A DNA stretch of 64,000 bases, taken from positions 152,992 through 216,991 of the forward strand of contig JBIKWJ010000001.1 in assembly GCA_044356325.1 (NCBI GenBank), in the 5' to 3' direction. Source of the stretch: Minisyncoccia bacterium (GTDB lineage Bacteria; Patescibacteriota; Minisyncoccia; SW-4-49-11). Below, one piece after another: positions 1-64,000 of this stretch. Positions within the stretch are counted from its first letter, which is position 1. The number at the start of each line of letters is the position of its first letter. The notes beneath the pieces are model-generated. The model did no database searches, was not told the origin of the DNA, and saw nothing but the letters and a program-made list of their open reading frames with translations. The position numbers were made by a program, and so were the translations under genes.

Positions 1-40
1 TCTCGATATATATTCATATCTCTATATTAATAATCATCTC

Positions 41-1135
41 TTACATAATATCATATTGCTCCAAAAAGGTATAGAATTGATGTTTGAAAGTATCCTTAGA
101 AAACTGCTGAGCATGATTATGAATCGCAGTAGCGTCAAAAGTCATTTTCTCAAATCGATTCACAGCCTCAGTTACAGATTCTGGAGTCTGTTCATCAAAG
201 AAAACTCCGGTTTCGCCATCCTTTACTGTCTCTAATGCACCACCACGCCCATATGCAATAACAGGTTTTCCCGCTGCCATTGCCTCAACCGAAACTATAC
301 CAAAATCATCTTCTGAAGCAAATATAAAGGCTTTAGCTCCTTTGAATTGTTCTTGAGCCTCCTCATCATTCATACGCCCCAAAAAGACAATATTAGACTT
401 GCCCTTAGCTAAAGATTTTAATTTGGCCTCATCTGGTCCTGATCCCACAATATGCAAAGGCTTACCATTTTTAACAAAAGCTTCAATCACAATATCATAA
501 TGTTTATAGGGAAGAAATCTTCCTAACATCAAATAATATTCCCCTTTTTGATTGGCATCAAAATCAATTTCAGTATTTACGGGAGGATATAATACTGTTG
601 ACTCGGCGCCATAATATTTTTTGATTCTCTTGGCAACATTATGAGAATTAGCAAGATAATAATCTACTCTATCTGAGGAAATTTTATCCCACATACGAAT
701 ATAATTCATAGCAAATGGGAGAAATGGTTTAATCAGAGGAGAGTATTGAAATTCTTTAAAATATCTATGATAATCATCCCAAGCATATCGCATAGGAGTA
801 TGACAATAACAAATATGTATAGCATCTGGTCTCGTAATTACTCCTTTTGTATAGCTATTAGAAGATGATATCACCACATCATAAGCACTCAAATCCAAAT
901 CTTCCACAGCTAATGGCATTAATATAGGGAAAATTCTATGATGCGTTTTGGCAAAGGGTAAATTTTGCAAAAAAGAAGTCCTAATTGTCTTATCACTAAA
1001 AGCTCCATATAATTGACTAGAGTCATATATGAGAGTATAGATAGGAGCCTTCGGGAACATTTCACTCAAAACCTCTAATACTCTCTCGGCACCTCCATAT
1101 TGCACCATATAATCATGTACCAATGCTACTCGCAT
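41..1135 (-). CDS. Glycosyltransferase, GT4 family (GT-B fold)
   Basis: 364 aa. N-terminal MRVALVHDY..GGAERV and C-terminal EDFGIV..EAMAAGKPVIA motifs are typical of GT4 retaining glycosyltransferases. Confidence 0.8.
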   Translation of the reverse strand: MRVALVHDYMVQYGGAERVLEVLSEMFPKAPIYTLIYDSSQLYGAFSDKTIRTSFLQNLPFAKTHHRIFPILMPLAVEDLDLSAYDVVISSSNSYTKGVITRPDAIHICYCHTPMRYAWDDYHRYFKEFQYSPLIKPFLPFAMNYIRMWDKISSDRVDYYLANSHNVAKRIKKYYGAESTVLYPPVNTEIDFDANQKGEYYLMLGRFLPYKHYDIVIEAFVKNGKPLHIVGSGPDEAKLKSLAKGKSNIVFLGRMNDEEAQEQFKGAKAFIFASEDDFGIVSVEAMAAGKPVIAYGRGGALETVKDGETGVFFDEQTPESVTEAVNRFEKMTFDATAIHNHAQQFSKDTFKHQFYTFLEQYDIM

Positions 1136-1191
1136 AATAATATTCTTACTTAACTTCTATATAGTATGACGTTTTTTGAATATTTCGTCAA

Positions 1192-1938
1192 TTATGCCCC
1201 AATTAAAGTCCCCACTACAAAAGCAATTACAGCTGAAAAACTTCCTACCACTAATGTCTCCCCCAAAGCTCGAGTTAATCCATAACCTACTACTTTCCAT
1301 CTTAATAACCCTAATAATATCAAAGCAACTAATACTCCTGAAACAGATATCACAAAAGCCTGTGTAGCATTCCAGGATTCAGATATGAATGGAATAAGAG
1401 GAATAAAGCCAAAGAATAAGAATGCAAAAATAGTAGTAATAGCAGAAAAAATTGGATTAGTGTCCCCGGGATTTGGAATACTATGATATTCTCGCATTAC
1501 CCATTCAATACCAAATTCTGGATTTTTATGGAATAAGGTTACAATTTCATGAGCATCTTTATGAGAAAATCCCTTTTCCTCTAATTTTTTTTGCATACGC
1601 TTTCCAAAAGACTCAGTACTAGATTCTAAATGCTTTAATTCTTTCTCATAAGTTGTATGATACAAATCTTCTTGTGACTTCAGCGACATATAATCCCCCA
1701 GTCCCATAGACATAGCATCAGAGAACAAATTAGCCAACCCAAATAATACCACAGTCCCAAGAGTAAGCCCTACAATATTAGACCCAGATACATTAGCCCC
1801 CGTAAACCCTGCTACTACCGCAAAAGTAGTAACAATCCCATCACTACCCCCATATACAATTTCGCGCAAATAATGTTGAGCAATATATCCTCTTGCTTTT
1901 TGTCGAGATTTTCTCCAGCGTTTCCAAATTCTTCCCAT
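1192..1938 (-). CDS. VIT1/CCC1-family Fe/Mn transporter-like membrane protein
   Basis: 248 aa. Cytoplasmic N-terminal region followed by several C-terminal TM helices; a GSDGIVTTFAVVAGFTGA-type motif resembles VIT family proteins. Confidence 0.6.
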   Translation of the reverse strand: MGRIWKRWRKSRQKARGYIAQHYLREIVYGGSDGIVTTFAVVAGFTGANVSGSNIVGLTLGTVVLFGLANLFSDAMSMGLGDYMSLKSQEDLYHTTYEKELKHLESSTESFGKRMQKKLEEKGFSHKDAHEIVTLFHKNPEFGIEWVMREYHSIPNPGDTNPIFSAITTIFAFLFFGFIPLIPFISESWNATQAFVISVSGVLVALILLGLLRWKVVGYGLTRALGETLVVGSFSAVIAFVVGTLIGA

Positions 1939-1976
1939 ATTTTTATATTATAGCTTTATTTTAGTATAGCATATAT

Positions 1977-2504
1977 TTATAATAATTTTTTTAACTCTTC
2001 AATAGTATTTTCCCAATTAATATGATGGATACCTATTTCACCTTTTGCAAACCAATTTTCAATAGTGTCTAAGGAATCATCAATTAATATATTTCCTTTT
2101 TGAGCATAGGATATTTTAAACCTTTTACCAGCAACAAAAATTGGTTCAAATTCTATATTATATTGTTTTAACCATTGTAATTTTTGTATCTTTACTTTTT
2201 CAAATAAATTTTCTATGCTGGAGGTTGAAGATAATATTCTAATAGGAATATCCAATTGTCGCAAAAAATTCATCCCTAATTCAAAATCTGATACTGGATT
2301 CAAATTAGCCCAATATCTTTTCTCTACAAAATCTGGCAAGGTATCATAAAGTAAATTTCTTCTTTCTTGCATTTCACTATTTGACATTTTATGCATAGGA
2401 ATTGTATCCAATCCATTCATACGATCAAATGTAGAGTTAAAGTCAGCCAATACCCCATCAAGATCAACAAAAATTTCTTTAATCATATTATTATGTTTAT
2501 ACAC
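1977..2504 (-). CDS. HAD-superfamily 5'(3')-deoxyribonucleotidase-like phosphatase
   Basis: 175 aa. N-terminal DLDGVLADF HAD motif I, as in the NT5C-type nucleotidase family. Confidence 0.55.
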   Translation of the reverse strand: MYKHNNMIKEIFVDLDGVLADFNSTFDRMNGLDTIPMHKMSNSEMQERRNLLYDTLPDFVEKRYWANLNPVSDFELGMNFLRQLDIPIRILSSTSSIENLFEKVKIQKLQWLKQYNIEFEPIFVAGKRFKISYAQKGNILIDDSLDTIENWFAKGEIGIHHINWENTIEELKKLL

Positions 2505-2536
2505 TCACTTAATTGTGAATAAGATGAGATACATCG

Positions 2537-2745
2537 TAGATAAGTTGTGAGTTATGTAGAGGGTGACCTTTCAGTCACTTTTGTCCCCCTTTGGAGGGGG
2601 GAGCCTGAAAGGCGGGGGTGGATAAAATACAAATGTAAACTCTATCTACCTCCGGCCTAATGGCCACCTCCTCCCTGCCTACCGCAGGCAGGCAAAGGAG
2701 GACAATTTCTATAACAATTTACAGTTTTTAGGCTAATAATTTACA
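2537..2745 (-). mobile_element. GC-rich MITE-like repeat, copy A (reverse orientation, diverged, one TIR recognisable)
   Basis: About 55% GC in a roughly 30% GC genome. Shares the core cctgcctaccgcaggcagg and ccccc-tttgga-ggggg hairpins and the terminal aagatgagatacatcgtagata with copies at 11841, 28197 and 34291. Confidence 0.6.
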
Positions 2746-2807
2746 GCAACACTTTTTGCCTAAGATATCTTCATCTCATACTAAGTATATACAAAATATC
2801 AAAAATA

Positions 2808-2816
2808 TGCTATAAT
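2808..2816 (+). promoter_or_regulatory. Extended -10 promoter element TGCTATAAT upstream of tRNA-Ser
   Basis: TGnTATAAT lies 12 bp upstream of the tRNA 5' end. The same 9-mer recurs upstream of five other genes in this window. Confidence 0.55.
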
Positions 2817-2827
2817 ATACCTCATTA

Positions 2828-2916
2828 GGAAGTGTGGCTGAGCGGTTGAAGGCGGCAGTCTTGAAAACTGTTGTAGGGTTACACCTACCAGAGGTTCGAA
2901 TCCTCTCACTTCCGCA
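2828..2916 (+). tRNA. tRNA-Ser (anticodon UGA)
   Basis: Cloverleaf readable by eye. Acceptor ggaagtg/cacttcc, anticodon loop cuUGAaa, long variable arm, T-loop GGTTCGAATCC. Confidence 0.85.
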
Positions 2917-2922
2917 TAAATC

Positions 2923-2960
2923 CCATATATTAGAATTTATTCTGATATATGGGTTTTTTA
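2923..2960 (+). terminator. Rho-independent terminator after tRNA-Ser
   Basis: Hairpin cccatatat...atatatggg followed by TTTTTT. Confidence 0.55.
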
Positions 2961-3100
2961 TTTGGAGAAGTGAAGGGAGCAATAGCATTGCTCCCGTGGG
3001 GATGAGAAAGTCGCAGCCCGGTGTGAGTTTGTGCTAAGCACAAGGCGAACACAGCGAGACGGGGTCGCGGAAATTTACCGTCAGGAAAATTATCTGTGAC

Positions 3101-3119
3101 CGAATCCTCTCACTTCTGC
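3101..3119 (+). repeat. Duplicated 3' end of tRNA-Ser(UGA), attR-like
   Basis: cgaatcctctcacttcTgc matches the tRNA T-arm/acceptor 3' segment with one mismatch, 184 bp downstream of the intact tRNA. The intervening DNA is GC-rich and hairpin-rich. Confidence 0.6.
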
Positions 3120-3202
3120 TGAAGTAAAAAGTAGATAGTTTTCTTAACTGTTTATACATCTTTTATTTTATATCTAATTTTCCCACGATGTATTCGTCCT
3201 AT

Positions 3203-3230
3203 TGAATAAGATGAGACAGATCGTAGACAA
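3203..3230 (+). repeat. Solo terminal inverted repeat of the GC-rich MITE-like family
   Basis: ttgaataagatgagacagatcgtagacaa matches the element termini, but no element body follows. Confidence 0.45.
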
Positions 3231-3281
3231 CAGTGTGTACATAAATATTTATCACCTCCACTCTTTCTTTACGAAATATGG

Positions 3282-3980
3282 TTAGTCTTTTGAGAATTGA
3301 ATGATTTTTTGGATATTTTTTTCATTAAACTTATCTATGAATAAAATCTTTTTAAAATCTATGTTTTTATCTGTTTTTTGAATGTTTTGAATGAGTGTTT
3401 CTTTTGAAAAAGTAGATGTTATAGAAATAACTTTAGACCCCGCTCTGTATCCTGCTATTATTCCTGATGGTGAATCTTCAATAACTAAGCATTTTTCAGG
3501 ATTTATATTGAGTTTTTTTGTTGCAAAAAGATAAATATCTGGTGCTGGTTTATGTCTTGTAACCATTTCAGAACGAAAAATATTTCCGTTGAATTTTTTA
3601 CTTATTTTTAATCTTTTATCAATTAAGTCAAAATATTCTTTACTACAAGCCGTAACAATAGCTACAGGGCAATTAAAATATTTTACTATTTTTGAAAAAA
3701 ACTCATTAAATCCCTCCATATAAGGAATTTCTTCTTTGTAAAACTTTTTTTTATTTTCTTTTCTACGTTCATTGAATTCTTTTCCCGAAAGAGGCACTTT
3801 GTGATGTTTAACAAGAATGTTCATTCCTTCAATATCTGATTTACCCACCATCAAAGGTTTAATAATATCTCTGTCATAAGGTTTTTCAAATATTTTCAAC
3901 AAGTCAGCACAAGCCTTATCATTAAACGGTTCGCTATCAATTACAACTCCATCCATATCAAAAAGCAATCCTTCTATCAT
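3282..3980 (-). CDS. HAD-superfamily hydrolase (subfamily IA-like phosphatase/phosphomutase)
   Basis: 232 aa. FDMDGVVIDSE motif I, a T/S-containing motif II and a C-terminal EDSPSGIIAG motif. Confidence 0.65.
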   Translation of the reverse strand: MIEGLLFDMDGVVIDSEPFNDKACADLLKIFEKPYDRDIIKPLMVGKSDIEGMNILVKHHKVPLSGKEFNERRKENKKKFYKEEIPYMEGFNEFFSKIVKYFNCPVAIVTACSKEYFDLIDKRLKISKKFNGNIFRSEMVTRHKPAPDIYLFATKKLNINPEKCLVIEDSPSGIIAGYRAGSKVISITSTFSKETLIQNIQKTDKNIDFKKILFIDKFNEKNIQKIIQFSKD

Positions 3981-4120
3981 ACGAGTAATAAGAAAATAAT
4001 TAATGTGTAAACGCTATTCTATTGAACATTAGGATATACAAACACACCCTTATCAATATAATATACCTTTTATTTATCTTATACAAGTATATGTATAAGC
4101 TCACCACACCTCCCCAAATA

Positions 4121-4129
4121 TGCTATAAT
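4121..4129 (+). promoter_or_regulatory. Extended -10 promoter element TGCTATAAT
   Basis: Preceded by a cctcccc box. It is 127 bp upstream of ORF 4256, so the target gene is uncertain. Confidence 0.35.
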
Positions 4130-4255
4130 AGAATATATAAACTTAAATTATATGAGTAAAAAAATCAATGTTGCTATATTATGTGAAGGGTAATCTGCTG
4201 AACACAAAATATCTTTATTATCCACCAAAACTTTATATATTAGACCATTATACCT

Positions 4256-4834
4256 ATGTATCAATACAATAAAAGCAAAAGGGGTAAACTACTTTCTTTT
4301 GGGAGTGAACATCTTGTTTACTCCTATGATATTGATAAAGTAATTAAATTTTCTCTTATTCACTTTTTTTACGGCAAAAAGAAGGGGCTTGAATGGGCTC
4401 ATAAAGAGCTTGAAATAAGTAAAAAATATTTTGGTGAATTCCTTTTAAATACTGAAATTGTCATTTCGCAAAATAAGAGCTATATTGCACAGCTTCAACC
4501 AAAAATTATCGGACATCATCTGACGGGAAAAGATCTCGATAATGAAATTTTGTATCAGCAATTCTTAAAAATTATTGATGGCTATCAGCAAATGTGTAAA
4601 GATGGACAACCTGAAATTGATTTAATAGGTCAAAAAGGTGTTTTTAAAAAATGTATGAGTAATATATTTGTTTTGAATAATAATCAGCTAGTCATAATGG
4701 ATGCGACATTATTTAATACTAAATGCCCTATTATTCTCAAGCCAATAATTACTTGTCTTCGCTACCTGGTTTTACCAATACAAAATCGCAGAATAAATCA
4801 GTTCCTGGCTCAAAAAGGTAATCAAATAAACTAA
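4256..4834 (+). CDS. Hypothetical protein, possibly a small atypical kinase-like fold
   Basis: 192 aa. Gly-rich GSEHLVY region and a DATLFN segment weakly resemble small sugar/lipid kinases. It lies next to a glycosyltransferase. Confidence 0.35.
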   Translation: MYQYNKSKRGKLLSFGSEHLVYSYDIDKVIKFSLIHFFYGKKKGLEWAHKELEISKKYFGEFLLNTEIVISQNKSYIAQLQPKIIGHHLTGKDLDNEILYQQFLKIIDGYQQMCKDGQPEIDLIGQKGVFKKCMSNIFVLNNNQLVIMDATLFNTKCPIILKPIITCLRYLVLPIQNRRINQFLAQKGNQIN

Positions 4835-4848
4835 AGAGAAAACTGTAT

Positions 4849-6054
4849 ATGAAATCAAAGATTAATCTCGTCATTATATCACATGCCTATGTCTATTCTG
4901 CCTATAGAGCTAAAATTGAGGCTTTATCAGAATATCATGATCTCAATATCACCCTCATTACACCGGAATTTGGATTAGAAGGTGGTGGACAAAAAGTATA
5001 TGCTGAGCAATATGAGGGTAAACAATATCACCATATTATATTATCAGGATATTTTACGGGGAAATTAAACTTTTTTGTATTCAAAAATCTCAAATCAACT
5101 CTACAATCTCTTAACCCAGGTATTATACTTTTGGAAGAAGAATATTGGACTCAAATTGCCGCTCAGGTGACATATATTACGAAAAGTTTCTTCCCCCAAA
5201 CCAAGCTTATATTATTATCACAAGAGAATATTTGTCATATTTGGGAAAAAGAGGCAGAAACTCTCTATCAAAAATTTCGCTATACTTCATTTCACTTTAT
5301 TGAGAAATATGTCCTATCAAGACTTGATGGGCTTATATTCCAATTCCCTGAAGTATGGCAAGATTTTGAAAATCGTGTGAATGCTCTAGGTTTCAAAGGA
5401 AAACGAGGTATACTCCCTCAACTTGGAGTTGATTATAATAGATTTGCTGATAATTCACCCAAATTACAAGAGATAAGAACAGAATTAGAGCTTGATGATA
5501 ATACCTTCATATATGGCTATATTGGGAGAATTACTCCAGAAAAAGGTATTGAAGATATGATTCATGCCTTTGAGAATTGGGATAAAAATAATACTAAACT
5601 CATTATTATTGGGAATGGTGATACTGAATATGTAAATCAAATCAAGCAACTGGTACAGACATTAAAACTTGATGATATTGTCATATTCAAAAATGCTATC
5701 CCCTTTGAAGATATTCCTGCTTATTTTCAATTATTCAATATTTCTCTCTTACTCTCTCATACCACGCCTATTTGGAAAGAACAATTTGGACGAGTTTTGG
5801 TAGAGTCTATGGCAGCTGGAACTCCCGTTATTGGTTCAGATAGTGGGGCTATTCCCTTAGTTATTGGGGATACAGGCTATATTGTAGCTGAACAAAATAT
5901 ACAAGCTATTAGACAAGCTTTAATAGAGACAATTGAGAATAAAAAGAAATATACTCTATTATCTAAGTTAGCGCAAGAGAGAGTAAACACAGAATTTTCT
6001 TATGAGGCTATTGCTCGTAAAACCTATAATTTTATTCAAGAGATTTATAAATAA
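4849..6054 (+). CDS. Glycosyltransferase, GT4 family
   Basis: 401 aa. C-terminal GRITPEKGIED...ESMAAGTPVIGSDSGAIP is the characteristic GT4 donor-binding region. Confidence 0.8.
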   Translation: MKSKINLVIISHAYVYSAYRAKIEALSEYHDLNITLITPEFGLEGGGQKVYAEQYEGKQYHHIILSGYFTGKLNFFVFKNLKSTLQSLNPGIILLEEEYWTQIAAQVTYITKSFFPQTKLILLSQENICHIWEKEAETLYQKFRYTSFHFIEKYVLSRLDGLIFQFPEVWQDFENRVNALGFKGKRGILPQLGVDYNRFADNSPKLQEIRTELELDDNTFIYGYIGRITPEKGIEDMIHAFENWDKNNTKLIIIGNGDTEYVNQIKQLVQTLKLDDIVIFKNAIPFEDIPAYFQLFNISLLLSHTTPIWKEQFGRVLVESMAAGTPVIGSDSGAIPLVIGDTGYIVAEQNIQAIRQALIETIENKKKYTLLSKLAQERVNTEFSYEAIARKTYNFIQEIYK

Positions 6055-6583
6055 CTTTTTTATCTTTATAAATAGCTCTAAGAAAAGCTTTGCCTTGTGA
6101 ATCTAATTCAATACGAGCTATAGCTCCCGTAAGTGAGTCTGTCTGTAAAACAATATCTTCTATTCCATATTTTATAGTATATACTGGAGGCTCTCCTGAT
6201 TCTTTATTAGCTTCTTTAATACTCATTACTTTTCCCTGTATTATAGGGTCTTTGGTATCCATAGGATATTCTTTAGAACCTTTTATAGGTACATAAACTT
6301 TACCCCCATATTGGTTGAGTGTAATATATACAATATCGTCAATTTTAATATCCGTAGTATTTACCTGATATGGATCGGATTGATAATCATAATTATATTG
6401 AAATACATATTCTTGAATAGTATTAATTGCAAAATATAATGCATCCTTTTGATTCTCGGTATTATTGATTGGTATATATACTGTTCTTATTTGATCTCTT
6501 TTTTGAGTATAAAAATAACTAAATAAGCCTAATATAATTATTAATTGTAATATCAGTACTAATACTATTGTTTTAAATTGCAT
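6032..6583 (-). CDS. Secreted or N-terminally anchored hypothetical protein
   Basis: 183 aa with one N-terminal hydrophobic helix. Last gene of a three-gene membrane operon. It could correspond to the GDYXXLXY-type partner of DUF2157/DUF4401, but the motif is not clearly present. Confidence 0.4.
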   Translation of the reverse strand: MQFKTIVLVLILQLIIILGLFSYFYTQKRDQIRTVYIPINNTENQKDALYFAINTIQEYVFQYNYDYQSDPYQVNTTDIKIDDIVYITLNQYGGKVYVPIKGSKEYPMDTKDPIIQGKVMSIKEANKESGEPPVYTIKYGIEDIVLQTDSLTGAIARIELDSQGKAFLRAIYKDKKVIYKSLE

Positions 6584-6586
6584 ATA

Positions 6587-7675
6587 TTAATTATCAATAC
6601 TTGCTAATACATTACGCCTTATTCTCTCAAGAAAATATCCTGTAATCAAGAATACTATTCCTAAACCTAAGAAAAATATACTTCTATCAAGCTCTGTTTT
6701 CTCAACCCAATCAAAATATCTTACTAAAATAAATCCAAATAATGCTAATATACTGAGATTCAATCTCCATATTTCTTTTAATTTATAGGCACTATATAAT
6801 AACCATAATACCCCTATGAGAAAAATACTATTGAGGGAGATAATATGTGGTAATATCTCCCTATTTTTATCAGCTAGAGTAGCAACATCATAAAAATAGG
6901 GTTGATTAGGGTCATATAATACTGGGACTTTTGGTAAAAATATTACAAACAAAGCTCCAGCAAGTCCAATCAAAATTCCAATACCTTGATACAAATCAGA
7001 TTTAATTTTTTTCCAAGCACTTATACTGCTTATACCAAAAACTGCTATAACCCCTAATAATATGATAAGTGTTTTAGGATTATTCCAAATGGTAATAGCA
7101 GTAGTATTGGTAATAGTCTCCCAAATATTCCTTGAACTAAATGCTCCCAATACAAAACTGAGAATTCCGAGTCCTAAAACTCCAATCAAAGTAAGTACTG
7201 TATAATAACGCTTATTGCGAGATTGTTCAAAAAAAGTAAATGCTATAGTATAAAGACTTGCAGATAATAAAAAGGCAACAATAAAAGATATGCTTGTATC
7301 TACTCCATTTTGGGAAGCCACCTGATAACTTCCAATAATGACACCTAATAAGAATTCTATTATTCCAACAACAAATACAAGAGGACTATGTTTTCGATAT
7401 CCAATAATAGCCGTTATAATACCTCCTATTACCGCAAAATAATACCAGCCAATAGGGATTTTTAAGACCTGGCTTATAGCATAAATACCCACAAGTCCCA
7501 ATATAAGAGATATACCGAGAAGTAATTGTCTTATCAAATCATCCCATGAAACCGCAATAGAGAATGTAGCCTCAGCAAATGATCTTTGTAGGCTAATTAA
7601 ACGAACCAATATAATAATACCTCCTATAATGAGGGTAAATATTATAAATGGGATAAGTATAATAAATATTTCCAT
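6587..7675 (-). CDS. Polytopic membrane protein (DUF4401-like by architecture)
   Basis: 362 aa with at least 9 predicted TM helices. Tightly packed between the two other membrane ORFs. Confidence 0.45.
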   Translation of the reverse strand: MEIFIILIPFIIFTLIIGGIIILVRLISLQRSFAEATFSIAVSWDDLIRQLLLGISLILGLVGIYAISQVLKIPIGWYYFAVIGGIITAIIGYRKHSPLVFVVGIIEFLLGVIIGSYQVASQNGVDTSISFIVAFLLSASLYTIAFTFFEQSRNKRYYTVLTLIGVLGLGILSFVLGAFSSRNIWETITNTTAITIWNNPKTLIILLGVIAVFGISSISAWKKIKSDLYQGIGILIGLAGALFVIFLPKVPVLYDPNQPYFYDVATLADKNREILPHIISLNSIFLIGVLWLLYSAYKLKEIWRLNLSILALFGFILVRYFDWVEKTELDRSIFFLGLGIVFLITGYFLERIRRNVLASIDN

Positions 7676-7680
7676 ATTAT

Positions 7681-8355
7681 TTAATCAAATGAATATTGAG
7701 AAAAATCATCTTGTTTTAATTTTTTTGTTATATACCAATATAATGTAATAGCAAATATAAGAGCTAATATTGCATATATCAAATATCCTCTACGATACCA
7801 ATCATAATTAACAAAAAAATCTGGAATTCCTAATACTGAAATAATGCCTAATAGTGTAAGTCCCCCAGATAATACCCGAGACTTTAACCAATATACTGCG
7901 ATAAATACTCCAATACCCCATATCAAAAAGTTTATTGGCCATGCAATATCAATATTCACAATTTCCCCTATTAAGAATATTCCAGCTCCCAAAATTAATT
8001 GAGCTAATAGAATAAGCCCTGTATATACCCGTATCAGCTTTGCTTTATTTGCAAAATAAGCTCCTATATATGATAAAGTCAGCCCAATACTAATAATAGA
8101 AATTCTTCCAATATCACCAAATGCACTCCAATTAGAAGCAATAAAACTAATTGCCGCAAGTCCTATAGATATAGCTCCAAATAATATAATTATCGTAATT
8201 CCTTGCGACTGTATATCAAAGTGAGGCTTTTCAATATCTTTGAGTGCCTGCTGTATCTCTTTAACGGTAATATTTTTTTGTAATAGTTCAAGATAAATCT
8301 CCTCGGTATTTGCCCGCTTATCTACAAGTTCTTTGACTTGTTGCTGGGTGGTCAT
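7681..8355 (-). CDS. Membrane protein, DUF2157-like
   Basis: 224 aa. Soluble N-terminal segment, then 4-5 TM helices with an IASNWSAFGD motif. Confidence 0.45.
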   Translation of the reverse strand: MTTQQQVKELVDKRANTEEIYLELLQKNITVKEIQQALKDIEKPHFDIQSQGITIIILFGAISIGLAAISFIASNWSAFGDIGRISIISIGLTLSYIGAYFANKAKLIRVYTGLILLAQLILGAGIFLIGEIVNIDIAWPINFLIWGIGVFIAVYWLKSRVLSGGLTLLGIISVLGIPDFFVNYDWYRRGYLIYAILALIFAITLYWYITKKLKQDDFSQYSFD

Positions 8356-8356
8356 A

Positions 8357-8518
8357 TTATTTTTTTATAATATTATCAAGAGGAATTTTAATCGCATTTG
8401 ATCTTTCTGGCAACATTTCAGCTTCTGGTTTTTGACTAATTGAGACACTTTCTGTTTGATGGGAACCAATATCTTCTATAGATATTTTTGTGATTATGTC
8501 TGTATCTTTTGAGTTCAT
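8357..8518 (-). CDS. Possible small acidic protein (53 aa) at the head of the membrane operon
   Basis: ATG..TAA ORF below the ORF-track threshold. Its stop overlaps the start of the next gene as taatATG. Identified from reading frame only. Confidence 0.2.
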   Translation of the reverse strand: MNSKDTDIITKISIEDIGSHQTESVSISQKPEAEMLPERSNAIKIPLDNIIKK

Positions 8519-8627
8519 ATTATAATATCTATTTAAATTTATATTTAGTATATCATATAATATATCTTCGTCAAAACTATGTTTTTATTTTTATTCAATT
8601 ATATATAGATTATCATAATTACCTCTC

Positions 8628-8675
8628 TAATACAAAAAATATACCTAATTAATATATTGGGTATATTTTTGTATT
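8628..8675 (-). terminator. Hairpin terminator downstream of tRNA-Pro
   Basis: aaaaatatacc-loop-ggtatattttt with an A run on one side and a T run on the other. Confidence 0.4.
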
Positions 8676-8688
8676 AATTTTTCATTGG

Positions 8689-8761
8689 TCGGGAAGACAG
8701 GACTCGAACCTGCAGCCCCCTGGTCCCAAACCAGGTGCGCTAGCCATTGCGCCACTTCCCG
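8689..8761 (-). tRNA. tRNA-Pro (anticodon UGG)
   Basis: Reverse complement folds as a cloverleaf. Acceptor cgggaag/cttcccg, anticodon loop uuUGGga, T-loop GGTTCGAGTCC. Confidence 0.85.
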
Positions 8762-8828
8762 TATATAACCATATTATTCTATCAATAATACAGTATATAG
8801 TCAACTTAATCCGTATAATACTATATTT

Positions 8829-10220
8829 TTACTTCTTTTGTAGGCTAAGTCCTAGTTCTAAAAGCTGATCGATTTGAATTGGGTTTGGAGATTGCATCAT
8901 AGGATCTCTCCCATCTCCAGTTTTAGGAAAAGCAATAACTTCACGAATACTCAATTCATTTTGTAATACTGTTAATAATCTATCTAGCCCCCAAGCAATT
9001 CCTCCATGAGGTGGGGTTCCAGAAGCAAGAGCTGTCAACATATGACCAAAAGCTTGATCAACTATTTCCCCTTCATATCCTAAAATCTCTAATACTATTC
9101 TCAAAGCATTGGCATTATGATTACGAATACTTCCTCCTCCTATTTCAAATCCATTGAGTACAATATCATATTGAGTTGAGATAATATTTCCAATATCTTT
9201 TTTCTCCAATAATTGCTCTCTATATTCTGGTTTAGGTGCTGAAAAAGGATTATGAGAAAATGTCCAATTTCCTTGCTCCGTTTTCTCAAATTGTGGAAAA
9301 TCTATAATCCAACAAAATGCTAATATATTGGGGTCTTCTTTATCCTCTCTAATATCTGGTCTATCATTACCATATTTTTCCATTGCCTCAGCATAGCTAA
9401 TACGAGGAAAAGGTATAGTTTGAATTTTCTTTTCTGGGTATAATTGTGTCACCAAATCAATCAAAAGCTTTTCATTTAAAGCAATAACATCTTCTGCTTC
9501 TACAAAACTAATCTCTAAATCTAATTGAGTAAATTCAGGCTGTCTATCTTTACGAGTATCTTCATCCCGAAAACAACGAGCAATTTGAAAATACTTTTCT
9601 ATACCACTTGCCATCAATAATTGTTTATATTGTTGTGGTGATTGGGGAAGAGCATAAAAACTTCCAGGCTGATGCCGAGATGGGACTACAAAATCTCGAG
9701 CACCTTCGGGAGTAGATTTGGTCAAAATAGGAGTTTCAATTTCAAGAAATCCCTCTTTATCAAGAAAATTACGAATAAATTGAGTCACTTTATGCCGATT
9801 AGCAAGATTTTTATACATTGATAATCGACGTAAGTCAAGATACCGATATTGTAATCTCAATTCCTCACTAATTTCATTTTTATCCTGATCAAGGGGGAAT
9901 ACAGGAGTAATAGCAGTATTCAATACTTCTATACTCAAAGCTTCAATTTCAACAGTACCCGTAGCTAAATCAGTATTAATCAGTCTTTCAGGACGAGCTT
10001 TTACTAGCCCACGAATACGAATCACCCATTCTGGACGAATCTCTGTAATCAGGGACTGTGAGGATTTATCTAAACTTGCAGGGACTAATACCACTTGAAC
10101 TTTTGCTGTGCGGTCTCTAAGGTCAATAAATGAAATTTTTCCATGATCCCGCTTGGTATCAATCCACCCTGAAATAGTAATTTCTTCTCCAATATGATTA
10201 ATAGTATCTAGAATGCTCAT
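8829..10220 (-). CDS. aspS: Aspartyl-tRNA synthetase (short class IIb type)
   Basis: 463 aa. N-terminal OB anticodon-binding domain. FYALPQSPQQYKQLLM and the FRDED motif-2 signature are typical of AspRS. Confidence 0.8.
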   Translation of the reverse strand: MSILDTINHIGEEITISGWIDTKRDHGKISFIDLRDRTAKVQVVLVPASLDKSSQSLITEIRPEWVIRIRGLVKARPERLINTDLATGTVEIEALSIEVLNTAITPVFPLDQDKNEISEELRLQYRYLDLRRLSMYKNLANRHKVTQFIRNFLDKEGFLEIETPILTKSTPEGARDFVVPSRHQPGSFYALPQSPQQYKQLLMASGIEKYFQIARCFRDEDTRKDRQPEFTQLDLEISFVEAEDVIALNEKLLIDLVTQLYPEKKIQTIPFPRISYAEAMEKYGNDRPDIREDKEDPNILAFCWIIDFPQFEKTEQGNWTFSHNPFSAPKPEYREQLLEKKDIGNIISTQYDIVLNGFEIGGGSIRNHNANALRIVLEILGYEGEIVDQAFGHMLTALASGTPPHGGIAWGLDRLLTVLQNELSIREVIAFPKTGDGRDPMMQSPNPIQIDQLLELGLSLQKK

Positions 10221-10376
10221 GATTTATATACTTATATTAGTTTTTATTATAGCATTAAAAGCTTATTTTGAGAAATTCTTATAAATTTATTTTGTATCTC
10301 ACTTTACCAAATAAAAATTTCATACCATTATCCTAGATAATAAGCACTTATTATCAATCCCTAAATATATAGTTTT

Positions 10377-11006
10377 TTATTTTTTGTCCAATTCATATAC
10401 AGATTCCAAAATATCATCTGCTAATACCTGTAAATGAGTCTCATTATCATCCTTTTGGTAATCATTATATGAGGTTATTTCTCCTACACGGAATGTCATA
10501 TCAGAAAAAGGTAAATATTTTAATTTTTTCTGATAATTAATATATATAGGTAGTACTGAGGCTTGCGATTGAGCAACAAGATATCCAACACCTCTTTTTG
10601 CATCACCTCTTTCATGGACAGTTTTTTGCATCTTTCCTTCTGGAAAAATACCAACCATCTCACCATTCTTTAAGGCAGTAACCATGGGATCAAGAACTTG
10701 AATACCCATTCCACGATCAACTGGGAAACATTTCATTTGACGTAAATACCATCCAACAATAGGTTGCTTAAAAAATCGTGCTCCTGTAACAACGTACATT
10801 GATATAACCTTAGTTCGATTCATCAAAGCTAAATAATACCAAATCCAAATACCATCATATGGCCCTCGATGATTAGAGGCAATAATTAATGGCCCCTTTA
10901 TATTTTGCAAATTTTCCACCCCACTAATATAGACTTGTTTGCAAAATAAACGCATAATTATATGAAAAAACCAGAAAGTCAATCCATACAAGAATTTATA
11001 AATCAT
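10377..11006 (-). CDS. plsC: 1-acyl-sn-glycerol-3-phosphate acyltransferase-like (PlsC family)
   Basis: 209 aa. HX4D acyltransferase motif ASNHRGPYDG and an FPEG motif. Confidence 0.65.
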   Translation of the reverse strand: MIYKFLYGLTFWFFHIIMRLFCKQVYISGVENLQNIKGPLIIASNHRGPYDGIWIWYYLALMNRTKVISMYVVTGARFFKQPIVGWYLRQMKCFPVDRGMGIQVLDPMVTALKNGEMVGIFPEGKMQKTVHERGDAKRGVGYLVAQSQASVLPIYINYQKKLKYLPFSDMTFRVGEITSYNDYQKDDNETHLQVLADDILESVYELDKK

Positions 11007-11074
11007 AACACAAAAAGTAATTATACCTTACTTATATCATAATTACTTTTTTTTGTCAATTTCGAACAAATAGT

Positions 11075-11407
11075 TTATTTAACTTTTGTATTAGAACTGG
11101 CTTGAGCCTTAGCTACTTCATTCCATTTGTCTTGTAAAGTAGCTTTTAGAGCATCAATTTGTTCTTGGGTAATAGGATCTAATTTTTGATATTCATTAAC
11201 AACGGCATCTACAATTTGATCATATTTTGACTGGCTAATATCTTCTAAATCATTAATTCTTTTTGCAATGTCTTTGCTTGTAGCCCTATATGCTTTTTTC
11301 AAATCTTGTCTTGTTTGCCGCCCAGATTTTGGTGCAAATAATACTCCAATTGCACCTCCAATAGCAAGTCCAGCCATAATTCCTTTGAATAGATTTTTAT
11401 TACTCAT
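11075..11407 (-). CDS. YtxH-like small protein
   Basis: 110 aa. N-terminal Gly-zipper helix GLAIGGAIGVLFAPKSG is typical of YtxH/DUF948. Confidence 0.45.
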   Translation of the reverse strand: MSNKNLFKGIMAGLAIGGAIGVLFAPKSGRQTRQDLKKAYRATSKDIAKRINDLEDISQSKYDQIVDAVVNEYQKLDPITQEQIDALKATLQDKWNEVAKAQASSNTKVK

Positions 11408-11426
11408 AATAGTTTTATTTAGTTAG

Positions 11427-11774
11427 TTATAGAATACGTTTTTTCTTTTTAGGAATTACCTTACTTAAGGCAACTCCCAAATCATCATTCTCGTCGGAAT
11501 TCTGAGATTTAGATGAATTTTTCCAAGAAGATACAATTTCAGAAATATTACCAATAGCTGAGGTAATACCAGAAATGGAAGTAAGATTAGTTTTTAATTC
11601 AGTGGCAGTATCTACTGCCAAATCACCTAAATGTAAAGCCTTATCAATAAGATTCCGTATTGCATCAATACTTTTCTTTACATCGAGTAACATAATTAAT
11701 AAAACCAATAATAATAGACCTATTTCCATTAATATAATTGCATAGAGACTCAAAATAACTTGCTCCGTAATCAT
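11427..11774 (-). CDS. Small membrane-anchored protein (DUF948-like)
   Basis: 115 aa. N-terminal TM followed by a coiled-coil-like region. Confidence 0.4.
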   Translation of the reverse strand: MITEQVILSLYAIILMEIGLLLLVLLIMLLDVKKSIDAIRNLIDKALHLGDLAVDTATELKTNLTSISGITSAIGNISEIVSSWKNSSKSQNSDENDDLGVALSKVIPKKKKRIL

Positions 11775-11840
11775 AATTTTTTATTTTATACTATATCAAT
11801 ATATTAGCATATCATATCATATTGTCAATTAACATTATGA

Positions 11841-12125
11841 AATGAGGAGATCGTAGACAAAAGAGATTATTATACATTACTATCCTACCGGCCGTAGCTT
11901 TGTACAAAAAGTGTCCTCCTTTGCCTGCCTGCGGTAGGCAGGGAGGAGGTGGCCGTCAGGCCGGAGGTGGATAGAGTTCAGGTCTTTATCTTATCCACCC
12001 CCGCCTTTCAGGCTTCCCCCTCCTAAGGGGGACAAAAGTAATAATTCTTTTGTTACGACAATATATGCGACTGTAAGGTCGCCCCTACACAACTCATATA
12101 ATGTCTACGATGTATCTCATCTTAA
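11841..12125 (+). mobile_element. GC-rich MITE-like repeat, copy B (full length, both TIRs)
   Basis: Left end gagatcgtagaca and right end tgtctacgatgtatctc form imperfect TIRs. The body is nearly identical to copy D at 34291-34572. It sits between divergent promoters. Confidence 0.65.
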
Positions 12126-12152
12126 TTCAAAATATACATATACCCCCCAATA

Positions 12153-12161
12153 TGCTATACT
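12153..12161 (+). promoter_or_regulatory. Extended -10-like element TGCTATACT upstream of the 12200 operon
   Basis: Preceded by a cccccc box, as at 4121 and 27301. 39 bp upstream of the ATG. Confidence 0.4.
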
Positions 12162-12199
12162 TATTATATTGATAAAATAGATCTCAAATACGAATTTCC

Positions 12200-12937
12200 A
12201 TGATTAAATCTCTATTCACAAAGAAAATTATTATCATATCTAGTGTTGTTCTGGTATTGTGTTTAGGAATAGCCTATATCCTATTAAAGCCCGACTCTAA
12301 ACCTAAGCTCACACCTATAGATGAAGGCTTAGCCCCAATTCGAATTATCCAAATTAAAGATGGTAAAGAACAAGAAGTTAATTTTACTGAGTCAGGTGCT
12401 GAAATTATTGCAAGTGCCCTTTTTTCTGCCAATCCTTTTGATGAACAAGTACAACAAGGGGTACAAAGTCTTGGGATTGACCGCATAGATTTACCTCCTC
12501 TTCCAGAAAATCAAATTAAAGTTATCAATAATCCAGAAAATCCACAAACAGCAATTGAAAAATATTTAAAAGAAGTATATACTATATTCAAGGATAATAC
12601 TATCCAGCTTAATATAAGTCAGCTCTCTGAAGAAGCTTTGGATGGAAAAACACAAAATATTCAATCCCTACTTCACACTAATACTGATTTATATCGTTCA
12701 TTGTTCACAATAGAAGTACCCCAAGATGCATTAAAACTTCATAAAGGATATATCCGTGTCGCCCAAATACAAAATAGTTTTTTATTGGGATTATTAAATG
12801 CAAGCTCTGACCCGTTAAAACTTGATATCAATAGCAAAATTAGTGTATCTCTACTCCAAAAGATTGATGTGCCGATAAAAGAGGAGCTACAAAGTATCAG
12901 AAAAAAATACAATATCATATACCAAAAACAATCATAA
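12200..12937 (+). CDS. Membrane-anchored extracytoplasmic protein, unknown function
   Basis: 245 aa with an N-terminal TM anchor. First of five tightly linked genes. Confidence 0.45.
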   Translation: MIKSLFTKKIIIISSVVLVLCLGIAYILLKPDSKPKLTPIDEGLAPIRIIQIKDGKEQEVNFTESGAEIIASALFSANPFDEQVQQGVQSLGIDRIDLPPLPENQIKVINNPENPQTAIEKYLKEVYTIFKDNTIQLNISQLSEEALDGKTQNIQSLLHTNTDLYRSLFTIEVPQDALKLHKGYIRVAQIQNSFLLGLLNASSDPLKLDINSKISVSLLQKIDVPIKEELQSIRKKYNIIYQKQS

Positions 12938-12938
12938 T

Positions 12939-14645
12939 ATGTCTTCTCTCTTTTCTCAGAAAATGATAGTAATAATCGGAATACTTTTATTCGGGTTGTC
13001 TTTTATGTATCCCCATATTACCTATGCTGATAATTTGTATGGGCAATCTTGTGGGAATACAAAATGTAGCGGTGCTGAAGTGTGTCAAAAACAATATAGA
13101 GGAGTATTACCTATTGGATCACAAAATGATGGGAATGCAACCTTTACCTGTGTCAAGCCACAGAATATAGCAGCTCCAGATAGTCCCTACAAGGGCGTTC
13201 AGGCATCTTGTAGTGGGGTATTTCAAAAAGCATTTGGACTTGATTTAGGCTCACTTACTGGGTCAACATTAACAGACACGCTGCAGTCTGGATTAGGAAA
13301 AATAAAAAGCAGTTTAGGGCTAGATGGAATTGCATTTGGATATGATTCCAGAGGACCTCAGGTTTTGAATTTTAGTAATGTCGGATTAAACTGGAATATA
13401 GATCCTACCAATCTTCTTGCTACTGATACGGAGTATTTTAAAGATTTTGTCCCAAAATGTGATAGTGCTTATAATAATATAAAAGGTATAATTAATACCA
13501 ATTATCTTGTAGCTCCCCTTCCTGTTGATATTTTTAATCCCCTTCCCCTACCAGTAAATATAACCTCACCCACTCCACTTCCCGTAGTAGTGGTAGATGA
13601 TTTAGCCCTATATCAACAAAAAGAATTAATTGATGCGCCTCTTGCCGCCCAACAAAAAGCAAAAACCATAGCAACGGTAAGTGATACTCTCAGATATCAA
13701 ATTAGTAATGATAATTTGATTCCGAATAATTATTTTGCTCTCAAGAGCTTAGGTTGGCAATACGGAGCACTTGATCCTAATACTGGAGTTGTATCGAAAG
13801 AAGCTATAGATAGATATGGTTCATATCAAAATTTCTCATTAGATAAAAATAAAGAAATAGAACAATATTTTAAAGATTTACAAGATCAAAAAAGTCAATT
13901 GCCTGATGAGACTTTTACTCAAAGTTGTGGGAATGTCAAAACAGAAGATGCTGGAGAAATAAGTTTAGAATGTGCACTTCTTGCCCTACAAGATAATAAT
14001 ACTGCCAATGGTATTGCAAGTATTACACAGAGAATAGCTGAGGAAAAATCATTAAATGCTACTGAACTGCTTCGTCAAGAAGTTGATAACGGAAGTGGAT
14101 ATTTTGCTAAAACAAATGGGGATAAAAATCCATTTACCAAAACCATTCAAAGCCCTGGTTCAAATATAGCAAATCTTACTGATAAAGTATTAGAGTCTAC
14201 TATAGATCAGGCTATTCTAGGGTCTGGGGACAGATGTTTTGCTGCAATACCTAATAATATACTGGAGGGGTCATTGAAGCCGGTACTCACTCAAGGATTA
14301 TATGGGGTTAATAATACGTTAGCCTCCGCACAATCTAATATCATCAATAATCCCGTGAATACCCTACAGAATCCTGGTAATTTTGCAAATCAATTAAATT
14401 CTGGATTACAGGGCGCTGTTCCAGATCCTAATAGATTTTTTAAATCCCTGCAAAACTCACTCGTACAAAATGTAACTGGAGGTCTTTCTTGTGAATTTAA
14501 TAAGCAGATTTCGGGTCTACTCAATGGGGCTTTAGGCAATATTAATATTCCAGGAATTGGCAATGTAAGTGGAGCACTTACTAATACTGCAACTGGCGCT
14601 ATTGATGGAGCTCTCAATAATGCTGTTAATAGTTTGATACCATAA
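12939..14645 (+). CDS. Secreted protein with a Cys-rich N-terminal module and a Gly/Asn-rich C-terminus
   Basis: 568 aa with a signal peptide. Start is 1 bp after the upstream stop. Confidence 0.45.
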   Translation: MSSLFSQKMIVIIGILLFGLSFMYPHITYADNLYGQSCGNTKCSGAEVCQKQYRGVLPIGSQNDGNATFTCVKPQNIAAPDSPYKGVQASCSGVFQKAFGLDLGSLTGSTLTDTLQSGLGKIKSSLGLDGIAFGYDSRGPQVLNFSNVGLNWNIDPTNLLATDTEYFKDFVPKCDSAYNNIKGIINTNYLVAPLPVDIFNPLPLPVNITSPTPLPVVVVDDLALYQQKELIDAPLAAQQKAKTIATVSDTLRYQISNDNLIPNNYFALKSLGWQYGALDPNTGVVSKEAIDRYGSYQNFSLDKNKEIEQYFKDLQDQKSQLPDETFTQSCGNVKTEDAGEISLECALLALQDNNTANGIASITQRIAEEKSLNATELLRQEVDNGSGYFAKTNGDKNPFTKTIQSPGSNIANLTDKVLESTIDQAILGSGDRCFAAIPNNILEGSLKPVLTQGLYGVNNTLASAQSNIINNPVNTLQNPGNFANQLNSGLQGAVPDPNRFFKSLQNSLVQNVTGGLSCEFNKQISGLLNGALGNINIPGIGNVSGALTNTATGAIDGALNNAVNSLIP

Positions 14646-14649
14646 TATT

Positions 14650-16764
14650 ATGAAAATCAAATTATCACATATCCGTTATATAGCCCCTATACTTATTATA
14701 GCTCTTTTCTTTTTACCCGCTATAACTTATGCTGCAGATCGTCCATGGTGGGATGTGCTCAACTTAACTGGCACAATTAATGATACTTTATTAAATAGTT
14801 TAAATGGGATATTAGGTTTTTTTAAGACTGCATTAAGTACTATATTAGGTTCAGCTATTATACCTCTCCTAAACAATGTTATGTCTTTTCAAAATTTCTT
14901 TACTGATGGAGTAAATGCGGGCTGGACAGCTACCCGAGATTTTGCTAATTTATTCTTTGCTCTTATATTACTCTTTATTGCAATAGCGACCGTACTCAAT
15001 ACAGGAGGTTTAGATAATTATACTGCCAAAAGAATGCTTCCCAATTTTATATTTGCGGCTTTATTTATCAATTTTAGTAAAGCTATTGTAGGATTTTTGA
15101 TAGATATTAGCCAAATTATTATGATATCTCTGTATAATTCTTTTGGTCCAACCTTAACAGATTCAATTGCATCAGCCTCAAAAATTGCTGAAGCAGGATC
15201 AGAATCAAAAATAGACCCAGCTATTATCTCTCTTCTCACTATTATTCTTCTTGTTATTCTTATTTTTGTATTATTATGGACAGCTGTGATTTTGATCGTC
15301 AGAATAGTAACTCTTTGGTTTGTCATTATGTTATCTCCCCTAGCCTTTGTATCTGGGCTCATACCACCATTAAGTTCTATCTCGAGAAGTTGGCAAAATA
15401 TGTTGCAACAAGCTTTAATCACAGGCCCTACACTTATGTTCCTCCTATATCTTGCTGTTACGGTAATGAATGCAAGTATTGGGGGAAATACTTCTGGTGG
15501 AGGTAATCTGATAGAAAATGGTAATTTACTGAATTATGCCCTTGTTATAGGTTTATTAATAATAGCTAATATAGAAGCGCAGAAAGCTGGGCAATCTGCT
15601 CCCCCAATGCTCAAAAATGCCGTTGGAGTTGCAGGGACTGTAGCTACTTTTGGACTAGGAGCTTATGTCGGAGCAGGAGGAGTTGGTACTGGAAAAATGT
15701 TTGGGAAGGGAGGAGAATTAGTGCAAGGTGGAGTTAAAAATACTGATAAGTTAGCTGGGGGTGCTACGAGAGGTGTACAAGTTTTGACTGGGGGAAAAAT
15801 TAAAGCTAATAGCAGATATGAAGCTATGAAAAAAGATATGACCGCAGCTAATGATGCGGGTAAGGGGCTATTTGGTGGAGTAGGACAACAGTTTAGTCAA
15901 GCTGGGCAAAAAGAACAGCAAGAAGATTTTGAGCTAAAAAAAGCTAGAGATTTAGCCAAATCAAAAGCCATAGATGAACCTCAGTTCAAAAGATATCAAG
16001 GTATTTTAGCTGCCAGTCAGTCAAAAAAAGCAACTGAGATTAAAGAAATAGAAAATACTGAAATACTAGGACAACAATTAAAGGAAGCTACTGAGAAAGG
16101 CTATAAAGAAGAGGCTGCTGCATTAGCTTCAAGAATATCTACTATTAAAGATGGTTGGTCACAAGTATTTGGTGAAAAAGGTGCATTTAGTGAATATAGT
16201 AGTATTGATTATAAAAATGAAGGGGAACAATTAAAGGCATTTTTTGATAAAGAATTTGGTCCTTCTGATGATGAAAATGGAAATACGGTAACTAAGGATT
16301 TGAAAAGTCGTATTATTCGTAATCTTGAGGATAAAGGTGCAGGAAATTTTGCCTCCGGATTAACAGGGAAGAATGGATATGAAGCTGCAGGTAAAATTGG
16401 GGTCTTGGGTGCAGGAGCTATGATTGCAAAAAATAAGGCATTATTAAATAAACGCAAAATTGATCCCGATACAGGAAAAGTAGTCTTTAAACCAGATGGA
16501 TCCGCTGATTCTGAGCTTGATATTGCAAAAGTATATCCGATTATTGCAAATGAAACTTCCTTAGATATTTTAAGAGATCCTAAATCATGGACTCAATATT
16601 CCCGTATAGAGACTATTAAATTACTAAAAGCACTATTAGAAAATCCTAAAAAGTATATAGATGAAAAAGTAATTTCTTCATTTGATAAAGAAAAAGTTGA
16701 GGCTGCCTTAATTGGACTAGGGGACACTCCTTCAAAAAGATCAGCTGGTTTTAGAACAAGCTAA
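14650..16764 (+). CDS. VirB6/TrbL-like polytopic membrane protein with a long hydrophilic C-terminal extension
   Basis: 704 aa. Signal peptide, a periplasmic segment, 5-7 TM helices, then a Gly/Lys-rich low-complexity tail. This is the architecture of T4SS VirB6/TrbL-type proteins. Identified by architecture only. Confidence 0.4.
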   Translation: MKIKLSHIRYIAPILIIALFFLPAITYAADRPWWDVLNLTGTINDTLLNSLNGILGFFKTALSTILGSAIIPLLNNVMSFQNFFTDGVNAGWTATRDFANLFFALILLFIAIATVLNTGGLDNYTAKRMLPNFIFAALFINFSKAIVGFLIDISQIIMISLYNSFGPTLTDSIASASKIAEAGSESKIDPAIISLLTIILLVILIFVLLWTAVILIVRIVTLWFVIMLSPLAFVSGLIPPLSSISRSWQNMLQQALITGPTLMFLLYLAVTVMNASIGGNTSGGGNLIENGNLLNYALVIGLLIIANIEAQKAGQSAPPMLKNAVGVAGTVATFGLGAYVGAGGVGTGKMFGKGGELVQGGVKNTDKLAGGATRGVQVLTGGKIKANSRYEAMKKDMTAANDAGKGLFGGVGQQFSQAGQKEQQEDFELKKARDLAKSKAIDEPQFKRYQGILAASQSKKATEIKEIENTEILGQQLKEATEKGYKEEAAALASRISTIKDGWSQVFGEKGAFSEYSSIDYKNEGEQLKAFFDKEFGPSDDENGNTVTKDLKSRIIRNLEDKGAGNFASGLTGKNGYEAAGKIGVLGAGAMIAKNKALLNKRKIDPDTGKVVFKPDGSADSELDIAKVYPIIANETSLDILRDPKSWTQYSRIETIKLLKALLENPKKYIDEKVISSFDKEKVEAALIGLGDTPSKRSAGFRTS

Positions 16765-16773
16765 AAACACCCT

Positions 16774-17649
16774 ATGACACTCGCAGATATCAAAAGTGAA
16801 GCACAGGCCCTTATCACCACAGACAATGTGCCGGGATCTCTTGAATTTGCGGAGAAATTAGAGAAATCTCTTAATGAGAATAATATTAAGGACTCTAATG
16901 CTGAGGCTTATCGCGAATTATCTAAGATTATATTCCAACTTTATGTTACTGCTATTCCCAATATATCTACTGAATTATTCCATAAAATCATTTCACTCAA
17001 TATTATAGAGGCTTTGAGTCCTCTCTGGCCTTCTGAGCGTGATTTTGCCGCCCGAATTGAAAGTAGATATTCTATTTACCCAGTAGAGCTCATCAAAGAA
17101 GAGATGCGCAAGGATTTACTTCCCCTTCTTAAACAAAATAGTCAGCTTATTGGATCTGTAGTATTACGATTGTCTCAAGAAAACCCTCAAGCTAAGCCAA
17201 GTATTAATAATTGGATTGAATATTATGATAGAACTACTGGACTTGGGTCTAGTAATAGTTTTCAGCGTTCTCGTTTTATTAGTGGAGACCCCATTGTACA
17301 AACATTAAATCCTGAGGAAAAAGAGTCCCTCCGAAAAGTAATTCAATTCTATGACTATCTCCAAACTGATGAGACAGTCTTATATCAAGATATTTATAAT
17401 ACTACTAATACTGCCCCTCAAACAAATCTCAATACCATTAGCCCTAATATTCCCTCTCAACCAGTAAATCCCAATCCAATTTCTACACCTCAATCAGATA
17501 TTACGGTTCCAATTCCTGCTCCCAATAATATTCCCCAACCTGCAATTCCCCGAACTCCAATTCCTCGGCGGACTTCTGCTCCTGTAGTATTGACAGCTAA
17601 GCCAACTCCAATTCCACAAAATCTTGTTAATCTCAAAAAACCAGAATAA
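16774..17649 (+). CDS. Hypothetical protein with a Pro-rich C-terminus
   Basis: 291 aa, no TM helix. The C-terminal 80 aa are P/T/N/I-rich. Confidence 0.4.
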   Translation: MTLADIKSEAQALITTDNVPGSLEFAEKLEKSLNENNIKDSNAEAYRELSKIIFQLYVTAIPNISTELFHKIISLNIIEALSPLWPSERDFAARIESRYSIYPVELIKEEMRKDLLPLLKQNSQLIGSVVLRLSQENPQAKPSINNWIEYYDRTTGLGSSNSFQRSRFISGDPIVQTLNPEEKESLRKVIQFYDYLQTDETVLYQDIYNTTNTAPQTNLNTISPNIPSQPVNPNPISTPQSDITVPIPAPNNIPQPAIPRTPIPRRTSAPVVLTAKPTPIPQNLVNLKKPE

Positions 17650-17651
17650 TT

Positions 17652-18095
17652 ATGCAACAATATAATATTCCACAATTTATTGATTCTGAAGATAAAATTA
17701 TTGGTCCTCTGACCATAAGGCAATTTGCATTTTTGGCAATTGGAGTGGTAATTGGAGGATTTTTATGGTATTTTAAACCCAATTTGGGAGTTTTTGTGAT
17801 TAGTGTATTGCCTGTTGTAGTTGGAACTTTTACTTTTGCTTTTATTAAAATTAATGGCCAAAACTTTGATATATTTATTGTCAATGTTATGGTTTATATT
17901 CTGAAGCCAACTTTATTCCTTTGGTCTCGAGACATAGACCCAACTCAATCAGTTATTAAAGTATCCATTGAAAAACGTAAAGCCTCATTTAGGCGAGAGA
18001 CTCATGATTATAATCAATCTCGTGTAGAAGAAGTAGCTTGGACTCTAGATAGTTATGGTGAGAAAACGGTAATTCCAGATATTGCAACAGAATAA
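17652..18095 (+). CDS. PrgI-family (VirB3-like) small membrane protein
   Basis: 147 aa. N-terminal IPQFIDSEDKIIGPLTIRQFAFLAIG followed by two TM helices matches the PrgI/VirB3-like pattern IPKDL..K...LT.RQ seen in Gram-positive conjugation loci. Confidence 0.45.
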   Translation: MQQYNIPQFIDSEDKIIGPLTIRQFAFLAIGVVIGGFLWYFKPNLGVFVISVLPVVVGTFTFAFIKINGQNFDIFIVNVMVYILKPTLFLWSRDIDPTQSVIKVSIEKRKASFRRETHDYNQSRVEEVAWTLDSYGEKTVIPDIATE

Positions 18096-18338
18096 CTATT
18101 TTGTATTATTGGTATCTTTTAAAGTTTCAGTATTAGCTTTACTATTTTCTTCTACACTATTTTGTATTTCCTCAACCTGATTTTTATCTTTTGTCTCAAT
18201 AGTACTTGGTATCTCTGGCTTAGTAAAAGATATATTTGAAAAATTAAGAATCATAGACCAAATAAATACTCCTACTATAATAATACTCCCTATTACAAAT
18301 AGTATTATCAATTGTTTTTTCTTTTTATCGCTGTCCAT
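18096..18338 (-). CDS. Small single-pass membrane protein
   Basis: 80 aa. Lys-rich N-terminus, one TM helix, acidic C-terminus. Confidence 0.3.
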   Translation of the reverse strand: MDSDKKKKQLIILFVIGSIIIVGVFIWSMILNFSNISFTKPEIPSTIETKDKNQVEEIQNSVEENSKANTETLKDTNNTK

Positions 18339-18349
18339 TAATCCCCCTC

Positions 18350-19558
18350 TTAATCTTTGTTTATAAGCTTACTATGTCTTGACATTACCAAAATCATTAA
18401 CCCAGCCAAACTTAATACGGCTAATCCCATATATCTATCATTGTGTAAAAATCCAAATTTAGATGCACTTTGTATATTAGCACTGAGTGGAATTTTATCC
18501 TTATTAATAATAAAAGACTTAGTCGCATTAGCATCTCCATTAATATCCTTTACTACTATATCTATTTTATAAGCTTGATTGGGATCAATGTCGAGGGATA
18601 AAGAATTACCACTTCCATCCTGTACTTCATCATTAACTCTATAAGTATAGGATAATTTTGCATTTTGCCCAATATTATCTACATCACTGGATATTAATAG
18701 CTGTATTCCCTCATCAATTTTTAAATCATCAGCATAATCAATAGGAGTATTATTCTTATTATTGACAAGCGAGACCCGAATTGCAGGCTGTTTAATCGCA
18801 ATAGTATTTATCCCATAATATCTGGTATATCCTGTTACTCTATCTCTTGCAATAGCTTGTATAATATAATTTTTATCATATCCTTTATTCTCCGCAAAGG
18901 TAATTTTATTATTATTTTGCTCTACGGTATTACCATCAATTTTCCACTCAATTACATATTGTGATATAGGTAGCTCTGTTGCAACCGAAATAGTATCCCC
19001 TTTTGCAGGATTGAGTGGTCTATAGTCGAGGGAAATTTTATCAAAAATCTCCAAACTAATACTCCCAGTTTTAATTATTCCTTGAGAATTGACAGCAATC
19101 TCTATTTGATAAGTCCCTGAGTCTGGGAATGTATAAAAAAATACAGTTTTATCAATACCACTTACTTCGAATACTACTTTGTCGCCCTTTTTTATTCTCC
19201 AATTATATTGAGCCCCATCAAATACAAAACTTTTATCTATATGATAATTAATAGTTGCAAAATCAATTTGTTGTTTAGTAAAGAGATATTTGTTTTTTAC
19301 TACGAGTTTAATCTCTCCTGTTGATGATTTTTCGATATAATAACTATCTGCAAAACTTTGCTTAATATAGTTATCAATAAGAATATTAGCCTCATCCTGA
19401 GTTTTGGGATCATTATTAGCAAGAGTTGATTGTGTAGCGGTATTGAGTAAATTTGTTGAGCTATTAGATGTGGGGGTGTCTTGTGCTAATACTGTTGATG
19501 AATTCAAGAGTATTATACCCATCAAGAATACTCCTATTATATATTGTGAATATTTCAT
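18350..19558 (-). CDS. Surface protein with Ig-like (PKD/Big-like) repeats and a C-terminal TM anchor
   Basis: 402 aa with a signal peptide. Several beta-rich repeats such as GDKVVFEVSG..GTYQIEIAV. The final 25 aa form a hydrophobic anchor plus a basic tail. Confidence 0.45.
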   Translation of the reverse strand: MKYSQYIIGVFLMGIILLNSSTVLAQDTPTSNSSTNLLNTATQSTLANNDPKTQDEANILIDNYIKQSFADSYYIEKSSTGEIKLVVKNKYLFTKQQIDFATINYHIDKSFVFDGAQYNWRIKKGDKVVFEVSGIDKTVFFYTFPDSGTYQIEIAVNSQGIIKTGSISLEIFDKISLDYRPLNPAKGDTISVATELPISQYVIEWKIDGNTVEQNNNKITFAENKGYDKNYIIQAIARDRVTGYTRYYGINTIAIKQPAIRVSLVNNKNNTPIDYADDLKIDEGIQLLISSDVDNIGQNAKLSYTYRVNDEVQDGSGNSLSLDIDPNQAYKIDIVVKDINGDANATKSFIINKDKIPLSANIQSASKFGFLHNDRYMGLAVLSLAGLMILVMSRHSKLINKD

Positions 19559-19612
19559 TGATATTAATTAAATTTGTATTTAGTATATCATATTATTCTT
19601 GATATTTGGAAT

Positions 19613-20257
19613 TTATCTTTTTGCTGCCACTGGCTGAGGTTTTGCACTACGGTTAAAGTTACGAATATTATTCACAGCTCCTGATACACTGAGTGATTGT
19701 CTCCATTTATTTAGAGAATCCTCAAATTTCTCATTATCTTCTTTCATTTGTTTTGCTCGGGATCGATGTGCCTTAATATGAAGCCATGCACCAATAGTCC
19801 AAGTTGGAGAAAAATCTCCAAGAAATGGAATTAACTCTACAACCCCCTTAATTATAAGACTTACTATTCTTTTCCAGCCAAATTCCATAACATAGCCTCC
19901 TATTTTATCCAACATATATTTACTAGCTTCTTGAGTTTTACGAGCTAAAGCCTGTTGAATTTTGCTTTGTGCGGGGCTTGCATTACGAGATCTCTGAGAT
20001 AAACGTAACAATTCACTAATTTTACTCATTTGATATGATTTTAAATTAGTATAATATATGGCAAGATAACCATAATATATGGCACAAAATACAATATCCG
20101 TCATAATAGCTACAATATCTAGCACAAAAGATCCAACAAGAGAAATCACTTGAATAACTGGTATAAAATTAATAATAAATAATATGAATCCTAAAAGATC
20201 CCACATTACGGCAAATCCAAGATTAATATATAACCACATTCCACTTAATGGCTTCAT
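19613..20257 (-). CDS. Membrane protein, unknown function
   Basis: 214 aa. Two to three N-terminal TM helices, then a basic hydrophilic domain. Confidence 0.4.
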   Translation of the reverse strand: MKPLSGMWLYINLGFAVMWDLLGFILFIINFIPVIQVISLVGSFVLDIVAIMTDIVFCAIYYGYLAIYYTNLKSYQMSKISELLRLSQRSRNASPAQSKIQQALARKTQEASKYMLDKIGGYVMEFGWKRIVSLIIKGVVELIPFLGDFSPTWTIGAWLHIKAHRSRAKQMKEDNEKFEDSLNKWRQSLSVSGAVNNIRNFNRSAKPQPVAAKR

Positions 20258-20316
20258 TTTTTAATTTCTTATATGGTATAAGTATATCATAGTTATTGGC
20301 ATATTGTGATAGATTT

Positions 20317-20325
20317 TGCTATAAT
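20317..20325 (+). promoter_or_regulatory. Extended -10 promoter TGCTATAAT for glyA
   Basis: 27 bp upstream of the glyA ATG. Confidence 0.5.
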
Positions 20326-20351
20326 ATCATTATATACATAATATCGATATA

Positions 20352-21563
20352 ATGCGTACTATATTAGAATTGATTAAAAAAGAAACTCTACGACAAGCTC
20401 AGTCTATACGATTAATAGCCTCCGAAAATTATGTCTCTCAAGATATATTGACAGCTCTTGGCTCTAGCCTCACTAACAAATATAGTGAAGGGTACCCCTA
20501 TCACAGATATTATGAAGGGCAAGAATATATCGATGAGATTGAAACTTTAGCAATTGAATCAGCAAAAAAACTATTTGGAGCTGAGTTTGCTAATGTGCAG
20601 GCTTATTCTGGAAGCCCCGCTAATTTGGCAGTATATTTTGCTTTACTTGAGCCACATGATACTATTTTGGGCCTTTCACTCCCAGCAGGAGGACATCTTA
20701 CTCATGGACATAAGGTTAGCATATCAGGAAAATGGCTGAGTTCCATTAGTTATGGTCTCACTCCTGAGGGGCATATTAATTATGAAGAAATAGAACAACT
20801 AGCTCAAGCACATAAACCTAAACTTATCATTTCAGGACATTCTGCCTATACAAGACAAATTGATTTCAAGCGTATTGGAGATATTGCAAAATCAGTTGGA
20901 GCTTATCATTTAGCCGATATTTCTCATATATCAGGACTTGTTGCAACAGGAGTACATCCACATCCATTTCCTCACGCTGATATTATTACAACCACCACTC
21001 ATAAAGTATTGAGAGGACCCAGAGGCGCTCTTATACTCACCAATAATCCTGAACTTGCGACAAAAATAGACAAAGCGGTATTCCCAGGATTACAAGGTGG
21101 TCCTCATAATAATAATATAGCGGGTATTGCTATTGCCCTAGAAGAAGCTTTAGCACCAGAATATACTCAATATTGTGAGCAAGTTATCGCTAATGCTAAA
21201 GCTCTTGGAGAGGCTCTCAAAGCAAAAGGATTTACGCTCGTGTCAGGGGGAACTGAAAACCATCTTTTATTAGTTGATCTTCGGAGCAAAAATATTGATG
21301 GAGATACTTTGTCTAAAGCCCTCAACTCAGTACAAATAGAGACAAATAAGAATAGTATACCTTTTGATACAGCCTCACCCTTTAAACCAAATGGAATTCG
21401 TCTTGGAACTCCTGCCATCACAACACTCGGACTAAAAGAAGCAGATATGGAGACAATTGCTGACTTTATCAATCAAGTCGTCGATTCTATTAACAATACC
21501 GATACTTTAGCTCATATTAAAGAACAAGTTATTGCATTTATCACTCAATTCAAACAATATTAA
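20352..21563 (+). CDS. glyA: Serine hydroxymethyltransferase
   Basis: 403 aa. SHMT signatures IASENYVS and the PLP-lysine region HKVLRGPRG. Confidence 0.9.
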   Translation: MRTILELIKKETLRQAQSIRLIASENYVSQDILTALGSSLTNKYSEGYPYHRYYEGQEYIDEIETLAIESAKKLFGAEFANVQAYSGSPANLAVYFALLEPHDTILGLSLPAGGHLTHGHKVSISGKWLSSISYGLTPEGHINYEEIEQLAQAHKPKLIISGHSAYTRQIDFKRIGDIAKSVGAYHLADISHISGLVATGVHPHPFPHADIITTTTHKVLRGPRGALILTNNPELATKIDKAVFPGLQGGPHNNNIAGIAIALEEALAPEYTQYCEQVIANAKALGEALKAKGFTLVSGGTENHLLLVDLRSKNIDGDTLSKALNSVQIETNKNSIPFDTASPFKPNGIRLGTPAITTLGLKEADMETIADFINQVVDSINNTDTLAHIKEQVIAFITQFKQY

Positions 21564-21566
21564 TCA

Positions 21567-22412
21567 ATGATTTCCCTTACAGCACAACCTATTATTGATA
21601 CTATTATCCCCAAGATACCCGAAGGATTACATTTGGCAGTAATTTTGGTTGGAGATGATATTGCCTCTCGGATTTATGTAGACAAAAAATCAAAAGCTCT
21701 CGAGAAAACAGGAGGAAAACTCCATTTATTCAAATATGAAACAAATATATCTCAAGAACAATTAATAGCTGAAATACAAAATCTTAATCGAGACAATAGC
21801 ATTGATGGAATTATTATACAATTACCTCTTCCTCCATTTATTGAGGAACAGGTCGTGTTAAATAGCATACATCCCACTAAAGATGCCGATGGTCTCACTG
21901 ATTTTTGGCTAGGTAAATTATTCCAAAGTCGTATTAGTGCAACTCTGTCCCCTATTATTCCTGCCACTCCTCGTGGAATTATTCTTTTATTCGAACATTA
22001 TGATATTCCATTAATTGGCAAAACCGTATTGATACTCAATGACAGTGTATTGGTAGGTAAACCTCTCGCAGCTTTACTCCCAGCCTATGGAGCAACCCCC
22101 ATATTAGCTCATCGAGAAACCCATAATCTTGAGGATTTAATACAATTATCAGATATTATTGTATCGGCAACGGGAAACCCAGATATACTCAAAAATATAC
22201 CCTTTAGAGAAAATCAAATACTAGTTGATGTTGGTATAGCAAGAGACGAGAATAATCATATCAGAGGAGATATATATCATAAAGATTTTGTATTTAAAGG
22301 AGCAATAACTCCTGTACCAGGAGGAATAGGCCCTCTCACTGTTTGGGCACTTATACACAATTTAGCTGTTTTGAAAGACTTAAAAGAGCAGCATATTCAA
22401 AACACTTTATAA
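21567..22412 (+). CDS. folD: Bifunctional methylene-THF dehydrogenase/methenyl-THF cyclohydrolase
   Basis: 281 aa. VILVGDD..S..YV and the GIIIQLPLP motif; start is 4 bp after glyA. Confidence 0.85.
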   Translation: MISLTAQPIIDTIIPKIPEGLHLAVILVGDDIASRIYVDKKSKALEKTGGKLHLFKYETNISQEQLIAEIQNLNRDNSIDGIIIQLPLPPFIEEQVVLNSIHPTKDADGLTDFWLGKLFQSRISATLSPIIPATPRGIILLFEHYDIPLIGKTVLILNDSVLVGKPLAALLPAYGATPILAHRETHNLEDLIQLSDIIVSATGNPDILKNIPFRENQILVDVGIARDENNHIRGDIYHKDFVFKGAITPVPGGIGPLTVWALIHNLAVLKDLKEQHIQNTL

Positions 22413-22415
22413 CAC

Positions 22416-22442
22416 AAAAGCCCCTTATGGGGCTTTATTTGG
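22416..22442 (+). terminator. Rho-independent terminator after folD
   Basis: aaagcccc-ttat-ggggcttt followed by atttgg. Overlaps the 3' end of tRNA-Ile on the other strand. Confidence 0.55.
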
Positions 22443-22516
22443 TGCGCATGCCATGACTTGAACATGGGACCTCTACATTATCAGTGTAGCGCTCTAACCA
22501 GCTGAGCTACACGCGC
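22440..22516 (-). tRNA. tRNA-Ile (anticodon GAU), CCA encoded
   Basis: Reverse complement reads GCGCGTG...CTGATAA...GGTTCAAGTCC...CATGCGCACCA. Anticodon loop cuGAUaa. Confidence 0.85.
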
Positions 22517-22561
22517 ATTTGAATATAATTATATCATAAACCTAACCTTTCTGCAAGATAT

Positions 22562-24163
22562 CTATAACATACTGTTACCAATAGGAATTCCTGTTGGTAC
22601 ACTATCAAGTCCCTCCGGAGATACAACAATAATATTATTCCATTTATACCCTAATCCTTCAAATACCGCTGGAGAGGCTACATAGCGTTTTTTTCCATCA
22701 GACATTATATAAACTTCCCCTCTGCCCGAGGCTCTCAGAATTACTCCATCCCGAAAATATACCGCTGGCCCCTGTTGATAAGAATTCCATTCAGCCCCTG
22801 ATACATATACTAAATCTTTATAATTATATTGAGTGTCGAATACTTCTGGACTTGGTATTGGACGCCTTTTCCCCGTTTCCAAAACCTCTATTCCTGTTGG
22901 ATTATCGCGATTAACCAATAATGTCCCATCTGGATAGGGGCGAGATTGCATAATAGGTCCAATTGAATGAGATATTGCAAGAGTCCCATCTGGAATAATA
23001 GTAATATTATTCCACTTATAGCCTAAGGCCTCAAAAGTAACTGGAGATGGAATATGTCTTCTTTGCTGATTACTAATTACATATACATCGGGATTATTCC
23101 GTTCTCTTACCAACATTCCTTCTCTGAATGTAAGAGCTGAAGCTAAAGGATAAGAATCCCACTCGGCACGTGTGACATCTAATACATCTTTCCATTTAAA
23201 ACGAGAATTAAAAACATCAGGATTTACGAGAGGCCTAATACTTCCATTCTCGAGATATCCAACTCCCGTATCTGTTCTTAATAATGATCCATTTGGGAAA
23301 GTTCGAATATTACTATTATCAGGGAATAAGGCTAATTCGGTTGCATTAATACTAATCACATTTTTCCCTCCAATATTACCAGTAGGAGTTTTTATCCCAT
23401 TTTGAATAGTATAAAGACGACCATTATCATCTCGATACAGCGAATTATCATAATATTGCTTCCACTCTTGAGCTCGATTCCGAAGCCAGCTCATATCAAC
23501 CATATTAGTGTCTCCATTTCCAGCTTCTACAGCTCCATGATCAGTAAGTCGAAAGCCGGTATAATTAGAACTGTATGCTTTGGTATAAAAATTCCAAATA
23601 GGTTCAGTCATATAATCTGTAGGGGCAATACTATTGGTTGAACTAAGCCATCCAGATAATTTGGCTAAAGATTGTTTCATAGCTTCCGGTACTGTTGCAT
23701 AGCCACTTCCATAGCGACCAATCAGAGAAACTCCTATACTTTGATAATTAAAATTATCTCCGGTACTATTCACATAAAGATGAGCTCCTCTCACCCCATT
23801 TTGTCCCATTCTCCCCTGATAAATACTCCCATCGCGAGCTATCAGATAATTATACCCTATATCACCCCAACCATTATTACGGGCATGTGTGGTGAATATT
23901 GAACGAATTATTTGTCTTGGGTCAAGGGAGTCACCATTAAAGTCAGCCAAAGCAGTATCATGTAATAATATTCTCTTTATCTGCAAAGTATTATTAGAAT
24001 TTGGTGGCCAATTATTGAGGGTATAGGTATTATCATCTGCTGTTGCCCAAGTATTGCGAGATTGTATATTGGGAGTACTTGCAAAAGTGGGTCGTGGTAA
24101 TATCAATGCTATCAACATTATCATTGGCAATAGTATTGATTGCAAACATAATATCAAATTCAT
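22562..24163 (-). CDS. Secreted N-acetylmuramoyl-L-alanine amidase (Amidase_2/PGRP-like) with three C-terminal ~57-aa repeats
   Basis: 533 aa with a signal peptide. GWGDIGYNYLIARDGSIYQGR is a PGRP/amidase_2 signature. The C-terminal repeats have consensus DG.L...G.VYVI.NG.KR.I.SP.VF...GY.W..V. Confidence 0.6.
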   Translation of the reverse strand: MNLILCLQSILLPMIMLIALILPRPTFASTPNIQSRNTWATADDNTYTLNNWPPNSNNTLQIKRILLHDTALADFNGDSLDPRQIIRSIFTTHARNNGWGDIGYNYLIARDGSIYQGRMGQNGVRGAHLYVNSTGDNFNYQSIGVSLIGRYGSGYATVPEAMKQSLAKLSGWLSSTNSIAPTDYMTEPIWNFYTKAYSSNYTGFRLTDHGAVEAGNGDTNMVDMSWLRNRAQEWKQYYDNSLYRDDNGRLYTIQNGIKTPTGNIGGKNVISINATELALFPDNSNIRTFPNGSLLRTDTGVGYLENGSIRPLVNPDVFNSRFKWKDVLDVTRAEWDSYPLASALTFREGMLVRERNNPDVYVISNQQRRHIPSPVTFEALGYKWNNITIIPDGTLAISHSIGPIMQSRPYPDGTLLVNRDNPTGIEVLETGKRRPIPSPEVFDTQYNYKDLVYVSGAEWNSYQQGPAVYFRDGVILRASGRGEVYIMSDGKKRYVASPAVFEGLGYKWNNIIVVSPEGLDSVPTGIPIGNSML

Positions 24164-24165
24164 AA

Positions 24166-26106
24166 TTAAGGCAAGGGTCCTACTGGAATTGACTGATCAA
24201 TCATAAATCCATATTGTAATGTATCATCAGTAACTACTCCTAGAGCCAACATAGCCTCAGGAGAAAGCCCAGATACACGATTCGTAAATATAGCAGGACC
24301 AGATTCCATAATAGTTGTAACAAGTCTTCTACCATTGGCGGGATTTGTCACCAAAACTTTACGTCCTCGATGCCAATTTTTAGCAGTATTATTAAAATCT
24401 GTACTACGAGTACGTCCTCTCCAGACATCTGTTCTAAACTCATAGACTTCTTGTACAGTACTTCCTGAATTATGAGATTTTGCAGAAGCAGCCACAGTAG
24501 GACTATCTACTCCTCGCTGAGATACAATAAGACTATTCCCATCTTTACCACTATATGCAATAATTTCCCCATTGATAATAACCCAACCTGTATTAGGGTA
24601 ATCTGACACATTAGCAAGTGGTATTCTGTTAGCAGAAGTATCTATATTCTGAGTAAGCGTACTCATAGCCTCATACCATCGCACATAATTCCAACGCATA
24701 GTAATATAATACTTCTCCTCTTCAACACCAAATGGAGCATAGCTCGAATTGATACTTCCTCCTGGACAAGTTAATGCAAAGGCTCCTCCCGTAGTTAATA
24801 GGCCATTTTGTGCTGAGGCTGGAGTTGAAGCTCGGACATAATGATCAGCACTTGTTTCATTACAATCGCGGGCAAGATGCTGTTCACGAGCTGTTCTACC
24901 ACTTGTAGCTGGGATAGCATATCCGTCTAAACTAGCAGCTTGAATATCTGAGAGAGCAGATCCCATAGCATTAGAATTAAACTCATCTTCAGATACTGCA
25001 TTTACATTAGCCCAATTATATCCCCTCGCCGTAAATATTGCTGGACTTGGAATACCTCGCTTTAATCCCCCTTCAATCACATATACTCCTCCTCCAAAAG
25101 ATATCAAATTGCCATCTCTAAATCCAACTCTTCCTGCTCGTGAATATTGATTAATGACACTGTCTGGTAATCTCAGCACAGAACCCCAGTCATAACCTTG
25201 GCTCACAAAGATATTAGGGCTTATGATAGGCTGTAAGTTGCCATTATTATTGACCCGAAACACTGCTCCACTTCTTGCACCGACAAGAGAACCTTCCATA
25301 TATCGTTTCACCGTATTAAAGGCTCCGGATTCAGGAATAATAGATAATTCAAAATCTGTAGCTCGCTTTACTTGTCCCCAATTAAGTCCATAACTCTCAA
25401 AAACAGCAGGAGAAGTAATAGGCTGCCGCACATTATTCTGCATCATAAATACTCCTGTAGCACTAGATATCAATAATCCATCAGGATAGAATTCATTAGC
25501 TCCCTGGGGATAGGTATTAAGATATGCCTCTGAGACCTCAATCAGAGATTCCCAACGATATCTTGCTTGAAATATAAGAGGACTAGGAATATATCTTCTC
25601 TGCCCATTTTTAATCACAAATACTTCCCCTCCTGGTTTTACCAATAAACTTCCATTGGGATGTTTGGCAGCTGTAGTTAAGCCAGGTCCCTGAGGCTGAG
25701 GAGCAAGTTCCGCATCACTTACCGCAATGACATTAGACCATTTATACCCCTTTTGAAGAAAAGTACTCGGAGAGTCAATAGGCAATCTCTGCCCATCAGA
25801 TATTACAAAGACTCCACCTCTATTAGATAATAATGATCCATCTCTATATGTCATTTGTGGACCATTAGGCAGGGCATCAATTTCATTAGGAGTAGTCACT
25901 ACCAAATCCTCCCATCTAAATTGAGACCTCAACATATTAGGAGACTCAATAGGACGCTTTTGTCCATTATCAATATAATAAACTTTGGGGTTATTAGTAG
26001 ATTTTAGCAATATTCCATTAGGAAAGCTTGGACTACTCGCATAACTCATTAATGGGAATGCCCATATCAAAGCAACAGTAATTAAAATTTTATTTGATAT
26101 TTTCAT
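24166..26106 (-). CDS. Secreted protein with six ~57-aa repeats and a C-terminal RlpA-like double-psi beta-barrel domain
   Basis: 646 aa with a signal peptide. The repeats are homologous to those in the adjacent amidase. C-terminal KVLVTNPANGRRLVTTIMESGPAIF..RVSGLSPEAMLALGV resembles the RlpA/3D lytic-transglycosylase fold. Confidence 0.5.
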   Translation of the reverse strand: MKISNKILITVALIWAFPLMSYASSPSFPNGILLKSTNNPKVYYIDNGQKRPIESPNMLRSQFRWEDLVVTTPNEIDALPNGPQMTYRDGSLLSNRGGVFVISDGQRLPIDSPSTFLQKGYKWSNVIAVSDAELAPQPQGPGLTTAAKHPNGSLLVKPGGEVFVIKNGQRRYIPSPLIFQARYRWESLIEVSEAYLNTYPQGANEFYPDGLLISSATGVFMMQNNVRQPITSPAVFESYGLNWGQVKRATDFELSIIPESGAFNTVKRYMEGSLVGARSGAVFRVNNNGNLQPIISPNIFVSQGYDWGSVLRLPDSVINQYSRAGRVGFRDGNLISFGGGVYVIEGGLKRGIPSPAIFTARGYNWANVNAVSEDEFNSNAMGSALSDIQAASLDGYAIPATSGRTAREQHLARDCNETSADHYVRASTPASAQNGLLTTGGAFALTCPGGSINSSYAPFGVEEEKYYITMRWNYVRWYEAMSTLTQNIDTSANRIPLANVSDYPNTGWVIINGEIIAYSGKDGNSLIVSQRGVDSPTVAASAKSHNSGSTVQEVYEFRTDVWRGRTRSTDFNNTAKNWHRGRKVLVTNPANGRRLVTTIMESGPAIFTNRVSGLSPEAMLALGVVTDDTLQYGFMIDQSIPVGPLP

Positions 26107-26155
26107 ATTTTGGATATACTTTATATTATTGAGTATATCATAAAATTATATATTT

Positions 26156-26164
26156 TGATATACT
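26156..26164 (+). promoter_or_regulatory. Extended -10-like TGATATACT upstream of the nitroreductase gene
   Basis: 32 bp upstream of the ATG. Confidence 0.3.
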
Positions 26165-26195
26165 ACAACTGTAATCAAATAATCATAAAACCATA

Positions 26196-26816
26196 ATGAA
26201 ATCTATATTAGAAGCCCTCAATTGGCGATATGCCACCGACAAATTCTTAGATACTCCTATCCCAGAGGATATATTCCATACCATCATAGAGGCAGCGCGT
26301 CTCGCCCCTTCATCTATGAATTTTCAACCATGGAAATATATCTCTATACAATCTCCAGAAATTCGTAATCAAATATTCGAAGCTGGAGGAAAACAAGAAG
26401 CCATAAATGCTCCTACCCTACTCGTACTCACCATACCCAATATTCTCACTGCAGAAAATGTAAATAATGTTGTTCTCGCTGCCGCTAAAGCTCGGAATGC
26501 CGATCCATCTACTCTTGAGGGATATCGTAATATGCTACAAGGATTTGTAGACAGAACAACTCCTGAGAAATTCTTTGATTGGAGCCGTAGACAAGCATAT
26601 ATTTCACTCGGAATGCTGTTACTTGCCGCTGCTCAACTCGAAGTGGATGCAGCCCCTATGGAAGGGTTTGATGCCACGAAAGTAACCGAGATATTAGGTC
26701 TCAAAGATTATACCGCCGTCACCTTGATTGGACTTGGCTACCGCAGCCCTGAAGATGATCATCAAAGCTGGCCAAAAGTCCGATTTGATATGGAGGAAAT
26801 TTTAGAGGTGAGATAG
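26196..26816 (+). CDS. Nitroreductase-family flavoprotein
   Basis: 206 aa. N-terminal RYATDKF...ARLAPSSMNFQPWKY is typical of the NfsB/nitroreductase fold. Confidence 0.75.
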   Translation: MKSILEALNWRYATDKFLDTPIPEDIFHTIIEAARLAPSSMNFQPWKYISIQSPEIRNQIFEAGGKQEAINAPTLLVLTIPNILTAENVNNVVLAAAKARNADPSTLEGYRNMLQGFVDRTTPEKFFDWSRRQAYISLGMLLLAAAQLEVDAAPMEGFDATKVTEILGLKDYTAVTLIGLGYRSPEDDHQSWPKVRFDMEEILEVR

Positions 26817-26823
26817 AACCTAA

Positions 26824-26860
26824 AAAAGAAAGAGCTTATCAAGCTCTTTCTTCTTTTTAT
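26824..26860. terminator. Bidirectional rho-independent terminator
   Basis: agaaagagc-ttatcaa-gctctttct flanked by an A tract and a T tract. Serves the nitroreductase (+) and the tRNA-Ser region (-). Confidence 0.6.
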
Positions 26861-26862
26861 TT

Positions 26863-26889
26863 TGGCGGAGAGAAAGGGATTACGAACCC
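26863..26889 (-). repeat. Duplicated 3' end of tRNA-Ser(GCU) including CCA, attR-like
   Basis: tggcggagagaaagggattacgaaccc matches the tRNA T-arm and acceptor with a 1-nt indel. 171 bp separate it from the intact tRNA; the intervening DNA is GC-rich. Confidence 0.6.
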
Positions 26890-27059
26890 GTCGCAAATGG
26901 GATTTGCTCCCCTTTCCTATTTCGAATCTAAAACTTCCTTCAAGATTTCATACATCGCATGTATGATAGCAAAATCCCCCGTGCAGGAAGGCAGCGAGGG
27001 ATTTATTCCCGAGTGTCGGAAACCGTAGGTGTCCGAGACGGGGTTGGGGGGGGATTTTG

Positions 27060-27147
27060 CGGAGAGAAAGGGATTCGAACCCTTGATAAGTTTTACCCTA
27101 TGCCACGTTAGCAGTGTGGTGCTTTCGACCAGCTCAGCCATCTCTCC
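27060..27147 (-). tRNA. tRNA-Ser (anticodon GCU)
   Basis: Reverse complement reads GGAGAGATGGCTGAGCTGGTCGAAAGC...cuGCUaa...long variable arm...GGTTCGAATCC. CCA is not encoded. Confidence 0.8.
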
Positions 27148-27300
27148 AGAATTAAATTAACTATTATAGTTTACCTAAATTTTGATAATTTTGCAACTTA
27201 TTCCTATTGAAAAATTATAGAATTATTATAAACTTATAATTATTGATAGTTTACATTAAATCATAAAACAGGCATATTATCCCCCATTTTTATTCATCTA

Positions 27301-27309
27301 TGCTATAAT
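27301..27309 (+). promoter_or_regulatory. Extended -10 promoter TGCTATAAT
   Basis: 20 bp upstream of ORF 27329. Preceded by a ccccc box. Confidence 0.45.
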
Positions 27310-27328
27310 ATAGATAAAAGAATAGTAT

Positions 27329-27772
27329 ATGCATATTTTCCCAAAACAAATAAATAATACCTATACGGGACATCCTATTGCTCTCTATACTTTTTATATC
27401 ATTACCTTTATCACTATAGTCCGAAGTCTCATTCATATATTAGCCCCTGATGGTGGAGCACAAAGTATAGCCACTATTCCACTCGATACCTATTCTGTAG
27501 AAAGTGCTAATACGGTTATTTTTATGTTTGGATTGTGGGGAATTTCTCAACTACTGCTTGGAATACTGTTTCTCATTATCACAATTCGCTACAAAGCTCT
27601 TATACCCCTTATGTACCTATTTATCTTTACCGAATATACTCTCAGACTTATACTTGGATTTTTCAAACCCCTTACCCTCACAGGTGTCGCTCCAGGAGGT
27701 ATAGGGAATTATGTGTTTATTATTTTATCTATTCTTTTATTTATGTTATCTATGAAAACGAAAAAAACTTAA
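27329..27772 (+). CDS. Small polytopic membrane protein
   Basis: 147 aa with four predicted TM helices. Confidence 0.4.
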   Translation: MHIFPKQINNTYTGHPIALYTFYIITFITIVRSLIHILAPDGGAQSIATIPLDTYSVESANTVIFMFGLWGISQLLLGILFLIITIRYKALIPLMYLFIFTEYTLRLILGFFKPLTLTGVAPGGIGNYVFIILSILLFMLSMKTKKT

Positions 27773-27782
27773 TATAACTCAA

Positions 27783-27825
27783 TTTATACTGATTTGTAAT
27801 TATTGATAATTTACATTATGAGATA
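27783..27825 (+). promoter_or_regulatory. Conserved 43-bp intergenic motif, copy 1 of 3
   Basis: tttatactgatttgtaattattgataatttacattatgagata recurs at 29454-29495 with 42/43 identity; a 22-bp core recurs at 27237-27258. Confidence 0.4.
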
Positions 27826-27847
27826 CCCTATTCCATAGAGTATATAT

Positions 27848-28135
27848 TTAATTTTTCTTTTTCTTGAGACGCTCTCTTTTTACCATCAAAAAAGTTCCAA
27901 TCCATGATCCAATAGCAAGGGGGAAAATATAAAGCCAGTTTTCAGTGTAATTAATGACTCCAAATGCAATACAAAAGTGTATAATTGAACCAACAGTAGC
28001 AGCTCTATATTCATTATAATTGGCAATATCTAAGGTATACTTTGCATAAAGTGCATCTATAACAATATATGCTACTAGAATTAGTAGCGCAATAAGTGGA
28101 TTAAATGTGCTTAAAGCTCCTATTATTGCTTCCAT
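27848..28135 (-). CDS. Small membrane protein
   Basis: 95 aa with 2-3 TM helices and a KKKKN tail. Has a conserved upstream motif shared with the gene at 30052-30420. Confidence 0.35.
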   Translation of the reverse strand: MEAIIGALSTFNPLIALLILVAYIVIDALYAKYTLDIANYNEYRAATVGSIIHFCIAFGVINYTENWLYIFPLAIGSWIGTFLMVKRERLKKKKN

Positions 28136-28196
28136 ATTAAGTGTTTTTTGCTATATTATAAAACTAATTCTAACCCATTTCTCCTATCCGTACAAT

Positions 28197-28490
28197 AGAA
28201 GAGATCGTAGACAAAAAAGATTACTATATATTATTAGCCTACCGACCATAGCTTATTACAAAAACTGTCCTCCTTTGGAGGAGGTGGCCGTCAGGCCGGA
28301 GGTGGATAGAGTTTAAGTTTGTATTTTATCCACCTCCGTCGCAAATAGGATTTGCTTCTGTGAAACCTCACGGTTTCCCAACCTTCCTTCACGGGAAAAC
28401 TCCCGTTTTCCCGACCCCTTTCCCAGACTTACAGTCTACCTTTCAGGCACCCCCTTCCTGCCTGCGGTAGGCAGGAAGGGGGACAAAAGT
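28197..28490 (+). mobile_element. GC-rich MITE-like repeat, copy C (left TIR only, with a nested ~105-bp insertion and a swapped hairpin module)
   Basis: Collinear with copies B and D, except for an extra segment at 28335-28439 and replacement of the ccccc-tccaaa-ggggg hairpin by ccccc-ttcctgcc-tgcggta-ggcaggaa-ggggg. Confidence 0.55.
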
Positions 28491-28530
28491 ATGTTATAGT
28501 TAAATCAATAAATATTTAATAAATTGTATT

Positions 28531-28731
28531 ATGAGCAATCAAGAACAAGTATCAGAACAAAGCACGGTAATTATAGGGAGCTTTTCTATACGCAATGATA
28601 TAAATTGCCCTGAATGTGGACTTCATCATATAGATAGAGATGATTGGTCAAAAAGACTACACAAAAAACATCTTTGTGAGCAATGTGGGCATATTTGGCA
28701 GCCTGAGGAAGGGTATAGTTTTGGGGTATAA
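28531..28731 (+). CDS. Small zinc-ribbon protein
   Basis: 66 aa. Two C-x2-C pairs (CPECG ... CEQCG) spaced as in a 4-Cys zinc ribbon. Confidence 0.35.
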   Translation: MSNQEQVSEQSTVIIGSFSIRNDINCPECGLHHIDRDDWSKRLHKKHLCEQCGHIWQPEEGYSFGV

Positions 28732-28775
28732 AAAATTAATATAGCTAAATCATTAACTTTAACAAAATATAAACC

Positions 28776-29420
28776 CTAATATTGTATCTCTGCATCTATT
28801 CTACTCATATACATCTCCCAAAACATATTCGCCAATATAGACGGCGAGTAGAGATTATTCTCTTCCTGAATATGCCCATTAATAGTAAGTGTTCCTACAT
28901 AAATATCATCTTCTTTTAAGGCTTCATTCAATTGAAGTGCCAAATTTCTTAGTCCAGCCTTCCCGAGAGACAATGATCCATATTCATGATTAGGATTGAG
29001 CGAAAATCCTCCTCCCGTCAATAATACCGTTCCCTTTGTTTGTCTTAAATCATCCAAAAGATATGTTACCGAATGAAATACATGAGCAACATTTAACCTA
29101 AAATCCTTCACTAAATCATCAGTTTCTTCAGACAAGAGGTTTTTCCTTTTCATACCGGCAGCATTATAGAACAACACATCTATAATACCCATCTCAGTTT
29201 TCAAAACAGAGATCGCGGCTTCAAGTTCATCTTTATAATATGCATCAGCTGTATGATAAAAAACATTAATACCCTGCTCTTGCAACAGAGTAGCCCGCTC
29301 CTTTAAAGAACTTTCATTACGACTAATAAGACCAACTACAAATCCATTCTCCCCAAACTTTTTTGCCATAGCAAATCCTAATTTAGGACCTAATCCAATG
29401 ATGATAATATTTTTATTCAT
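28776..29420 (-). CDS. Short-chain dehydrogenase/reductase (SDR)-like Rossmann protein
   Basis: 214 aa. N-terminal IIIGLGPKLG dinucleotide-binding loop and an NAAG motif. The catalytic Y..K spacing is atypical. Confidence 0.6.
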   Translation of the reverse strand: MNKNIIIIGLGPKLGFAMAKKFGENGFVVGLISRNESSLKERATLLQEQGINVFYHTADAYYKDELEAAISVLKTEMGIIDVLFYNAAGMKRKNLLSEETDDLVKDFRLNVAHVFHSVTYLLDDLRQTKGTVLLTGGGFSLNPNHEYGSLSLGKAGLRNLALQLNEALKEDDIYVGTLTINGHIQEENNLYSPSILANMFWEMYMSRIDAEIQY

Positions 29421-29453
29421 AACTTATATCAATATGTATATATTATATACCCT

Positions 29454-29495
29454 TTATACTAATTTGTAATTATTGATAATTTACATTATGAGATA
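29454..29495 (+). promoter_or_regulatory. Conserved 43-bp intergenic motif, copy 2
   Basis: Lies in the 90-bp gap upstream of the SDR gene. Confidence 0.4.
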
Positions 29496-29510
29496 AAATA
29501 TTTTTACTAA

Positions 29511-29978
29511 TTATTTATACTGAATATACTTATCTCTAATTTGATTATACTTTTTTTCTACTAAAACTTTAAAGTCATCCATAATTTTACAGTCCAATGA
29601 ACCTTGATACATATCTTGAAATGCATCATTTTCATTAAACATAGAAGCCCACTTTAAAAACTCAATACAGGATGAGTGTAACTCATCATCTGCTAAATAT
29701 AGTTTATTTTTTATAATAGGAGTTATTTTCTTTAACAGCTCTTTTGGCTCTTTTATTGTATCCTCAACATACTCATAATTATCATATGTAGACCATTCCA
29801 ATGACTGTAAACTATACTCCTTGACTGCATAGAAGAGAGGGAGCAAAAATTCTGTTAGTTGTTCTTGTAATATATCTCTTGTATTCTTTCTTCTAAATTG
29901 ATAGTTAAAAAATAATATATTACCAAAAACTGACAATATAGCTACTATAATTATTGAAGACAATGATTCAAAGTTCAT
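29511..29978 (-). CDS. Hypothetical protein with an N-terminal TM anchor
   Basis: 155 aa. Confidence 0.35.
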   Translation of the reverse strand: MNFESLSSIIIVAILSVFGNILFFNYQFRRKNTRDILQEQLTEFLLPLFYAVKEYSLQSLEWSTYDNYEYVEDTIKEPKELLKKITPIIKNKLYLADDELHSSCIEFLKWASMFNENDAFQDMYQGSLDCKIMDDFKVLVEKKYNQIRDKYIQYK

Positions 29979-30051
29979 ATTTTTGTAATTTTAAATAAAG
30001 CAGCTGTCAAATTAGAGAGGATTTAAGACTTAATTACATCTAACTATCATT

Positions 30052-30420
30052 CTATAAAAAATAAATAGCCCCTATAATTATACCCAATAAATCACCAATT
30101 CCACTACTAATTTCAAAATGAGCCACTTCCTTAGGAGCGCGGTCAACCCGCTTAAAATCATTAAATGCAAACCCAAGAGCAAGTATTATAGCTAAGAAGA
30201 CTGTTGGCTGTAGGTTAAACCAAACAAAAACTGTTGTTGCAAACCAAAATGAGATTCCTCCTATCACAGTACCAATAATTACCCCAACAGTCCCTGATAG
30301 TAGCTTAGATTTTGATAAGGAAAGTAATGAAAGTACTAATGGCATAAAAATAAGCACTACTAGTCCACCAATTATAGGCCCCAAGAAGAAAGAAAGTAGA
30401 TATACAAAAATTGTTAACAT
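30052..30420 (-). CDS. Small membrane protein
   Basis: 122 aa with four Gly-rich TM helices. The upstream motif at 30468-30495 matches 28165-28196. Confidence 0.35.
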   Translation of the reverse strand: MLTIFVYLLSFFLGPIIGGLVVLIFMPLVLSLLSLSKSKLLSGTVGVIIGTVIGGISFWFATTVFVWFNLQPTVFLAIILALGFAFNDFKRVDRAPKEVAHFEISSGIGDLLGIIIGAIYFL

Positions 30421-30500
30421 AGAGTTTTTAATTATTTAAAACTAGTAATATAGTTTTCTAATCTTTATTCTACCCCATTTCCCCTATCTCTACAACACGA

Positions 30501-30986
30501 CTACCCCTTATACTGATAAGATAAGAGATTATATTCATCCGTATCATAGACACAGATTCCGTCTTCATGCCAGAGGACAAATTCTTGTATACCGACATCC
30601 AGGGACATTTTGCTACAAATAGTACAATAGGGGTTTCCCGCTCGGGTGAGATTATCCTCTTCATCTAATCGCATAAAATATAATCTAGAGCTTATTATTT
30701 TATCTGAGTGATGTGCTAGAGCATCCATTATGGCTCTTTGTTCTGCATGAATACAGCAGGTTTTATCTGTTACTTTGCGGTGATAGGAGTCTTTATCATA
30801 ATTACATCGTCTTTGATTCTCTTGATTATGGGCTGGACTATTGATACCCTCCCCGATAATGACATTATTAGCGACGATAATAGAACCACATTTACTCCGC
30901 TCACAAGTTGCTGATTTTGCAAGCTCGGTAGTGTACTCCAAATATTTCTTTGCTTCCTGTTCTTCTTCTCCAGATAAATATCTCAT
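30501..30986 (-). CDS. CMP/dCMP-type zinc deaminase
   Basis: 161 aa. CIHAEQRAI (H-A-E) and PCxxC (PYCTIC) zinc-ligand motifs of the cytidine/deoxycytidylate deaminase fold. Confidence 0.6.
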   Translation of the reverse strand: MRYLSGEEEQEAKKYLEYTTELAKSATCERSKCGSIIVANNVIIGEGINSPAHNQENQRRCNYDKDSYHRKVTDKTCCIHAEQRAIMDALAHHSDKIISSRLYFMRLDEEDNLTRAGNPYCTICSKMSLDVGIQEFVLWHEDGICVYDTDEYNLLSYQYKG

Positions 30987-30997
30987 ATTTTCTTTAT

Positions 30998-32509
30998 TTA
31001 TTCTTTTATACTATCTAGATGAGCTTGAGCTAATTGTGTATAACTTTCTTTCTTCTCTGCTGTCATTTTGTTATATTGCACTCCAATAAATCCTAGTCGT
31101 CCTTCTTTTTGTAATTGCTCAAAATGCATCCCTACAAAATTCCAAAAAAGCGCATCAAAAGTATCGCACCATTCCCCCGCTTTGAAATCACTCATTTTCC
31201 GAATATAATTGGATGAGGCGATATAGGGTTTGGTAGTCAGTAATCCTCCATCGGCATATAATGTCATACTATATACATTGGGTACCATAACCCAATCATA
31301 GGCATCAATATACATTTCCATAAACCATTCATAGACTGCATTGGGATCTATATGGCATAAATTCATATAATTCCCCAGAACCATAAGTCGCGGAATATGA
31401 TGAGTATAGGCATATTTCTTGAGCATTTCTATATGATAATTCACTGGTTCTATACCTGTTGTTGCGGTCCATAATGAGGCGGGCATAGAGGTATGGGCTT
31501 CAAAATAATTACGATTTCGAATATTGCTACCCTCTAGTATATAAAGAGCTCGGATATATTCTCTCCAGCCTATAATTTGGCGAATAAAACCTTCTCCTGA
31601 TTCTATAGGTATATTATGCTGTATTATGAATTCTAAAGTCTCTTGGAGCACAAAGTCCGGAGTTAATAGTCCATTATTGAGAAGTGGTGATATAGTACTG
31701 TGAAAAACTGAGGCTGATTGCTGGGTAATAGCATCTTCATAGGGTCCAAAAAGAGCAAATCTCTGATTGAGAAAATCTCTCAGATGTTTTTTGGCTTGCT
31801 TATGATCAATGGGGCTCCAAAACATATCCGTATCACCAAAATTATTGGGGAAATATTGCTCTATATATTCTCTTGCTTCTTCTACATATGGAGAATTATT
31901 GGGAGTAAATGTCTCTGGTATATCTATGTCTTTTGGGAGCTTTTTTCTATTTTCGGTATCAAAGCTCCATCTCCCGCCTTGTGGTTTATTGTCTTCAATC
32001 AATATATTGAGGCGTTTTCTCTGCCATATATAAAAGTCATTCATATGGTATCGACGGGCTCCTATGCGTGATTGGAAAAATTCCGTAAATTCTGATATAG
32101 AGGTGAGGAACATAGGACTTTCGTGTACAGTATACTCTATTGATGCAGTATCGAGAGCTTTAGTAAGACGACGATTTAACCAATCATCCGTAACATCATA
32201 GAATTCTACGGTATCGATATGATTCTGCTGTAATAAAGAGACAATACTATCAGTAGTCTTAAGGGTATGATACTCGATATATTCAACAGCAATATTCTGC
32301 GTGATAAGATAATCCTTATAGCTTCTCATACTCGCTCTATGCAATATGAGCTTTTGTTTATGAAAAGCAAATTCACTAAAATACAAAGGCTCCTCAATGA
32401 GATACACCATATCACTATCTTTTAGATATTGTATATCTTCAAATAATTGATGAGGATATATGAGAAATGCTGTTTTCTTAGCTTTCAATTCCTTTTGGAT
32501 TAGGTCCAT
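30998..32509 (-). CDS. Cryptochrome/photolyase-family protein (photolyase-related, FAD-binding)
   Basis: 503 aa. The C-terminal region (GWREYIRALY, DAYDWVMVPNVY) resembles the photolyase FAD-binding domain. The N-terminal region resembles uncharacterised photolyase-related proteins. Confidence 0.5.
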   Translation of the reverse strand: MDLIQKELKAKKTAFLIYPHQLFEDIQYLKDSDMVYLIEEPLYFSEFAFHKQKLILHRASMRSYKDYLITQNIAVEYIEYHTLKTTDSIVSLLQQNHIDTVEFYDVTDDWLNRRLTKALDTASIEYTVHESPMFLTSISEFTEFFQSRIGARRYHMNDFYIWQRKRLNILIEDNKPQGGRWSFDTENRKKLPKDIDIPETFTPNNSPYVEEAREYIEQYFPNNFGDTDMFWSPIDHKQAKKHLRDFLNQRFALFGPYEDAITQQSASVFHSTISPLLNNGLLTPDFVLQETLEFIIQHNIPIESGEGFIRQIIGWREYIRALYILEGSNIRNRNYFEAHTSMPASLWTATTGIEPVNYHIEMLKKYAYTHHIPRLMVLGNYMNLCHIDPNAVYEWFMEMYIDAYDWVMVPNVYSMTLYADGGLLTTKPYIASSNYIRKMSDFKAGEWCDTFDALFWNFVGMHFEQLQKEGRLGFIGVQYNKMTAEKKESYTQLAQAHLDSIKE

Positions 32510-32990
32510 ATTTATTTGCTCCAGGAGTGCTATCTAGAATATTTAATATAAGCAACCAAATCGAACCTATTATAATCAAAAAGTTTAATAATATATACCA
32601 ACCACTTTTATCGACATCATGTAATCTTCTAACTTGAATTGATAAATTAGGAATTAGTGACATGAGAAAATAAATTACAGATATTAAGCCAAATGGGATA
32701 TTAAGAATTGATTCTAATATACTAATCAAGATAGAGACTGCAATAGTCACTAGATAAAACCACCAATATTCACTTCTGGTTGCTCGTCCACTAAAGTCAG
32801 CATATTTACGAAATGCTCCTATATAATAATCAATAGGTGATCTCTCAATAATTGGTTCTGCTGTTGCTTCACTAGTAGTAGTTTTCTTCTCTTGATAAAA
32901 CTCAGATATCTCTTGGATTTTATCTGCATTAGGAGTAGATGTTACTGGGCTTTGTTCAGGATTTTGATTAGTATCTAATTTATCAGGCAT
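32478..32990 (-). CDS. DUF805-family inner-membrane protein
   Basis: 170 aa. GRATRSEYWWF and RRLHD motifs with three TM helices, plus a disordered acidic N-terminal extension. Confidence 0.6.
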   Translation of the reverse strand: MPDKLDTNQNPEQSPVTSTPNADKIQEISEFYQEKKTTTSEATAEPIIERSPIDYYIGAFRKYADFSGRATRSEYWWFYLVTIAVSILISILESILNIPFGLISVIYFLMSLIPNLSIQVRRLHDVDKSGWYILLNFLIIIGSIWLLILNILDSTPGANKYGPNPKGIES

Positions 32991-33045
32991 AGTATTTATT
33001 ATTATTTTATATCACCTATATATATCATATCACTTTTTTTATTTT

Positions 33046-33086
33046 TTACCAATATATATGTTATACTAAAACATATATATTGGTAA
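33046..33086. promoter_or_regulatory. Perfect 15-bp inverted repeat (ttaccaatatatatg / catatatattggtaa) with an 11-bp spacer, spanning a TGTTATACT -10 element
   Basis: The two arms are exact reverse complements. It lies between the divergent DUF805 and NUDIX genes and ends 9 bp before the NUDIX ATG. Confidence 0.5.
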
Positions 33087-33094
33087 ATTCTGTT

Positions 33095-33583
33095 ATGGAA
33101 ATATTAAAACAAGCTACTCTAATCTTCCTTATTAAAAAATCTGATCTAGGGATTCAGGAAATATGTCTTGCCATGAAAAAGCGTGGATTTGGTATTAATA
33201 AATGGAATGGGGTTGGGGGTAAGGTAGAGGCAGGAGAAACCATTGAGCAGTCTGCTATACGGGAAACCAAAGAGGAAATATCTGTTGTCATAAAAGATAT
33301 CTCTAAAGTGGCAGAATTAACATTTTATTTTAGTGATAATCCTGACTGGAATCAAATTGTACATGTATATTTTACTGAAAATTGGGAGGGTGATCCTGTC
33401 GAAAGTGAAGAGATGAAGCCTCAATGGTATACTATTGATTCTATTCCTTATGAGAATATGTGGCCAGATGATATATTTTGGCTACCAGAAGTCATAAAGG
33501 GGCAAAAGCTCAAAGCAAGCTTTACCCTAGATTCTCATGATACAATTTTAGAGCAACATATAGATATTGTTGATGAACTCTAA
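33095..33583 (+). CDS. NUDIX hydrolase (MutT-like)
   Basis: Nudix box GGKVEAGETIEQSAIRETKEEISV. The ORF track starts at a TTG at 33080; the ATG at 33095 is the more likely start. Confidence 0.7.
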   Translation: MEILKQATLIFLIKKSDLGIQEICLAMKKRGFGINKWNGVGGKVEAGETIEQSAIRETKEEISVVIKDISKVAELTFYFSDNPDWNQIVHVYFTENWEGDPVESEEMKPQWYTIDSIPYENMWPDDIFWLPEVIKGQKLKASFTLDSHDTILEQHIDIVDEL

Positions 33584-33614
33584 ATCACAGAATATATCAT
33601 CGATAAAGAAGATA

Positions 33615-34238
33615 TTAATCTTTATGTCTTGGGGGATGCCATTTATGTAATGGTTTATAATCTCCTCCAAATATTCCAATATCCATAGTTGCAGTTAATA
33701 CTGCTCGCATACATTGATATTCTGCATTAAAATCATGAGTACCAGCTACCCATTGAGCAGTATTATCATTCGTAATATCTTCTGCATCTAATAAATCCAT
33801 TATCTCTTCTGGGTGATACCATTGTACTTGCTCTACTTCTTCTTTTTGTGGAGTTAATTCTGAAATATTCCCGTCGAATACAGTAATAAAATCTCTTACC
33901 CAAGCACGAGATGATTTAATTTTACTCGTTCTCCATGGAATCAATTGAAATGGATTTATATGCAATCCAATTTCTTCTTCGAGTTCCTTTAAGGCACTGA
34001 TTTTAAAAGATTCACCTTGGGTTACATGTCCACCAAAATGAGTAGACCAAGCTCCTGGATTACGCTCTTTCCCTAATGATCTCTGATGACAAAGTATTTG
34101 TCCTTGAGTGTTAAGTACAAATATATTGGTTGTACGACACCATAACCCTTTTTCATAGAGTTCTTTACGTGAAACATGATCCCCTGTAGGCTCACCTGTT
34201 TCAGAATTAATAACTTGTAGCATCTCTTGTTGTGACAT
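33615..34238 (-). CDS. NUDIX hydrolase
   Basis: Nudix box GGHVTQGESFKISALKELEEEIGL. The track starts at a TTG at 34277. The ATG at 34238 sits just downstream of a good -35 TTGCAA, a 17-bp spacer and a TGaTATAAT element. Confidence 0.65.
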   Translation of the reverse strand: MSQQEMLQVINSETGEPTGDHVSRKELYEKGLWCRTTNIFVLNTQGQILCHQRSLGKERNPGAWSTHFGGHVTQGESFKISALKELEEEIGLHINPFQLIPWRTSKIKSSRAWVRDFITVFDGNISELTPQKEEVEQVQWYHPEEIMDLLDAEDITNDNTAQWVAGTHDFNAEYQCMRAVLTATMDIGIFGGDYKPLHKWHPPRHKD

Positions 34239-34290
34239 ATTAAAATAAATTATATCATATATTGACAATTGTTGCAAAGCTTTTTATGAG

Positions 34291-34572
34291 ATGAGGAGAT
34301 CGTAGACAAAAGAAATTATTATACATTACTATCCTACCGGCCGTAGCTTTGTACAAAAATTGTCCTCCTTTGCCTGCCTGCGGTAGGCAGGGAGGAGGTG
34401 GCCGTCAGGCCGGAGGTGGATAGAGTTTAAGTTTGTATTTTATCCACCCCCGCCTTTCAGGCACCCCCTCCAAAGGGGGACAAAAGTAATAATTCTCTTG
34501 TTACTACAATATATGCGACTATAAGGTCGCCCCTACGTAACTCATATAATGTCTACGATGTATCTCATCTTA
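34291..34572 (+). mobile_element. GC-rich MITE-like repeat, copy D (full length, both TIRs)
   Basis: Near-identical to copy B. TIRs are gagatcgtagaca and tgtctacgatgtatctc. It sits between the msrA stop and the NUDIX promoter. Confidence 0.65.
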
Positions 34573-34577
34573 TTCAT

Positions 34578-35123
34578 TCACTTCCAATTCATATGCTTTT
34601 GCTCTCGAATTTGACAAGTTTTTTGTACAAATCCTTCACGTCCTGACCCAATACGATAATTTTGATAATGTTGTGGATTTTTCTCTGAATATTGTTGATG
34701 ATACTCTTCAGCCGGGTAGAATTCTGTTCTTGGTAATATATCTACTTGTATTGCTTCTGTATATATACCGGAATCATCTAATTCTTGTAATGTATCTTGC
34801 GCAATATTTTGCTCTAATTCATCTGAATAATATATTGCTGTTTTATAATTCTCTCCCCTATCTCCAAATTGTCCGCCATCATCAGTGGGGTCAATATGAT
34901 CGAGGAAAAATTGTGTTAATAATCGAAAATTTGTCTTATTCTCATCATATATTACCTGCACAACTTCGCGATGTTCAGTATTATGACTACTGACATCTTC
35001 ATAATTAGCAGTCTCAGCACTACCTCCCATATACCCTGATATGACATCCTCTACTCCCAGAGCCTGTCGTAAATCATGCTCTACGCACCAAAAACATCCC
35101 CCTGCAAATATTACTTCTTTCAT
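34578..35123 (-). CDS. msrA: Peptide methionine sulfoxide reductase A
   Basis: 181 aa with the N-terminal GCFWC active-site motif. Confidence 0.85.
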   Translation of the reverse strand: MKEVIFAGGCFWCVEHDLRQALGVEDVISGYMGGSAETANYEDVSSHNTEHREVVQVIYDENKTNFRLLTQFFLDHIDPTDDGGQFGDRGENYKTAIYYSDELEQNIAQDTLQELDDSGIYTEAIQVDILPRTEFYPAEEYHQQYSEKNPQHYQNYRIGSGREGFVQKTCQIREQKHMNWK

Positions 35124-35133
35124 AATTTTTTAT

Positions 35134-36150
35134 TTATACTACTAAATTTCCATTTACTTTATTGGGCCTATTTTCGATATTATGAATAATATCAAGACAA
35201 GCGACTACGCCTATCATAATAGCGTTATCAGTGGATAAGATTTTATTAGGGACTAATAATTCTATTCCATTTTGCTCAGCATAATGTTCAAAAGCCTGTC
35301 TTAATTTTGTATTAGCAGTAACCCCACCCCCAATTACTACTTGATTGATATTATATTCATTGACAGCCCAATTCAATTTTGCGATTAATACATCTATTAC
35401 TGCTTGCTCAAAACTGGCACAAATATTGGCAATATCTGTATCATTTTGTGGTGGATTATCTCGAATATAATATAATACTGCAGTTTTTAGCCCAGAAAAT
35501 GACATATTTCCATTACCAGAACTCATCATTGGTCTTGGAAAAGCTATTGCATTTGCATCTCCACTTTGAGCTAACTTAGAAATTTTAGGACCTCCTGGAT
35601 ATCCTAAATTAAGCATTTTAGCTACTTTATCAAAAGCCTCTCCCGCAGCATCATCTTGAGTAATACCTACAATTTCATAATCATTATAAGATTTAACCAA
35701 TACTAGCTCAGTATGCCCTCCTGATATAGTATAAGCGATAAATGGATAGCTCGATGGAATACTCCCCTCTAATGCCTCATTTAATAACCCAGAGAACATA
35801 TGCCCATGCATATGATTAACAGGTATCAGAGGTACTCCCAATACTTCTGCCAATAAACTTGCCATATTTACTCCTACAAATAATGATGGCTCAAGCCCTG
35901 GACCTACGGTAACTGCAATAGCGTCAATATTTCTCCCATTTTGATGAATAAATTCCTGTAACATTCCAGGTAATTTTTTATTATGTAGCCGAGAAGCAAG
36001 TGCTGGCACCACTCCCCCATATTGACTATGCTCTTCTATTTGAGAATATACGATATGATCAAGTACTTTAAAACTCTGAGTCTCTTTATCAAGACTCAAT
36101 AAAGCAAGTGCTGTTTCATCACAGGATGTTTCAATAGCAAGTATCTTCAT
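35134..36150 (-). CDS. tsaD: tRNA N6-adenosine threonylcarbamoyltransferase (Kae1/TsaD family)
   Basis: 338 aa. MKILAIETSCDETALAL and metal-binding His motifs. Confidence 0.85.
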   Translation of the reverse strand: MKILAIETSCDETALALLSLDKETQSFKVLDHIVYSQIEEHSQYGGVVPALASRLHNKKLPGMLQEFIHQNGRNIDAIAVTVGPGLEPSLFVGVNMASLLAEVLGVPLIPVNHMHGHMFSGLLNEALEGSIPSSYPFIAYTISGGHTELVLVKSYNDYEIVGITQDDAAGEAFDKVAKMLNLGYPGGPKISKLAQSGDANAIAFPRPMMSSGNGNMSFSGLKTAVLYYIRDNPPQNDTDIANICASFEQAVIDVLIAKLNWAVNEYNINQVVIGGGVTANTKLRQAFEHYAEQNGIELLVPNKILSTDNAIMIGVVACLDIIHNIENRPNKVNGNLVV

Positions 36151-36189
36151 ATATATAGTGTGCCAGATTTAGACCTTTGAGTCAAATGC

Positions 36190-37191
36190 TTATACTTTGG
36201 CTAACAATTGAGCCCAAAATTGAGCTATTGCTTGATAACTATATTTTCTTTGAAATTGTGCTGAGGCATAATCTCGAATTTCTCGTTTTTTTGATTCATT
36301 TCTTTGTAAAACATCAATACAAGCGGTAAGTTGGCTAGTAGATGATTGATCATAATATAATGCTCCACGACCTAATAAGATTTGATATATTTCTTCTCTT
36401 GGAGCAATTACAATAGTCCCAGAAGCCAATGCATTCAATATATGATAGCTAATAATCTCATCAATAGGCCCACTCACTATCAGACAATCCAATAATTCAT
36501 ATATGATTGGCAATTCATTTTGAATTCCTTGTGGGAATACAAAACTCCCTTTTTGATCGTGTATATCATACCATTCACAATTATTATACTCGAGATAAGA
36601 AATCAACTCCCTACTCATAGAGCCTACATGGCCACATACAAATGCTTTCTGAATAACTTGATTTTCATACTGTATTAATCCAGTATTCTGCTTAATATCT
36701 AATACTAATTGCGTATCAAGATCAAGAAAATTTTGATAATTAATTCGTGGAAAAGGACTATAGGCTATTTTTTTTTGAAAATTGACTCGGGCAGTATATT
36801 CAGGATATATATTTATTGCATATCCTGCTATTGTTTTTTCTAATAAAGAATTATAAACTCGAACTCGCTGAATAGTAGGATTTTGTCTCAAATTCCAGGT
36901 AATAAATTGAGGGGTATTTCCTATTTCTATGCAAGTATCTATAGTATAATTTTGTATCAATTCACGCATTGATTGATAATCATTCAACTTAAATATAGAG
37001 CGAGATAATAAATGAACGGTATCGACATCTACAATTGAGCGAGCTATATCAGCCAAATCAGAATCCCACATTACAAATTGAATATTTGATCTTAGATACT
37101 GTTTAATATGTTGAAACAGTTCGAACCAATGAATTGCTTGCTCTCTTTCACAATCTATCAGTACGGCTATCTGGTGAACTTTTTGAATCAT
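36190..37191 (-). CDS. Hypothetical protein, possibly a divergent GT-B glycosyltransferase-like
   Basis: 333 aa. The C-terminal third weakly resembles a GT1/GT4 donor-binding domain (ASGTIVIAP). Confidence 0.3.
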   Translation of the reverse strand: MIQKVHQIAVLIDCEREQAIHWFELFQHIKQYLRSNIQFVMWDSDLADIARSIVDVDTVHLLSRSIFKLNDYQSMRELIQNYTIDTCIEIGNTPQFITWNLRQNPTIQRVRVYNSLLEKTIAGYAINIYPEYTARVNFQKKIAYSPFPRINYQNFLDLDTQLVLDIKQNTGLIQYENQVIQKAFVCGHVGSMSRELISYLEYNNCEWYDIHDQKGSFVFPQGIQNELPIIYELLDCLIVSGPIDEIISYHILNALASGTIVIAPREEIYQILLGRGALYYDQSSTSQLTACIDVLQRNESKKREIRDYASAQFQRKYSYQAIAQFWAQLLAKV

Positions 37192-37196
37192 ATACT

Positions 37197-38192
37197 TTAT
37201 GGAAGATATTGTTGTTTAGCCTTGACATGCTCCTCAAAGGTTTTAGAGAATATCGTCTTGGGGGGATTATCTCTTGTTGTGAGGAAAAAGTAATAATCAC
37301 TGGGAGTTGGGTTAATAACTGCTTTTATTGCCTCTACACTTGGATTAGTAATAGGTCCTGGTGGAAGTCCTCCAATTTGATACGTATTATAGGGAGAGTC
37401 AATTTTTAAATCATCCAAAGTAGATTGAGAGCGCCCTGATTGAGTAATAAAATTAACCGTTGCATCACTTTGTAATTTCATTCCATCTTTCAATCTATTC
37501 AAGAATATTCCTGATACAATTTGCCTATCCTTTGGAATAGCAACCTCTTTTTCTACAATAGAAGCTAGTATTAATACTTGATAACTTGATAAGGTATCTG
37601 TAGCCTTGAGACTAGGTAAAGCTTTTTTTTGAAAATTATTGACCATTTTGATAATCACATCTTCAGCACTCGCATCATCAAAAAATCGATAGGTATCAGG
37701 ATACAAATATCCTTGTAATGATTTATTTTCTATAAAGTCATATTTAGTTGTATCAAATTTCTCAGTTGCTTTTACAAAATCCGCTCTATTAAAACTAAGA
37801 CCTGATTCAAGAATATCCCCTATTTCATAAATATCTGAACCCTCTGGAATAGTTATAGTGACTTCGGGTCTTGTCAATAAACCTCGAGCTATCATTTTGA
37901 TAACCTGATCTGTATTCATTGTTTTGGGAATAGTATAAGTTGCTGATTTTGGACTTAATCTCCTAAATGCAATATAAAAATTCAACCCATCTGTTCTAGA
38001 AATAATATTGTTTTTTTGTAAATTAACAATAATAGTATCCCAGGATTCATTTTCCTTTACCTGAAAGGTCACTGAATCCTCTATGGTAACAGGAGCACCC
38101 AAAGTATTGACTACATTTACAATATAAACAGCTCCTGCAATACCTATAATAAATATTATTAATAATACCCAATATATGATTTTCTTAATCAT
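37197..38192 (-). CDS. mltG: Endolytic murein transglycosylase MltG (YceG-like)
   Basis: 331 aa. N-terminal TM. LQSDATVNF and GLPPGPITNP signatures of YceG/MltG. Confidence 0.8.
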   Translation of the reverse strand: MIKKIIYWVLLIIFIIGIAGAVYIVNVVNTLGAPVTIEDSVTFQVKENESWDTIIVNLQKNNIISRTDGLNFYIAFRRLSPKSATYTIPKTMNTDQVIKMIARGLLTRPEVTITIPEGSDIYEIGDILESGLSFNRADFVKATEKFDTTKYDFIENKSLQGYLYPDTYRFFDDASAEDVIIKMVNNFQKKALPSLKATDTLSSYQVLILASIVEKEVAIPKDRQIVSGIFLNRLKDGMKLQSDATVNFITQSGRSQSTLDDLKIDSPYNTYQIGGLPPGPITNPSVEAIKAVINPTPSDYYFFLTTRDNPPKTIFSKTFEEHVKAKQQYLP

Positions 38193-38196
38193 ATGT

Positions 38197-39267
38197 TTAT
38201 ACTTTATCTTCTAGATCAGCTGACTTCAATAAAGCATTGATTTGCTTTACATCTTGAACTTTATCAATATGAGATACTAATAAAGCATCTTTAGTCTCTA
38301 CTATAACTATATCACGAATTCCAATTGTGGCAATAATTTTATCCTTATTATGAGAATGTACCAATATATGTTCTGAATCAATATCAAAGTGTTTAGAGCT
38401 TCCTTTATGAGTTACCGTAATATCATCTACTTGCAACATATCTTTAAGCGATGACCAAGAACCAATATCACTCCAGCCAATATCAGCAGGGATTACTGCA
38501 ATATGATTAGCTTTTTCCATAATTCCATAGTCAAAACTAATCGCATCTGTTTGATGATATAACTCCTCTATATTTGCTTCTTTATGTAATTCTATATCGA
38601 CTAAAATTTTTGCAGTATCTGGTAAATATTCTTGATACATTGACGCTAATGTCTGTTTTTGTACCACAAACATACCTGAATTCCAAACATAATGCCCATC
38701 AGCAAGATATTCTGTTGCTGTTTTGAAATCTGGTTTTTCTACAAAGGCATCAACCGCATATACTGATATATCCTGATTTTCCACCAAAGCGTCTTGCCCA
38801 TATCGGATATATCCATATCCTGTCTCTGGAGCAGTTGGGGTTATACCTAGAGTAATAATATATTCTGGGGATTGTTGCAAAAATTCATCTGCAATTTGTA
38901 ATATATTACATAATTCTTGAGGCTTATGAATATAATGATCCGCCGCTAAAAAAGCAATGGCTTCATCAGGCCTTGCCTCAACCGATATGTTCGCCAGCCC
39001 AATTGCAGGCGCTGTATCTCTTTTTTCTGGCTCTAAAATAATATGATGTATTGGTAACTCTGGTAATTCGTGTAATACTTCCTCTCTATATTGATGATTT
39101 GTTGCAATATAAATATCCTCTAAACTGAAATGACTTAATAGTCGCTTTACTGTCATTTGCAACATTGTCTCATCACCGAATAATGGTTGAAATTGTTTGG
39201 GCTTAGAAATTCTACTAAGAGGCCATAATCGTGTTCCTGTACCACCAGCCATAATAATAATTTTCAT
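38197..39267 (-). CDS. Mannose-1-phosphate guanylyltransferase-like nucleotidyltransferase
   Basis: 356 aa. MKIIIMAGGTGTRLWPLS sugar-nucleotidyltransferase P-loop plus a cupin-less ManC-like body. Confidence 0.7.
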   Translation of the reverse strand: MKIIIMAGGTGTRLWPLSRISKPKQFQPLFGDETMLQMTVKRLLSHFSLEDIYIATNHQYREEVLHELPELPIHHIILEPEKRDTAPAIGLANISVEARPDEAIAFLAADHYIHKPQELCNILQIADEFLQQSPEYIITLGITPTAPETGYGYIRYGQDALVENQDISVYAVDAFVEKPDFKTATEYLADGHYVWNSGMFVVQKQTLASMYQEYLPDTAKILVDIELHKEANIEELYHQTDAISFDYGIMEKANHIAVIPADIGWSDIGSWSSLKDMLQVDDITVTHKGSSKHFDIDSEHILVHSHNKDKIIATIGIRDIVIVETKDALLVSHIDKVQDVKQINALLKSADLEDKV

Positions 39268-39278
39268 ATCTATACCGT

Positions 39279-39977
39279 TTATTTGCCTCTTCTTTGTCCT
39301 CTTGTTTTATACTCTGCAATAGCTGCATCAAATTCAGCCATTCCAAAATCTGGATAATTCATATCTGTAAAATAATATTGTGAATTAGCGGTATCCCACA
39401 TCATAAATCCTACACTATTATGAGGCTCGCCTCCTGTACGAATTAATAAATCTACCGGTGGTAAATCCTTCGTATATAATGATTGCTTAATAAGTTCTGG
39501 GGTGACTATTAAGTCTGGGTTTTGTAATTTTTGTTCACTAATAGATTGAATTGCTCTTAACATTTCTTCATCTCCATTATATCCAAGGAGAAAATTAAGG
39601 GTGTAATTAGAGTATCCTTGCGTTGTATCAATAACTTTTTGAATAATTGTTTGTAGTGATTCTGGGAATAGTTCTTGCCAGCGACCCAACATATTTACTT
39701 TTACCCCTTGTTTATGAATTTCTTTATAGGTAAGTAAATAGTTAAAATATTTTTGAAAGCCCCCATATAAATGCTTAACCTCCTCTTCTTCTCTTTTTAC
39801 CAAATTATCTAATGAAGTTCCCCAAAAAGTAAGATTTTTTACTCTCCCAATAAAAGCTTTTTCTATAATTTCTCGCCCTCTTTCAAAACCCTCTAAATGC
39901 CCCTGTTCTTCAGTTTTCCCATTAGCCCGAGCCCAACGACGATTCCCATCAGGAATAATTGCAATATGATCTATCAT
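39279..39977 (-). CDS. uppS: Undecaprenyl diphosphate synthase
   Basis: 232 aa. HIAIIPDGNRRWA cis-prenyltransferase signature. Confidence 0.85.
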   Translation of the reverse strand: MIDHIAIIPDGNRRWARANGKTEEQGHLEGFERGREIIEKAFIGRVKNLTFWGTSLDNLVKREEEEVKHLYGGFQKYFNYLLTYKEIHKQGVKVNMLGRWQELFPESLQTIIQKVIDTTQGYSNYTLNFLLGYNGDEEMLRAIQSISEQKLQNPDLIVTPELIKQSLYTKDLPPVDLLIRTGGEPHNSVGFMMWDTANSQYYFTDMNYPDFGMAEFDAAIAEYKTRGQRRGK

Positions 39978-40010
39978 AGTATCAGAATTTTATTCATATA
40001 TTAAAATATA

Positions 40011-41363
40011 TTATAGCATATTTTGAGTAATTTTCCAGACATCTCCAGCTCCCATAGTTACAATAATAGTTTCTGGACCTTGTATTTGCTTTAAATCATA
40101 TATAAGGACTGATTCAGTCTCATATATGGTAATATTTTTATTATGAATAAATGGTAATATATCAGTACTAGTAATTATACCCTTTTGTTCTCGGGCTGAT
40201 GCATATATTGGAAGAAGATAAATATAATCAGCTTCAGATAAAGCCTCACCAAATTCTTGCAATAAGGCTTGTGTGCGACTAAAAGTATGGGGCTGAAATA
40301 CACAATGAATACTATGATGAGGATATTTTTCTCTCAAAGCCTGTAATCCCGCCTTAATCTCAGTTGGATGATGCGCATAATCATCAATAATAATAACTCC
40401 ATCTTGTGTCATCCCTTTATATTGAAGTCGTCTTTGCGTTCCATGAAAATTAGCTAATGATTGTATACTCTCATTAATATCAAATCCTCTTGAATATAAT
40501 AAGGCAATACAAGACAAAGCATTCAGGCGATTATGCTCTCCTGCAATAGATAATGTCAATTGATTATATTTTATTTTCTCAATAATAACATTATTATTTT
40601 CATCTAAAGTAATATCATTATCTCTATTAAACCCAAATTTGATAATTTTCCTATTTTTATCTTTAATATTAGGGAGAATATATTGAGCTATATTTTTATC
40701 GTCTCCATTGATAATTAAAGGCTTATTTGAGGGCAAATTATCAATTACATTAACAAAAGCCTGATAATAGATATTTGGGGTTTCAAAAAAATCGGGATGA
40801 TCATAATCGACATTAAGTATAATTAATCCTCCAATATCAAGATCCAAAAAATGATTCTGATATTCATCCGCCTCTACCACCAAATATTTTGAATTTTCAT
40901 CTCCTATACGAGCATTCCCCCCAAATTGAGGGACTACACTCCCAATAACTCCGAAAGGATTTTGATTTAATTCTTGTAAAACAAAAGTTAATAAAGCTGA
41001 GGTTGTTGTTTTTCCATGAGAGCCTGCTACTGCAATAGTATAATCAAATTGTTTACTAATATTTCCTAAAGCCTGACTATAGGTATAAAGAGGAATATTA
41101 CGAGATAATAATTCAATTACTTCAGGATTAGTTGGCTCTTTCCCTTCAAGATAATAAGCTCCTGAGACAACCGCATATTCAATTTCAGCTGGTATATTGT
41201 CAATATGAAAGGGAGATTTAACTGGGATATGGGCTCTATCTAATACCTCATCTGTCATAAAAACCTCAGCCACATCACTACCCATTACCTGTATTCCTTT
41301 TGCTTGCAAAACCTGAGCCAAAGCTGTCATGCCAACTCCTTTAATTCCGACCAAATATACCAT
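40011..41363 (-). CDS. murC: UDP-N-acetylmuramate--L-alanine ligase
   Basis: 450 aa. N-terminal GIKGVGMTALA Mur-ligase signature and an AGSHGKTTT P-loop. Confidence 0.85.
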   Translation of the reverse strand: MVYLVGIKGVGMTALAQVLQAKGIQVMGSDVAEVFMTDEVLDRAHIPVKSPFHIDNIPAEIEYAVVSGAYYLEGKEPTNPEVIELLSRNIPLYTYSQALGNISKQFDYTIAVAGSHGKTTTSALLTFVLQELNQNPFGVIGSVVPQFGGNARIGDENSKYLVVEADEYQNHFLDLDIGGLIILNVDYDHPDFFETPNIYYQAFVNVIDNLPSNKPLIINGDDKNIAQYILPNIKDKNRKIIKFGFNRDNDITLDENNNVIIEKIKYNQLTLSIAGEHNRLNALSCIALLYSRGFDINESIQSLANFHGTQRRLQYKGMTQDGVIIIDDYAHHPTEIKAGLQALREKYPHHSIHCVFQPHTFSRTQALLQEFGEALSEADYIYLLPIYASAREQKGIITSTDILPFIHNKNITIYETESVLIYDLKQIQGPETIIVTMGAGDVWKITQNML

Positions 41364-41367
41364 ATAC

Positions 41368-42474
41368 TTATTGATTTAATGAGAATAATTGTTCAGCAAT
41401 ATGAGCAGCAGCATCTGGAGTTGCAAATTGGACAGTCTGAGTAGACATAGATTCCAAAATATTAGGCTGCCTTAACAATTCATCTATTTTTCCGAGTACA
41501 ATATGAGGAGTAAAATTAGGTTCTTCTAATACAATACTTGCTCCAATCTTTGCCATTTCATAGGCATTAGAACGCTGTTGCCCAGCGTCAACCGTAATAG
41601 GCACCAAAATACTCGGTTTATGAGTGAGACAAATATCTGCAATACTTGAAGCCCCAGCTCGAGATATCACAATATCAGCAGCTGCATAGGCATGCTTCAT
41701 ATCATTATCAAGAAACCCTGCATAATGATATAATCTTTCTTGACTTGGAGGAAGTGATTTTTTAATTTTAGAGGCTGCAAGTACATTATTATTACCTACA
41801 ATATGAATAATTTCTACACTATTGGTTAAACTGGGTAAAATACTCCAAATCACTTCATTAATAATTCTAGCACCCTGACTTCCACCTACTACTAATAATA
41901 CGGGCTTTTCAAAAGTTAATTCAAAAACTCTCCCCGCATCTTCACGACTACCCTCTCTAATATCTGGATGAGTCATATTCCCCACAATACTAGTTTTCTT
42001 TTCTCCAAAAACAGAAGCCACATTGGGAAATCCGACTGCCACCACACTTGCAAAATGTCCTAAAAATTTATTAGCGAGCCCCGGCACAGAGTCTGACTCA
42101 TGAATTAATGTGGGCACTTGATATATCCATGATATTAATACTCCTGGAACACTCGCATAACCACCTTTTCCAAAGGTAATATCTGGCATAAATTTCCAAA
42201 TATACCATTGAGCTTTGAATAGTCCTGCAATTGCTCGAAATATATCCAAAAAATTATCAAAAGAAAAATAGCGTCTAATTTTCCCTGCATATACTGCTTT
42301 ATAAGGGATATTATGGGCTTCAAGTAATGATTTTCCCACCTCATCAAGATGCCCAACTAATAAAAATTCTATAGGAATTTGCTTTTCTTGAGCTAATCGT
42401 TCTAATTCCTGTTTAACTGCAATAATAGGTAAAATATGCCCTCCAGTTCCCCCACTCGCGAATAATACTCTCAT
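41368..42474 (-). CDS. murG: UDP-GlcNAc:undecaprenyl-PP-MurNAc-pentapeptide GlcNAc transferase
   Basis: 368 aa. N-terminal SGGTGGHILP glycosyltransferase-28 motif. Confidence 0.85.
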   Translation of the reverse strand: MRVLFASGGTGGHILPIIAVKQELERLAQEKQIPIEFLLVGHLDEVGKSLLEAHNIPYKAVYAGKIRRYFSFDNFLDIFRAIAGLFKAQWYIWKFMPDITFGKGGYASVPGVLISWIYQVPTLIHESDSVPGLANKFLGHFASVVAVGFPNVASVFGEKKTSIVGNMTHPDIREGSREDAGRVFELTFEKPVLLVVGGSQGARIINEVIWSILPSLTNSVEIIHIVGNNNVLAASKIKKSLPPSQERLYHYAGFLDNDMKHAYAAADIVISRAGASSIADICLTHKPSILVPITVDAGQQRSNAYEMAKIGASIVLEEPNFTPHIVLGKIDELLRQPNILESMSTQTVQFATPDAAAHIAEQLFSLNQ

Positions 42475-42522
42475 ATATGTTTTGTCTATATAGTATTATT
42501 GTATACAAGATTATAGCTTTGG

Positions 42523-44580
42523 TCAAATAATATCATTATCTTGTAATTCTTTTTCTGTAATAATAGTAATGCCTAATTTTTTTGCTTTTGAGAGTTTACT
42601 CCCAGCATCGAGCCCCACTATTAATATATCAGTTTTTAAACTTATCTGAGAAGCTACAATACCTCCCTGTTCTTCAATAATTGACTGTAATTCTTTTCGC
42701 GAAATGGTAGCAAATGTTCCGGTAATACAAATGGTTTTATCATTCCATTTCCCCTTTCTTACTGTCTCATATTCAATATTGATACCCGATTTAATAAGAC
42801 GAGATATGATATCGATATTATGAGTGTTATGAAAAAACTCAATAATAGATTGCGATACTTTATCCCCAATATCTGGAATATTTTGTAATTCTTCAATTGT
42901 AGTTATCAGTAAATCATCTAATGATTTGAAAGTACGAGATAATTGTAGCGCTGTTTGACTGCCAACCATTGGAATACCAAGAGCTTGAATAAATCGCCTA
43001 AAAGAAATATGCTTAGCATTCTGAATACTGGTAAACAAATTATGGGCAGACTTTTCACCAAAACCAGCAGTGACACGAATATCATCTAAAGTTAATGTAA
43101 ATATATCATTAATATGTTGTAATAATCCTGCTTCTTGCAAGCGAATTAATAATTTTTCACTAAGTCCCACAATATGAAACCCCTCTGCTGATACTGCATA
43201 AGACAAATATCCAATATTACGCGCAGGACATTTGGTATTTGGACAATATCTATTGACTTGATTCTCTTGTTGTATAAGTGGGGTATTACATTCGGGGCAA
43301 TTTTCTGGATATTGATATTCAGTCTCCACCCCTATTCTTAGCTCTGGTAATACTTGTACAATCTCAGGTATTACATCTCCTGCTCGCCTAATAATAACCG
43401 TATCTCCAATTTTCAAATTTAATCTTGCAATTTCATCTTGATTATGAAGAGTGGCTCTGGTCACAATCACCCCATATACATTAACAGGCTTCATAATTGC
43501 AACAGGAGTTACCTTCCCCGATCTTCCAACTTGAGAAATAATATCAACTACTTGAGTTGTTACCTCCTCAGCAGGAAATTTGTAGGCAATCATAAATCGA
43601 GGTCCTTTACCCGTAAATCCTAATTGATCTTGTATATTCTTATCATTGACTTTGACCACCATTCCATCATAAGCAAAATCAATCTCCTCTCTGAGAGAAT
43701 ATACATATTTATAATGGGCTTGCACCTCTTGTATATTGGATACTAATATATTTTCTTTAACCACAGGGAAGCCTAAAGTTTCCAAAATCCAATATTCCTC
43801 TTGTTGTGTTTGTTGTCCTAAATCAGTAATAAGCCCCCAAGCAAAAAAACTAAGCCCCCTACTCGCCGCAATACTACTATCTAATTGCCTGATTGACCCT
43901 GCAGCTAAATTTCGAGTATTAGCATATTCAGACTGACCATTTGTTTTTAATTCTCTATTCAATTTCTGTAATTGAGAATCCCTCATATAGACTTCTCCCC
44001 TTACCTCACAACTGCCCTGCCATTTTGATTGAAATCTCTCTGCCAAATCTGCATTATGAGATTTTAATTGCTGTATATTATCTTCTGTAATTGATAGGTA
44101 AAGAGGAATATCTTGAATAGTACGAATATTATGACTAATATTCTCTCCTTCTCTTCCATTGCCTCTTGTAAGACCCTGTACAAATTCTAAATTTTTATAA
44201 GTAAGGCTTACTGCCAGTCCATCTAATTTTAATTCTACAAAATATTGCCAATTATCATTATTAGATACAATACCCTTATTTCTGTGCTCCCATTGATATA
44301 ATTCCTCTTCATCAAAGACATCATTGAGGGATATCATCGGGACTTTATGTGCAATTTTCTCAAATTGACGTAATACCCCCCCCCCCACTTTTTGCGTTGG
44401 AGAATCTGGAGTAATAAGTTCTGGATATTCTGTCTCTAATGTTGATAATTCATGCATCAAACTATCCAATACCCCTCCCGAAACAGTCGATTTATCATTA
44501 ATATGATAGTTAGACCGATGTTTTTTTATCTCCTGCTTTAATTTTTGAATTCTATCAATAATATTTTTATTATAACTCAT
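42523..44580 (-). CDS. ligA: NAD-dependent DNA ligase
   Basis: KLDG adenylation lysine motif, a Zn-finger Cys cluster, HhH and BRCT regions. The track ORF extends to 44841, but the ATG at 44580 (MSYNKNIIDRIQKL...) is the plausible start. Confidence 0.85.
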   Translation of the reverse strand: MSYNKNIIDRIQKLKQEIKKHRSNYHINDKSTVSGGVLDSLMHELSTLETEYPELITPDSPTQKVGGGVLRQFEKIAHKVPMISLNDVFDEEELYQWEHRNKGIVSNNDNWQYFVELKLDGLAVSLTYKNLEFVQGLTRGNGREGENISHNIRTIQDIPLYLSITEDNIQQLKSHNADLAERFQSKWQGSCEVRGEVYMRDSQLQKLNRELKTNGQSEYANTRNLAAGSIRQLDSSIAASRGLSFFAWGLITDLGQQTQQEEYWILETLGFPVVKENILVSNIQEVQAHYKYVYSLREEIDFAYDGMVVKVNDKNIQDQLGFTGKGPRFMIAYKFPAEEVTTQVVDIISQVGRSGKVTPVAIMKPVNVYGVIVTRATLHNQDEIARLNLKIGDTVIIRRAGDVIPEIVQVLPELRIGVETEYQYPENCPECNTPLIQQENQVNRYCPNTKCPARNIGYLSYAVSAEGFHIVGLSEKLLIRLQEAGLLQHINDIFTLTLDDIRVTAGFGEKSAHNLFTSIQNAKHISFRRFIQALGIPMVGSQTALQLSRTFKSLDDLLITTIEELQNIPDIGDKVSQSIIEFFHNTHNIDIISRLIKSGINIEYETVRKGKWNDKTICITGTFATISRKELQSIIEEQGGIVASQISLKTDILIVGLDAGSKLSKAKKLGITIITEKELQDNDII

Positions 44581-44593
44581 AGTTTGGTATATA

Positions 44594-45895
44594 TTATCTA
44601 ATGTAAACCTCAACTCTTGCTTTTCTATTAATACCCGTGGAGTCGTTACAACAATGCACCACATCTCCTGCTGAATAATTTGTACCATTAACTCCCCATA
44701 CCCCCCCCATACCAATGCCTCCAGAAACATCGTTTGAACCAATATATGGAGTAGAAGTACTTGGTTGTAATGAGTACAAACCTTCTCCATTTTCATTCCA
44801 TCCAAACCCCCATCTAACTTTTCCATGCGATACGCCACCATAAGGATAACTCACATAATTAAACCCATAAAATTGAATATCTGGTTGACTACTAAATATA
44901 CCATTTTTCCAACCACTGAAAGTTTTTGCATCCATTATAAACTTACCCCCTCCAAAAGATGTCATAGGATATGTTTTACTAAAAAAATTTATTGGTGCTA
45001 TTTTATTAGCATTCCCTGCTCCATTAAAATTTTCTGCTAACCATGTCCAGCCCAATTGAGAAGCATTTATAGAGCCTCCGTTTTGTATATCAGGCCAGAT
45101 AGCCATAATGTCTTGTGCTTCAAAATAATTCATAGTGTTAAACTTAGCATCTGAGTCATTTCTAGTAGTATCATTTGGATTTAAAACTGTAGCAGTAGTC
45201 CAATGATTAGAATCGTATCCAAAGGTAGTACCCTGCGTTGCTTTCATCATCATCATCCAACCACCACCAGCATAAATAGGGTCTAGAATACAGTAAACTT
45301 TTGTTGGCCCTACTACGGGTAAATCAATCCAGTATGCTCCATTACTAGTAAATCCTTTTTCTACTAAATACTTAGCACTTGGAGCCGCTTTAGCTACCGA
45401 AGATCCATCCTTTACTTGAACAGAAGAGACTTGAAACGCTTGTTCCAAGGTTCGCTCTATAATAGTATTACCCCTAACCACTCTTCCTTTAGCAATAATA
45501 AGAGGTAATATTGGAGGAGTTACTAGAATATTACCTGCTTGAAACTCAACCCTATATTGAATAGATGATACACCTACACTAGATAATTCAATCCACTCCT
45601 TTCCAGAACTATCTGTTTCTATTGTTTCCCCAATAGTACTACTATTAGGCCAAGTACTATTTAATGGGATAGCAATATCAACATCACCCTTTTGTACCCA
45701 TTGATATTGCCAGGCATCAAGCCCTGTATTAGCAGCTTGTAATGCCTGTTGGGAATACATATTTTCTCGAGATATACGAGATTCAACGGTAACTTTTTGA
45801 GACAATGCCAATAATAATATAAGCATTGTAGCTGATACCATAATAGTAACAAATAGAGTAATATCTCCTTTATACTGTTGTGGGCTATTCTTCAT
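44594..45895 (-). CDS. Pilus-associated protein with an N-terminal pilin-like TM segment and a putative fibrinogen-related (FReD-like) lectin domain
   Basis: 433 aa. KVYCILDPIYAGGGWMMMMKATQGTTFGYDSNHW resembles the FReD core VYCDM..DGGGWTV..R.DGS..F.R.W. Last gene of the pilin gene block. Confidence 0.45.
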   Translation of the reverse strand: MKNSPQQYKGDITLFVTIMVSATMLILLLALSQKVTVESRISRENMYSQQALQAANTGLDAWQYQWVQKGDVDIAIPLNSTWPNSSTIGETIETDSSGKEWIELSSVGVSSIQYRVEFQAGNILVTPPILPLIIAKGRVVRGNTIIERTLEQAFQVSSVQVKDGSSVAKAAPSAKYLVEKGFTSNGAYWIDLPVVGPTKVYCILDPIYAGGGWMMMMKATQGTTFGYDSNHWTTATVLNPNDTTRNDSDAKFNTMNYFEAQDIMAIWPDIQNGGSINASQLGWTWLAENFNGAGNANKIAPINFFSKTYPMTSFGGGKFIMDAKTFSGWKNGIFSSQPDIQFYGFNYVSYPYGGVSHGKVRWGFGWNENGEGLYSLQPSTSTPYIGSNDVSGGIGMGGVWGVNGTNYSAGDVVHCCNDSTGINRKARVEVYIR

Positions 45896-45938
45896 ATTAC
45901 TATTAATTATTTAAGAGTTTATACAACCAGATTATTTA

Positions 45939-46937
45939 TTAAGGGAGATCTCTAATAGGACCAGTACCTGTTGGCCAGACACAGTTAACATTTATATGGT
46001 AGTTACCATTATAATCACCATAATTATTACAAGTCTCAGTCCCCCCAGGTTGAAATCCTTGTATACTAGAGCCTGGTCCAGCAGGTACTCCCCATACAGT
46101 TGAACAAATAGAACTTATAACTCCAGGGTCAGTACAGGCACCCTCAAAACCAGTTGGACCTCCCGCACAAGTATCCGCATATCCTGAGTAAGCTGTATAA
46201 GCTTGAGTTAATTCACATTTCCATATACCACTTCTCTTAACTGCGCTATAAGCAATGCCTCCACTCTGTGTTGCACCATTACACGATGTCCGGCTTCTAA
46301 GATTGTAAAGTGTATTACATCTAATCTGTGCTTCTGGTTGAGTTAATATTGGTGTTGGAGTTGGAGTTGGTGTTGGTGTTGGAGTTGGTGTTGGAGTTGG
46401 TGTTGGAGTTGGTGTTGGAGTTGGTGTTGGAGTTGGTGTTGGAGTTGGTGTTGGTGGAGTTAAAGAATTATTTCGTGGCATTGTAGTTGATTGCATTGTA
46501 ACTGTATCTTTACCATCTACAGATTTGGCTGTAATAACTACAGTCACTATAGTTCCTGGGCTATTATTATTTACTGAACTACCATCCCCAGCCTTAATAA
46601 AAAATCTAATATCCTCAACGGTAAATACACTAGAATCAGTATAGGCATTACCTGACTTATTGATAATATTGCCAGCTTTTGTATATACTACATTTGCACC
46701 ACTTTGATCTTTAAATGATAATGCACCTGATGCATTAATACTAAGATTCGATGAGGTTCTCAATTCTTTGTCCATCACATTCAAAACAAATTGCACATTA
46801 TCTCTTACATTATCACTTTGTTGAGAATCTCTTTGATATTTGATAATATTAGTAATAGGTTGGGCTACTACCAATACAATAATAGATAATATACCGATTA
46901 CCACTGTTAATTCTGTTAGAGTAAATCCTTTTCTCAT
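45939..46937 (-). CDS. Type IV pilin-like protein with a (TP)n linker and a Cys-rich C-terminal domain
   Basis: Prepilin leader MRKGFTLTELTVVIG is a class III signal. About 25 tandem TP dipeptides. The C-terminal roughly 130 aa contain 10 Cys. Confidence 0.6.
   Translation of the reverse strand: MRKGFTLTELTVVIGILSIIVLVVAQPITNIIKYQRDSQQSDNVRDNVQFVLNVMDKELRTSSNLSINASGALSFKDQSGANVVYTKAGNIINKSGNAYTDSSVFTVEDIRFFIKAGDGSSVNNNSPGTIVTVVITAKSVDGKDTVTMQSTTMPRNNSLTPPTPTPTPTPTPTPTPTPTPTPTPTPTPTPTPTPTPILTQPEAQIRCNTLYNLRSRTSCNGATQSGGIAYSAVKRSGIWKCELTQAYTAYSGYADTCAGGPTGFEGACTDPGVISSICSTVWGVPAGPGSSIQGFQPGGTETCNNYGDYNGNYHINVNCVWPTGTGPIRDLP
46351..46462. repeat. Tandem repeat (ggtgtt/ggagtt units, about 9 x 12 bp) encoding the (TP)n linker
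   Basis: Perfect 6/12-bp periodicity visible in the DNA. Confidence 0.8.
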
Positions 46938-46953
46938 ATATTTAATCCGCAAT

Positions 46954-47478
46954 CTATTTTTTATTAATATCAAATAATTCCATATCTGCTGAATATATTT
47001 TGGTCTTATTTAAATTCAAGTTTCTTACTATAACGGTACTTTTAACTTTTATTCTATCTAGATTAACTGTATCCGATTGTACGGTAATATAGCGATAAAA
47101 TATAGTACCAGCAGTACCCAAAATATAACCATTATTGCCATCTTGTATTAAAGAACAGGTATTATTCCAGGTAGTTGTACTACAAGTTGAAGTTAAGCTC
47201 AAACCATTTTGAATATTCGTTTTATAATCAACTACATATTTACCATCAGCCAATCCAGCATTCCATACTGCCCCTGGGGTAGTGTCATTAAGATTACTTT
47301 GATATATGGCTCTTACTATCTCTAATCCCTCGGACATCAATAAATTAGCAGTATTATCATATTGCTTATCAAACTTAGCTTTAATAATACCTACCTGTAA
47401 ATTTAAAAGTGGAATAAAGGTAATTAATAATATTGATATTGCAACCAATGCACCTACTAATGTGGCTCCTTTTTTCAT
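46954..47478 (-). CDS. Minor pilin-like protein (non-canonical, lacks Glu5)
   Basis: 174 aa. MKKGATLVGALVAISILL hydrophobic N-terminus after a basic leader. Sits inside the pilin gene block. Confidence 0.45.
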   Translation of the reverse strand: MKKGATLVGALVAISILLITFIPLLNLQVGIIKAKFDKQYDNTANLLMSEGLEIVRAIYQSNLNDTTPGAVWNAGLADGKYVVDYKTNIQNGLSLTSTCSTTTWNNTCSLIQDGNNGYILGTAGTIFYRYITVQSDTVNLDRIKVKSTVIVRNLNLNKTKIYSADMELFDINKK

Positions 47479-47479
47479 A

Positions 47480-47962
47480 TTAGTTTACTTTTATTAACCC
47501 TGAGTTTGTCACGGTGATTGTCTTTGCTACAACCCCTGATAATTCTAATTGTAATGATTTTTCGCCAACTGTATTAGTTGCAAAAGGAAGTCTAAATTCA
47601 AATGCTCCTGTTGCTGTTCCAAAACTTGCAGCACTTAATACAATTTCCTCTCCATAATCTTCAGTATCATTGCAAGCCCCTCCAACTCCATCAACTACAT
47701 AATAAGATTGTAGTTTTTTCTGAGCATTAAAACGTACTCCCATAGCACAAAGTTTATCATTAACTCCCATTCCCAAATCACCGGTAGAGGGTGATAAAGC
47801 TCTATTCTGAGCTTGTCTGATAGCAGAGGTTACAGTTATTACATCTGCTTTTAATTTTGCACTACGCTGAGTAGTGATATAGGATTGTACTCCAATAGTA
47901 GATAATATAGTAATAATAGAAATAGATACGAGTAGCTCTGCTAATGTGAATCCTTTTTGCAT
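47480..47962 (-). CDS. Type IV minor pilin / pseudopilin
   Basis: 160 aa. MQKGFTLAELLVSISII prepilin-type N-terminal cleavage/methylation motif. Confidence 0.65.
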   Translation of the reverse strand: MQKGFTLAELLVSISIITILSTIGVQSYITTQRSAKLKADVITVTSAIRQAQNRALSPSTGDLGMGVNDKLCAMGVRFNAQKKLQSYYVVDGVGGACNDTEDYGEEIVLSAASFGTATGAFEFRLPFATNTVGEKSLQLELSGVVAKTITVTNSGLIKVN

Positions 47963-47964
47963 TT

Positions 47965-48798
47965 TTATATATTAAGTATAATCCAATAATACCATATATT
48001 AATAGGTGGGACAAGCTGAATTTGAATTAAGGTATATACTATTACAAATGAAAGTATAATACTTGGTCCAAAAGCAATTTTTTGCTTGAGAGAAGAATTC
48101 CGATTCATAAGCATTACCCATATTCCCCATATCATTCCTATCACAAATGAGCCAAAGAAAAATGGAACAAACCACATCAAAGGGATAAATAATCCGAGTC
48201 CCGCAAATAATTCCACATCCCCCCAACCTATACCCTGTTTTTTGGTAATAATATATAAGAATAATACAATACCAGCACTAGTAATAGCGGTTATGAGTGA
48301 ATCGGGTATAATTGGTCTTGTTTGATAATACTCTAGACAGAAATATATTAGTCCCAATATTTGTATAGCACGTAGCTGAATTATGGAAATCAATTGATAC
48401 CGTAAATCATATACAAAGACAATAATAAGTTGAGTTATAAGAATAAATATAATAAGCCCTCGTATATACTGTATTGGAGTAAATGTATACAGAGATACTA
48501 AATCTGGAATATACAAATAAGCAAATCCTGTAAAAAGAACGGCTGTTAATAATTCTACAAGAGGGTATTGCAGAGATAATTTCACTTGACATTCTCTACA
48601 TCTACCCTTTTGTATAATATAAGACAATAGTGGTATAAGCTCATACCATTCAAGAGTATGATGACAAGACATACATTCTGATCTACCATTCCAAAATTTT
48701 TTCTCGCTGGTCATCCTGAATAATACCACATTCAAAAAACTCCCTATACCTAAACCTAAAATAAATATTATTCCTAATATATAATATATTGCATCCAT
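47965..48798 (-). CDS. pilD: Prepilin peptidase (A24 family)
   Basis: 277 aa. N-terminal CxxC...CxxC zinc-binding region, polytopic TM body with conserved Asp residues. Confidence 0.8.
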   Translation of the reverse strand: MDAIYYILGIIFILGLGIGSFLNVVLFRMTSEKKFWNGRSECMSCHHTLEWYELIPLLSYIIQKGRCRECQVKLSLQYPLVELLTAVLFTGFAYLYIPDLVSLYTFTPIQYIRGLIIFILITQLIIVFVYDLRYQLISIIQLRAIQILGLIYFCLEYYQTRPIIPDSLITAITSAGIVLFLYIITKKQGIGWGDVELFAGLGLFIPLMWFVPFFFGSFVIGMIWGIWVMLMNRNSSLKQKIAFGPSIILSFVIVYTLIQIQLVPPINIWYYWIILNI

Positions 48799-48889
48799 AT
48801 TATTTTATTTGTCTGTATACACAATATATTCCAATTATTTTGATAGATAAAAGATTAAATAATCTCTTATCTATACAAAGTAATTTGAA

Positions 48890-49276
48890 TTATGGACAAG
48901 CAACGGCAGTTGCTGCTGGCGCAGACGTAAGATTCTTTGAGACTCCCGCACTATCAACACAATAAAATCCTCCTGAAGGAAGAGCTGACCATGACACAAA
49001 AGTTGTTCCCAAAGCACTACTTTCACTCAAACTACCCCCATTATTAGAGATTGTAGTTCTAATTGGTGAACTAGATGGTGTGGCAACATAACCAGTACCA
49101 GGATTATTTAACTCTTTATCTGATCTAATTTGTGCTAAAGCTGATATAATTGCAGTATCTCTCGCCTTAGTACGAGCACTTGACACATTCACCAATACTA
49201 CTGCAGCTAAAATACCAATAATAGCAATAACTACAAGTAATTCGATAAGTGTAAATCCTTTTCTTAATTGTTTCAT
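48890..49276 (-). CDS. pilA: Type IV major pilin candidate
   Basis: 128 aa. MKQLRKGFTLIELLVVIAIIGILAAV canonical class III signal. C-terminal Cys pair forms a disulfide-bonded loop. Confidence 0.75.
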   Translation of the reverse strand: MKQLRKGFTLIELLVVIAIIGILAAVVLVNVSSARTKARDTAIISALAQIRSDKELNNPGTGYVATPSSSPIRTTISNNGGSLSESSALGTTFVSWSALPSGGFYCVDSAGVSKNLTSAPAATAVACP

Positions 49277-49335
49277 TTATTTACACCCCCCTTCCGCATA
49301 TATATTCTTATTTATATTTTAATTCTAAGTATATT

Positions 49336-50553
49336 TTATAATGTTCCTGCTATATTGTAAATAGGTAACATTATGGATACCACAAATATAGCGACTCCTA
49401 TCCCTAATACTACTATCATTACAGGCTCTATTAATACCGTTAAATTATCCACAATAACATCTACTTCTTTTGTATAAAAAGTAGACAAAGTTTTAAGTAC
49501 TGATTGTGTTTTACCTGTTTTTTCTCCTACCTTCATAATTTGTGTTGCAATCAGAGGAAATTCTGGGTGTCGGGCAAATGCTTTTGTCATCTCTGATCCC
49601 GCTTTTATTTCATTGACAGCCTCCTTAATAATTCCTGTAAAAACAAAATTATCAACTATATCTGAGCTAATTTCAAGACATCTAATAATGGGAATTCCTC
49701 CCGCTATTAGAGTTGACATATTAGTGGAAAACTGAGTAATATATATTTTGGTAAATAAAGATCCAAATATTGGTAATCTTAATTTCCATTTATCACTCCA
49801 GCGTTTACCAGCTATTGTACGCAAATAATACCAAAACACCCCTGCAATAGCTATTATTCCTCCTAATATAAGTAAAATATATTGTTGTATAATATCTGAA
49901 ATCCAAATAATTATCTGAGTTGTAATAGGTAATTTAACATCAGATCCAAGGCTATCCAATACAGTAACTAATTGCGGCAAAACATAATAAGAAATACCAA
50001 GTCCAATTATTACAAATATTGATAATACAACAGTCGGATAAAGCAAGGCCCCTCTTACCTTATTATTAAGATCATATTGACTCTCCAGATAAGTAGCCAA
50101 ATAAGCAAGTGATCCTTGTAACCCGCCAGAAACTTCTCCAGAATTAACCATAGCAACATATAATGATTTAAATACCTTAGGATGCTTAGCTATTGCTTCA
50201 GAGAATAAACCCCCGTCTTGGACATCCGCTATTATTTGATCTAATACAAGAGCAAAATACTTATTTTTTTTATTTTGTTCTCTTAGGTCAGCAAGTGCAT
50301 CAACAAGAGGAATCTGTACTTCAAGAAAAGTAGCTAATACTCGAGAAAATAAAACTAATTCCCGATCTGAAACTTTATTGAACAATGCTAAATCTTGCTT
50401 AAAAACAGATTGTTGATTTGTATTTTTAAGAGAAATAATAATAAGACCTTTTGACTGTAAATCTGTTATAGCAATATCTTCATTGAGTGCTGTTATAAAG
50501 CCCTGTACTGTACGTCCATTTTGTGATTTTGCTAAATAACTAAATTTTACCAT
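49336..50553 (-). CDS. pilC: Type IV pilus inner-membrane platform protein (GspF/PilC family)
   Basis: 405 aa. Duplicated GspF-type domain with three TM segments. Confidence 0.8.
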   Translation of the reverse strand: MVKFSYLAKSQNGRTVQGFITALNEDIAITDLQSKGLIIISLKNTNQQSVFKQDLALFNKVSDRELVLFSRVLATFLEVQIPLVDALADLREQNKKNKYFALVLDQIIADVQDGGLFSEAIAKHPKVFKSLYVAMVNSGEVSGGLQGSLAYLATYLESQYDLNNKVRGALLYPTVVLSIFVIIGLGISYYVLPQLVTVLDSLGSDVKLPITTQIIIWISDIIQQYILLILGGIIAIAGVFWYYLRTIAGKRWSDKWKLRLPIFGSLFTKIYITQFSTNMSTLIAGGIPIIRCLEISSDIVDNFVFTGIIKEAVNEIKAGSEMTKAFARHPEFPLIATQIMKVGEKTGKTQSVLKTLSTFYTKEVDVIVDNLTVLIEPVMIVVLGIGVAIFVVSIMLPIYNIAGTL

Positions 50554-50571
50554 ATATATAGTCTCTTATTT

Positions 50572-51645
50572 TTATGATGTTGCTCTTTTTAACATATTAC
50601 TAAGATTCATTGGGTCTGGAGAGTATAGTAATGCCGTCTCAAAAGAAACGACTCCTGTTCGAATAAGATCAAACAATGATACATTCATAGACACCATACC
50701 TTCTTTACGATGAGTCTCTATCACAGTATCTAATTGATAAATTCGATTTTCCCGAATAAGACTTTTTACTGCATTATTAGCTAATAAAATTTCAAGTGCA
50801 GGAGTAAGATCTCCGTTAACAGTAGGAATAAGTCTCTGGGAAATGACGGCCTGAAGGGAAGTTGCTAATTGTGATCTTACCTGTCCTTGCTGATGAGTAG
50901 GGAACGTATCTATAATACGATCGATAGATTGAGCAGCACTATTAGTATGTAATGTAGAAAACACTAGATGACCTGTCTCAGCAGCTGTAACTGCAACTTG
51001 CACGGTATTAAGATCTCTCATTTCTCCAACGAGAATTACGTCTATATCCTGGCGAAATGATGATTCAAGAGCATTAGTAAAACTGCCTGTATCGTATCCA
51101 ACTTCTCTTTGGGTAATAATGCTTTTATCAGAACTGTAAATAAACTCAATAGGATCCTCAATGGTAACAATTTTGACATCACGGGTATGATTTATATCAT
51201 TAATAATCGAGGCCAATGTAGTAGATTTACCAGATCCAGTTGGTCCCGTAACAAGTATAAGACCCTGCATTAGTTGAGAAAATTGACGTACTACGGATGG
51301 CAATCCCAATTGATCAAATGTTAAAATTTCTGATGGTAAATATCGCATAACAAGATTTGGATTCCCCTGAGCAATAAAAGCATTTACACGAAATCGAGCA
51401 TTACCCTCTACGAATGTATAAGCAAAATCTTGTTCTTTTCCACCATATAAAGCTAATATTTGATCTTCTCGTAAAATAATCTTTAAAAACTCATCGAGAG
51501 CTTCTTTTGTTAGGATAGGTTGATCTTCAAGTACAAGCAATCTATTTTTAACTCTTAATACAGGCTTATTACCTGTAATAAGATGTATATCGGATCCTTT
51601 TGCACTCATTATTTGTGTTATGATTGATTGTAAATCGATGATCAT
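50572..51645 (-). CDS. pilT: Twitching-motility retraction ATPase
   Basis: 357 aa. Walker A GPTGSGKSTT, Asp box, His box. Short PilT-type architecture with no N-terminal GSPII domain. Confidence 0.8.
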   Translation of the reverse strand: MIIDLQSIITQIMSAKGSDIHLITGNKPVLRVKNRLLVLEDQPILTKEALDEFLKIILREDQILALYGGKEQDFAYTFVEGNARFRVNAFIAQGNPNLVMRYLPSEILTFDQLGLPSVVRQFSQLMQGLILVTGPTGSGKSTTLASIINDINHTRDVKIVTIEDPIEFIYSSDKSIITQREVGYDTGSFTNALESSFRQDIDVILVGEMRDLNTVQVAVTAAETGHLVFSTLHTNSAAQSIDRIIDTFPTHQQGQVRSQLATSLQAVISQRLIPTVNGDLTPALEILLANNAVKSLIRENRIYQLDTVIETHRKEGMVSMNVSLFDLIRTGVVSFETALLYSPDPMNLSNMLKRATS

Positions 51646-51657
51646 ATGTATGTTATT

Positions 51658-52038
51658 TTAAGATGTTGGTAAGTACTTTTTTACTGTACGCATTACCTCT
51701 GTAGGAGTATAATTTGATTTTACAATATAATCAACCGCTCCTAATTCAAAAGCTTGATTTATATCCGCCTGAGAAGATAAATTACTCAAAACTACAACAG
51801 GAATATCCTTAAGCTGGGGTTTCTTTTTTATCCACTGCAATATATCAAACCCTCCAACGTCTGGGAGTATAAGATCTAGAAGAATCAAACTAACTTGACT
51901 GTTGCTTTGAGTAAGAATATCTTTTACTTCTGATTGATTAGAGGCAGTCAAAACACTAAATCCTAATTCATCAATTTTTGTAGCATACATCTGTGTGATA
52001 AAGCTGTCATCTTCAATTAATAATATGTAATTCTTCAT
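51658..52038 (-). CDS. Stand-alone response-regulator receiver domain (CheY/PilH-like)
   Basis: 126 aa. LLIEDD...D...LILLDLILP...K receiver residues. Located between pilB and pilT. Confidence 0.7.
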   Translation of the reverse strand: MKNYILLIEDDSFITQMYATKIDELGFSVLTASNQSEVKDILTQSNSQVSLILLDLILPDVGGFDILQWIKKKPQLKDIPVVVLSNLSSQADINQAFELGAVDYIVKSNYTPTEVMRTVKKYLPTS

Positions 52039-52099
52039 ATGTATATATTTTTATTTACTCTTATTCTGTATTGATAATATCATATGTTTATTATTTTGC

Positions 52100-53848
52100 C
52101 TATACCTCTATAGTTGTTAATAATTCAGGCAAAGAAAGATGACCCTGTAATACTTTTAATATTCCATCTTGTTTTAAGGTAACATAATTATGAGCTCTTA
52201 GATATTCAGAAACATCTTTTTCATTGAAGTTTTTTTCTACAATTGCCTGTAATTCTTCTGTCATTACTACTACTTCAAAAATACACATTCTTCCTTTAAA
52301 CCCATTACTACATTTAGCACATCCAACGGGAATATATAATGAATCATAGTTACCCGTATATATTTCTCGTATATAATCTTGACTCAATGAGCTAATAGCC
52401 TCTTGAACATATTCTTTTTCTTTTCCCTCCAAAGGGACTTCCTTTTTACAGTCTGGACATAGTTTTCTTACCAATCGCTGAGCAATAACTATTTGAAGGG
52501 CTGCAGAAAGTAAAAATGGCTCCACCCCCATATCAATAAGTCGAGGCAAAGCACCGGGAGCATCATTAGTATGCAATGTTGAAAAAACAATATGCCCAGT
52601 CAAGGCTGACTGTACCGCAAGTCCCGCAGTCTCACCATCTCGAATCTCACCAACCATAATAATATCAGGATCTTGTCGTAAAATTGATCTAAGACCTGAT
52701 GCAAAGGTATAGTTGATTTCTGGTTTTACTTGAGATTGATTAACACCAGACAAATAATACTCTATTGGATCTTCTAAGGTTACAATATTAATATCTTCAG
52801 TATTAACTTGAGATAAAAGAGTATAAACTGTGGTCGATTTTCCTGATCCTGTTGGACCTGTTAACAAAATCATACCAAATGGCTTTTTGATTCCTTCTTG
52901 AATCAAATTGACTCGAGGCCCAACAAATCCTAATTGCTCTAAAGATCTAATGCCATCTGAAGTGTCTAAAATTCTCAACACCACCTTTTCTCCATATTGA
53001 GTAGGGAATGTAGATACACGAAAATCTACTTTTTTATCCTTATCTAAAATAGAAAATCTTCCATCTTGTGGCTTTCTCTGTTCATCAATTTTAAGATTTG
53101 ATAAAATCTTAATACGAGCAACAACAGGAGAATAAGTATCCTTAGGTAAAATCAAACTCGTATGTAATACCCCATCTACGCGAAATCTTACTCGTACTGA
53201 TTCATCAGTACCTTCAATATGTATATCTGAAGCACCGCCTTCTACAGCATTTTTAATAATAACTGATACAATTTTAATAATAGGTGCAGTTTCTAAGTTT
53301 TCTGTTGTAATTCCAGTAACATCTGGTAATATTTGATCTTTTTCATTCTTTTGATGAAACTCTTCAAGATTTTCTGTAACTGCATTAGTTAAATTTGATG
53401 TTTTTTTGAGAGCTTGCTTAATATCTGATTCTATTGCTACAAACAATTCAAAAGATAGCTTCTTCTCTTGAAAAATAAATTTTAATGCTTGTAAAGCTGT
53501 ATAATTTTGAGGATCAGCTATAGCAATAGAAATTACACTATTTTCTTGGGCAAAAGGGATTAATGTATACCGTTGCATAATATGAGTCGGGAAAATATTA
53601 TATAATTCTGTTGGTATGATAATATTTTCTAAGTCTACAAATTCTAATCCCAAAATTTGAGCATTTACCCTTGCTAACTCTTTTTTCGTAAAATTCTGCT
53701 CAAGAAAAACCTTCAGTTCTTCTTCTGTCAAAGAATTAAAAGAAGGAATTGATTTCAACTTATCAGGAAAATCATTTTTTAGTGATTCAAATGTTTTTTT
53801 TAAATCTAATTGCATATTATAATTTAAAATAACTACTAATGGTATCAA
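52100..53848 (-). CDS. pilB: Type IV pilus assembly ATPase (GspE/PilB family)
   Basis: 582 aa. N-terminal GSPII-like domain, Walker A GPTGSGKSTT, C-terminal tetracysteine CPDC...CAKC. The true start may be the internal MQLDLKK. Confidence 0.85.
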   Translation of the reverse strand: MIPLVVILNYNMQLDLKKTFESLKNDFPDKLKSIPSFNSLTEEELKVFLEQNFTKKELARVNAQILGLEFVDLENIIIPTELYNIFPTHIMQRYTLIPFAQENSVISIAIADPQNYTALQALKFIFQEKKLSFELFVAIESDIKQALKKTSNLTNAVTENLEEFHQKNEKDQILPDVTGITTENLETAPIIKIVSVIIKNAVEGGASDIHIEGTDESVRVRFRVDGVLHTSLILPKDTYSPVVARIKILSNLKIDEQRKPQDGRFSILDKDKKVDFRVSTFPTQYGEKVVLRILDTSDGIRSLEQLGFVGPRVNLIQEGIKKPFGMILLTGPTGSGKSTTVYTLLSQVNTEDINIVTLEDPIEYYLSGVNQSQVKPEINYTFASGLRSILRQDPDIIMVGEIRDGETAGLAVQSALTGHIVFSTLHTNDAPGALPRLIDMGVEPFLLSAALQIVIAQRLVRKLCPDCKKEVPLEGKEKEYVQEAISSLSQDYIREIYTGNYDSLYIPVGCAKCSNGFKGRMCIFEVVVMTEELQAIVEKNFNEKDVSEYLRAHNYVTLKQDGILKVLQGHLSLPELLTTIEV

Positions 53849-53999
53849 AATTAGGTGTAACCATATCCGAATCCCCAGTAGATATATGATTTAATATGAT
53901 GGATAATACCCCATATCCAAAGTAAACCATAGCCATAATAGCACATAAAACTATAATTAATTTTTGATGTTTTCCAATCAGCTGAGAGATATTTTTCAT
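53817..53999 (-). CDS. Possible small single-TM protein between pilO and pilB
   Basis: 60 aa with one hydrophobic helix. Does not overlap pilB if pilB starts at its internal Met. Confidence 0.25.
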   Translation of the reverse strand: MKNISQLIGKHQKLIIVLCAIMAMVYFGYGVLSIILNHISTGDSDMVTPNFDTISSYFKL

Positions 54000-54001
54000 A
54001 T

Positions 54002-54589
54002 TTATTTATAATAGGTTATTGCATTTATAGTTCCTTCTACACCATCCAAACCTTTATCAAAAGATAAATTAACCGTATCAATTACTATATATCGTTTTGA
54101 TTGTGTTAATTTTTGCAAAAAGGTATATACTTCTCTTTTACCTCCTGTTATTTTTAATATTATTTTTACTGATTTAAAGGTATTAATAGAAACCTTATTA
54201 GCATCTAAATCATTAGTGTTTTTTACTTTTGTCATCTTCTCATTCATAGGAACAGGAATAGAAGGCATTTCAATACCCACCTCTTTTGTAACTTTCTCAT
54301 CCGTAGAAATAGAAGATATTTCAATATTAGCCTCTCTTGCAAATTGAGTTAACTCACTAGTAATCACCCCCTTATCTAATGTTTCTGGAGCAAATTCATT
54401 AATTCTTTTTACCAATTCTGCAGGGGATTTTTGATTAGCAAATGATTGCGTGATTTTTACTTTTCTTTGCAACTCCTTTAATTCAGATAATTTGTTAGTT
54501 AGAGAGTCGGAATAAAAATTGGTTATCGTCCAAATTAAAGTGATAAATATTATACAAAATAGCATGGGTAAAAGATTTTTTTTATTCAT
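54002..54589 (-). CDS. pilO: PilO-like pilus assembly protein
   Basis: 195 aa. N-terminal TM then a periplasmic coiled-coil. Identified by position between the pilN-like gene and pilB. Confidence 0.45.
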   Translation of the reverse strand: MNKKNLLPMLFCIIFITLIWTITNFYSDSLTNKLSELKELQRKVKITQSFANQKSPAELVKRINEFAPETLDKGVITSELTQFAREANIEISSISTDEKVTKEVGIEMPSIPVPMNEKMTKVKNTNDLDANKVSINTFKSVKIILKITGGKREVYTFLQKLTQSKRYIVIDTVNLSFDKGLDGVEGTINAITYYK

Positions 54590-54594
54590 ATCAT

Positions 54595-55137
54595 CTATTT
54601 TAACTTAATCGATATATTAAGATTCACGCCTCCCCCTTCAGAGCTTTTCGTAAGATCAGGATAAGAGACATCAATAATTCCTTTAACTTTTTTTATTTTA
54701 GCTATTTGTGAATTAGCAACTTCAAAAGAAGATGCTTCTGCTGAAAAAACAATACTCTTTTTTTGTTTATTATATGTCCAGGAATTTGTTTTGAAATCTG
54801 CATCATATGTTGCCTCAATTTCTTGGATAATTTCTGTTATATCATATGTCTGAGAAATTATAGTATTTACATTATATACTGTTTGTTCTAAATCATCTTT
54901 GGGATAATATATACTATTTTTTGCATTTAAATCTGATAAAATCTGAGTATATTTATTTGTAGGATTTATTACATAAAACCAATAAATACCACTTAATACT
55001 CCTATATATATGATTAATGCCGATACAAACCCAATAATATATCCTCGATAAGGATGTTTTTCTATTACAGTTACATATCCCTCTAAACCTTTTTGTGTAT
55101 TAGGAATAAAACTAATATTTTCCATATTATTCGACAT
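54595..55137 (-). CDS. pilN: PilN-like pilus assembly protein
   Basis: Single TM (IIGFVSALIIYIGVLSGIYWF) then a periplasmic domain. The start was chosen at MSNNMENISF, overlapping the pilM end by 11 nt; the track ORF runs to 55245. Confidence 0.45.
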   Translation of the reverse strand: MSNNMENISFIPNTQKGLEGYVTVIEKHPYRGYIIGFVSALIIYIGVLSGIYWFYVINPTNKYTQILSDLNAKNSIYYPKDDLEQTVYNVNTIISQTYDITEIIQEIEATYDADFKTNSWTYNKQKKSIVFSAEASSFEVANSQIAKIKKVKGIIDVSYPDLTKSSEGGGVNLNISIKLK

Positions 55138-56197
55138 AATCTTTAAGAGAAATTCCAATTGACAAAACCAAATCATGCCAAATTCTATGAAGAACATTTT
55201 CATCTTCAACCCCCTTAATACTAAGATTAGAATATGGCTTCGCAACTGTAATATTAACTTTTTGACCTAATCCTAATTGATTATTAATAACCAAATCAAC
55301 AAATTCTCGAATTCCTTCTGTTTTAGAAAATCCTCCTAATAATACAATATCTTGTATTTTTTCTTCATTATTATCTTGAAATTGCCTAATAATACGCAAC
55401 ACCTCATTTTCAAAAAAACTTTTAATAGCTGATTGTATCAAAGCTGAAACTTCTGAATTAGCACCCGTTATTCCATTTTCTTTTTTAAGTTTTTCAGCTT
55501 CTATACTTGATGTTTTTTGCAAACCAGAAATAGCATCTGTGATATGATTACCCCCAAAATCAAATGACTGTATAAGCTGTAATTGTTTTTCGGTATTAAC
55601 AATGCTGACTGTACTAGTTCTTGCTCCAATATCTACAATACATACCTGACTATTTGGCAAATCAATAGAACGAATAGTAGAAAATGCATCTAATTCAAAG
55701 CCTTTAATACTAATTCCCAAAACCTTGCTCACTTCAATATAGGTATTTACAACACTATTAGGAATAGCAATCAATAATATATTTAACTTATCTTTACCTT
55801 TATTCGGTCCTAAATTCATCCAATCTAACTGCACACTATTCAGAGGAACTGGAATATGCTGTTTTGCCTCAAGAGGAACAGCTGTTACTAATTCCTCATA
55901 TGACAAAATAGGAAAAGGGACAACCGCTGAGAAGGCAAGATACGAAGGTATCGCGATATATGCTTCCTTTATTTTCATTTGAGAAGCACTCAACATAGCC
56001 CGTATAATCCTTGTAATTTTATCTACAGAAATAATATTCTGCCCACCCCTTTCTTGAATAATATTATCTAAAGTATCATCCCAAATACTATAATTAATGA
56101 CAGATATTTTACCACCCTGTTTTTGAACTTCAGAAATTTTGATAGTTTGAGTACCAATATCAATACCAAACGAATTTTTTACTCCTAATCCTAACAT
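55127..56197 (-). CDS. pilM: Type IV pilus assembly ATPase-fold protein PilM (actin-like)
   Basis: 356 aa. N-terminal FGIDIGTQTIKI actin/Hsp70-fold phosphate-1 motif. First gene of the pil operon. Confidence 0.75.
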   Translation of the reverse strand: MLGLGVKNSFGIDIGTQTIKISEVQKQGGKISVINYSIWDDTLDNIIQERGGQNIISVDKITRIIRAMLSASQMKIKEAYIAIPSYLAFSAVVPFPILSYEELVTAVPLEAKQHIPVPLNSVQLDWMNLGPNKGKDKLNILLIAIPNSVVNTYIEVSKVLGISIKGFELDAFSTIRSIDLPNSQVCIVDIGARTSTVSIVNTEKQLQLIQSFDFGGNHITDAISGLQKTSSIEAEKLKKENGITGANSEVSALIQSAIKSFFENEVLRIIRQFQDNNEEKIQDIVLLGGFSKTEGIREFVDLVINNQLGLGQKVNITVAKPYSNLSIKGVEDENVLHRIWHDLVLSIGISLKDYVE

Positions 56198-56253
56198 TGT
56201 TTTTATTTATTGATATTATTCTATAGTATAATAATATCATAAGGCTTATAAGT

Positions 56254-56961
56254 ATGCAAGATTCATTATTTACATTATTACAAGATCACTTAATACCAAA
56301 TCAATGCATTATTTGTCATAAACTTCATATTTCAAATTTATGCCCTAATTGCCTATCCAAAATTCCTCATAAACCCAATATTTGGATACATAAAAACATA
56401 CAACAAAAGGCCTTATTTAGCCCCAAAATACACACAACTATTCAACCCAATCTTAATTCAGGCATATTAATGAGTATACTTACCTGCACCTCATTTAATG
56501 ACCCTATTATACGAAAAAGCATTCATTATCTCAAATATAAGAATATCCCCCAAATAGCCGAGCCTTTAGGAGCTATAATGCTTCGTACTCTTACCCAACA
56601 TATACGACTAAAATCAAATATTATTCTATGTCCCATTCCCCTTCATTCCAAACGATTACAATTTCGAAAATATAATCAATCTTTATTATTAGCTCAATAT
56701 TTAGCTAATAAGCTCAAATTACCACTTTATCTTGATTTACAGCGCATACGTGATACGCCCCAACAAATGCGCATAAAAGATAAACAGGATAGAATAAATA
56801 ATATGACAAACTCATTTCAAGCAAATTCAAAAGGCTTCAAAGACATTACCATAATTATCATTGATGATGTTACTACGACTTTATCCACAATTCAGGAAGC
56901 CGCAAAAGCCTTATCAAAACAGGGTTTTACTGATATACATGCTCTTATTTTAGCACATTAA
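56254..56961 (+). CDS. comFC: ComF-family protein (phosphoribosyltransferase-domain competence protein)
   Basis: 235 aa. N-terminal 4-Cys cluster CIIC...CPNC and a C-terminal PRTase motif IIIIDDVTTT. Confidence 0.7.
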   Translation: MQDSLFTLLQDHLIPNQCIICHKLHISNLCPNCLSKIPHKPNIWIHKNIQQKALFSPKIHTTIQPNLNSGILMSILTCTSFNDPIIRKSIHYLKYKNIPQIAEPLGAIMLRTLTQHIRLKSNIILCPIPLHSKRLQFRKYNQSLLLAQYLANKLKLPLYLDLQRIRDTPQQMRIKDKQDRINNMTNSFQANSKGFKDITIIIIDDVTTTLSTIQEAAKALSKQGFTDIHALILAH

Positions 56962-57047
56962 CGCAGGTCTATTATCAGGAGGAGAAAAGATATGATATAA
57001 TTACATCAAAGTTTATATAACTTTGATTAACAGATAAAAACACAGAG

Positions 57048-57371
57048 ATGGAAAGCACCGTAGACAAAGAATTTGTTTCATATATTGTCAAGTCAATTGT
57101 AGATAATCCTAATGATGTTCTGATTGAAAGAACCGTAGATGAAATGGGAGTATTAATAACATTACAAGTGAATCCTCGTGATATGGGTTATGTAATTGGA
57201 AAATCAGGGTCCACCGCTAAAGCTATTCGTTCTCTTCTCCGTATTGTGGGAGCTCGCAATAATGCTCGAGTCAATCTTAAAATCCTTGAACCAGAACAAG
57301 GAGCGAGAAATGAAACTCGATTAGCCAACTCAGAGGATATTAATAAAGCCGTAGATGATTTGGATCTCTAA
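57048..57371 (+). CDS. khpA: KH-domain RNA-binding protein (KhpA/YlqC-like)
   Basis: 107 aa. VIGKSGSTAKAIRSLL GXXG KH loop. Immediately upstream of trmD, as in many bacteria. Confidence 0.65.
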   Translation: MESTVDKEFVSYIVKSIVDNPNDVLIERTVDEMGVLITLQVNPRDMGYVIGKSGSTAKAIRSLLRIVGARNNARVNLKILEPEQGARNETRLANSEDINKAVDDLDL

Positions 57372-57374
57372 TAT

Positions 57375-58067
57375 ATGCGTTTCGATATATTAACTCTTTT
57401 TCCAGAAATTATTACTCCTTATATCAATAATGGAGTAATTGGAAGAGCCCAAAATCTCAAACAAAGCATTGAAGTTGGTATTCACAATATACGAGATTAT
57501 ACTCATAATCCTCATAACAAAGTTGATGATACTCCATTTGGAGGAGGAGCAGGTATGATATTACAAATAGAACCTATTTATGAAGCCCTTGCTTCGATTA
57601 TTGGTAAATATCCAGCCACAAAAAAACATATTATTTTAACAAAGGCAGGAGCCCCCATATTTAATCAACAAAAAGCTATCTCACTGGGAGACACCTATAA
57701 TCATATTATTTTTATTTGTGGTAGATATGAGGGAGTTGATTCAAGAGTAGAACAATATTTGACGAATGAATCGCTCTCTATTGGACAATTTGTTTTAACT
57801 GGAGGAGAATTACCTGCACTTGTAATGCTTGATGCTATTTCTCGACATATTCCTGAAGTACTTGGGAATCAAGAATCTTTAACTGAAGAATCTTGGACGA
57901 ATACTGACACCAAAGAATACCCCCATTATTCCCGTCCTGCTGTATTTATTCCCCCTAATCCCCAATTAGTGAATCCTGATGCTCCAGCTAATTGGGAAGT
58001 TCCCGAAATACTATTATCAGGAAATCATCAAGCTATAGAATCTTGGAGAAAAGAACAAAGAATATAA
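57375..58067 (+). CDS. trmD: tRNA (guanine37-N1)-methyltransferase
   Basis: 230 aa. MRFDILTLFPE N-terminus and SPOUT-knot motifs. Confidence 0.9.
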   Translation: MRFDILTLFPEIITPYINNGVIGRAQNLKQSIEVGIHNIRDYTHNPHNKVDDTPFGGGAGMILQIEPIYEALASIIGKYPATKKHIILTKAGAPIFNQQKAISLGDTYNHIIFICGRYEGVDSRVEQYLTNESLSIGQFVLTGGELPALVMLDAISRHIPEVLGNQESLTEESWTNTDTKEYPHYSRPAVFIPPNPQLVNPDAPANWEVPEILLSGNHQAIESWRKEQRI

Positions 58068-58091
58068 TATCTTTTCGAATCAAAAGATATA

Positions 58092-58100
58092 TGCTATAAT
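58092..58100 (+). promoter_or_regulatory. Extended -10 promoter TGCTATAAT
   Basis: 24 bp upstream of ORF 58124. Confidence 0.45.
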
Positions 58101-58123
58101 TAACTCGAAATACCAATATATTT

Positions 58124-58600
58124 ATGGCTAAACAAAAAAAATCATCCCTGTATCAATATCAAGCTTTAGAGTTTGATAAGTATCAAAAAACTCCTACTTG
58201 GTATGTTCTTTTTGGTATTATAGGTATTCTTCTTTTGGTATATGCAATATTCACGCGATCCCCAATGATGTTTGTGGTATTTGTTTTAACCTTTATTGTT
58301 ACTCTATTAATATCCAGTAAAGATCCTAAATATATTACTGTTGAAATCACAGAAACAGGTATTAATTTAGACTCCAAAAGAACATTTCAATATCAAGACA
58401 TTGAATCATTTGGAGTTTTTATAAGACAAGATGTCAGATTTATATCTTTGCATATGGCAACAGGAGTAATAACCAATGCTCGTATTCCTCTTGGAAAAGA
58501 AAATCCTGATGATATTGCTGATATACTGGAGCAATTCATCCCCAGAGAAGATGGAAAAGAATCATTTTTTGACACTTTAGATCATTTTCTTAAAATTTAA
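58124..58600 (+). CDS. Membrane protein with two N-terminal TM helices and a PH-like soluble domain
   Basis: 158 aa. Confidence 0.35.
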   Translation: MAKQKKSSLYQYQALEFDKYQKTPTWYVLFGIIGILLLVYAIFTRSPMMFVVFVLTFIVTLLISSKDPKYITVEITETGINLDSKRTFQYQDIESFGVFIRQDVRFISLHMATGVITNARIPLGKENPDDIADILEQFIPREDGKESFFDTLDHFLKI

Positions 58601-58601
58601 T

Positions 58602-58678
58602 GTACCTATAGCTCAGTTGGATAGAGCGCAGGTTTGCGGAACCTGAGGTCAGAGGTTCGAACCCTCTTAGGTACACCA
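58602..58678 (+). tRNA. tRNA-Arg (anticodon read as GCG), CCA encoded
   Basis: GTACCTATAGCTCAGTTGGATAGAGCGCAGGTuuGCGgaACCTG...GGTTCGAACCC...TAGGTACACCA. The anticodon-loop assignment assumes a 5-bp stem caggt/acctg. Confidence 0.75.
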
Positions 58679-58689
58679 ATATCATATAT

Positions 58690-60816
58690 ATGAATGTTCT
58701 CTATACCCCCATTGAAAATCTAAAACCAAAACCTACTTCAAGATTGATTAGTAGTTTTCATAAATTAGGAATTTTTACTCTTTCTCAGCTTCTCCTTTAT
58801 CCACCCAAAAAATTTATTAATTATACTCATTTTCAGACATTAGATAATATTAATAATATTCCTTCGGGAACTCCTGCTGTATTTGAAATAACTATTATCC
58901 ATAAAAAATCAACTCGCCTAAGAGGGCGTAATCTTATTTTGGGAGAAATCACCATACAAGATAAAACTGACCAATATTCTATTACCCTCTTTAATCAAAA
59001 ATTATTACTTGAGTCTCTGCAAATAGGTTCACAATATGCCCTATCAGCTATCATAAAGCCTGGAACTAAATCCCCTCTTAGTAATATTAGTTTTGAGCGA
59101 ATATTACCGCAAAAAATCCTATTACATTCTCATCGCCTGGTACCTATTTACCCGGAAACCTTTGGTATCACGTCAAAAATGCTCAGATATCGTATTGATC
59201 TTGCTATTAAGCAATTTGGACTATTACCTGAAACCTTACCCGAATGGGTTTTACAACAAGCTCATATTCCTGATATTAATACTACTATTCAGTATTTACA
59301 TTATCCAAAGAATACCGATAATATTCATCAAGCAAAACAAAGGCTAATATTTGAAGAGGCTTTTATTATGCAATTATATATTGCCAAACAAAAACTTCTT
59401 TTTCAATCTAAATATGCGCCCATATTGACATCTCAAACAGATAAAATTCAAGAATTTATTCATAAACTCCCTTTTGATTTAACCAAGGCTCAGCAAAAAT
59501 CCATACAAGAAATCCTTGATGATATTGCTAAACCCTCACCTATGAATAGATTATTGGAAGGAGATGTTGGTACAGGGAAAACTATTGTCGCAACAATAGC
59601 TATGCTTAATTCTTATTTTAATAAAGCTCAATCAGTATTGATGGCACCAACCGAAATATTGGCCACTCAACATTTTGAAGGAATTACCAAATTAACACAA
59701 AATATAAGCTCTCCTCCCATTATGGCATTAATCACCTCAAAAGAATCTCGTATATCTACTGATATTGAGCTTGGCTCCTGGATTACTATTCCCAAAAAAG
59801 AATTATTACGTAAAATCGCAAGAGGAAATATTGATATTATTATTGGGACTCACAGTGTTATTACTGAGCAATTACACTATCACAATTTGGCTCTGGTTAT
59901 AGTAGATGAGCAACATAGATTTGGCGTCAAGCAAAGAGCAGAATTACAAACAATGATTAGTAAAACCAAAGATAAAAGCCCAGAGACAATTTCTCATCTC
60001 TTGAGTATGACAGCAACCCCAATTCCTCGAACTTTAGCCCTCAGTATATATGGTGATTTAGATATATCTCTATTAGATGAATATCCAGCCGGAAGAAAAC
60101 TCATTAAAACCAAATTAGTACCTCCATCCAAAAGATCAGAGGCCTATACCTTTATACGCAAACATATACAATCAGGTAGACAAGCTTTTGTAGTATGTCC
60201 CAAAATTGAAGCCGATGAAGAATCTGATATCAAATCAGTAGAAGAGACTTTTGTCGACTTATCTCAGAATATATTTCCCGATCTTAAAATCAATATGATG
60301 CATGGAAAGATGAAAACTACTGAAAAAGATAGTATTATTCAAGATTTTAAAAATAAAAAGTTTGATATACTTGTTGCTACTTCAGTGATAGAAGTTGGTA
60401 TTGATATACCCAATGCGAGTATTATGGTAATAGAAGGAGCGGAACGCTTTGGACTAGCTCAATTACATCAATTCAGAGGGAGAGTTGGCCGTGGAGAATA
60501 TCAATCATTTTGCTTTCTTTTTGAAACAGGTGAACAAGAAGTCTCTATGAATCAAAGGTTAAAGGCAATTGAAAAAGCTAATAATGGATTCGAGCTAGCA
60601 GAAAAGGATTTAGCAATTAGAGGCCCAGGTCAATTCATTGGATCCAATCAAAGTGGAATATCAGATATTAGTATGGAGGCACTCCTTAATAAAGATATTA
60701 TCGTACAAACTCGTAATATCTCACAAGAAATCCTAAGACAAGATACTACACTTAATACCTATCCTGAATTAAAATCTCGCCTATCCCATTTTGAAGATAC
60801 CGTACATTTTGAATAA
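58690..60816 (+). CDS. recG: ATP-dependent DNA helicase RecG
   Basis: 708 aa. Wedge domain, Walker A GDVGTGKT, DEQH box and helicase C-terminal motifs QFRGRVGRG. Confidence 0.85.
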   Translation: MNVLYTPIENLKPKPTSRLISSFHKLGIFTLSQLLLYPPKKFINYTHFQTLDNINNIPSGTPAVFEITIIHKKSTRLRGRNLILGEITIQDKTDQYSITLFNQKLLLESLQIGSQYALSAIIKPGTKSPLSNISFERILPQKILLHSHRLVPIYPETFGITSKMLRYRIDLAIKQFGLLPETLPEWVLQQAHIPDINTTIQYLHYPKNTDNIHQAKQRLIFEEAFIMQLYIAKQKLLFQSKYAPILTSQTDKIQEFIHKLPFDLTKAQQKSIQEILDDIAKPSPMNRLLEGDVGTGKTIVATIAMLNSYFNKAQSVLMAPTEILATQHFEGITKLTQNISSPPIMALITSKESRISTDIELGSWITIPKKELLRKIARGNIDIIIGTHSVITEQLHYHNLALVIVDEQHRFGVKQRAELQTMISKTKDKSPETISHLLSMTATPIPRTLALSIYGDLDISLLDEYPAGRKLIKTKLVPPSKRSEAYTFIRKHIQSGRQAFVVCPKIEADEESDIKSVEETFVDLSQNIFPDLKINMMHGKMKTTEKDSIIQDFKNKKFDILVATSVIEVGIDIPNASIMVIEGAERFGLAQLHQFRGRVGRGEYQSFCFLFETGEQEVSMNQRLKAIEKANNGFELAEKDLAIRGPGQFIGSNQSGISDISMEALLNKDIIVQTRNISQEILRQDTTLNTYPELKSRLSHFEDTVHFE

Positions 60817-62103
60817 TTATTCTTTCCAATTCCAATCAGTATTAATATACTCGGATACTTGTTTTGATTTTGGTTTATAATCTAAATTAAATTCAAACCC
60901 TGCAATACCCGGCTGTTTTTGAATTTGCAAACTATATTGCTGAGGTTTGGGAATACTATAATCAATTATAATATCTTTATCCCCATTAAATGGAATTTTT
61001 ATTTGAAATCCTGCTATTTTTTTATCATATTCACTACTATAATCAATTTTATCTTTGTCTATACCAGTAATATTTGTAATAAAGGCATTTTTTGGTAAAA
61101 TCACTCTCGTATATGACTTATAGTCATTATTGAGAGGAGAAGCAGTTTTTGCGGTATTATTATACTGTATGGTAATTTTGGAACATAATTTATCCCCACA
61201 GCTATCAACTATTTTATTAATATTTCTCTTCATATAATAATCTGTCTTGAGAGCTCCTAAATTAGCATCAACCAACATAAAATAATCATTATCCCCATTA
61301 TTCTCAATCATCCCATCCCAATTCAAATTCTCAATTTTATTCTGCACTTTTTGATCTGAACTCCATAGCAATAATTGTTTTTGATTAGCCTGTTCTATAA
61401 GTATATTCGCAAGGGTATATAATGTTTGAGGAGAAGATTTGCGAATTTTATTTTCTACTTCAGCTGCTAAATTTTTAATAGGCTCTTTACGGTCAGCACG
61501 ACTAATCCCCTTATCAATAAATCCAAAATTTAACTCATATTGTACTGCTAATAATACATTATCAGAATTTAATTCTCCCTCTATTCCCTCAACATTAACT
61601 GGGCCAATAATTTTTAGTATTTCTGGTAAAATAGAGGCATTAATTGCTATAACCCCATTTATATTCTGTGTACCACCCTCTAATTTATATAAATCAATCA
61701 TTTGTTTTGCCGTAATGGGAAAATCTGGAGACCAATTCCCATCTCTCATTTGAATTTGATTTACCCCAAGCATATCTTTGAATGGCTCGGGAGCATTAAT
61801 ACCAGGTTTTCCATAATCAAAAGCATTCGTATTATAAATAGTATACTTTTTCACTTTTCCTTTACTCAAAGTAACTTCTGCAAAATTCCCTACAAATCCC
61901 CCCGTTGGTCTTAGCTCTAAAGTATTTTGGAATAATACTAAATAGGTGACATCTCCCTGCTTTTGTATAGCTTGAGCCAAACTAATCTCCTGTCTATATT
62001 GAGCCCAAATAATGCCCCCAAGAATAAATACTATACTGATTAGTATCAATACTATAATACCTAATATGGTAAAAATTCTCTTTTTGGGAGAAACTTTTTT
62101 CAT
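60817..62103 (-). CDS. N-terminally anchored extracytoplasmic protein (DUF4012-like)
   Basis: 428 aa. A single TM then an ELRPTGGFVG motif that I associate with DUF4012 proteins. Adjacent to a glycosyltransferase. Confidence 0.4.
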   Translation of the reverse strand: MKKVSPKKRIFTILGIIVLILISIVFILGGIIWAQYRQEISLAQAIQKQGDVTYLVLFQNTLELRPTGGFVGNFAEVTLSKGKVKKYTIYNTNAFDYGKPGINAPEPFKDMLGVNQIQMRDGNWSPDFPITAKQMIDLYKLEGGTQNINGVIAINASILPEILKIIGPVNVEGIEGELNSDNVLLAVQYELNFGFIDKGISRADRKEPIKNLAAEVENKIRKSSPQTLYTLANILIEQANQKQLLLWSSDQKVQNKIENLNWDGMIENNGDNDYFMLVDANLGALKTDYYMKRNINKIVDSCGDKLCSKITIQYNNTAKTASPLNNDYKSYTRVILPKNAFITNITGIDKDKIDYSSEYDKKIAGFQIKIPFNGDKDIIIDYSIPKPQQYSLQIQKQPGIAGFEFNLDYKPKSKQVSEYINTDWNWKE

Positions 62104-62106
62104 ATA

Positions 62107-63288
62107 TTAATATTTCAAAGCTTCCGTAACCTGAATACCCGCCCCACGATATATACGAGAATTTCTATGATATACATTCTCAAGTGCTTTTACAATATGA
62201 TTCCAAGAATAATAATAGCGTATTTCTTCTTGTAATATATCAGCCATTTCTAAAGCACCTCTATAATCTCCCAATACATACTCTAATTGATGTTTGAGAG
62301 ATGAAATACTATTAACTCGAGCAATATGCCCAAGATCCCCTACAATTTCAATATTTTCTCGAATATCCGATACCACAACTGGTATTCCATAACTACCCGC
62401 CTCCAAAAGAGAAATAGATAATCCTTCTGAAGATGAAGGTAATACATAAATAGATGCATTCGCAAATAATTGTTTCAGGGTTCTCCCTAATTGATGTCCA
62501 GTAAATATAATATTCTTATCTCCTTTTGCTAATACATGAAGATACTGCTCATATTCTGTTGTATAAGAAGGTCCCCCTACAATAACTAATTTTTTCCCGT
62601 ATTTGTGGGCCATTTGCTGATAAGCTTGTATCAAAATATGTGCATTTTTATGCTTTACTAATCTTGCAATAAATACAATATATTCTTGCTTCTTGAGACC
62701 AAATTGAGCTATCTCTGAATCTGAACTGATATGATTAAATACCGTACCATTTGGTATATAAGTAGCCTTAATATCAAATTCCCGAGATATAAAATAGCGT
62801 AAACTTTTAGAAACCGTGACTACTTCATCAGCAAAATGACATCCAATCCAAGCTCCTAATTTTAACATTGACTTAGCAAAAAGATTCCATTTTCCATGAT
62901 ACCAATCAGCACTATGAAAAGTGAATACCACCTTGGTATATTTATATCCAAAAAGATATTTGATACCGAATCCAAGCCTTGCAAATGGAGTTAATAAAGC
63001 AGGTCCCACCGAATTAATATGAATTACATCCAAATTGGGGATAAAAAAGCTATTCCAAATAGAAGTAAATGTATGAGTAATAGCATCTAGACTTTTGGTT
63101 GCAATAGAGGGAGTTGCAATCACCTGAACTCCTTTATAATTACCCTCCGGAGCATAAGCTTTACGGGTATACACAATAATATTATGACCCCGTCGAGCAA
63201 GTCTTACTGCAATATGGTCAACATAATTCTCTACACCACCACCAGCTGAGGCAGGAATACCTTTTTGACCTATAAAAGCAATTTTCAT
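62107..63288 (-). CDS. Glycosyltransferase, GT4 family
   Basis: 393 aa. Gly-rich N-terminal acceptor domain. C-terminal EGLSISLLEAGSYGIPVVVSD GT4 motif. Confidence 0.75.
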   Translation of the reverse strand: MKIAFIGQKGIPASAGGGVENYVDHIAVRLARRGHNIIVYTRKAYAPEGNYKGVQVIATPSIATKSLDAITHTFTSIWNSFFIPNLDVIHINSVGPALLTPFARLGFGIKYLFGYKYTKVVFTFHSADWYHGKWNLFAKSMLKLGAWIGCHFADEVVTVSKSLRYFISREFDIKATYIPNGTVFNHISSDSEIAQFGLKKQEYIVFIARLVKHKNAHILIQAYQQMAHKYGKKLVIVGGPSYTTEYEQYLHVLAKGDKNIIFTGHQLGRTLKQLFANASIYVLPSSSEGLSISLLEAGSYGIPVVVSDIRENIEIVGDLGHIARVNSISSLKHQLEYVLGDYRGALEMADILQEEIRYYYSWNHIVKALENVYHRNSRIYRGAGIQVTEALKY

Positions 63289-63389
63289 AATAATATGAAT
63301 AGTAAGATAATCACTTTATATAATAGCATATTTCATCCTAAATGTCAAAAGTTTTCAACAGGTGAAATAAAAGAAAAACTCACCCCAAG

Positions 63390-63596
63390 CTAGAGGTGAG
63401 TATATATGATTAAAGCAATATCTCCTACAAATAACCCTGTCAGTACCCCTAAAAAAAGAGAAAAGGTGCTCATTAAGAAATAAGATTTTTCTTGGTGATG
63501 AAGCTCATCTGATAGAGGTTCTTCTTCAGTGATAATATTCTTTGCAATTAAAACTATAGAGATAGCTAAAAGTACAAGAATAGGATTGCGTCGCAT
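63390..63596 (-). CDS. Possible small two-TM membrane peptide
   Basis: 68 aa. Weak call based on ORF and hydrophobicity only. Confidence 0.2.
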   Translation of the reverse strand: MRRNPILVLLAISIVLIAKNIITEEEPLSDELHHQEKSYFLMSTFSLFLGVLTGLFVGDIALIIYTHL

Positions 63597-63645
63597 GAGA
63601 TTAAAGAGCAGGAGTAAAATCTATTATACCCTATATTATCACAAA

Positions 63646-63680
63646 ATAAAAATCCCCAGCTACAAAGCAACTGGGGACAT
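63646..63680 (-). terminator. Rho-independent terminator downstream of the GC-rich edge gene
   Basis: On the minus strand, ccccag-ttgctttgtag-ctgggg is followed by atttttattttg. Confidence 0.5.
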
Positions 63681-63756
63681 AGAGTAAAACCAGAAATGGT
63701 CAAGGCGACTGCTCCCCGTGAGGGGTTAGTTGCTATCATTTTAGGTTTACGAGAAA

Positions 63757-64000
63757 CTAGAAACGGATGCCGGCGCGAAGCTTGGCGACAAGGCCATCAC
63801 CGGAGGTGCCCGAGTTGTACCCGAGAACACCTTCAGTATAGGCATTCTTGCCGATGCCGACCTGGAGACCACCGCCCACTTGGACATTGTGGTAGCTATA
63901 ACCGACCTCTCCTCGGACTTCCCCGAAGGGACGCAGCTGACCACTCTTGGTCAGATAATACCGGCCATAGCCATTGGCATAGGTTCCGGTATTGTTCACA
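63757..64000 (-). CDS. C-terminal fragment of an outer-membrane beta-barrel-like protein (gene continues past the window edge)
   Basis: 80-aa partial. Gly/Tyr-rich alternating pattern ending ...LRAGIRF with a terminal Phe. The segment is about 58% GC, against about 30% elsewhere. Confidence 0.35.
   Translation of the reverse strand, partial: VNNTGTYANGYGRYYLTKSGQLRPFGEVRGEVGYSYHNVQVGGGLQVGIGKNAYTEGVLGYNSGTSGDGLVAKLRAGIRF

Follow-up and report, generated by a model that had tools for sequence, protein, structure and literature searches.

A structured unit behind a patescibacterial tRNA-Ser(UGA) gene ends in a copy of the tRNA tail and resembles the RtT repeats of Escherichia coli

The DNA that follows the tRNA-Ser(UGA) gene (positions 2916-3119) in the 64,000-nucleotide stretch of patescibacterial DNA analyzed here (hereafter, the window) is best explained as one RtT-like unit, that is, a non-coding, structured module of about 200 nt that resides on the 3' side of Paceibacteria tRNA genes, a reading to which we assign a probability of about 70%. 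The parts of the unit are, in order, a hairpin region that varies, a 5' strand with complementarity to tRNA positions 56-65, a three-way-junction core of approximately 95 nt and, finally, a copy of the tail of the partner tRNA, which closes the fold; in the tRNA-Ser-linked type, the acceptor 3' strand, too, has a complementary strand of its own. The closest known thing to this unit is the RtT repeat of E. coli and not a genomic island. The family to which the unit belongs is structurally equivalent to RtT but comes from the very distant, genome-reduced Patescibacteria (CPR), and, for each of its eight partner tRNAs, the tail copy changes accordingly, as do the pairing strands. Because eight tRNAs are involved, the combination of a tRNA tail with a closing helix is a general principle rather than a quirk of one locus; furthermore, the family supplies the sequence variation that defines the fold and the invariant junction, which the E. 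coli copies alone cannot, and raises a sharp, testable question, namely, that of the capture of a new tRNA's tail at T-loop positions 56/57. Such units mimic the scars of att sites and can be mistaken for remnants of islands.

The locus itself contains all the parts that the original prediction had recognized, i.e. an intact tRNA gene, a hairpin behind it that was read as its terminator, a GC-rich segment with two perfect hairpins, and a 19-bp copy of the tRNA 3' end. ARAGORN and Rfam agree on an intact tRNA-Ser(UGA) gene, without an encoded CCA, at 2828-2915 on the plus strand, on which all other features of the unit are located as well. A promoter-like site (2788-2816; TATACA, a 17-nt spacer and TG-TATAAT) lies 11 nt 5' of the gene and is the sole site of this kind from which the tRNA and the unit could both be transcribed; no promoter-like site of the unit's own was seen directly 5' of it in the window locus. 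A copy of a GC-rich MITE-like repeat (2516-2784, minus strand) abuts this promoter. The hairpin behind the tRNA gene (hp0) is AT-rich, with a perfect 14-bp stem (2922-2953), and is followed by TTTTTT (the entire element spanning 2922-2959), a terminator-like arrangement in the window strain. At the position of hp0, at least six unrelated stems were observed in the loci L001, L003-L005, L010, L013, L015 and L017, and such unrelated stems occur among otherwise 96-100% identical strains as well as in related species; a loop core, (A/U)AUUUAU, is common to the hp0 of the window, that of L001 and the type present in L003, L004, L005A and L010, and the U-tract is present in only some of the variants, with several lacking it.

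The insert between the tRNA gene and the downstream tail copy (2916-3100) is 185 bp long, has a G+C content of approximately 54%, compared to 33.7% for the window, and contains no credible open reading frame. Behind hp0, it continues with X' (ggagaagtga, 2964-2973), the 5' strand of helix P1, which is complementary to the acceptor 3' strand in the downstream tail copy, and with the P2 hairpin, the first of the two predicted perfect hairpins (gggagcaat-agc-attgctccc, 2975-2995), in which the strains differ by compensatory changes and which has a homologue in the P2 of tRNA-Glu-linked units. These are followed by the 5' strand, or 'guide', of the closing helix P3 (2998-3006), in which GGGGAU pairs with AUCCUC of the tail copy and is succeeded by a tandem GA/GA mismatch and a G-C56 pair. 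The conserved core (3007-3100) encompasses the junction AAA, P4 (3010-3012 with 3058-3060), P6 (3021-3024 with 3049-3052), the P7 hairpin (3027-3034 with 3038-3046), a GG(G) motif and a long hairpin, P8 (3064-3079 with 3084-3100), the 3' strand of which ends in GUGAC, the invariant terminus of the core; the second perfect hairpin, ttgtgct-a-agcacaa, is located at 3029-3043. The unit is completed by the second copy of the tail (X2, 3101-3119), cgaatcctctcacttcTgc, which corresponds to tRNA positions 56 to 73 plus one base, provides the 3' strands of both P3 and P1, and matches, in 18 of 19 positions, the first copy (X1, 2897-2915), which extends from C56 of the T-loop through the discriminator and one further base within the tRNA-Ser(UGA) gene. 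The repeat of the tail cannot be due to chance because, at each of the related loci, the tail of the upstream tRNA recurs unchanged as the 3' segment.

Altogether, the family was collected as 26 distinct sequences, all of which come from Paceibacteria (Patescibacteria/CPR) genomes and metagenomes. A model, R1, built from 25 distinct sequences, matches the window only once, at 2994-3121, with a score of 143 bits. A motif scan of one genome per species yielded nine true matches, all in Paceibacteria or Parcubacteria MAGs, and a metagenome scan from which the Ser-UGA type was excluded added 13 further units; a scan of viral contigs with the core motif produced no match. A tRNA gene immediately precedes every collected unit on the same strand, and the partners are eight, namely, tRNA-Ser-UGA, Ser-GGA, Ser-CGA, Ser-GCU, Gly-UCC, Glu-CUC, Arg-UCG and Leu-UAA. 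In each case, the 3' segment of the unit, its final 16-25 nt or more, is the partner tRNA's own tail, forming a direct repeat that ranges from 16 to more than 90 nt across the loci, and the tail copy tracks the T-loop variants gaacccc (Arg), aagtccc (Leu) and aaatccc (one Ser-GCU). The GUGAC|C56 junction is invariant across the units, and the module is about 86% identical across loci while the tail changes with the partner tRNA. Two core variants, GGAGCGAUG and GGAGCCAG, are both represented among the Arg-linked units and, likewise, among those linked to tRNA-Ser-GCU. Moreover, X' and P2 are homologous across partners (Ser-UGA with Glu, and Gly with Ser-GGA), which indicates that the entire unit, and not the core alone, is related between partners. 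The tail copy is exact with respect to the neighboring gene in the related loci (18/19 in the window) but the complementary strands are only partly matched in some of the types, a contrast that speaks for copying of the tail from the gene, with later adaptation of the pairing strands.

The window unit and divergent members of the family yielded, at both gathering and E-value thresholds, no Rfam family other than tRNA, all remaining matches being at chance level, and none of the ribozyme or intron covariance models of Rfam matched the core. Other identities were considered and rejected. A group I intron, prompted by a published report (PMC13011429), does not fit because introns of this kind are located in anticodon loops and none of the intron models has a match. 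A likeness to hammerhead or hairpin ribozymes (GAUGAG..GAAA; AGAAGUC..UGAC) was abandoned given that GAUGA is absent from class II units and that the covariation does not discriminate. Finally, a MITE or another transposon is contradicted by the inverted repeat, P3, being complementary to a target-derived tail and changing with that tail, and by the direct repeat of 16 to more than 90 nt in place of a short target-site duplication of fixed length.

The three-way-junction fold on the tRNA-sense strand is supported by covariation. The RNAalifold consensus includes 37 pairs, 12 of them with a compensatory change. With P3 extended to C56, 94.4% of the cells are paired, compared to 37-50% in slid controls, changes on both sides are seen in 13 pairs (2-5 in slid controls), and the observed pairing values were not reached in any of 500 shuffles; folded as a single sequence, the window unit attains a z-score of -5.1, its 5' end being paired with the tail copy. 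The partner of the 5' strand in P3 is tail positions 56-65. Over 7-8 nt, this strand is the exact reverse complement of the tail in the units linked to tRNA-Arg, tRNA-Leu and tRNA-Ser-GCU (GGGGUUCG, GGGACUUG and GGGAUUCG, respectively), and the Leu type shows that it is no copy of the 5' half of the T-arm of the same tRNA; the GA/GA tandem mismatch takes the place of two P3 pairs in the Ser-UGA, Ser-GGA, Ser-CGA, Gly and Glu units. Enclosed within P3 is a three-way junction that consists of the conserved AAA strand, an irregular P4-P6-P7 stack with invariant internal loops and the long hairpin P8, from the 3' strand of which the chain continues directly into C56. The presence of invariant G-U pairs identifies the tRNA-sense strand as the one that folds. 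Differences between strains are largely compensatory, for instance, gggagcaat/attgctccc versus gagagcaat/attgctctc and ttgtgct-a-agcacaa versus ttgcac-aaa-gtgcaa.

In the tRNA-Ser-linked units, including that of the window, the extra strand X' (2964-2973) pairs with the acceptor 3' strand and, in the modeled fold, P1 together with P3 imitates the acceptor/T-stem stack of a tRNA, which is the part recognized by RNase P, RNase Z and the CCA-adding enzyme. This acceptor-like helix is missing from the units linked to tRNA-Arg, tRNA-Leu and tRNA-Ser-GCU, so a full mimic of the top half of a tRNA is not universal in the family. The P1-P3 stack of the tRNA-Ser-linked units brings to mind other tRNA-like processing signals, such as the t-elements of plant mitochondria and the external-guide-sequence substrates of RNase P. 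In contrast to these, however, a conserved domain of approximately 95 nt replaces the T-loop, P1 is not found in three of the types, and the CPR unit copies the neighboring tRNA exactly instead of a generic one.

The number of units differs among close relatives. The HAD gene that flanks the tRNA-Ser(UGA) locus is present on 21 metagenome contigs, one of which (L002) matches the window with 100% identity across 2.1 kb, and the insert is carried by all the strain variants (L001, L003, L004, L005 and L008). One of these, L005, harbors two tandem units that are 88% identical to each other, in the order tRNA, hairpin, core A, tail, hairpin, core B, tail; two full units are present also in L011, L030 and L038, compared to one in the window. 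Many of the arrays end in a fractional unit, and GC-rich MITE-like repeats split the second unit in L029, L035 and L037. Two paralogous tRNA-Gly loci of L014 contain 1.3 and 0.3 units, respectively. This pair was considered as a virgin site next to a filled one, an interpretation that was discarded because the 'empty' paralogue keeps X' and P2, homologous to those of the Ser-GGA-type unit of L018, and so the two loci differ in copy number. In L019 and L045, CCA or CCCA follows the downstream tail copy and is not encoded in the gene itself.

Orthologous loci beyond the species were traced via a neighbor gene, VIT1. In a syntenic relative with the same neighbor genes (L042; VIT1 70% identical), tRNA-Ser(UGA) has neither a unit nor a tail copy, and in another relative (L045; VIT1 68% identical), the unit is present. 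Since an empty site exists and the tail repeat holds in the relatives, the original view of an insertion-like segment that is bracketed by direct repeats of the tRNA tail survives, with a presence that varies from none in L042 to two tandem units in L005. The HAD gene did not provide another route to orthologous loci inasmuch as its homologues beyond the species are found on archaeal-labeled contigs without synteny. In particular, the nearest homologues of this HAD-family hydrolase (3282-3980, minus strand) outside its own species are 61-70% identical and come from contigs labeled as DPANN archaea; the two neighborhoods examined (P0003 and P0004) show no synteny, and the syntenic relative L042 lacks the HAD gene. 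Nearest homologues of this kind, without synteny, suggest lateral transfer of the HAD gene into this lineage.

Knowledge of E. coli RtT repeats dates back to the late 1970s, and those of the tyrT locus, 178 bp in length, were reportedly described by Egan and Landy in 1978, by Rossi et al. in 1981 and by Bösl and Kersten in 1991; to our knowledge, their function is still not established. The last of these studies is cited in a more recent paper (PMC3318445). We compared the family with the tyrT-tyrV locus of E. coli K-12 MG1655 (NC_000913, 1286200-1287900; L048), which contains four RtT units (RF00391, 133-137 bits), each with the structure GGGGAAGGAU-GAGAAG...GCUGAGU-AAUCCUUCCCCCACCACCA. The closing helix is formed by GGGGAAGGAU and by AUCCUUCCCC, the latter within the copy of the tRNA-Tyr tail, and is followed by the GAUGAGAA junction; the annotated 3' end of the rttR RNA is exactly the CCA of the tail copy. 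The top four matches of model R1 in this locus are the four RtT units, full length and in the same register, albeit weak, with scores of 8.6-11.2 bits (roughly calibrated E-values of about 0.006-0.04 for the 1.7 kb searched), and bare tRNA T-arms score 3.0 bits under the same model. In the opposite direction, RF00391 did not match positions 2400-3400 of the window at E<=10 or the loci L027, L028, L032 and L038 at E<=1, the gathering threshold of 45 bits not being reached.

The likeness between the CPR units and RtT (rttR, 178-bp repeats, RF00391) nevertheless extends over the entire layout. Both come immediately after a tRNA gene, share its orientation and end in a copy of the tail of that tRNA that begins in the T-loop; in both, a 5' strand pairs with the tail to close the fold, and GAUGAGAA comes after the 5' strand of the closing helix; both have a GC-rich core of about 100 nt, share GGAUGAGAA and occur in tandem arrays of variable copy number. 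The RtT core is found in 1-10 places per E. coli genome, with a median of 3; it is absent from 688 of 5426 complete E. coli genomes, and 18 occurrences are on plasmids. The differences, however, are substantial. RF00391 is blind to the CPR units, and the reverse match does not exceed 9-11 bits; RtT folds into one closed domain that is followed by an unpaired 3' stretch whereas the CPR units consist of two domains; the tail copy starts at A58/59 in E. coli RtT but at C56/57 in the CPR units; the CCA is encoded in the E. coli tails but not in the tRNA-Ser(UGA) gene of the window; RtT follows tRNA-Tyr genes in the K-12 locus examined whereas the CPR family serves eight tRNAs with matching tails; and the E. 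coli RtT units overlap the small ORF tpr. The architecture, then, is equivalent to that of RtT, and common descent is suggested, with convergence being possible; given that the inner folds differ, homology with RtT is unproven.

By analogy with the rtT RNA of E. coli, the unit would be transcribed by read-through from the tRNA promoter, and the tRNA-processing machinery would release it as a stable RNA, the 3' end of which would resemble that of a tRNA. Both steps find support in E. coli: rttR is described as processed from the tyrT transcript (PMC3318445; bioRxiv 10.1101/2024.07.17.603846), and rtT RNA as possibly linked to stress or the stringent response (bioRxiv 10.1101/2024.07.17.603846; PMC3318445). 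The terminator-like hairpin and U-tract that separate the window tRNA from the unit weaken this model because co-transcription would require read-through across them. Gain and loss of units would occur by unequal crossing-over or loop-out between the direct repeats of the tail (at least 19 nt); the copy-number polymorphism points to such recombination, which would explain arrays, single units and unit-free sites alike. An attractive possibility for the origin of new partner types is that a new tail is captured at position 56/57 by a guide-directed process at the RNA level or by template switching.

A different explanation, which we consider distinctly less probable than that of an RtT-like unit although still worth attention, is a selfish, non-autonomous mobile element that targets tRNA tails via its own RNA. 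Under this scenario, the 5' guide would pair with T-loop/T-stem positions 56-65 of the tRNA or its gene; the core, acting as a ribozyme or as an RNA bound by a trans-acting enzyme, would join the GUGAC 3' end to position 56/57; and the resulting chimera would be written behind the tRNA gene by reverse transcription or recombination, thereby duplicating the tail. The two explanations overlap in that the unit could be mobile and functional at the same time. Mobility of this kind would account for a single conserved core with an invariant C56/57 junction across eight partner tRNAs, for guides that are exact 7-8-nt reverse complements of the first bases of the tail (Arg, Leu and Ser-GCU) without being copies of the 5' half of the tRNA's own T-arm (Leu type), for the differences among close strains in presence and in tandem arrays, and for core variants (GGAGCGAUG and GGAGCCAG) that do not strictly track the partner type. 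However, no reverse transcriptase, integrase or transposase is linked to the units, no known ribozyme family matches the core, and the tRNA-Ser(UGA) unit occupies an orthologous position in many species-level genomes, as would fit vertical inheritance. Furthermore, no unambiguous pair of virgin and filled sites sets the insertion boundaries, considering that the 'empty' L014 paralogue keeps X' and P2, and group II introns are absent from Patescibacteria according to one paper (PMC13011429).

Guide-bearing mobile RNAs were compared as well. The resemblance lies in a conserved scaffold that is joined to a short segment dependent on the insertion site and in an internal strand complementary to the target; introns of groups I and II possess guide and exon-binding sequences, and TnpB and IscB use guide RNAs that combine a scaffold with a flank. 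By contrast, the CPR unit has no intron core, nuclease, transposase or Rfam match, and its site-specific segment is base-paired inside the unit and not free. The strongest form of the mobility hypothesis, under which RtT-like units are a hitherto unrecognized class of RNA-guided, 'tail-capturing' mobile RNAs that, by guide pairing with positions 56-65 and joining at position 56/57 catalyzed or directed by the core, can use any tRNA without an element-encoded protein, appears improbable; if true, it would account for the CPR family and, at the same time, for how the RtT repeats of E. coli arose. A TnpB-type combination of scaffold and guide, with G53-T54-T55-C56 as a universal adjacent motif, was considered separately and rejected because there is no TnpB, IscB or transposase in the window and because the 'guide' is base-paired inside the unit.

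Very unlikely, in our assessment, is a structure that functions at the DNA level, i.e. a single-stranded-DNA site of recombination or replication, similar to attC or the ends of IS200/IS605, and served by a trans-acting enzyme. The long perfect hairpins (hp0 and P2), which keep their structure while the sequence is hypervariable, would be at home in such a site, as would an internal strand that pairs with the flanking target sequence, given that the guide sequences at the ends of IS200/IS605 pair in the same way. The invariant G-U (G-T) pairs, the elaborate three-way junction and the conserved unpaired purines, however, are more characteristic of RNA, an RNA has been detected for the E. coli counterpart (PMC3318445), and neither an HUH transposase nor an integron integrase is found among the window ORFs scanned or in the related flanks.

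Several features of the locus are those of tRNA-targeting integrative elements: direct repeats of a tRNA 3' segment flank the insert, the left boundary is in the T-loop, the tRNA remains intact, and empty sites exist. The original prediction proposed an attL-element-attR arrangement produced by an integrase, either as the deletion remnant of an integrated element or as a very small tRNA-targeting element. The latter description comes close to the data, apart from the classical integrase mechanism, which lacks support. The search for an integrase recovered none, and no transposase or reverse transcriptase either, among the 20 window ORFs scanned with Pfam, all of a housekeeping nature (SHMT, TsaD, Mur ligase, MurG, type IV pilus, glycosyltransferases); the related flanks, likewise, contain no integrase, and no protein family is common to the flanks of units with different partners. 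Nor does the element carry a constant core of the att type, or attP core: the repeat is the tail of whichever of the eight tRNAs lies upstream. Thus, although the foreign-looking, GC-rich DNA between direct repeats of a tRNA 3' end, the empty site in a relative, and the CCA or CCCA after the tail copy in L019 and L045, as expected of a displaced original tRNA end, speak for it, an island remnant, with attL and attR of a tyrosine recombinase left after near-total deletion, is effectively refuted by the finding that the 185 bp are a conserved, covarying, structured module of fixed length, present at more than 20 loci in many species, that does not change with the partner tRNA while the repeat does, that forms tandem arrays with fractional terminal units, and that is accompanied by no integrase among the window ORFs scanned or in the related flanks.

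The other tRNA-Ser gene of the window, tRNA-Ser(GCU) (27147-27059, minus strand), had been said to show the same architecture. This is correct with regard to the layout, in that a tail copy with a 28/29 match is located at 26889-26861 on the same strand, but not with regard to the module. The tail copy begins earlier than that of tRNA-Ser(UGA), in the 5' strand of the T-stem, and is followed by CCA, which is not encoded after the tRNA-Ser(GCU) gene, and by a strong terminator; the intervening insert of approximately 170 nt is GC-rich and structured (fold z-score of -3.0). It matches neither the family model nor any Rfam family and is not homologous to the tRNA-Ser(UGA) insert, and was accordingly rejected as a family member. 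It does contain GATTCGAAA, identical to the sequence that makes up guide and junction in the Ser-GCU-type units of L031 and L033 and, judging by this sequence, the insert may be a decayed or replaced unit. A 21-nt hairpin, agcaaatccYatttgcgacgg, is common to this insert and to a nested insertion at 28336-28356.

The window includes additional repeats. The GC-rich MITE-like repeat, of approximately 270-300 bp and with terminal inverted repeats (…gagatcgtagaca / tgtctacgatgtatctcatcttattca), is present at 2516-2784 (minus strand) and at 11838-12127, 34287-34577 and 28198-28500 (plus strand), the last copy containing a nested GC-rich insertion of about 100 nt, and a solo 27-mer of the repeat is found at 3203-3229. 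The end motif of this repeat, or related GC-rich repeats, interrupt the second RtT-like units in L035, L029 and L037. Another GC-rich segment, 63666-63990, without an Rfam match, is the 3' part of a minus-strand protein gene that runs off the window. Finally, a 12-nt tandem repeat (GTTGGAGTTGGT-like, about 13 copies) occupies positions 46311-46468, inside a minus-strand ORF with an N-terminal pilin methylation motif.

Follow-up and report, generated by a model that had tools for sequence, protein, structure and literature searches.

The GC-rich repeats found in the window, i.e., in the whole 64-kb stretch of DNA analysed here, very probably constitute a MITE family of bacteria of the candidate phyla radiation (CPR; Paceibacteria-like) that is mobilised in trans by an IS481-like DDE transposase. 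Tested against the criteria of known element classes, the repeats come out as a MITE family whose parent is IS481-like. The family is new in its host group, in its exact, oriented and promoter-proximal target, and in its nested cargo of GC-rich hairpins. CPR bacteria have tiny, gene-dense genomes, and the pair formed by the parent insertion sequence (IS) and the MITE follows an unusually sharp, oriented rule, N5 upstream of TTGACA.

That a GC-rich repeat family with terminal inverted repeats (TIRs) exists, as proposed in a preliminary description of the window, is borne out by repeat search and MAFFT alignment, which give four copies of the element (266-306 bp) and one solo end. The TIR pattern has five matches in the window when 0.18 are expected, the fifth of which (57046-57066, 3 mismatches) is probably due to chance. 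The copies are those described before, with their extents corrected from the sequence and from comparison with intact relatives. Copy A (11834-12129, plus strand) is full length with 296 bp, and consists of a left TIR at 11834-11859, a GC-rich core at 11912-12033 and a right TIR at 12102-12129, with a GCGAC..GTCGC hairpin at 12067-12082. Copy B (34283-34576, plus strand), also full length with 294 bp, has its left TIR at 34283-34308, its core at 34361-34481 and its right TIR at 34550-34576, and ends 1 nt short of the msrA stop codon (34578). Copy C (28189-28490, plus strand) is truncated and has, as stated before, only the left end, with a degenerate left TIR at 28189-28213 and a core at 28266-28489; the right arm and the right TIR are missing, and the internal insertion ascribed to it is a hairpin module of about 100 nt at 28339-28438. 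In the same copy the CCTGCC..GGCAGG hairpin (CCTGCCTGCGGTAGGCAGG, 28457-28475) is relocated into the loop of the last hairpin. The 28457-28475 hairpin is missing from the ~92%-identical ortholog in a Candidatus Paceibacterota MAG (L012), which is 90-95% identical and syntenic to the window at 27-33 kb; this places the window in a CPR genome of Paceibacteria-like kind. Copy D (2516-2782, minus strand) is diverged (~78%) and has an internal deletion of 29 nt; a single TIR had been assigned to it, and both ends are present, the right TIR at 2516-2542 and a degenerate left TIR at 2757-2782, with the core at 2583-2704. The solo right-type TIR (TGAATAAGATGAGACAGATCGTAGACA) lies on the minus strand at 3203-3229, where it had been reported, and is preceded by a second stretch, at 3183-3206, that resembles a TIR in degenerate form.

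The TIRs measure 26-27 bp rather than about 22 bp. They read TGAATAAGATGAG-ATAC-ATCGTAGACA versus T(T/A)TATGAGATGAG-GAG-ATCGTAGACA, match between the two ends at about 21/27 positions in the window copies, and are conserved over more than 40 copies. The GC content of about 55% given before applies to the cores (54-62%), and not to whole copies, which have 43-47% in a window of 33.7%. All window copies are intergenic, as described, have no ORF of at least 80 aa inside, and contain the GC-rich hairpins that had been quoted for them.

No cognate transposase is encoded in the 64-kb window, nor is one seen in the closest MAG in the 3 x 8 kb of it that were covered. The earlier conclusion that the repeats form a non-autonomous MITE family nevertheless holds, since the same TIRs flank a transposase-encoding IS elsewhere. 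The TIR pattern matched 67 metagenome loci, which carry no taxonomy and in which some copies are non-independent, and when the right TIR was used to search viral contigs, one contig (L013) matched. The transposase-bearing IS occurs on 14 of these loci, 13 from metagenomes and the viral contig, in copies that span 1101-1178 bp end to end (about 1.1 kb). In the viral contig one TIR is situated 63 nt upstream of a 344-aa ORF, and the second TIR overlaps the stop codon of this ORF. The 344-aa product has the Pfam domains rve, rve_3, HTH_32 and HTH_28, which makes it an rve-type DDE transposase encoded by a single ORF and with an N-terminal HTH. Its best NCBIfam family is IS481, with 193.1 bits against a cutoff of 224 and clearly ahead of IS3 (107.9 bits), and its identity to transposases annotated as IS481, that of ISKpn28 among them, is 31-34%. 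The parent is, in other words, IS481-like, and not of the IS630/Tc1 or IS5-like type that had been suggested for the cognate transposase.

The copy on the viral contig (L013:4650-5771; IMG/VR, 23.7 kb, classed as viral) is a complete parent IS with a perfect CCACA duplication, and it adjoins an unrelated rve-type transposase (6087-6980) and a 584-aa ORF, a putative terminase. Phages could act as carriers of the parent IS.

Most of the remaining loci with the TIR contain elements of 232-505 bp with a GC-rich core, and these include over 20 full-length copies that are distinct from one another. When such a MITE is compared with the closest IS (L030), the two have in common their 28-bp ends alone, with an identity of 100% for the right TIR and 89% for the other end. 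An origin of the MITE as a deletion derivative of the IS was ruled out, since the common part is confined to these ends, and the GC-rich interior does not derive from the IS. One IS copy (L038:227-951), with its two TIRs present, lacks transposase residues 158-286 (129 codons) through an internal deletion that keeps the reading frame; it is a non-autonomous derivative, separate from the GC-core MITE.

Consider now the signatures of transposition. The left end of the element reads 5'-TGTAYGAGATGAGG..ATCGTMGACA and the right end ..TGTCTACGATGYATCTCATCTTATTCA-3'; target-site duplications (TSDs) were scored outside the termini 5'-TGTAYGAGATGAGG... and ...CTCATCTTATTCA-3' in 33 unique full-length copies of IS and MITE together. 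A perfect 5-bp TSD flanks 10 of the 33 elements, IS and MITE both, when the permutation mean is 0.39 and the permutation maximum 4. When at least four of the five positions are required to match, the number is 14 of 33, against 1.6 expected. The units bounded by TSDs always contain the TIRs. The window copies have no TSD, with TTAAC/AAAAT at copy A, AGCTT/TTCAC at copy B and TACTT/CAATT at copy D, and their outer TGT is mutated to ATT, TTT or AGT (ATT in copy A). Defined ends and TSDs, which were to be looked for according to the preliminary description, are therefore present in the relatives, the TSDs with 5 bp, and in the window the TSDs are absent and the termini have decayed. Because they are without TSDs and have mutated outer TGT, the window copies look old or recombined, and most likely they are immobile relics reshaped by recombination. 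From this follows that the mobility of the family is inferred from the relatives, and not from the copies of this genome itself.

Insertion polymorphism is observed at two loci. In two metagenome loci (L034 and L074) a 457-bp MITE is located in register, 5 nt upstream of the -35 box of tRNA-Ile(gat), and the corresponding promoter in the window (about 22528-22561, with the site at about 22551-22561) is empty; the flanks in this comparison are about 76% identical and the junction is imprecise. Three other loci (L005, L025 and L040) represent one locus in three different states, each from a different sample, with the inserted block bounded by duplicated TATTA beside TTTGTCAA, which fits repeated insertion into a target that is left intact by insertion. 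Tandem arrays are also found, with ends 5 nt apart in L056 and as a tandem pair in L066, and these likewise agree with repeated hits on one site. The locus L022 was considered as a clean empty site for L052 and is unusable, as the site is rearranged.

The target of insertion can be read directly from the left flanks. TTGACA, with at least 5/6 matches and on the opposite strand, occurs exactly 5 nt from the left end in 17 of 41 independent left flanks, and at every other offset from 0 to 24 it occurs in only 0-1 of the 41. A full promoter with -35 and -10 boxes, the latter often TG-extended, is present in 24 of the 41, and no motif was found in the right flanks. Insertion of IS and MITE alike is thus confined to one orientation, in which exactly 5 nt separate the left end from a downstream -35 hexamer of the sigma-70 type. 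The five nucleotides (N5) between the element and the -35 box are the TSD, so that the promoter belongs to the target DNA and is not part of the cargo; with its left end at this short distance upstream of the -35 box, each element leaves the promoter intact and lies immediately upstream of it.

All four window copies are in this promoter register. To exemplify, copy A is preceded on the minus strand by a promoter at 11801-11828, with TTGACA (11828-11823), a 16-nt spacer and a TG-extended TAATAT, which drives the ORF at 11427-11774 and is separated from the element by the 5 nt 11829-11833. The promoter at copy B (34249-34277, minus strand) has TTGCAA, a 17-nt spacer and a TG-extended TATAAT; it drives the NUDIX gene, with a gap of 5 nt (34278-34282). 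At copy D, a promoter read from the sequence (2788-2816, plus strand; TATACA, 17-nt spacer, TGcTATAAT) belongs to tRNA-Ser(tga) at 2828-2915, again with a gap of 5 nt (2783-2787). Copy C has a TATAAT on the minus strand (28160-28155) in the usual register (5 + 6 + 17 nt) and a weak -35 box. The association with promoters that had been proposed for the copies is in this way retained, and the actual pattern is a strict register rather than a preference for divergent promoter regions.

The -35 box would be read either by the transposase or by a host factor bound to the promoter, and TTGTC(T/G)AC, a motif of the inner TIR, is similar to the target TTGTCAA. Targeting next to promoters would then serve as a safe haven in gene-dense genomes. 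Such a rule would explain how a transposon can persist where nearly any other insertion hits a gene, and, if true, promoters are safe havens for a transposon in the streamlined genomes of CPR bacteria. The rule also marks real promoters in genomes whose promoters are otherwise unmapped.

The core consists of two inverted half-modules of about 42 nt around an AT-rich loop, a design that is constant over 25 distinct cores. The half-module contains, in this order, a CCTCC/GGAGG hairpin, a small variable hairpin and GGRGGTGGAT, and the core is closed by the mirror image of the second half-module, which has at least three alleles. The half-module is nearly invariant, in contrast to the AT-rich arms, which diverge. 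Extra modules are nested at fixed places, and each of them is found either on the left side of the core or, as a mirror image, on the right side; they include a 19-nt CCTGCC..GGCAGG hairpin, a hairpin of about 33 nt, a long version of the small hairpin and a chain of about 100 nt. Our best guess is that the core would be a palindromic cargo, selfish or neutral, which gene conversion reshuffles among the copies. Another possible role is that of a hairpin roadblock, by which the targeted promoter would be shielded from transcription that comes from upstream.

A stronger form of the latter proposal is that the host keeps the elements as insulators or terminators upstream of its promoters, which is compatible with a MITE origin and, on balance, rather unlikely. 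It would account for the fixed position immediately upstream of promoters and for the placement of copy B, which has the msrA stop codon on one side and the NUDIX promoter on the other. On the minus strand of the window subfamily, a CCTCC-AAA-GGAGG hairpin is followed by ACACTTTTTGT, and the terminator scan marks, on the same strand of copies A and B, a GCGAC..GTCGC hairpin whose tail is rich in T; the order of terminator, hairpin modules and promoter in a CPR MAG (L009) points the same way. T-runs after the hairpins are, however, restricted to the window subfamily and missing from the most active one, half of the window copies lie between divergent genes where no read-through arrives, and the 5-nt register together with the TSDs is explained by target choice rather than by selection. 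Intrinsic termination as the main function of the element was set aside as well, as a hairpin of 5 bp in the right arm is all that the terminator scan picks up. A joint reading, in which a promoter-homing IS481-like transposase recognises the -35 box or the RNA-polymerase-bound promoter and carries an insulating hairpin cargo that is useful or tolerated, is conceivable and put forward tentatively. As a part of it, and with the same reserve, the hairpin modules would assemble themselves, by insertion targeted to loops or junctions or by gene conversion.

Next, consider the folding of the core, which bears on whether the element is the gene of a structured non-coding RNA, with the hairpin chain as its product and the inverted ends as a closing helix. 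Both strands fold far better than shuffled sequences, with z-scores of -6.6 and -7.0, and the region is GC-rich within an AT-rich genome. Over the 25 cores, a chain of local hairpins has 97.2% of its cells paired. Double changes that preserve the hairpin affect three pairs, most of them in hairpins G and H, and other hairpins can take the place of hairpin E. In 32 of 44 cores, the plus strand has a slight advantage in stability and more G-U pairs. These properties, and the near invariance of the half-module next to diverging AT-rich arms, are what speaks for an RNA gene. Against this, the two strands fold about equally well, and the double changes in G and H reduce to two allele-level swaps, with the third represented by a single sequence, in a set of related sequences. 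Modules occur, moreover, in both orientations and at mirrored positions, the ends are common to a transposase-encoding IS and flanked by TSDs, copies are polymorphic among relatives, a consistent promoter or terminator is not seen in the elements, and Rfam gives no hit. An RNA gene is therefore a very unlikely identity for the element. With this evidence, the swapping of hairpins is no proof of the selection at the RNA level that had been suggested from it: the compensatory-change check does yield hairpin-preserving double changes, and these are allele swaps, module replacements or single occurrences. The local hairpins are maintained, and this can take place at the level of RNA or of DNA alike.

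Two other structural proposals were rejected. A single long helix that closes the first arm with the last has 91.7% of its cells paired, with two positions that fail in 16/25 and 24/25 of the cores, and the long-range fold predicted for the plus strand was dropped in favour of the local hairpins (97.2% versus 91.7%). The assignment of an RNA strand from stability and G-U content was likewise abandoned, since the signal is too weak, and composition and relatedness act as confounders. In line with the earlier suggestion of an undescribed family, an identity as a known ncRNA or riboswitch is ruled out, since there is no match in Rfam: with the whole window at the gathering threshold only five tRNAs are found, and with 11780-12200 at E values up to 10 there are only sub-threshold hairpins of microRNA type, with 11-23 bits against cutoffs of 48-108.

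The core also occurs outside the MITE. It is found with other ends, of the type TTTCGTAG, in four loci (L001, L002, L007 and L010), and half-modules occur alone in intergenic regions of the CPR MAG L009. Because cores occur with other ends and as lone half-modules, the cargo is partly independent of the MITE; it has a life of its own, outside what the MITE model explains.

In two intergenic regions of this MAG (L009:3010-3190 and 4720-4940), an intrinsic terminator, GC-rich half-modules and a TGCTAYAAT promoter follow each other in that order. Here the half-module keeps a constant distance to the -10 box, and a TIR of the IS481 type is missing.

With this partial independence in mind, one may regard the core as a system of the REP/BIME/REPIN type, spread by a RAYT-like tyrosine transposase, to which the IS481-type ends were added secondarily, by capture or insertion. 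The core is indeed an inverted doublet of palindromic units of about 42 nt, and one of its modules reads GTAG + GGGCGACC..GTCGCC, where GTAG followed by a palindrome is what we take to be the hallmark of REP sequences. Cores and lone half-modules without the IS481-type TIR, with several filled intergenic regions in L009, and the recurrence of modules next to tRNA genes would also be accounted for. The main half-module, however, is without GTAG; every core in the window is attached to an IS481-type left end in the promoter register; the units bounded by TSDs invariably include the TIRs; and a search with a crude regular expression for an ORF with HUH...Y-x-x-N-P in about 600 kb of window and loci found none. 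A RAYT-driven origin is for these reasons highly improbable, and a MITE family with an IS481-like parent is the reading that is kept in what follows.

The repeats are not confined to the window, in line with what had been expected of a mobile family. In a scan of species-representative genomes the invariant core motif was found at 12 loci in six MAGs, which are Paceibacterota, Parcubacteria, Saccharibacteria or CPR-type bins, so that the core occurs in CPR MAGs only; the other evidence of wider occurrence is the TIR at the metagenome loci. Searches for the core in viral contigs and for the element in a phage collection gave no matches. In a full-text literature search, no such MITE or intergenic repeat family described for CPR bacteria was found, an absence that does not amount to proof of novelty.

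When the parent IS is compared with known systems, it is closest to the IS481 family (IS481, ISKpn28), with which it shares a single rve-type DDE transposase with N-terminal HTH, a length of about 1.1 kb, ends that start with TG(T), a short TSD, and an ORF whose 3' end runs into the left inverted repeat. Deletion derivatives like the internally deleted copy in L038 are also found in the IS481 family. The parent IS differs from the family by an identity of only 31-34% and a score below the curated cutoff, and by its target, which involves a 5-bp TSD, N5 upstream of TTGACA, and one orientation. IS481 itself has a 6-bp NCTAGN target. The interior of the MITE is unrelated to the IS.

The likeness to Correia elements that had been pointed out is valid as an analogy and nothing further. 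Like the MITEs, Correia elements are short, bounded by TIRs with ends of about 26 bp, intergenic and often near promoters, and they fold into hairpins and have several size variants. No sequence relation to the Correia TIR consensus is apparent, and the TSD of the MITE family is 5 bp of variable sequence, unlike that of Correia elements, which duplicate TA. We know of no GC-rich modular core and no fixed -35 register in Correia elements. Mosaics of intergenic hairpin units in variable number and orientation are likewise formed by BOX in S. pneumoniae, by BIMEs and REPINs in enterobacteria and pseudomonads, and by ERIC. The inverted doublet of the core is REPIN-like, and its size variants from insertions at fixed internal positions are ERIC-like. 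The family does not belong to any of these classes. Unlike all of these, the present mosaic lies within IS481-type TIRs with TSDs, its units are unrelated to theirs, and the crude regular expression found no RAYT. The GC clusters in yeast and fungal mitochondria, finally, resemble the cores as GC-rich palindromic modules in an AT-rich genome, and differ from them in host and mechanism. Mitochondrial GC clusters are polymorphic between close relatives and nested in non-coding DNA. Gene conversion between copies explains the hairpin modules equally well as independent mobility does, and the modular core is a clean case for distinguishing maintenance at the DNA level from maintenance at the RNA level in hairpin mosaics of AT-rich genomes.

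A different group of GC-rich inserts, of about 120-200 nt, is found directly after tRNA genes. In the window they occupy 2916-3125 (plus strand) and 26863-27058 (minus strand), with Ser-tga and Ser-gct as the tRNAs; elsewhere they are found at L066:1581-1738 and L004:4330-4498, with Lys-ctt and Gln-ctg. Each of them ends in a direct repeat of the last 19-45 nt of its tRNA, starting from the T-loop. Three have a conserved body in common (GTGTGAGTTTGYGCWAAGCRCAAGGCGAACAC ... ACCGTCAGG hairpin), in which two hairpins show compensatory changes, and the insert at Ser-gct has modules common to the MITE cores. Searches of Rfam and of the viral contigs with these inserts gave no hit. They resemble miniature elements that have integrated, or remnants of att sites.

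Two further repeats were observed in the window. One is a 12-nt tandem repeat (GGTGTTGGAGTT, about 13 units) at 46311-46468, within the minus-strand ORF 45939-46973, where it would encode a short low-complexity peptide repeat. The other is a pair of AT-rich stretches of 50 nt at 27783-27832 and 29453-29502 (TTTATACTRATTTGTAATTATTGATAATTTACATTATGAGATA), which are 92% identical and may be a shared promoter or operator.

Follow-up and report, generated by a model that had tools for sequence, protein, structure and literature searches.

The closest described systems are the T4SSs of Patescibacteria (survey of Quinonero-Coronel et al. 2025; PMC12102498). VirB4 was found in 2,417 of the 3,035 genomes of Patescibacteria; of the homologues of VirB3 and VirB6, only 880 of 1,649 and 304 of 480, respectively, were located near virB4, and a lone TrsD-VirB4 pair was present in many of the genomes (PMC12102498). 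The locus described here shares with these systems a PrgI-type VirB3, a VirB6-like polytopic protein and an unannotated gene between VirB6 and VirB3. It is likewise chromosomal, located among housekeeping genes and without a relaxase nearby, and its genes for the VirB6-like, 291-aa and PrgI proteins have homologues in operons that run on into TrsD-VirB4. It differs from them in that the TrsD-VirB4 pair is non-adjacent across a whole clade, in that the locus is not near dnaA/dnaN, in that no VirB2-like pilin array was noticed beside it, and in that its first two genes are without detectable counterparts in canonical operons.

The MPF-FATA prototype, prgH-prgI-prgJ (VirB6-VirB3-VirB4) of pCF10 from Enterococcus faecalis, also has a VirB6-like gene followed by PrgI, a small PrgI with two TM helices, and a monoderm envelope. 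However, prgI of pCF10 overlaps prgJ/VirB4 (PMC12857230), whereas no VirB4 follows here, and an extra soluble gene parts VirB6 from PrgI in the present locus. The pCF10 system is, in addition, carried on a plasmid and conjugative, and it includes both a relaxase and a T4CP. In the rvh system of Rickettsia, the T4SS components are distributed over several chromosomal sites and are thought to form one machine (PMC12102498), which resembles a split reading of the present locus. In contrast, rvh is of the diderm MPF-T class with other components, and here it is the VirB3-VirB4 junction that is broken.

The window (the whole 64,000-nucleotide stretch of DNA that was analyzed) contains five plus-strand genes separated by 1, 4, 9 and 2 bp in the ORF list (whole-stretch coordinates), which gave the same coordinates as the initial annotation of five genes 1-10 bp apart. 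Gene 1 (12200-12937) encodes a bitopic membrane protein of 245 aa (ORF list and TM scan) and gene 2 (12939-14645) a secreted Cys-rich protein of 568 aa (ORF list and hydropathy scan). Gene 3 (14650-16764) encodes a polytopic protein of 704 aa, predicted to be an extended VirB6/TrbL-like protein (Pfam, NCBIfam, BLASTP and AF2), gene 4 (16774-17649) a soluble, presumably cytoplasmic protein of 291 aa (hydropathy scan and BLASTP), and gene 5 (17652-18095) a small PrgI/VirB3-like membrane protein of 147 aa (PF12666 and BLASTP). The initial description of each protein agreed with the hydropathy scan. Downstream is a convergent trio of minus-strand genes, encoding an 80-aa single-TM protein (18096-18338; ORF list and TM scan), a 402-aa protein with a signal peptide, a C-terminal TM anchor and weak PKD_4/Ig-like matches (18350-19558), and a 214-aa membrane protein (19613-20257; ORF list and TM scan). 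The stop codon of the first of these genes abuts that of gene 5 with 0 bases between them, confirming that the operon ends after the VirB3-like gene and that the next gene is on the opposite strand. The G+C of the cluster equals that of its surroundings.

In five loci of distant CPR bacteria (L010, L011, L012, L027 and L028), referred to here as canonical, the order is VirB6-like protein, soluble protein(s), PrgI, TraC-like/TrsD and VirB4. The same order is found in GCA_000990175.1 (genes 293, 295, 296 and 297; Table S3 of PMC12102498). The 704-aa and 147-aa proteins matched the corresponding genes in L010, L011 and L012, and the 291-aa protein matched in L010 only (E values from 1e-38 to 4e-7); homologues of the 704-aa and 147-aa proteins occur in the same VirB4-linked pattern in L027 and L028. 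In about 17 related lineages (Paceibacteria-named MAGs and Ca. Elulimicrobium), the operon terminates after PrgI. This freshwater group, whose MAGs carry the names Paceibacteria or Parcubacteria and which includes Ca. Elulimicrobium humile, is referred to here as the split clade. At least 15 split-clade loci have in common a left flank of ytxH (YtxH) and a 115-aa TM gene and a right flank of the convergent trio, glyA (SHMT) and folD (FolD). These flanks are retained in the split clade down to 31-36% identity of the VirB6-like protein.

The VirB4 ATPase, which is the signature protein of every T4SS, was present within 10 kb in 0 of at least 15 related split loci. TrsD/TraC-like (PF26593) gave no BLAST or Pfam match in any split-clade locus and was present in all five canonical loci. 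A VirB4 gene adjacent in relatives had been named beforehand as an observation that would speak against the initial annotation; it was found in the distant L010, L011, L012, L027 and L028 and not in the split clade. Since VirB4 adjacency is confined to distant relatives, the break is an old rearrangement fixed clade-wide and not a recent local event. The dN/dS values of all genes, the C-terminal region of the VirB6-like gene excepted, were 0.07-0.30, indicating purifying selection.

Conservation within the cluster is highest in gene 5, which also has the lowest dN/dS (0.07-0.11). Its product matched PF12666 (PrgI) over profile positions 2-81 of 91 with an E value of 3.6e-10; the score of 40.7 bits exceeds the Pfam gathering cutoff of 27, which supports the PrgI/VirB3-like identity first proposed for it, and a precomputed PF12666 match exists for all orthologues. 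Hydrophobic segments are located at around residues 16-34 and 47-65, with a weaker one at 72-90, and the N-terminus bears the IPQFIDSEDKIIGPLTIRQF motif. By BLASTP, the protein matched the products of PrgI genes directly upstream of TrsD-VirB4 (E values from 2e-20 to 7e-13), and P7, Q8, F9, E13, K15, Q24, A63, F64, N68 and G69 are invariant in split and canonical loci. VirB3 has a single established role, the binding and anchoring of VirB4 in a 1:1 ratio (PMC12857230). The N-terminal motif is the same in the split and the VirB4-adjacent versions, which fits a retained VirB4 binding. Because virB3 usually adjoins virB4 and co-evolves with it (PMC12857230), the clade-wide separation of PrgI from VirB4 is atypical.

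Gene 3 encodes seven hydrophobic segments, namely, a signal/TM segment and at least six hydrophobic helices (hydropathy scan). The VirB6/TrbL-like assignment in the initial annotation was supported by several comparisons. TrbL (PF04610) scored 16.6 bits, below the gathering cutoff of 25.9, over profile positions 34-213 of 215, and matched 13 of 59 members of the gene 3 family (best E value, 2e-4). A precomputed match to TrbL_3 (PF19590; E ≤ 1e-5) exists for gene 3 and for many homologues; our own Pfam scan gave none. The NCBIfam model for the CD3337/EF1877 mobilome membrane protein matched with an E value of 0.0018, and BLASTP against the VirB6-like genes of VirB4-containing operons gave E values of 1e-38, 1e-28 and 4e-11. 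The top structural matches were TrwI/VirB6 of R388 (PDB 7o3v and 8rtd), with Foldseek E values of 0.065-0.17 that are not significant alone; the predicted fold resembles that of solved VirB6.

In the AF2 model of gene 3, long helices extend over residues 43-316 (pLDDT 80-95), and the helical membrane core (about residues 50-320) is conserved. The hydrophilic tail, residues 320-704, contains 48 Gly and 48 Lys and is Gly/Lys-rich as initially described; it is, however, not a uniform tail, in that residues 321-420 are modeled as a disordered Gly-rich linker and residues 421-694 as a folded helical C-terminal domain (pLDDT 75-90). An extended VirB6 consists of a membrane core plus a large central or C-proximal hydrophilic domain (PMC12857230), and the modeled gene 3 product corresponds to this definition. 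In the comparison with L017, the core was 81% identical, with an omega of 0.16, and residues 401-704 were 23-30% identical, with an omega of 0.5-0.9. This level of identity in the C-terminal domain was observed between species whose neighboring genes are approximately 90% identical.

The gene 4 product has 0 TM segments and 30 Pro residues, mainly in the C-terminal part (hydropathy scan). A variable Pro-rich linker joins its helical N-terminal part to a C-terminal motif, SAPxVLTAKPxPIPxNLVNLK, whose columns are conserved in the alignment. It is homologous to the product of a 326-aa gene between the VirB6-like gene and PrgI in L010 (BLASTP E value, 4e-7), and in canonical CPR T4SS operons the same position, between VirB6 and PrgI, is taken by the soluble gene(s). 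There were 68 database homologues with 57-72% identity, and dN/dS was 0.14-0.20. The AF2 model was of low quality (pLDDT 46.8), so that no fold was assigned.

Gene 1 encodes one N-terminal TM segment (around residues 10-28) followed by a domain of about 215 aa (hydropathy scan). The alignment of 15 orthologues (23-91% identity) showed invariant Y/P/D positions, dN/dS was 0.13, and the gene is specific to the split clade. It had no match in Pfam, NCBIfam or PDB sequences, and hhalign detected no similarity to the bitopic gene that precedes VirB6 in the canonical locus L010. As a bitopic protein, it is a positional candidate for a VirB8-like (NTF2-fold) protein, an assignment for which sequence profiles gave no match. 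Gene 2 encodes a signal-like N-terminal segment and 10 Cys residues (hydropathy scan), of which 8 are invariant over 15 orthologues (positions 38, 43, 49, 71, 330, 345, 433 and 518), together with a Pro-rich motif around residues 193-240 that is highly conserved; dN/dS was 0.17-0.23. A Pfam match was found in 0 of the 15 orthologues, and comparison by hhalign with an upstream L010 gene gave no match. The gene 2 product is presumed to be an extracytoplasmic component. The public gene call begins at an internal Met and gives 546 aa; the longer 568-aa ORF is the better model because the shorter one would drop the signal peptide.

Orthologues of the convergent trio adjoin PrgI in every complete split-clade locus, and their dN/dS was 0.13-0.30. 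They showed no similarity to the genes that follow VirB4 in canonical loci, and no homology of genes 1 and 2 or the trio to known T4SS components was detected by Pfam, NCBIfam, BLASTP or hhalign. It is uncertain whether the trio belongs to the T4SS-like system; adjacency alone is no proof of membership, since the housekeeping flanks are equally syntenic. Further along, 4.5 kb from the operon, are an Amidase_2 protein (22562-24163) and, related to it, a secreted repeat protein of 646 aa, both of which remain within 10 kb of the operon despite a rearranged flank in L013. No VirB1 homologue (cell-wall hydrolase role) was found at the locus. The GC-rich repeat reported directly upstream of the operon was located at 11835-12124, with further copies at 34284-34572 and near 28198. 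Relatives have an upstream spacer of 125-135 bp, against 425 bp here, and the repeat is a species-specific insertion.

The absence of VirB4 and VirD4 nearby, as initially annotated, was upheld by Pfam scans of the larger ORFs and by precomputed Pfam matches, with none in the window. Across 83 kb of the contig (record 26,674-109,921, the window plus 10 kb on each side), Pfam detected no VirB4, TrsD or coupling protein (VirD4/TcpA type). The missing T4CP says little, because the T4CP in Patescibacteria is usually far from virB4 (PMC12102498). The called genes in the same 83 kb also included no relaxase, integrase or other sign of mobility. A conjugative element (ICE/plasmid T4SS) is not supported, given the absence of relaxase and integrase in the 83 kb, the conserved housekeeping flanks and the G+C, which is that of the surroundings. 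To call the locus an orphan overstated its novelty, as many VirB3 and VirB6 homologues not near virB4 have been reported already (PMC12102498); ATPase genes located apart from the membrane genes are an arrangement counted in the 2025 survey (PMC12102498).

The reading that we favor, with a probability of roughly 0.7, is a split T4SS, with the membrane half encoded here and the ATPase genes encoded elsewhere, assembling in trans. The operon would represent the membrane-embedded and envelope-exposed half of a Patescibacteria-type T4SS derived from the monoderm MPF-FATA class. The extended VirB6-like protein may form a membrane platform or channel, PrgI/VirB3-like would be what is normally the membrane anchor of VirB4, the 291-aa protein a conserved soluble partner, and the 245-aa and 568-aa proteins two extracytoplasmic proteins. 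In the ancestor of the freshwater clade, an operon of the order VirB6-like protein, soluble protein, PrgI, TrsD and VirB4 was severed directly after prgI. Its first half is now situated between ytxH and glyA-folD, and the trsD-virB4 ATPase pair would be located elsewhere in the chromosome, its products joining the membrane proteins in trans. The gene identities, the homology to VirB4-linked operons, the position of the break, the conservation throughout the clade and the purifying selection are observed; we infer that VirB4 is encoded elsewhere in this genome and that the proteins work as one machine. ATPases encoded elsewhere had been one of the options offered initially; it is now the preferred one, although the 83 kb of contig is without VirB4.

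Another option offered initially was a repurposed apparatus. It is unlikely that VirB4 was lost or is unused and that the module has taken on a new role as a membrane or surface complex independent of an ATPase, for example, a host-interface channel or an attachment structure. Such an outcome is consistent with the lack of VirB4, TrsD and T4CP in the 83 kb, with their lack within 10 kb in at least 15 related loci, and with genes 1 and 2 and the trio being envelope proteins specific to the split clade. About 20% of Patescibacteria assemblies are also without detectable VirB4 (PMC12102498), but this may reflect incomplete MAGs. PrgI, however, is the most constrained protein (omega 0.07), it shares its N-terminal motif unchanged with VirB4-adjacent PrgI, VirB4 anchoring is the only role established for a VirB3 (PMC12857230), and two T4SS reviews describe no VirB4-less system derived from a T4SS. 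Quite unlikely, too, is a VirB6/VirB3-like module acting as a VirB4-free envelope complex, or, as a separate proposal, a VirB6 C-terminal domain serving as a surface-exposed host-specificity determinant.

Multiple extended-VirB6 paralogues are known in Rickettsiales T4SSs, and the locus could be a duplicated module with a specialized or alternative role, in addition to a complete VirB6-PrgI-TrsD-VirB4 operon elsewhere. Some Patescibacteria genomes do have two VirB3 homologues, one linked to TrsD-VirB4 and one unlinked, as in GCA_000989885.1 (genes 360 and 484). This possibility is doubtful here, however, as the search for homologues of the 704-aa protein gave one family with a continuous identity series, and the sole other homologues were distant and VirB4-linked, with different gene content and mostly different G+C. 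No second copy was present on the split-clade contigs, a weak argument given that about 20 kb per genome was covered. Decay of a conjugative or integrative element after loss of the ATPase genes, which had been offered initially and would match the end of the cluster at the expected VirB4 position and the mobile-looking GC-rich repeat just upstream, is very improbable, because all genes are under purifying selection (five intact ORFs with dN/dS of 0.07-0.23, bar the VirB6-like tail), the same housekeeping flanks (aspS, a plsC-like acyltransferase gene and ytxH to one side, glyA and folD to the other) occur in about 17 lineages, the G+C is like that of the surroundings, neighboring called genes include no integrase or relaxase, and the repeat is specific to the species.

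For the split T4SS, a function can be proposed by analogy. In Ca. Southlakia epibionticum, the one genetically tractable Patescibacterium, the T4SS is essential and its genes are needed for epibiotic growth (Wang et al. 2023, as summarized in PMC12857230). As far as the Southlakia genetics summarized in PMC12102498 and PMC12857230 extend, the role of the machine may lie in epibiotic interaction with a host and not in conjugation. The C-terminal domain of the VirB6-like protein outpaces all of its surroundings in evolution and is therefore a candidate for lineage-specific interactions. The soluble protein encoded between VirB6 and PrgI belongs to the conserved, though so far unannotated, components of CPR T4SS operons. 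The known category of Patescibacteria T4SS is unchanged by these findings. The VirB3-VirB4 gene junction, a hallmark of T4SS annotation, can break and stay broken lineage-wide, so that the membrane half of the system escapes neighborhood surveys centered on virB4.

Five plus-strand open reading frames were found at 12200-12937, 12939-14645, 14650-16764, 16774-17649 and 17652-18095, where the initial annotation had placed them, with intergenic gaps of 1, 4, 9 and 2 bp. A hydropathy scan reproduced the features described for all five products. The 245-aa product of the first gene has a single N-terminal TM segment, and the 568-aa product of the second has a signal-like N terminus and 10 Cys residues. 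The 704-aa product has a signal/TM segment and at least six hydrophobic helices followed by a hydrophilic Gly/Lys-rich tail; the 291-aa product contains 30 Pro residues and no TM segment, and the 147-aa product has two to three hydrophobic segments. For the second gene, the public gene call begins at an internal Met (window 12939-13004; 8290-8355 in L001, the window's own locus record) and yields 546 aa, a start that would delete a signal peptide kept in the orthologues. The gene following the 147-aa gene, at 18096-18338, lies on the minus strand and encodes 80 aa. The stop codons of these two convergent genes touch at 18095/18096 with no intergenic base, as they also do in L015-L017, so any terminator must lie inside the opposite gene. 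The G+C content of the operon is that of the surrounding sequence, and consensus scans for promoters and terminators performed no better than on shuffled sequence.

One copy of a GC-rich element, about 290 nt long and bounded by terminal inverted repeats, lies in the promoter region of the operon. The genome has a G+C content of 33%, and three to four copies occur in 64 kb (11835-12124, 28198 to at least 28338, 34284-34572 and a diverged inverted copy at about 2593-2665). The element folds as a long hairpin (-110.7 kcal/mol, z of -6.7 versus shuffles), resembles a MITE and has no match in Rfam. The copy next to the operon is an insertion, as shown by an upstream spacer of 425 bp in the window against 125-135 bp in the compared relatives, whose spacers all lack the element.

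The proposed PrgI/VirB3-like nature of the 147-aa protein was confirmed by a match to Pfam PrgI (PF12666) at 40.7 bits against a cutoff of 27. For the 704-aa protein, the match to TrbL/VirB6 (PF04610) was weak, at 16.6 bits and below the cutoff of 25.9, and covered profile positions 34-213 of 215. Another weak match (E = 0.0018) was to the NCBIfam CD3337/EF1877 mobilome membrane protein model. TrbL was matched by 13 of the 59 members of the 704-aa family, and TrbL_3 (PF19590) is assigned to the protein and many of its homologues in the public collection. No meaningful PDB match came from sequence-profile searches with the 704-, 245- and 147-aa families. An AlphaFold2 model of the 704-aa protein, built on an alignment of 59 homologues, predicted a confident membrane core at residues about 50-320 (pLDDT 80-95), a disordered Gly-rich linker at 321-420 and a folded helical domain at 421-694 (pLDDT 75-90).

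The window lies on a JGI contig of 252,788 bp. In the public protein collection, the 704-aa family forms about 100 clusters, among them one from "Ca. Elulimicrobium humile" and some from Parcubacteria, Paceibacteria or Minisyncoccia MAGs. In the sampled related lineages, about 17 distinct loci (L005, L006/L017, L008, L013-L025, L063 and L064) share one layout as far as each contig extends: acyltransferase, YtxH and small TM genes on the minus strand, the five-gene operon, three or four convergent envelope genes, and glyA-folD. It persists in loci whose VirB6-like protein has as little as 31-36% identity with the window protein. A few more distant homologues (L010, adjoined by dnaA-dnaN, and L011, L012, L027 and L028; one named Buchananbacteria) have instead the order VirB6-like, one or two soluble proteins, PrgI, TraC-like/TrsD and VirB4. 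VirB4 is adjacent in these five distant loci, but the VirB4 HMM matched in none of the about 17 closer ones. Homology to the counterparts in the VirB4 operons was detected for the 704-, 291- and 147-aa proteins (E values of 1e-38, 4e-7 and 2e-20, respectively). In GCA_000990175.1, VirB6, VirB3, TrsD and VirB4 are genes 293, 295, 296 and 297 (Table S3 of PMC12102498), and the unannotated gene 294 occupies the position of the 291-aa protein. Judged by this homology and gene order, the window operon is the 5' portion of the standard T4SS operon of Patescibacteria, which has been cut directly after prgI. The cut is old and fixed across the whole clade.

Genes 1 and 2 and the three convergent minus-strand genes (80, 402 and 214 aa; 18096-20257) encode conserved envelope proteins for which no relative could be detected among known T4SS components. 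The families of genes 1 and 2 showed no similarity by hhalign to the two genes that precede VirB6 in L010, and neither did the convergent genes by BLAST to genes downstream of VirB4. By position, gene 1 is a candidate VirB8-like protein. A concatenated 245- plus 291-aa query retrieved homologues of the 291-aa protein only. The AlphaFold2 model of the 291-aa protein (pLDDT 46.8) was too poor for a fold search. This protein carries a conserved C-terminal motif after a variable Pro-rich linker, and it might be speculated that the motif resembles a docking peptide. One homologue, P0247, is longer, at 417 aa, owing to a tandem duplication of its Pro-rich tail and conserved motif.

Clade members that branch deeply have a fourth convergent gene of about 371-380 aa, missing from the window, which separates the small TM gene from the 402-aa homologue (L005 14162-15277, L013 13898-15013, L063 13922-15064 and L064 9331-10446). 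Two minus-strand genes at 22562-26106 encode a 533-aa Amidase_2 cell-wall hydrolase and a secreted protein of 646 aa, which have in common a repeated motif (...R.IPSP..F...GY.W..V.). In relatives, no more than 10 kb separates the pair from the T4SS module, on whose other side it lies in L013; the pair could be a wall-opening partner of the system or unrelated to it.

The VirB6-like protein is 55% identical to its orthologue in L017, the closest sampled species, versus 83-95% for the neighboring genes. This divergence is regional. The membrane core is 81% identical with an omega of 0.16, while residues 401-704 (gene at 14650-16764) are 23-30% identical with an omega of 0.5-0.9 and nonetheless are predicted to be folded (pLDDT 75-90). 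The C-terminal region may be read as a fast-evolving domain. Allele swapping was considered as the source of the divergence and rejected; identity values of the core rank in the same order as those of the neighboring genes, which makes faster evolution the simpler reading.

To assess selection, dN/dS was calculated for eight cluster genes between the window and three relatives of increasing distance. The VirB6-like C-terminal region apart, values were 0.07-0.30, similar to those of flanking genes, and the lowest were for PrgI (0.07-0.11). The N-terminal PrgI residues P7, Q8, F9, E13, K15 and Q24, as well as A63, F64, N68 and G69, are invariant between the clade with the cut operon and the TrsD-VirB4-adjacent proteins.

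The initial annotation had noted an operon without VirB4 or VirD4, and no VirB4, TrsD or coupling protein was found in the window or 10 kb past each edge (83 kb in all, extending 22 kb from the operon in one direction and 55 kb in the other). The 10-kb extensions contain housekeeping, glycosyltransferase and pilus genes only. A profile of three CPR VirB4s gave 8000 matches, the best 120 of which were all from other lineages. With the GC-rich repeat as a probe of metagenome contigs, 32 matches were obtained, mostly chance matches to GC-rich contigs; six loci of low GC content were reached, none with a VirB4. A complete type IV pilus cluster occupies 45939-56197 on the minus strand, encoding PilM-like (55127-56197), PilB (52100-53848), PilT-like (50572-51645) and PilC (49336-50553) proteins, a prepilin peptidase (47965-48798) and a 344-aa protein with an N-terminal methylation motif (45939-46973). 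The last of these genes includes a 12-nt tandem repeat (46311-46468).

We infer, with a probability of roughly 0.7, that this is a split T4SS whose VirB4 is encoded elsewhere in the genome, because PrgI, whose only known role is 1:1 binding of VirB4 (PMC12857230), is strongly constrained and because the operon shares ancestry with VirB4-linked operons. The survey of Patescibacteria T4SS (Quinonero-Coronel et al. 2025, PMC12102498) also argues for this reading, since VirB4 occurs in 2,417 of 3,035 genomes, only 880 of 1,649 VirB3 and 304 of 480 VirB6 homologues lie near virB4, and many genomes have a lone TrsD-VirB4 pair. A module truly without VirB4, with which the negative searches would agree but the constraint on PrgI would not, is unlikely, and an extra paralogous module is equally so. 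A decayed remnant, one of the alternatives first offered, is highly improbable given the purifying selection, the invariant PrgI motif and the lack of mobile-element signs among genes of the window and 10 kb past each edge.

The locus is the Patescibacteria T4SS of that survey, whose statistics already imply such an arrangement, but it was not described there for this clade. Three features deserve note: the VirB3-VirB4 junction is broken throughout the clade, a soluble gene is conserved between VirB6 and PrgI, and the C-terminal domain of VirB6 is apparently fast-evolving.

Follow-up and report, generated by a model that had tools for sequence, protein, structure and literature searches.

tRNA genes are classic landing sites of large mobile elements that carry their own integrase, and the rules that govern attL/attR and the T-loop or 3'-end sublocations of such integration were reportedly set out by Reiter et al. 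in 1989 and Williams in 2002. The insert described here lies behind a tRNA-Ser(GCU) gene in the window (the whole 64-kb stretch of DNA analyzed) and belongs to a family of cassettes found at tRNA genes of related genomes. These cassettes resemble integrase-type tRNA elements (prophages, genomic islands, and tyrosine-integrase ICEs) in that the insertion lies in the 3' part of the tRNA, a replacement 3' end keeps the tRNA intact, a partial 3'-end copy starting in the T loop or acceptor stands at the far side, units accumulate in tandem, and relatives either have or lack the insertion precisely. Unlike those elements, the cassette is only ∼175 to 200 bp long, has no open reading frame (ORF) and no integrase nearby, combines a GC-rich three-hairpin core with an extra inverted copy of the tRNA end (A') in a genome of 33% GC, is conserved like the tRNA itself, and has its core embedded in non-tRNA repeats as well. 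An integrase-like footprint is here left by a unit of ∼200 bases that has no coding capacity yet comes with a spare tRNA end, a matching inverted arm, and a core conserved at the level of the tRNA.

Hairpin recombination sites offer a second comparison. The CTX-phi attP hairpin is reportedly used by XerCD (Val et al. in 2005), and in integron attC sites the R'' and R' boxes follow the consensus RYYYAAC/GTTRRRY. Like attC and CTX-phi attP, the cassette has a long imperfect hairpin, predicted only, whose stem (A' plus the tRNA-like arm) reproduces the target, one extra base at a fixed place in one arm, and a branched, variable tip; one end of an integrated CTX-type prophage likewise consists of an inverted arm, a spacer, and a hybrid site. 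The target, however, is a tRNA gene rather than attI or dif, and the attC consensus is absent. The arms (..ATTCGAATCC.. / GGTTCGTAATCC), read by eye, misfit the attC boxes, and no cognate recombinase adjoins.

Small GC-rich or palindromic repeats include REP/BIME, Rickettsia palindromic elements, Correia and BOX elements, and mitochondrial GC clusters. One account of hairpin-forming elements in mitochondrial genomes (PMC2800124) serves as a further small-repeat comparison. The cassette is similarly short, modular, hairpin forming, multicopy, noncoding, prone to nesting, and compositionally distinct in an AT-rich genome. In contrast to these repeats, its arms are tRNA derived and target specific, its direct repeats measure 25 to 75 nt, it replaces the functional tRNA 3' end, and no RAYT or IS200/IS605-type gene was found in the DNA examined around cassettes. 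A reading of the terminal hairpin as IS200/IS605-type or as a TnpB guide was rejected on account of the long direct repeats, the lack of a fixed target motif, and the absence of such a gene.

MITEs share fixed terminal inverted repeats with a parent IS and generate target duplications of 2 to 14 bp; a MITE was rejected here because the arms copy the end of the local tRNA and differ from one tRNA to another, the direct repeats span 25 to 75 nt, and no parent IS was found. CIMEs of streptococcal ICEs measure kilobases and lie next to the known ICE from which they derive. The cassette, like a CIME, is bounded by att-like repeats, lacks a recombinase gene, and presumably moved in trans; unlike a CIME, it has no known parent element. 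The Mauriceville and Varkud retroplasmids of Neurospora give hybrid cDNAs that end in tRNA sequence and then undergo homologous recombination at a tRNA gene. As with the cassette, tRNA 3' sequences border the inserted DNA and its integration depends on homology to a tRNA gene; unlike for the retroplasmids, no reverse transcriptase was seen for the cassette. A primer-binding site for tRNA-primed reverse transcription was considered, since A' of Ser and Asp cassettes starts with TGG opposite CCA, and rejected: the Leu-linked A' complements the genomic trailer CTATAT rather than posttranscriptional CCA, so A' is a copy of DNA and not of mature tRNA, which argues against a tRNA-primed RNA route, and no reverse transcriptase lies nearby. 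A group I intron or split tRNA was rejected because tRNA-Ser(GCU) is continuous and complete and gives no Intron_gpI match; in Patescibacteria, group I introns of tRNA genes are inserted at position 35/36 according to one account (PMC13011429).

The tRNA-Ser(GCU) locus in the window

An intact tRNA-Ser(GCU) gene without encoded CCA occupies 27060 to 27147 on the minus strand, where the original prediction had placed it; ARAGORN and Rfam (56 bits) agree, with one end at 27059/27060 and the other at 27147. Over the aligned part, the gene does not differ from its L105 orthologue (L-numbers denote compared loci outside the window). The discriminator G at 27060 is followed on the minus strand by CAAAATCCCCCCCC... 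The last 25 nt of the gene (27060 to 27084, minus strand), comprising the T arm, the acceptor 3' strand, and the discriminator, are copy 1 of a repeated segment, S. Copy 2, GGGTTCGTAATCCCTTTCTCTCCG plus CCA, lies at 26863 to 26889 on the minus strand and has an 8-nt T loop. A near-exact 27-nt copy of the tRNA 3' end with CCA had been predicted and was found: the duplicate GGGTTCGTAATCCCTTTCTCTCCGCCA (26889 to 26863) differs from the tRNA's own GGGTTCGAATCCCTTTCTCTCCG by a single extra T in the T loop, giving 23 shared nucleotides (24 in copy 2 with the extra T) before CCA. Copy-2 fragments with the identical extra T occur in L049, L105, L111, L115, L117, and L118. Only these 27 nt are tRNA-like, and neither ARAGORN nor Rfam detects a cloverleaf there; as proposed, this distal stretch directly repeats the 3' end of the neighboring tRNA and is not a second, degraded tRNA. 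Copy 2 is most likely the displaced original tRNA 3' end.

Beyond copy 2, an intrinsic terminator (26822 to 26855, minus strand; 12-bp stem and T run) closes the tRNA-cassette transcription unit and is common to the convergent nitroreductase gene (26196 to 26816). The locus is identical across the six assembled contigs fetched that carry it. The interior of the insert is also the end of one contig in the set.

The insert runs from 27059 to 26890 in minus-strand reading. It is GC-rich and includes the predicted plus-strand G8 (a C8 run at 27046 to 27053); its length is 170 nt rather than 171, and it proved to be a composite rather than one piece, made of a hairpin with a nested module, a small hairpin, a Ser(GGA)-type arm, and a core lacking two of three hairpins. 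The long hairpin, a predicted fold of GCAAAATCCCCC (27060 to 27049) with GGGGGATTTTGC (26980 to 26969), spans 26969 to 27060 on the minus strand and encloses module X (27043 to 26977). This nested element, when reverse complemented, shows homology to the middle part of a variant type-1 core and recurs, in either orientation, inside the cassettes of L015, L073, L106, L100, L052, L061, and L034. The hairpin stretch is 96% identical to L063 and occupies the position that the cassette's own terminator hairpin has in other lineages. Next comes a small AT-rich hairpin, TCATACAT-GCG-ATGTATGA (26948 to 26966, minus strand; from sequence and fold), also present in L063 and at the end of L015. Alignment with L063 identifies the linker TGAAGGAAG and an inverted-arm A' remnant (AGATTCGAA) at 26921 to 26942 on the minus strand. 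This remnant is of the Ser(GGA) type and therefore no longer matches tRNA-Ser(GCU); its complementarity to copy 1 and copy 2 is not significant (equaled by 42/300 and 123/300 shuffles).

The remainder is a shortened type-1 core (26890 to 26917, minus strand) consisting of GGAAAGGGG, A, and the terminal hairpin GCAAATCCCATTTGC plus GAC, recognized by our covariance model R1, which matches 26890 to 26987 with an E value of 3.3e-5. Compared with the full cores of L105 and L049, it lacks hairpins 1 and 2 (∼55 nt). Over 181 nt, the window copy and the Ser(GGA) cassette of L063 are 92% identical. The insert is decayed and chimeric: a Ser(GCU) cassette would have recombined with a Ser(GGA)-type cassette, losing two core hairpins and its own terminator. 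With that terminator gone, the whole insert is a tRNA trailer ended by the old terminator, and because this only terminator comes after copy 2, the insert must be cotranscribed with the tRNA.

A cassette behind Ser, Leu, and Asp tRNA genes

Partial duplicates downstream of other tRNA genes, which the original prediction had suggested looking for, were found behind Ser, Leu, and Asp tRNAs in related genomes. The tRNA-linked layout is always the same: the tRNA 3' end, a hairpin, the inverted 3'-end copy A', the core, and a second direct copy. This S-hairpin-A'-core-S order was seen behind tRNA-Ser(GCU), -Ser(GGA), -Ser(CGA), -Leu(GAG), and -Asp. A full cassette of about 175 to 200 bp, which contains no genes, consists of the remaining tRNA 3' end (often with CCA), a hairpin/terminator, A', an 82-nt core, and the T-arm start. 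A' repeats the T arm, acceptor strand, and trailer of the tRNA in inverted orientation and is complementary to the cognate tRNA end in all 11 nonwindow elements (11/11), with at most 4/300 shuffles doing equally well. Direct repeats flank the insert, with an intact tRNA at one end, in the window and in L105, L111, L115, L117, L118, L036, L073, L106, L064, L015, L063, and L052. The repeat begins in or beside the T loop (Ser and Leu) or in the acceptor strand (Asp), and one arm has a single extra base at a fixed place (T for Ser(GCU), G for Ser(GGA)). Tandem arrays also occur: in L064, a type-2 cassette precedes a type-1 cassette and both have a tRNA fragment of their own, and L015 has one cassette followed by the start of a second. 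This cassette family is apparently undescribed.

The Ser(GCU) site is occupied in L115, L117, L118, L111, L105, and the window and empty in L119 and L120, with boundaries exactly at the repeat. An identical trailer and NUDIX gene follow copy 2 in L115 and the tRNA in L119; copy 1 of L115 is followed by CCA and a hairpin, which the empty relative L119 lacks at the same position. At least four lineages have an element at this Ser(GCU) site, and three assemblies have one behind Leu(GAG). Among four occupied lineages, identity reaches 78 to 82 of 82 positions in the core, 27 to 30 of 30 in A', and 90 to 91 of 91 in the tRNA, while the downstream flank is ∼35% identical, i.e., unalignable. Such conservation of the whole unit at the tRNA level could reflect selection for function rather than recent spread. 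In L118, both repeats are 75 nt long, include the whole terminator, are almost identical, and are of the host type; an in-place duplication or gene conversion fits them as well as import does. All of the empty sites could be secondary losses through recombination between the repeats, so the change may be loss or gain.

A second tRNA gene in the window, tRNA-Ser(UGA) (2828 to 2915, plus strand; ARAGORN and Rfam), is likewise intact without encoded CCA and is followed by its own terminator hairpin (2918 to 2959, plus strand). Behind it lie a type-2 element (2966 to 3099, plus strand), composed of an inverted acceptor-strand copy (AGAAGTGAAGGGA), a nested hairpin (2975 to 2995), and the core GTCGCAGCCCGGTGTGAGTTT...AAAATTATCTGTGA, and then a partial direct copy of the tRNA 3' end, CCGAATCCTCTCACTTCTGC (3100 to 3119, plus strand), that begins inside the T loop. 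The type-2 element is 83% identical to the element behind tRNA-Ser(CGA) in L064. The original prediction saw the same scar at both tRNA-Ser genes. The layout is indeed the same; however, the cores belong to unrelated families (types 1 and 2), and no sequence is shared between the Ser(GCU) and Ser(UGA) inserts. Nor does the term scar suit the unit, which related genomes keep in full and as conserved as the tRNA between unalignable flanks, at a polymorphic site.

The type-1 core and its nested copies

The conserved, GC-rich, three-hairpin type-1 core of 82 nt is closed by the terminal hairpin GCAAATCCYATTTGC-GAC. An 18-nt pattern for this hairpin, run over 596 Gb, gave 41 matches within cores, from about 12 assemblies of Paceibacteria (Minisyncoccia, CPR), and 65 unrelated matches, with ∼70 expected by chance; nhmmer found 43 cores. 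Nine of the 41 cores are linked to tRNAs, behind four Ser isoacceptors and Leu, and a tenth, diverged copy lies behind tRNA-Asp; a metagenome scan for further tRNA-linked copies yielded three loci only. The other 32 are nested in a second repeat family, which has neither tRNA-derived arms nor long flanking repeats, and no tRNA-like flanking repeats were found around these 32 cores. The core therefore also moves, or persists, in another way. As nested, modular, short GC-rich hairpin units in at least 41 copies from about 12 assemblies, the cores resemble intergenic repeats of the REP/BIME or RPE type.

One such nested copy lies in the window: a complete type-1b element (28338 to 28438, minus strand), made of the small hairpin TAGACTGTAAGTCT and an 88-nt three-hairpin core ending in GCAAATCCTATTTGCGAC, that R1 matches with 109 bits (E = 3e-29). 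It sits within repeat copy C (28198 to 28490) of the ∼300-bp R300 family, is missing at the same position in R300 copies A, B, and D, and has an orthologue in L105. The original prediction had matched the end of the insert to this nested piece and tied the insert to the GC-rich repeats on that basis. Both points stand: GCAAATCCCATTTGCGAC (26890 to 26907) matches GCAAATCCTATTTGCGAC (28338 to 28355), and the shared end is the conserved terminal hairpin of the core nested in copy C. Two hairpin matches occur in the window, versus 0.07 expected, and none of 100 shuffles reached two. R1 finds exactly two places in the window, the nested element (E = 3e-29) and the insert (E = 3e-5).

Origin of the cassette

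We consider it probable that a small, gene-less, nonautonomous insertion cassette, specific to a clade of the ultra-small Paceibacteria, is represented here by a recombinant copy in decay. Such a cassette would enter by recombining within the stretch that it has in common with the tRNA gene, which runs from the T loop to the 3' end. The tRNA would be kept intact, finished by cassette DNA (copy 1), and its former 3' end would be pushed downstream as a partial, drifting copy 2, although which copy arrived with the cassette is something we infer. Repeated events would build tandem cassettes, and recombination of copy 1 with copy 2 would remove a cassette precisely. Either a site-specific recombinase supplied in trans could be at work, possibly on single-stranded DNA folded so that A' pairs with the tRNA-like arm, or exchange could be driven by homology after DNA uptake. 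The expected circle or attP junction would read ...GCAAATCCCATTTGCGAC-GGGTTCGT|AATCCCTTTCTCTCCG..., and an empty site would join the tRNA straight to ...CCGCCAAAATAAAAAG. The predicted DNA fold of both strands is a closed branched hairpin (z = −2.8 and −3.9; a prediction only). A bolder version, which we consider rather unlikely, is a protein-less mobile class in which A' would fold on the tRNA-like arm to mimic a tRNA 3' end, as single-stranded DNA or a guide-like transcript, and be exchanged with the real gene by a host recombinase or by the recombination machinery working on environmental DNA after uptake; a ∼200-nt element of this kind would home to tRNA ends, which are the genome's most conserved sequences, add CCA and a terminator, and spread between species.

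Genes for mobility were sought around the cassettes. The 170- to 200-bp unit has no room for an ORF, and the window contains no integrase, transposase, or reverse transcriptase (Pfam on called genes, ∼1 to 36.8 kb and 39.4 to 60.6 kb). Among the loci examined, no integrase, transposase, or reverse transcriptase ORF recurs beside other copies; neither these loci nor the window has a RAYT/TnpA(REP) or IS200/IS605 transposase, and no IntI or Xer gene adjoins any copy. An associated protein was rejected as well, the ORFs clustered from 36 loci being housekeeping genes, toxins, and RhuM, none of them recurrent at the elements. No free or circular form turned up in the viral, phage, and plasmid sequences searched. 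Phage or plasmid origin was dismissed: an exact-pattern scan of viral contigs gave two chance matches in coding DNA, and blastn against phage and plasmid collections was empty.

The unit might instead be a structured noncoding RNA family downstream of class II tRNA genes, in which A' and the tRNA-like 3' fragment close the three-hairpin core and which is kept for an RNA function (tRNA-end mimicry, processing, or regulation), the window copy being a broken gene. This reading can be compatible with a mobile origin. It accords with tRNA-level conservation of the whole unit between unalignable flanks, with the recurrence at one Ser(GCU) site and behind Leu(GAG), and with cotranscription in the window, where the only terminator follows copy 2. 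The hairpin loops are of the GNRA type (GGGA and GTGA), one-sided stem changes are mostly G-U on the tRNA-sense strand (11 cells versus ∼1 A-C), and a three-way type-2 alignment has one fully covarying hairpin plus one compensatory change. Against it, covariation in type 1 is minimal, a single pair with double changes while 95% of cells are paired, and is uninformative because copies are 85 to 100% identical. No Rfam family matches either core: Rfam 15 at gathering score returns tRNA only, and at E ≤ 1 to 10 gives nothing credible in window regions, L105, or L064. The unit has no internal promoter-like site and in most lineages is cut off from the tRNA by a terminator hairpin, and the RNA minimum-energy fold of a full unit (z = −1.7) differs from the closed structure. 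For A', copy 2 is mostly a poorer pairing partner than the functional tRNA end is, and the insertion of module X in either orientation is DNA-level behavior. Finally, two related lineages have an empty site and the window copy is broken, so the element is dispensable. On balance, we regard an RNA gene as unlikely.

Two other kinds of event could mimic an insertion cassette. A large prophage or genomic island might have integrated in the tRNA and been mostly deleted, leaving attL, attR, and ∼170 bp as an inert scar, and integrase-mediated integration does classically leave its mark as an intact tRNA on one side and a directly repeated 3' end. Yet all occupied sites, across many lineages and six tRNA species, have the same short gene-less unit. 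Its conservation goes far beyond that of neutral DNA, its core is present ∼30 times away from tRNAs, and it was found in none of the phages and plasmids searched, which leaves this origin very improbable. A tandemly duplicated second tRNA-Ser gene whose 5' two-thirds decayed or was overwritten could account for the duplicated stretch of L118, 75 nt with the terminator, as tandem gene duplication would give. We give it hardly any credence: no D, anticodon, or variable arm remnant precedes copy 2 in any lineage, the conserved core standing there instead; neither ARAGORN nor Rfam, even at E ≤ 10, has a match at this place; and the same structure, with cognate arms, occurs at unrelated tRNAs.

If mobile, the nonautonomous cassette would be the smallest known tRNA-targeting element and would prompt one to ask which enzyme of its host it uses, in bacteria whose genomes are ∼1 Mb and that rely on DNA uptake. 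If it is kept for an RNA or DNA function, the Candidate Phyla Radiation would have an unrecognized conserved element linked to Ser and Leu tRNAs. Cassettes alter which tRNA genes encode CCA, and their repeats break or mis-join assemblies. A 1526-amino-acid helicase gene that replaces the tRNA locus in L114 was rejected as a partner, being promiscuous, found in varied contexts, and without a link to the cassette. Cassettes can also promote rearrangements, as in L114 and L116.

The tRNA-Ser(GCU) insert and its site in related genomes

The originally predicted tRNA-Ser(GCU) is confirmed as intact by both ARAGORN and Rfam (27059/27060-27147, minus strand), with its discriminator G at 27060. On the same strand it is followed by a GC-rich insert of 170 nt (27059-26890; 171 bp in the original prediction), whose first bases, CAAAATCCCCCCCC, are the G8 run noted there; by a distal 27-mer, GGGTTCGTAATCCCTTTCTCTCCGCCA (26889-26863); and by a terminator with a 12-bp stem (26822-26855). 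The 27-mer comprises the T arm (with an extra T in the loop), acceptor 3' strand, and discriminator of tRNA-Ser(GCU), then CCA; the gene's own copy continues CAA instead, bearing out the difference first reported. A tRNA pseudogene as the identity of this distal segment was ruled out by ARAGORN and Rfam. Within the window, only this gene (27060-27147) and tRNA-Ser(UGA) (2828-2915), both carriers of such an insert, lack an encoded CCA, which is present in the Pro, Ile, and Arg genes (8686-8761, 22440-22516, and 58602-58678); in other lineages, CCA is present in the Ser(GCU) copy on the cassette side.

The window sits in a 252.8-kb metagenome contig (JGI 3300042364, ~33% GC). Of 12 contigs read, the 6 fetched that carry the neighboring nitroreductase gene, convergent with the tRNA, are identical across the tRNA-Ser(GCU) locus, and one stops within the insert. 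An independent assembly of the same strain (L003, an SRR12658719 contig of 4618 bp equivalent to window 22471-27088) breaks off within the tRNA, 29 nt short of the insert start; because it ends there, the repeats of these units may fragment short-read assemblies.

We refer to the gene-less unit of ~175-200 bp behind tRNA genes as a cassette and to its GC-rich hairpin part as the core. Syntenic loci (L numbers denote loci or contigs of related assemblies) were fetched via homologues of the nitroreductase, from 100% down to 72% amino acid identity, giving empty comparators for the Ser(GCU) site only. This site is occupied in the window (nitroreductase, 100%), L115 (91%), L117 (80%; the lineage of L105), L118 (72%), and L111/L049 (no nitroreductase value) and empty in L120 (77%) and L119 (74%). 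In L119 the tRNA runs into CATTATAAAATCTTAAAATTATG and then a NUDIX gene; this trailer and gene recur in L115, where they lie behind the distal copy. The proximal copy of L115 continues into CCA and a hairpin, AAAATTAAGAATAGG.ATAATATCCC.., common to L105, L111, L117, and L064. In L120, tRNA-CCA is followed by the host terminator AAATTAAAAATAGGAGT...ACTCCTATTTTTAATTT and the nitroreductase end; the hairpin behind the distal copy of L111 is of this host type, also found in L118. Both copies in L118 span 75 nt, with all of the terminator included, and match at 74/75 positions. These comparisons show a defined unit with precise presence or absence, and they fit an incoming cassette that supplies the proximal copy. 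The empty sites could also be secondary losses through recombination between the two copies.

Four occupied lineages were compared for conservation. Identical positions number 90-91/91 in the tRNA, 33-36/38 in the first hairpin (5' half invariant, 3' half variable), 27-30/30 in the inverted arm, 78-82/82 in the core, and about 25-26/27 in the distal copy; the next 60 nt are ~35% identical and unalignable. Neutral decay of a scar, as the original prediction termed the insert, is excluded for these four lineages, and conservation of the unit must reflect either selection or recent spread.

In a 96% relative (L114, CAZPCB010000001.1, 3621-6621), tRNA-Ser(GCU) and the cassette are absent from the syntenic place. 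Similarity stops right behind ..TTTATTTTGGC, where the distal copy ends in CCA. Beyond it come unique GC-rich DNA (~190 nt) and a gene for a 1526-amino-acid helicase, an arrangement that suggests a rearrangement or insertion via the cassette repeat. The protein (L114 3856-6621, minus strand; L121 6001-10662) combines an SF1 helicase, a Vsr-like nuclease, and a Top1 zinc ribbon. Its relatives are 60-95% identical, lie very frequently on ~5 kb contigs, and come from CPR bacteria, DPANN archaea, Elusimicrobia, WOR-3, Zixibacteria, and Pedobacter; the L121 copy lies among plasmid- or phage-like genes, adjoining a reverse transcriptase. The gene looks like a promiscuous single-gene mobile element.

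Cassette architecture and the type-1 core family

Behind tRNA genes the order is constant: the tRNA 3' segment S (T arm, acceptor strand, and trailer), a terminator-like hairpin, an inverted copy of S of 15-30 nt (A'), the core, and S again, direct and degenerate. A' varies by tRNA, reading ..AAAAAGGGATTCGAATCC with Ser(GCU), ..AGAAATTCGAACTC with Ser(GGA), ..AAGAAAGTGGACTTGA with Leu, and TGGCGGGGACGAG with Asp. Its complementarity to the functional tRNA end is significant in 11/11 elements outside the window (matched by at most 4 of 300 shuffles), and this end is usually a better partner than the distal copy. The defect of the distal copy recurs directly 3' of TTCG (+T in Ser(GCU), +G in Ser(GGA), and G to T in L064 and L032). 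The Leu-linked A' is also complementary to the genomic trailer CTATAT, not CCA, and so copies DNA, not mature tRNA. The Asp arm TGGCGGGGACGAG of L052 pairs with the 3' end including CCA at 12/13 positions, and its direct repeat begins in the acceptor strand, not the T loop. In the single-stranded DNA fold predicted for a full unit, A' closes on distal S and encloses the three core hairpins, whichever strand is folded (z = -2.8, -3.9); the other structures described here are likewise predicted. In the terminator-like hairpin, the 5' half (AAAATTAAGAATAGGGATAATATCCC) hardly varies among L105, L111, L115, L117, and L064 (one base off in L115); the 3' half is variable and partly unpaired, even between the otherwise almost identical L105 and L117.

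There are two unrelated core families, types 1 and 2. A scan for the type-1 pattern GCAAATCCNATTTGCGAC in one genome per species (596 Gb, two strands) gave at least 106 matches in at least 100 stretches. Among the matches listed, 65 fall in unrelated taxa, mostly in coding DNA, against a chance expectation of ~70 (17 fixed bases), and at least 41 fall in about a dozen Paceibacteria-type assemblies, all with one common preceding sequence. These relatives are labeled Paceibacteria, Parcubacteria, or Minisyncoccia, and the family sample is small (~12 assemblies, mostly 8-kb pieces). The core reads GGGAAGGGGTC, hairpin GGGAAA(A)C-GGGA-G(T)TTTCCC, GTGGAGGAAGG.., hairpin GAAACC-GTGA/GAGT-GGTTTC, A(C)AGGA, hairpin GCAAAT-CCY-ATTTGC, GAC. 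In the DNA examined, a profile search gave 43 type-1 cores, and a covariance model built from this core matched exactly two places in the window: a nested piece in copy C of a ~300-bp repeat, R300 (28338-28425; E=3e-29), and the tRNA-Ser(GCU) insert (26890-26987; E=3e-5). The match noted originally between these two places holds, with GCAAATCC(C/T)ATTTGCGAC present twice in the window against 0.07 expected; the insert's hairpin is the end of the conserved core.

Directly downstream of 32 of the 41 listed cores lies a GGNGGAGG(T)GGA-type sequence, and these 32 are embedded in R300-like composite repeats that are rich in GC; their flanks showed no long repeats, direct or inverted. The other 9/41 run into a piece of tRNA 3' end, with the cognate gene 150-250 nt upstream wherever enough DNA is present: Ser(GCU) in L105, L049/L111/L112, and L113; Ser(GGA) in L015 and L063; Ser(CGA) in L064; and Leu(GAG) in L036, L073, and L106. 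The L032 core has a Ser-type fragment and no tRNA within reach. One further tRNA-linked core, the tenth and more diverged than the rest, lies behind the class I tRNA-Asp of L052 (655-900). Downstream partial duplicates, sought originally at other tRNA genes, are found in relatives behind Ser(GCU), Ser(GGA), Ser(CGA), Leu(GAG), and Asp; among 25 tRNA genes, a sample biased because loci were picked by motif, they follow 9/9 class II (Ser, Leu) versus 1/16 class I tRNAs (Asp only).

Recombinant, tandem, and type-2 cassettes

The first ~135 nt of the window insert match the Ser(GGA) cassette of L063 (92% over a 181-nt alignment including the last 29 nt of the tRNA); the nitroreductases of the L063 assembly and the window share 96% identity. 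This stretch holds the hairpin GCAAAATCCCCC/GGGGGATTTTGC around module X (27043-26977), a nested element related to the core that other cassettes carry in one orientation or the other, then a small hairpin, TGAAGGAAG, and the arm AGATTCGAA. The arm is of Ser(GGA) type and has lost its match to tRNA-Ser(GCU), and core hairpins 1 and 2 are missing. The window copy is a recombinant wreck. The cassette's own terminator is also absent; therefore, the tRNA, insert, and old 3' end make up a single transcription unit that stops at the old terminator.

Behind tRNA-Ser(CGA) of L064 come a terminator and a type-2 GC-rich core with CCGAATCTCTTTCTCTCCGCA at its end; the usual hairpin, A', and core of a type-1 cassette then precede a third fragment of tRNA. 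L015 carries a complete type-1 unit and the start of a second of the L063 kind. Such tandems are the pattern that repeated integration at a tRNA gives.

Behind tRNA-Ser(UGA) lie its own terminator, an inverted acceptor-strand copy, a nested hairpin, a type-2 core, and CCGAATCCTCTCACTTCTGC. The "same scar" described at the two tRNA-Ser genes thus stands as a common layout; the inserts have no sequence in common. This type-2 element is 83% identical to that of L064, and a three-way alignment contains one fully covarying hairpin (GTGCTAAGCAC / CCCTGAAAGGG / GTATGAAGTAC), a compensatory change in a second helix, and G-T wobbles in the last hairpin, on the sense strand. An orphan type-2 element in L116 (4420-4530, minus strand) ends in a Ser-type fragment, CCGAATCCCTTTCTCTCCGCCC, and adjoins no tRNA gene; a Ser(GCU) gene lies ~800 nt away on the opposite strand.

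R300 repeats occur at 2516-2797 (minus strand) and at 11819-12124, 28198-28490, and 34246-34576 (plus strand). They span ~280-330 bp, with terminal inverted repeats of 25-27 bp (TTATGAGATGAGGAGATCGTAGACA) and GGAGG/CCTCC-rich hairpin modules, such as CCTGCCTGCGGTAGGCAGG, that shift position from copy to copy; pieces recur in further Paceibacteria assemblies. One copy lies upstream of tRNA-Ser(UGA), ending 30 nt from it; a solo terminal repeat (3203-3229) lies 84 nt past the partial copy of this tRNA. A tandem 12-nt repeat, (TGGTGTTGGAGT)n, occupies 46311-46468 within an open reading frame (45939-46973, minus strand) for which no exact protein record exists.

Proposed routes of integration

The cassettes form a multi-copy family with target-specific arms, direct repeats of 25-75 nt, and tandem arrays, with precise occupancy differences, and cassettes of different tRNAs have recombined with one another. 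Most likely, a cassette would integrate via recombination inside the segment common to it and the tRNA gene. Integrase-borne elements do the same at T loops and 3' ends; for the cassette, the enzyme would be supplied in trans. No integrase, transposase, or reverse transcriptase was called in ~1-36.8 kb and 39.4-60.6 kb of the window, no recurrent neighboring protein was found at cassettes, and the cassette was not found in viral, phage, and plasmid collections. The inverted arm would have no role in a lambda-type double-stranded att site and would precisely suit a folded single-strand site such as integron attC or CTX-phi attP; an integrated CTX-type element likewise has an end composed of an inverted arm, a spacer, and a hybrid site. 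Alternatively, there would be no dedicated enzyme, and DNA taken up from a relative would enter by homologous exchange, with the invariant tRNA as left arm and the distal tRNA fragment as right arm; type IV pilus genes are encoded in the window.

No Rfam family matches the cassette, and no description of it was found in literature searches. It is not a tRNA intron of the type reported in Patescibacteria. The cassette may have a functional RNA role, which would need read-through or processing and can coexist with mobility; the predicted minimum-energy RNA fold of the full unit differs from the closed single-stranded DNA fold (z = -1.7).
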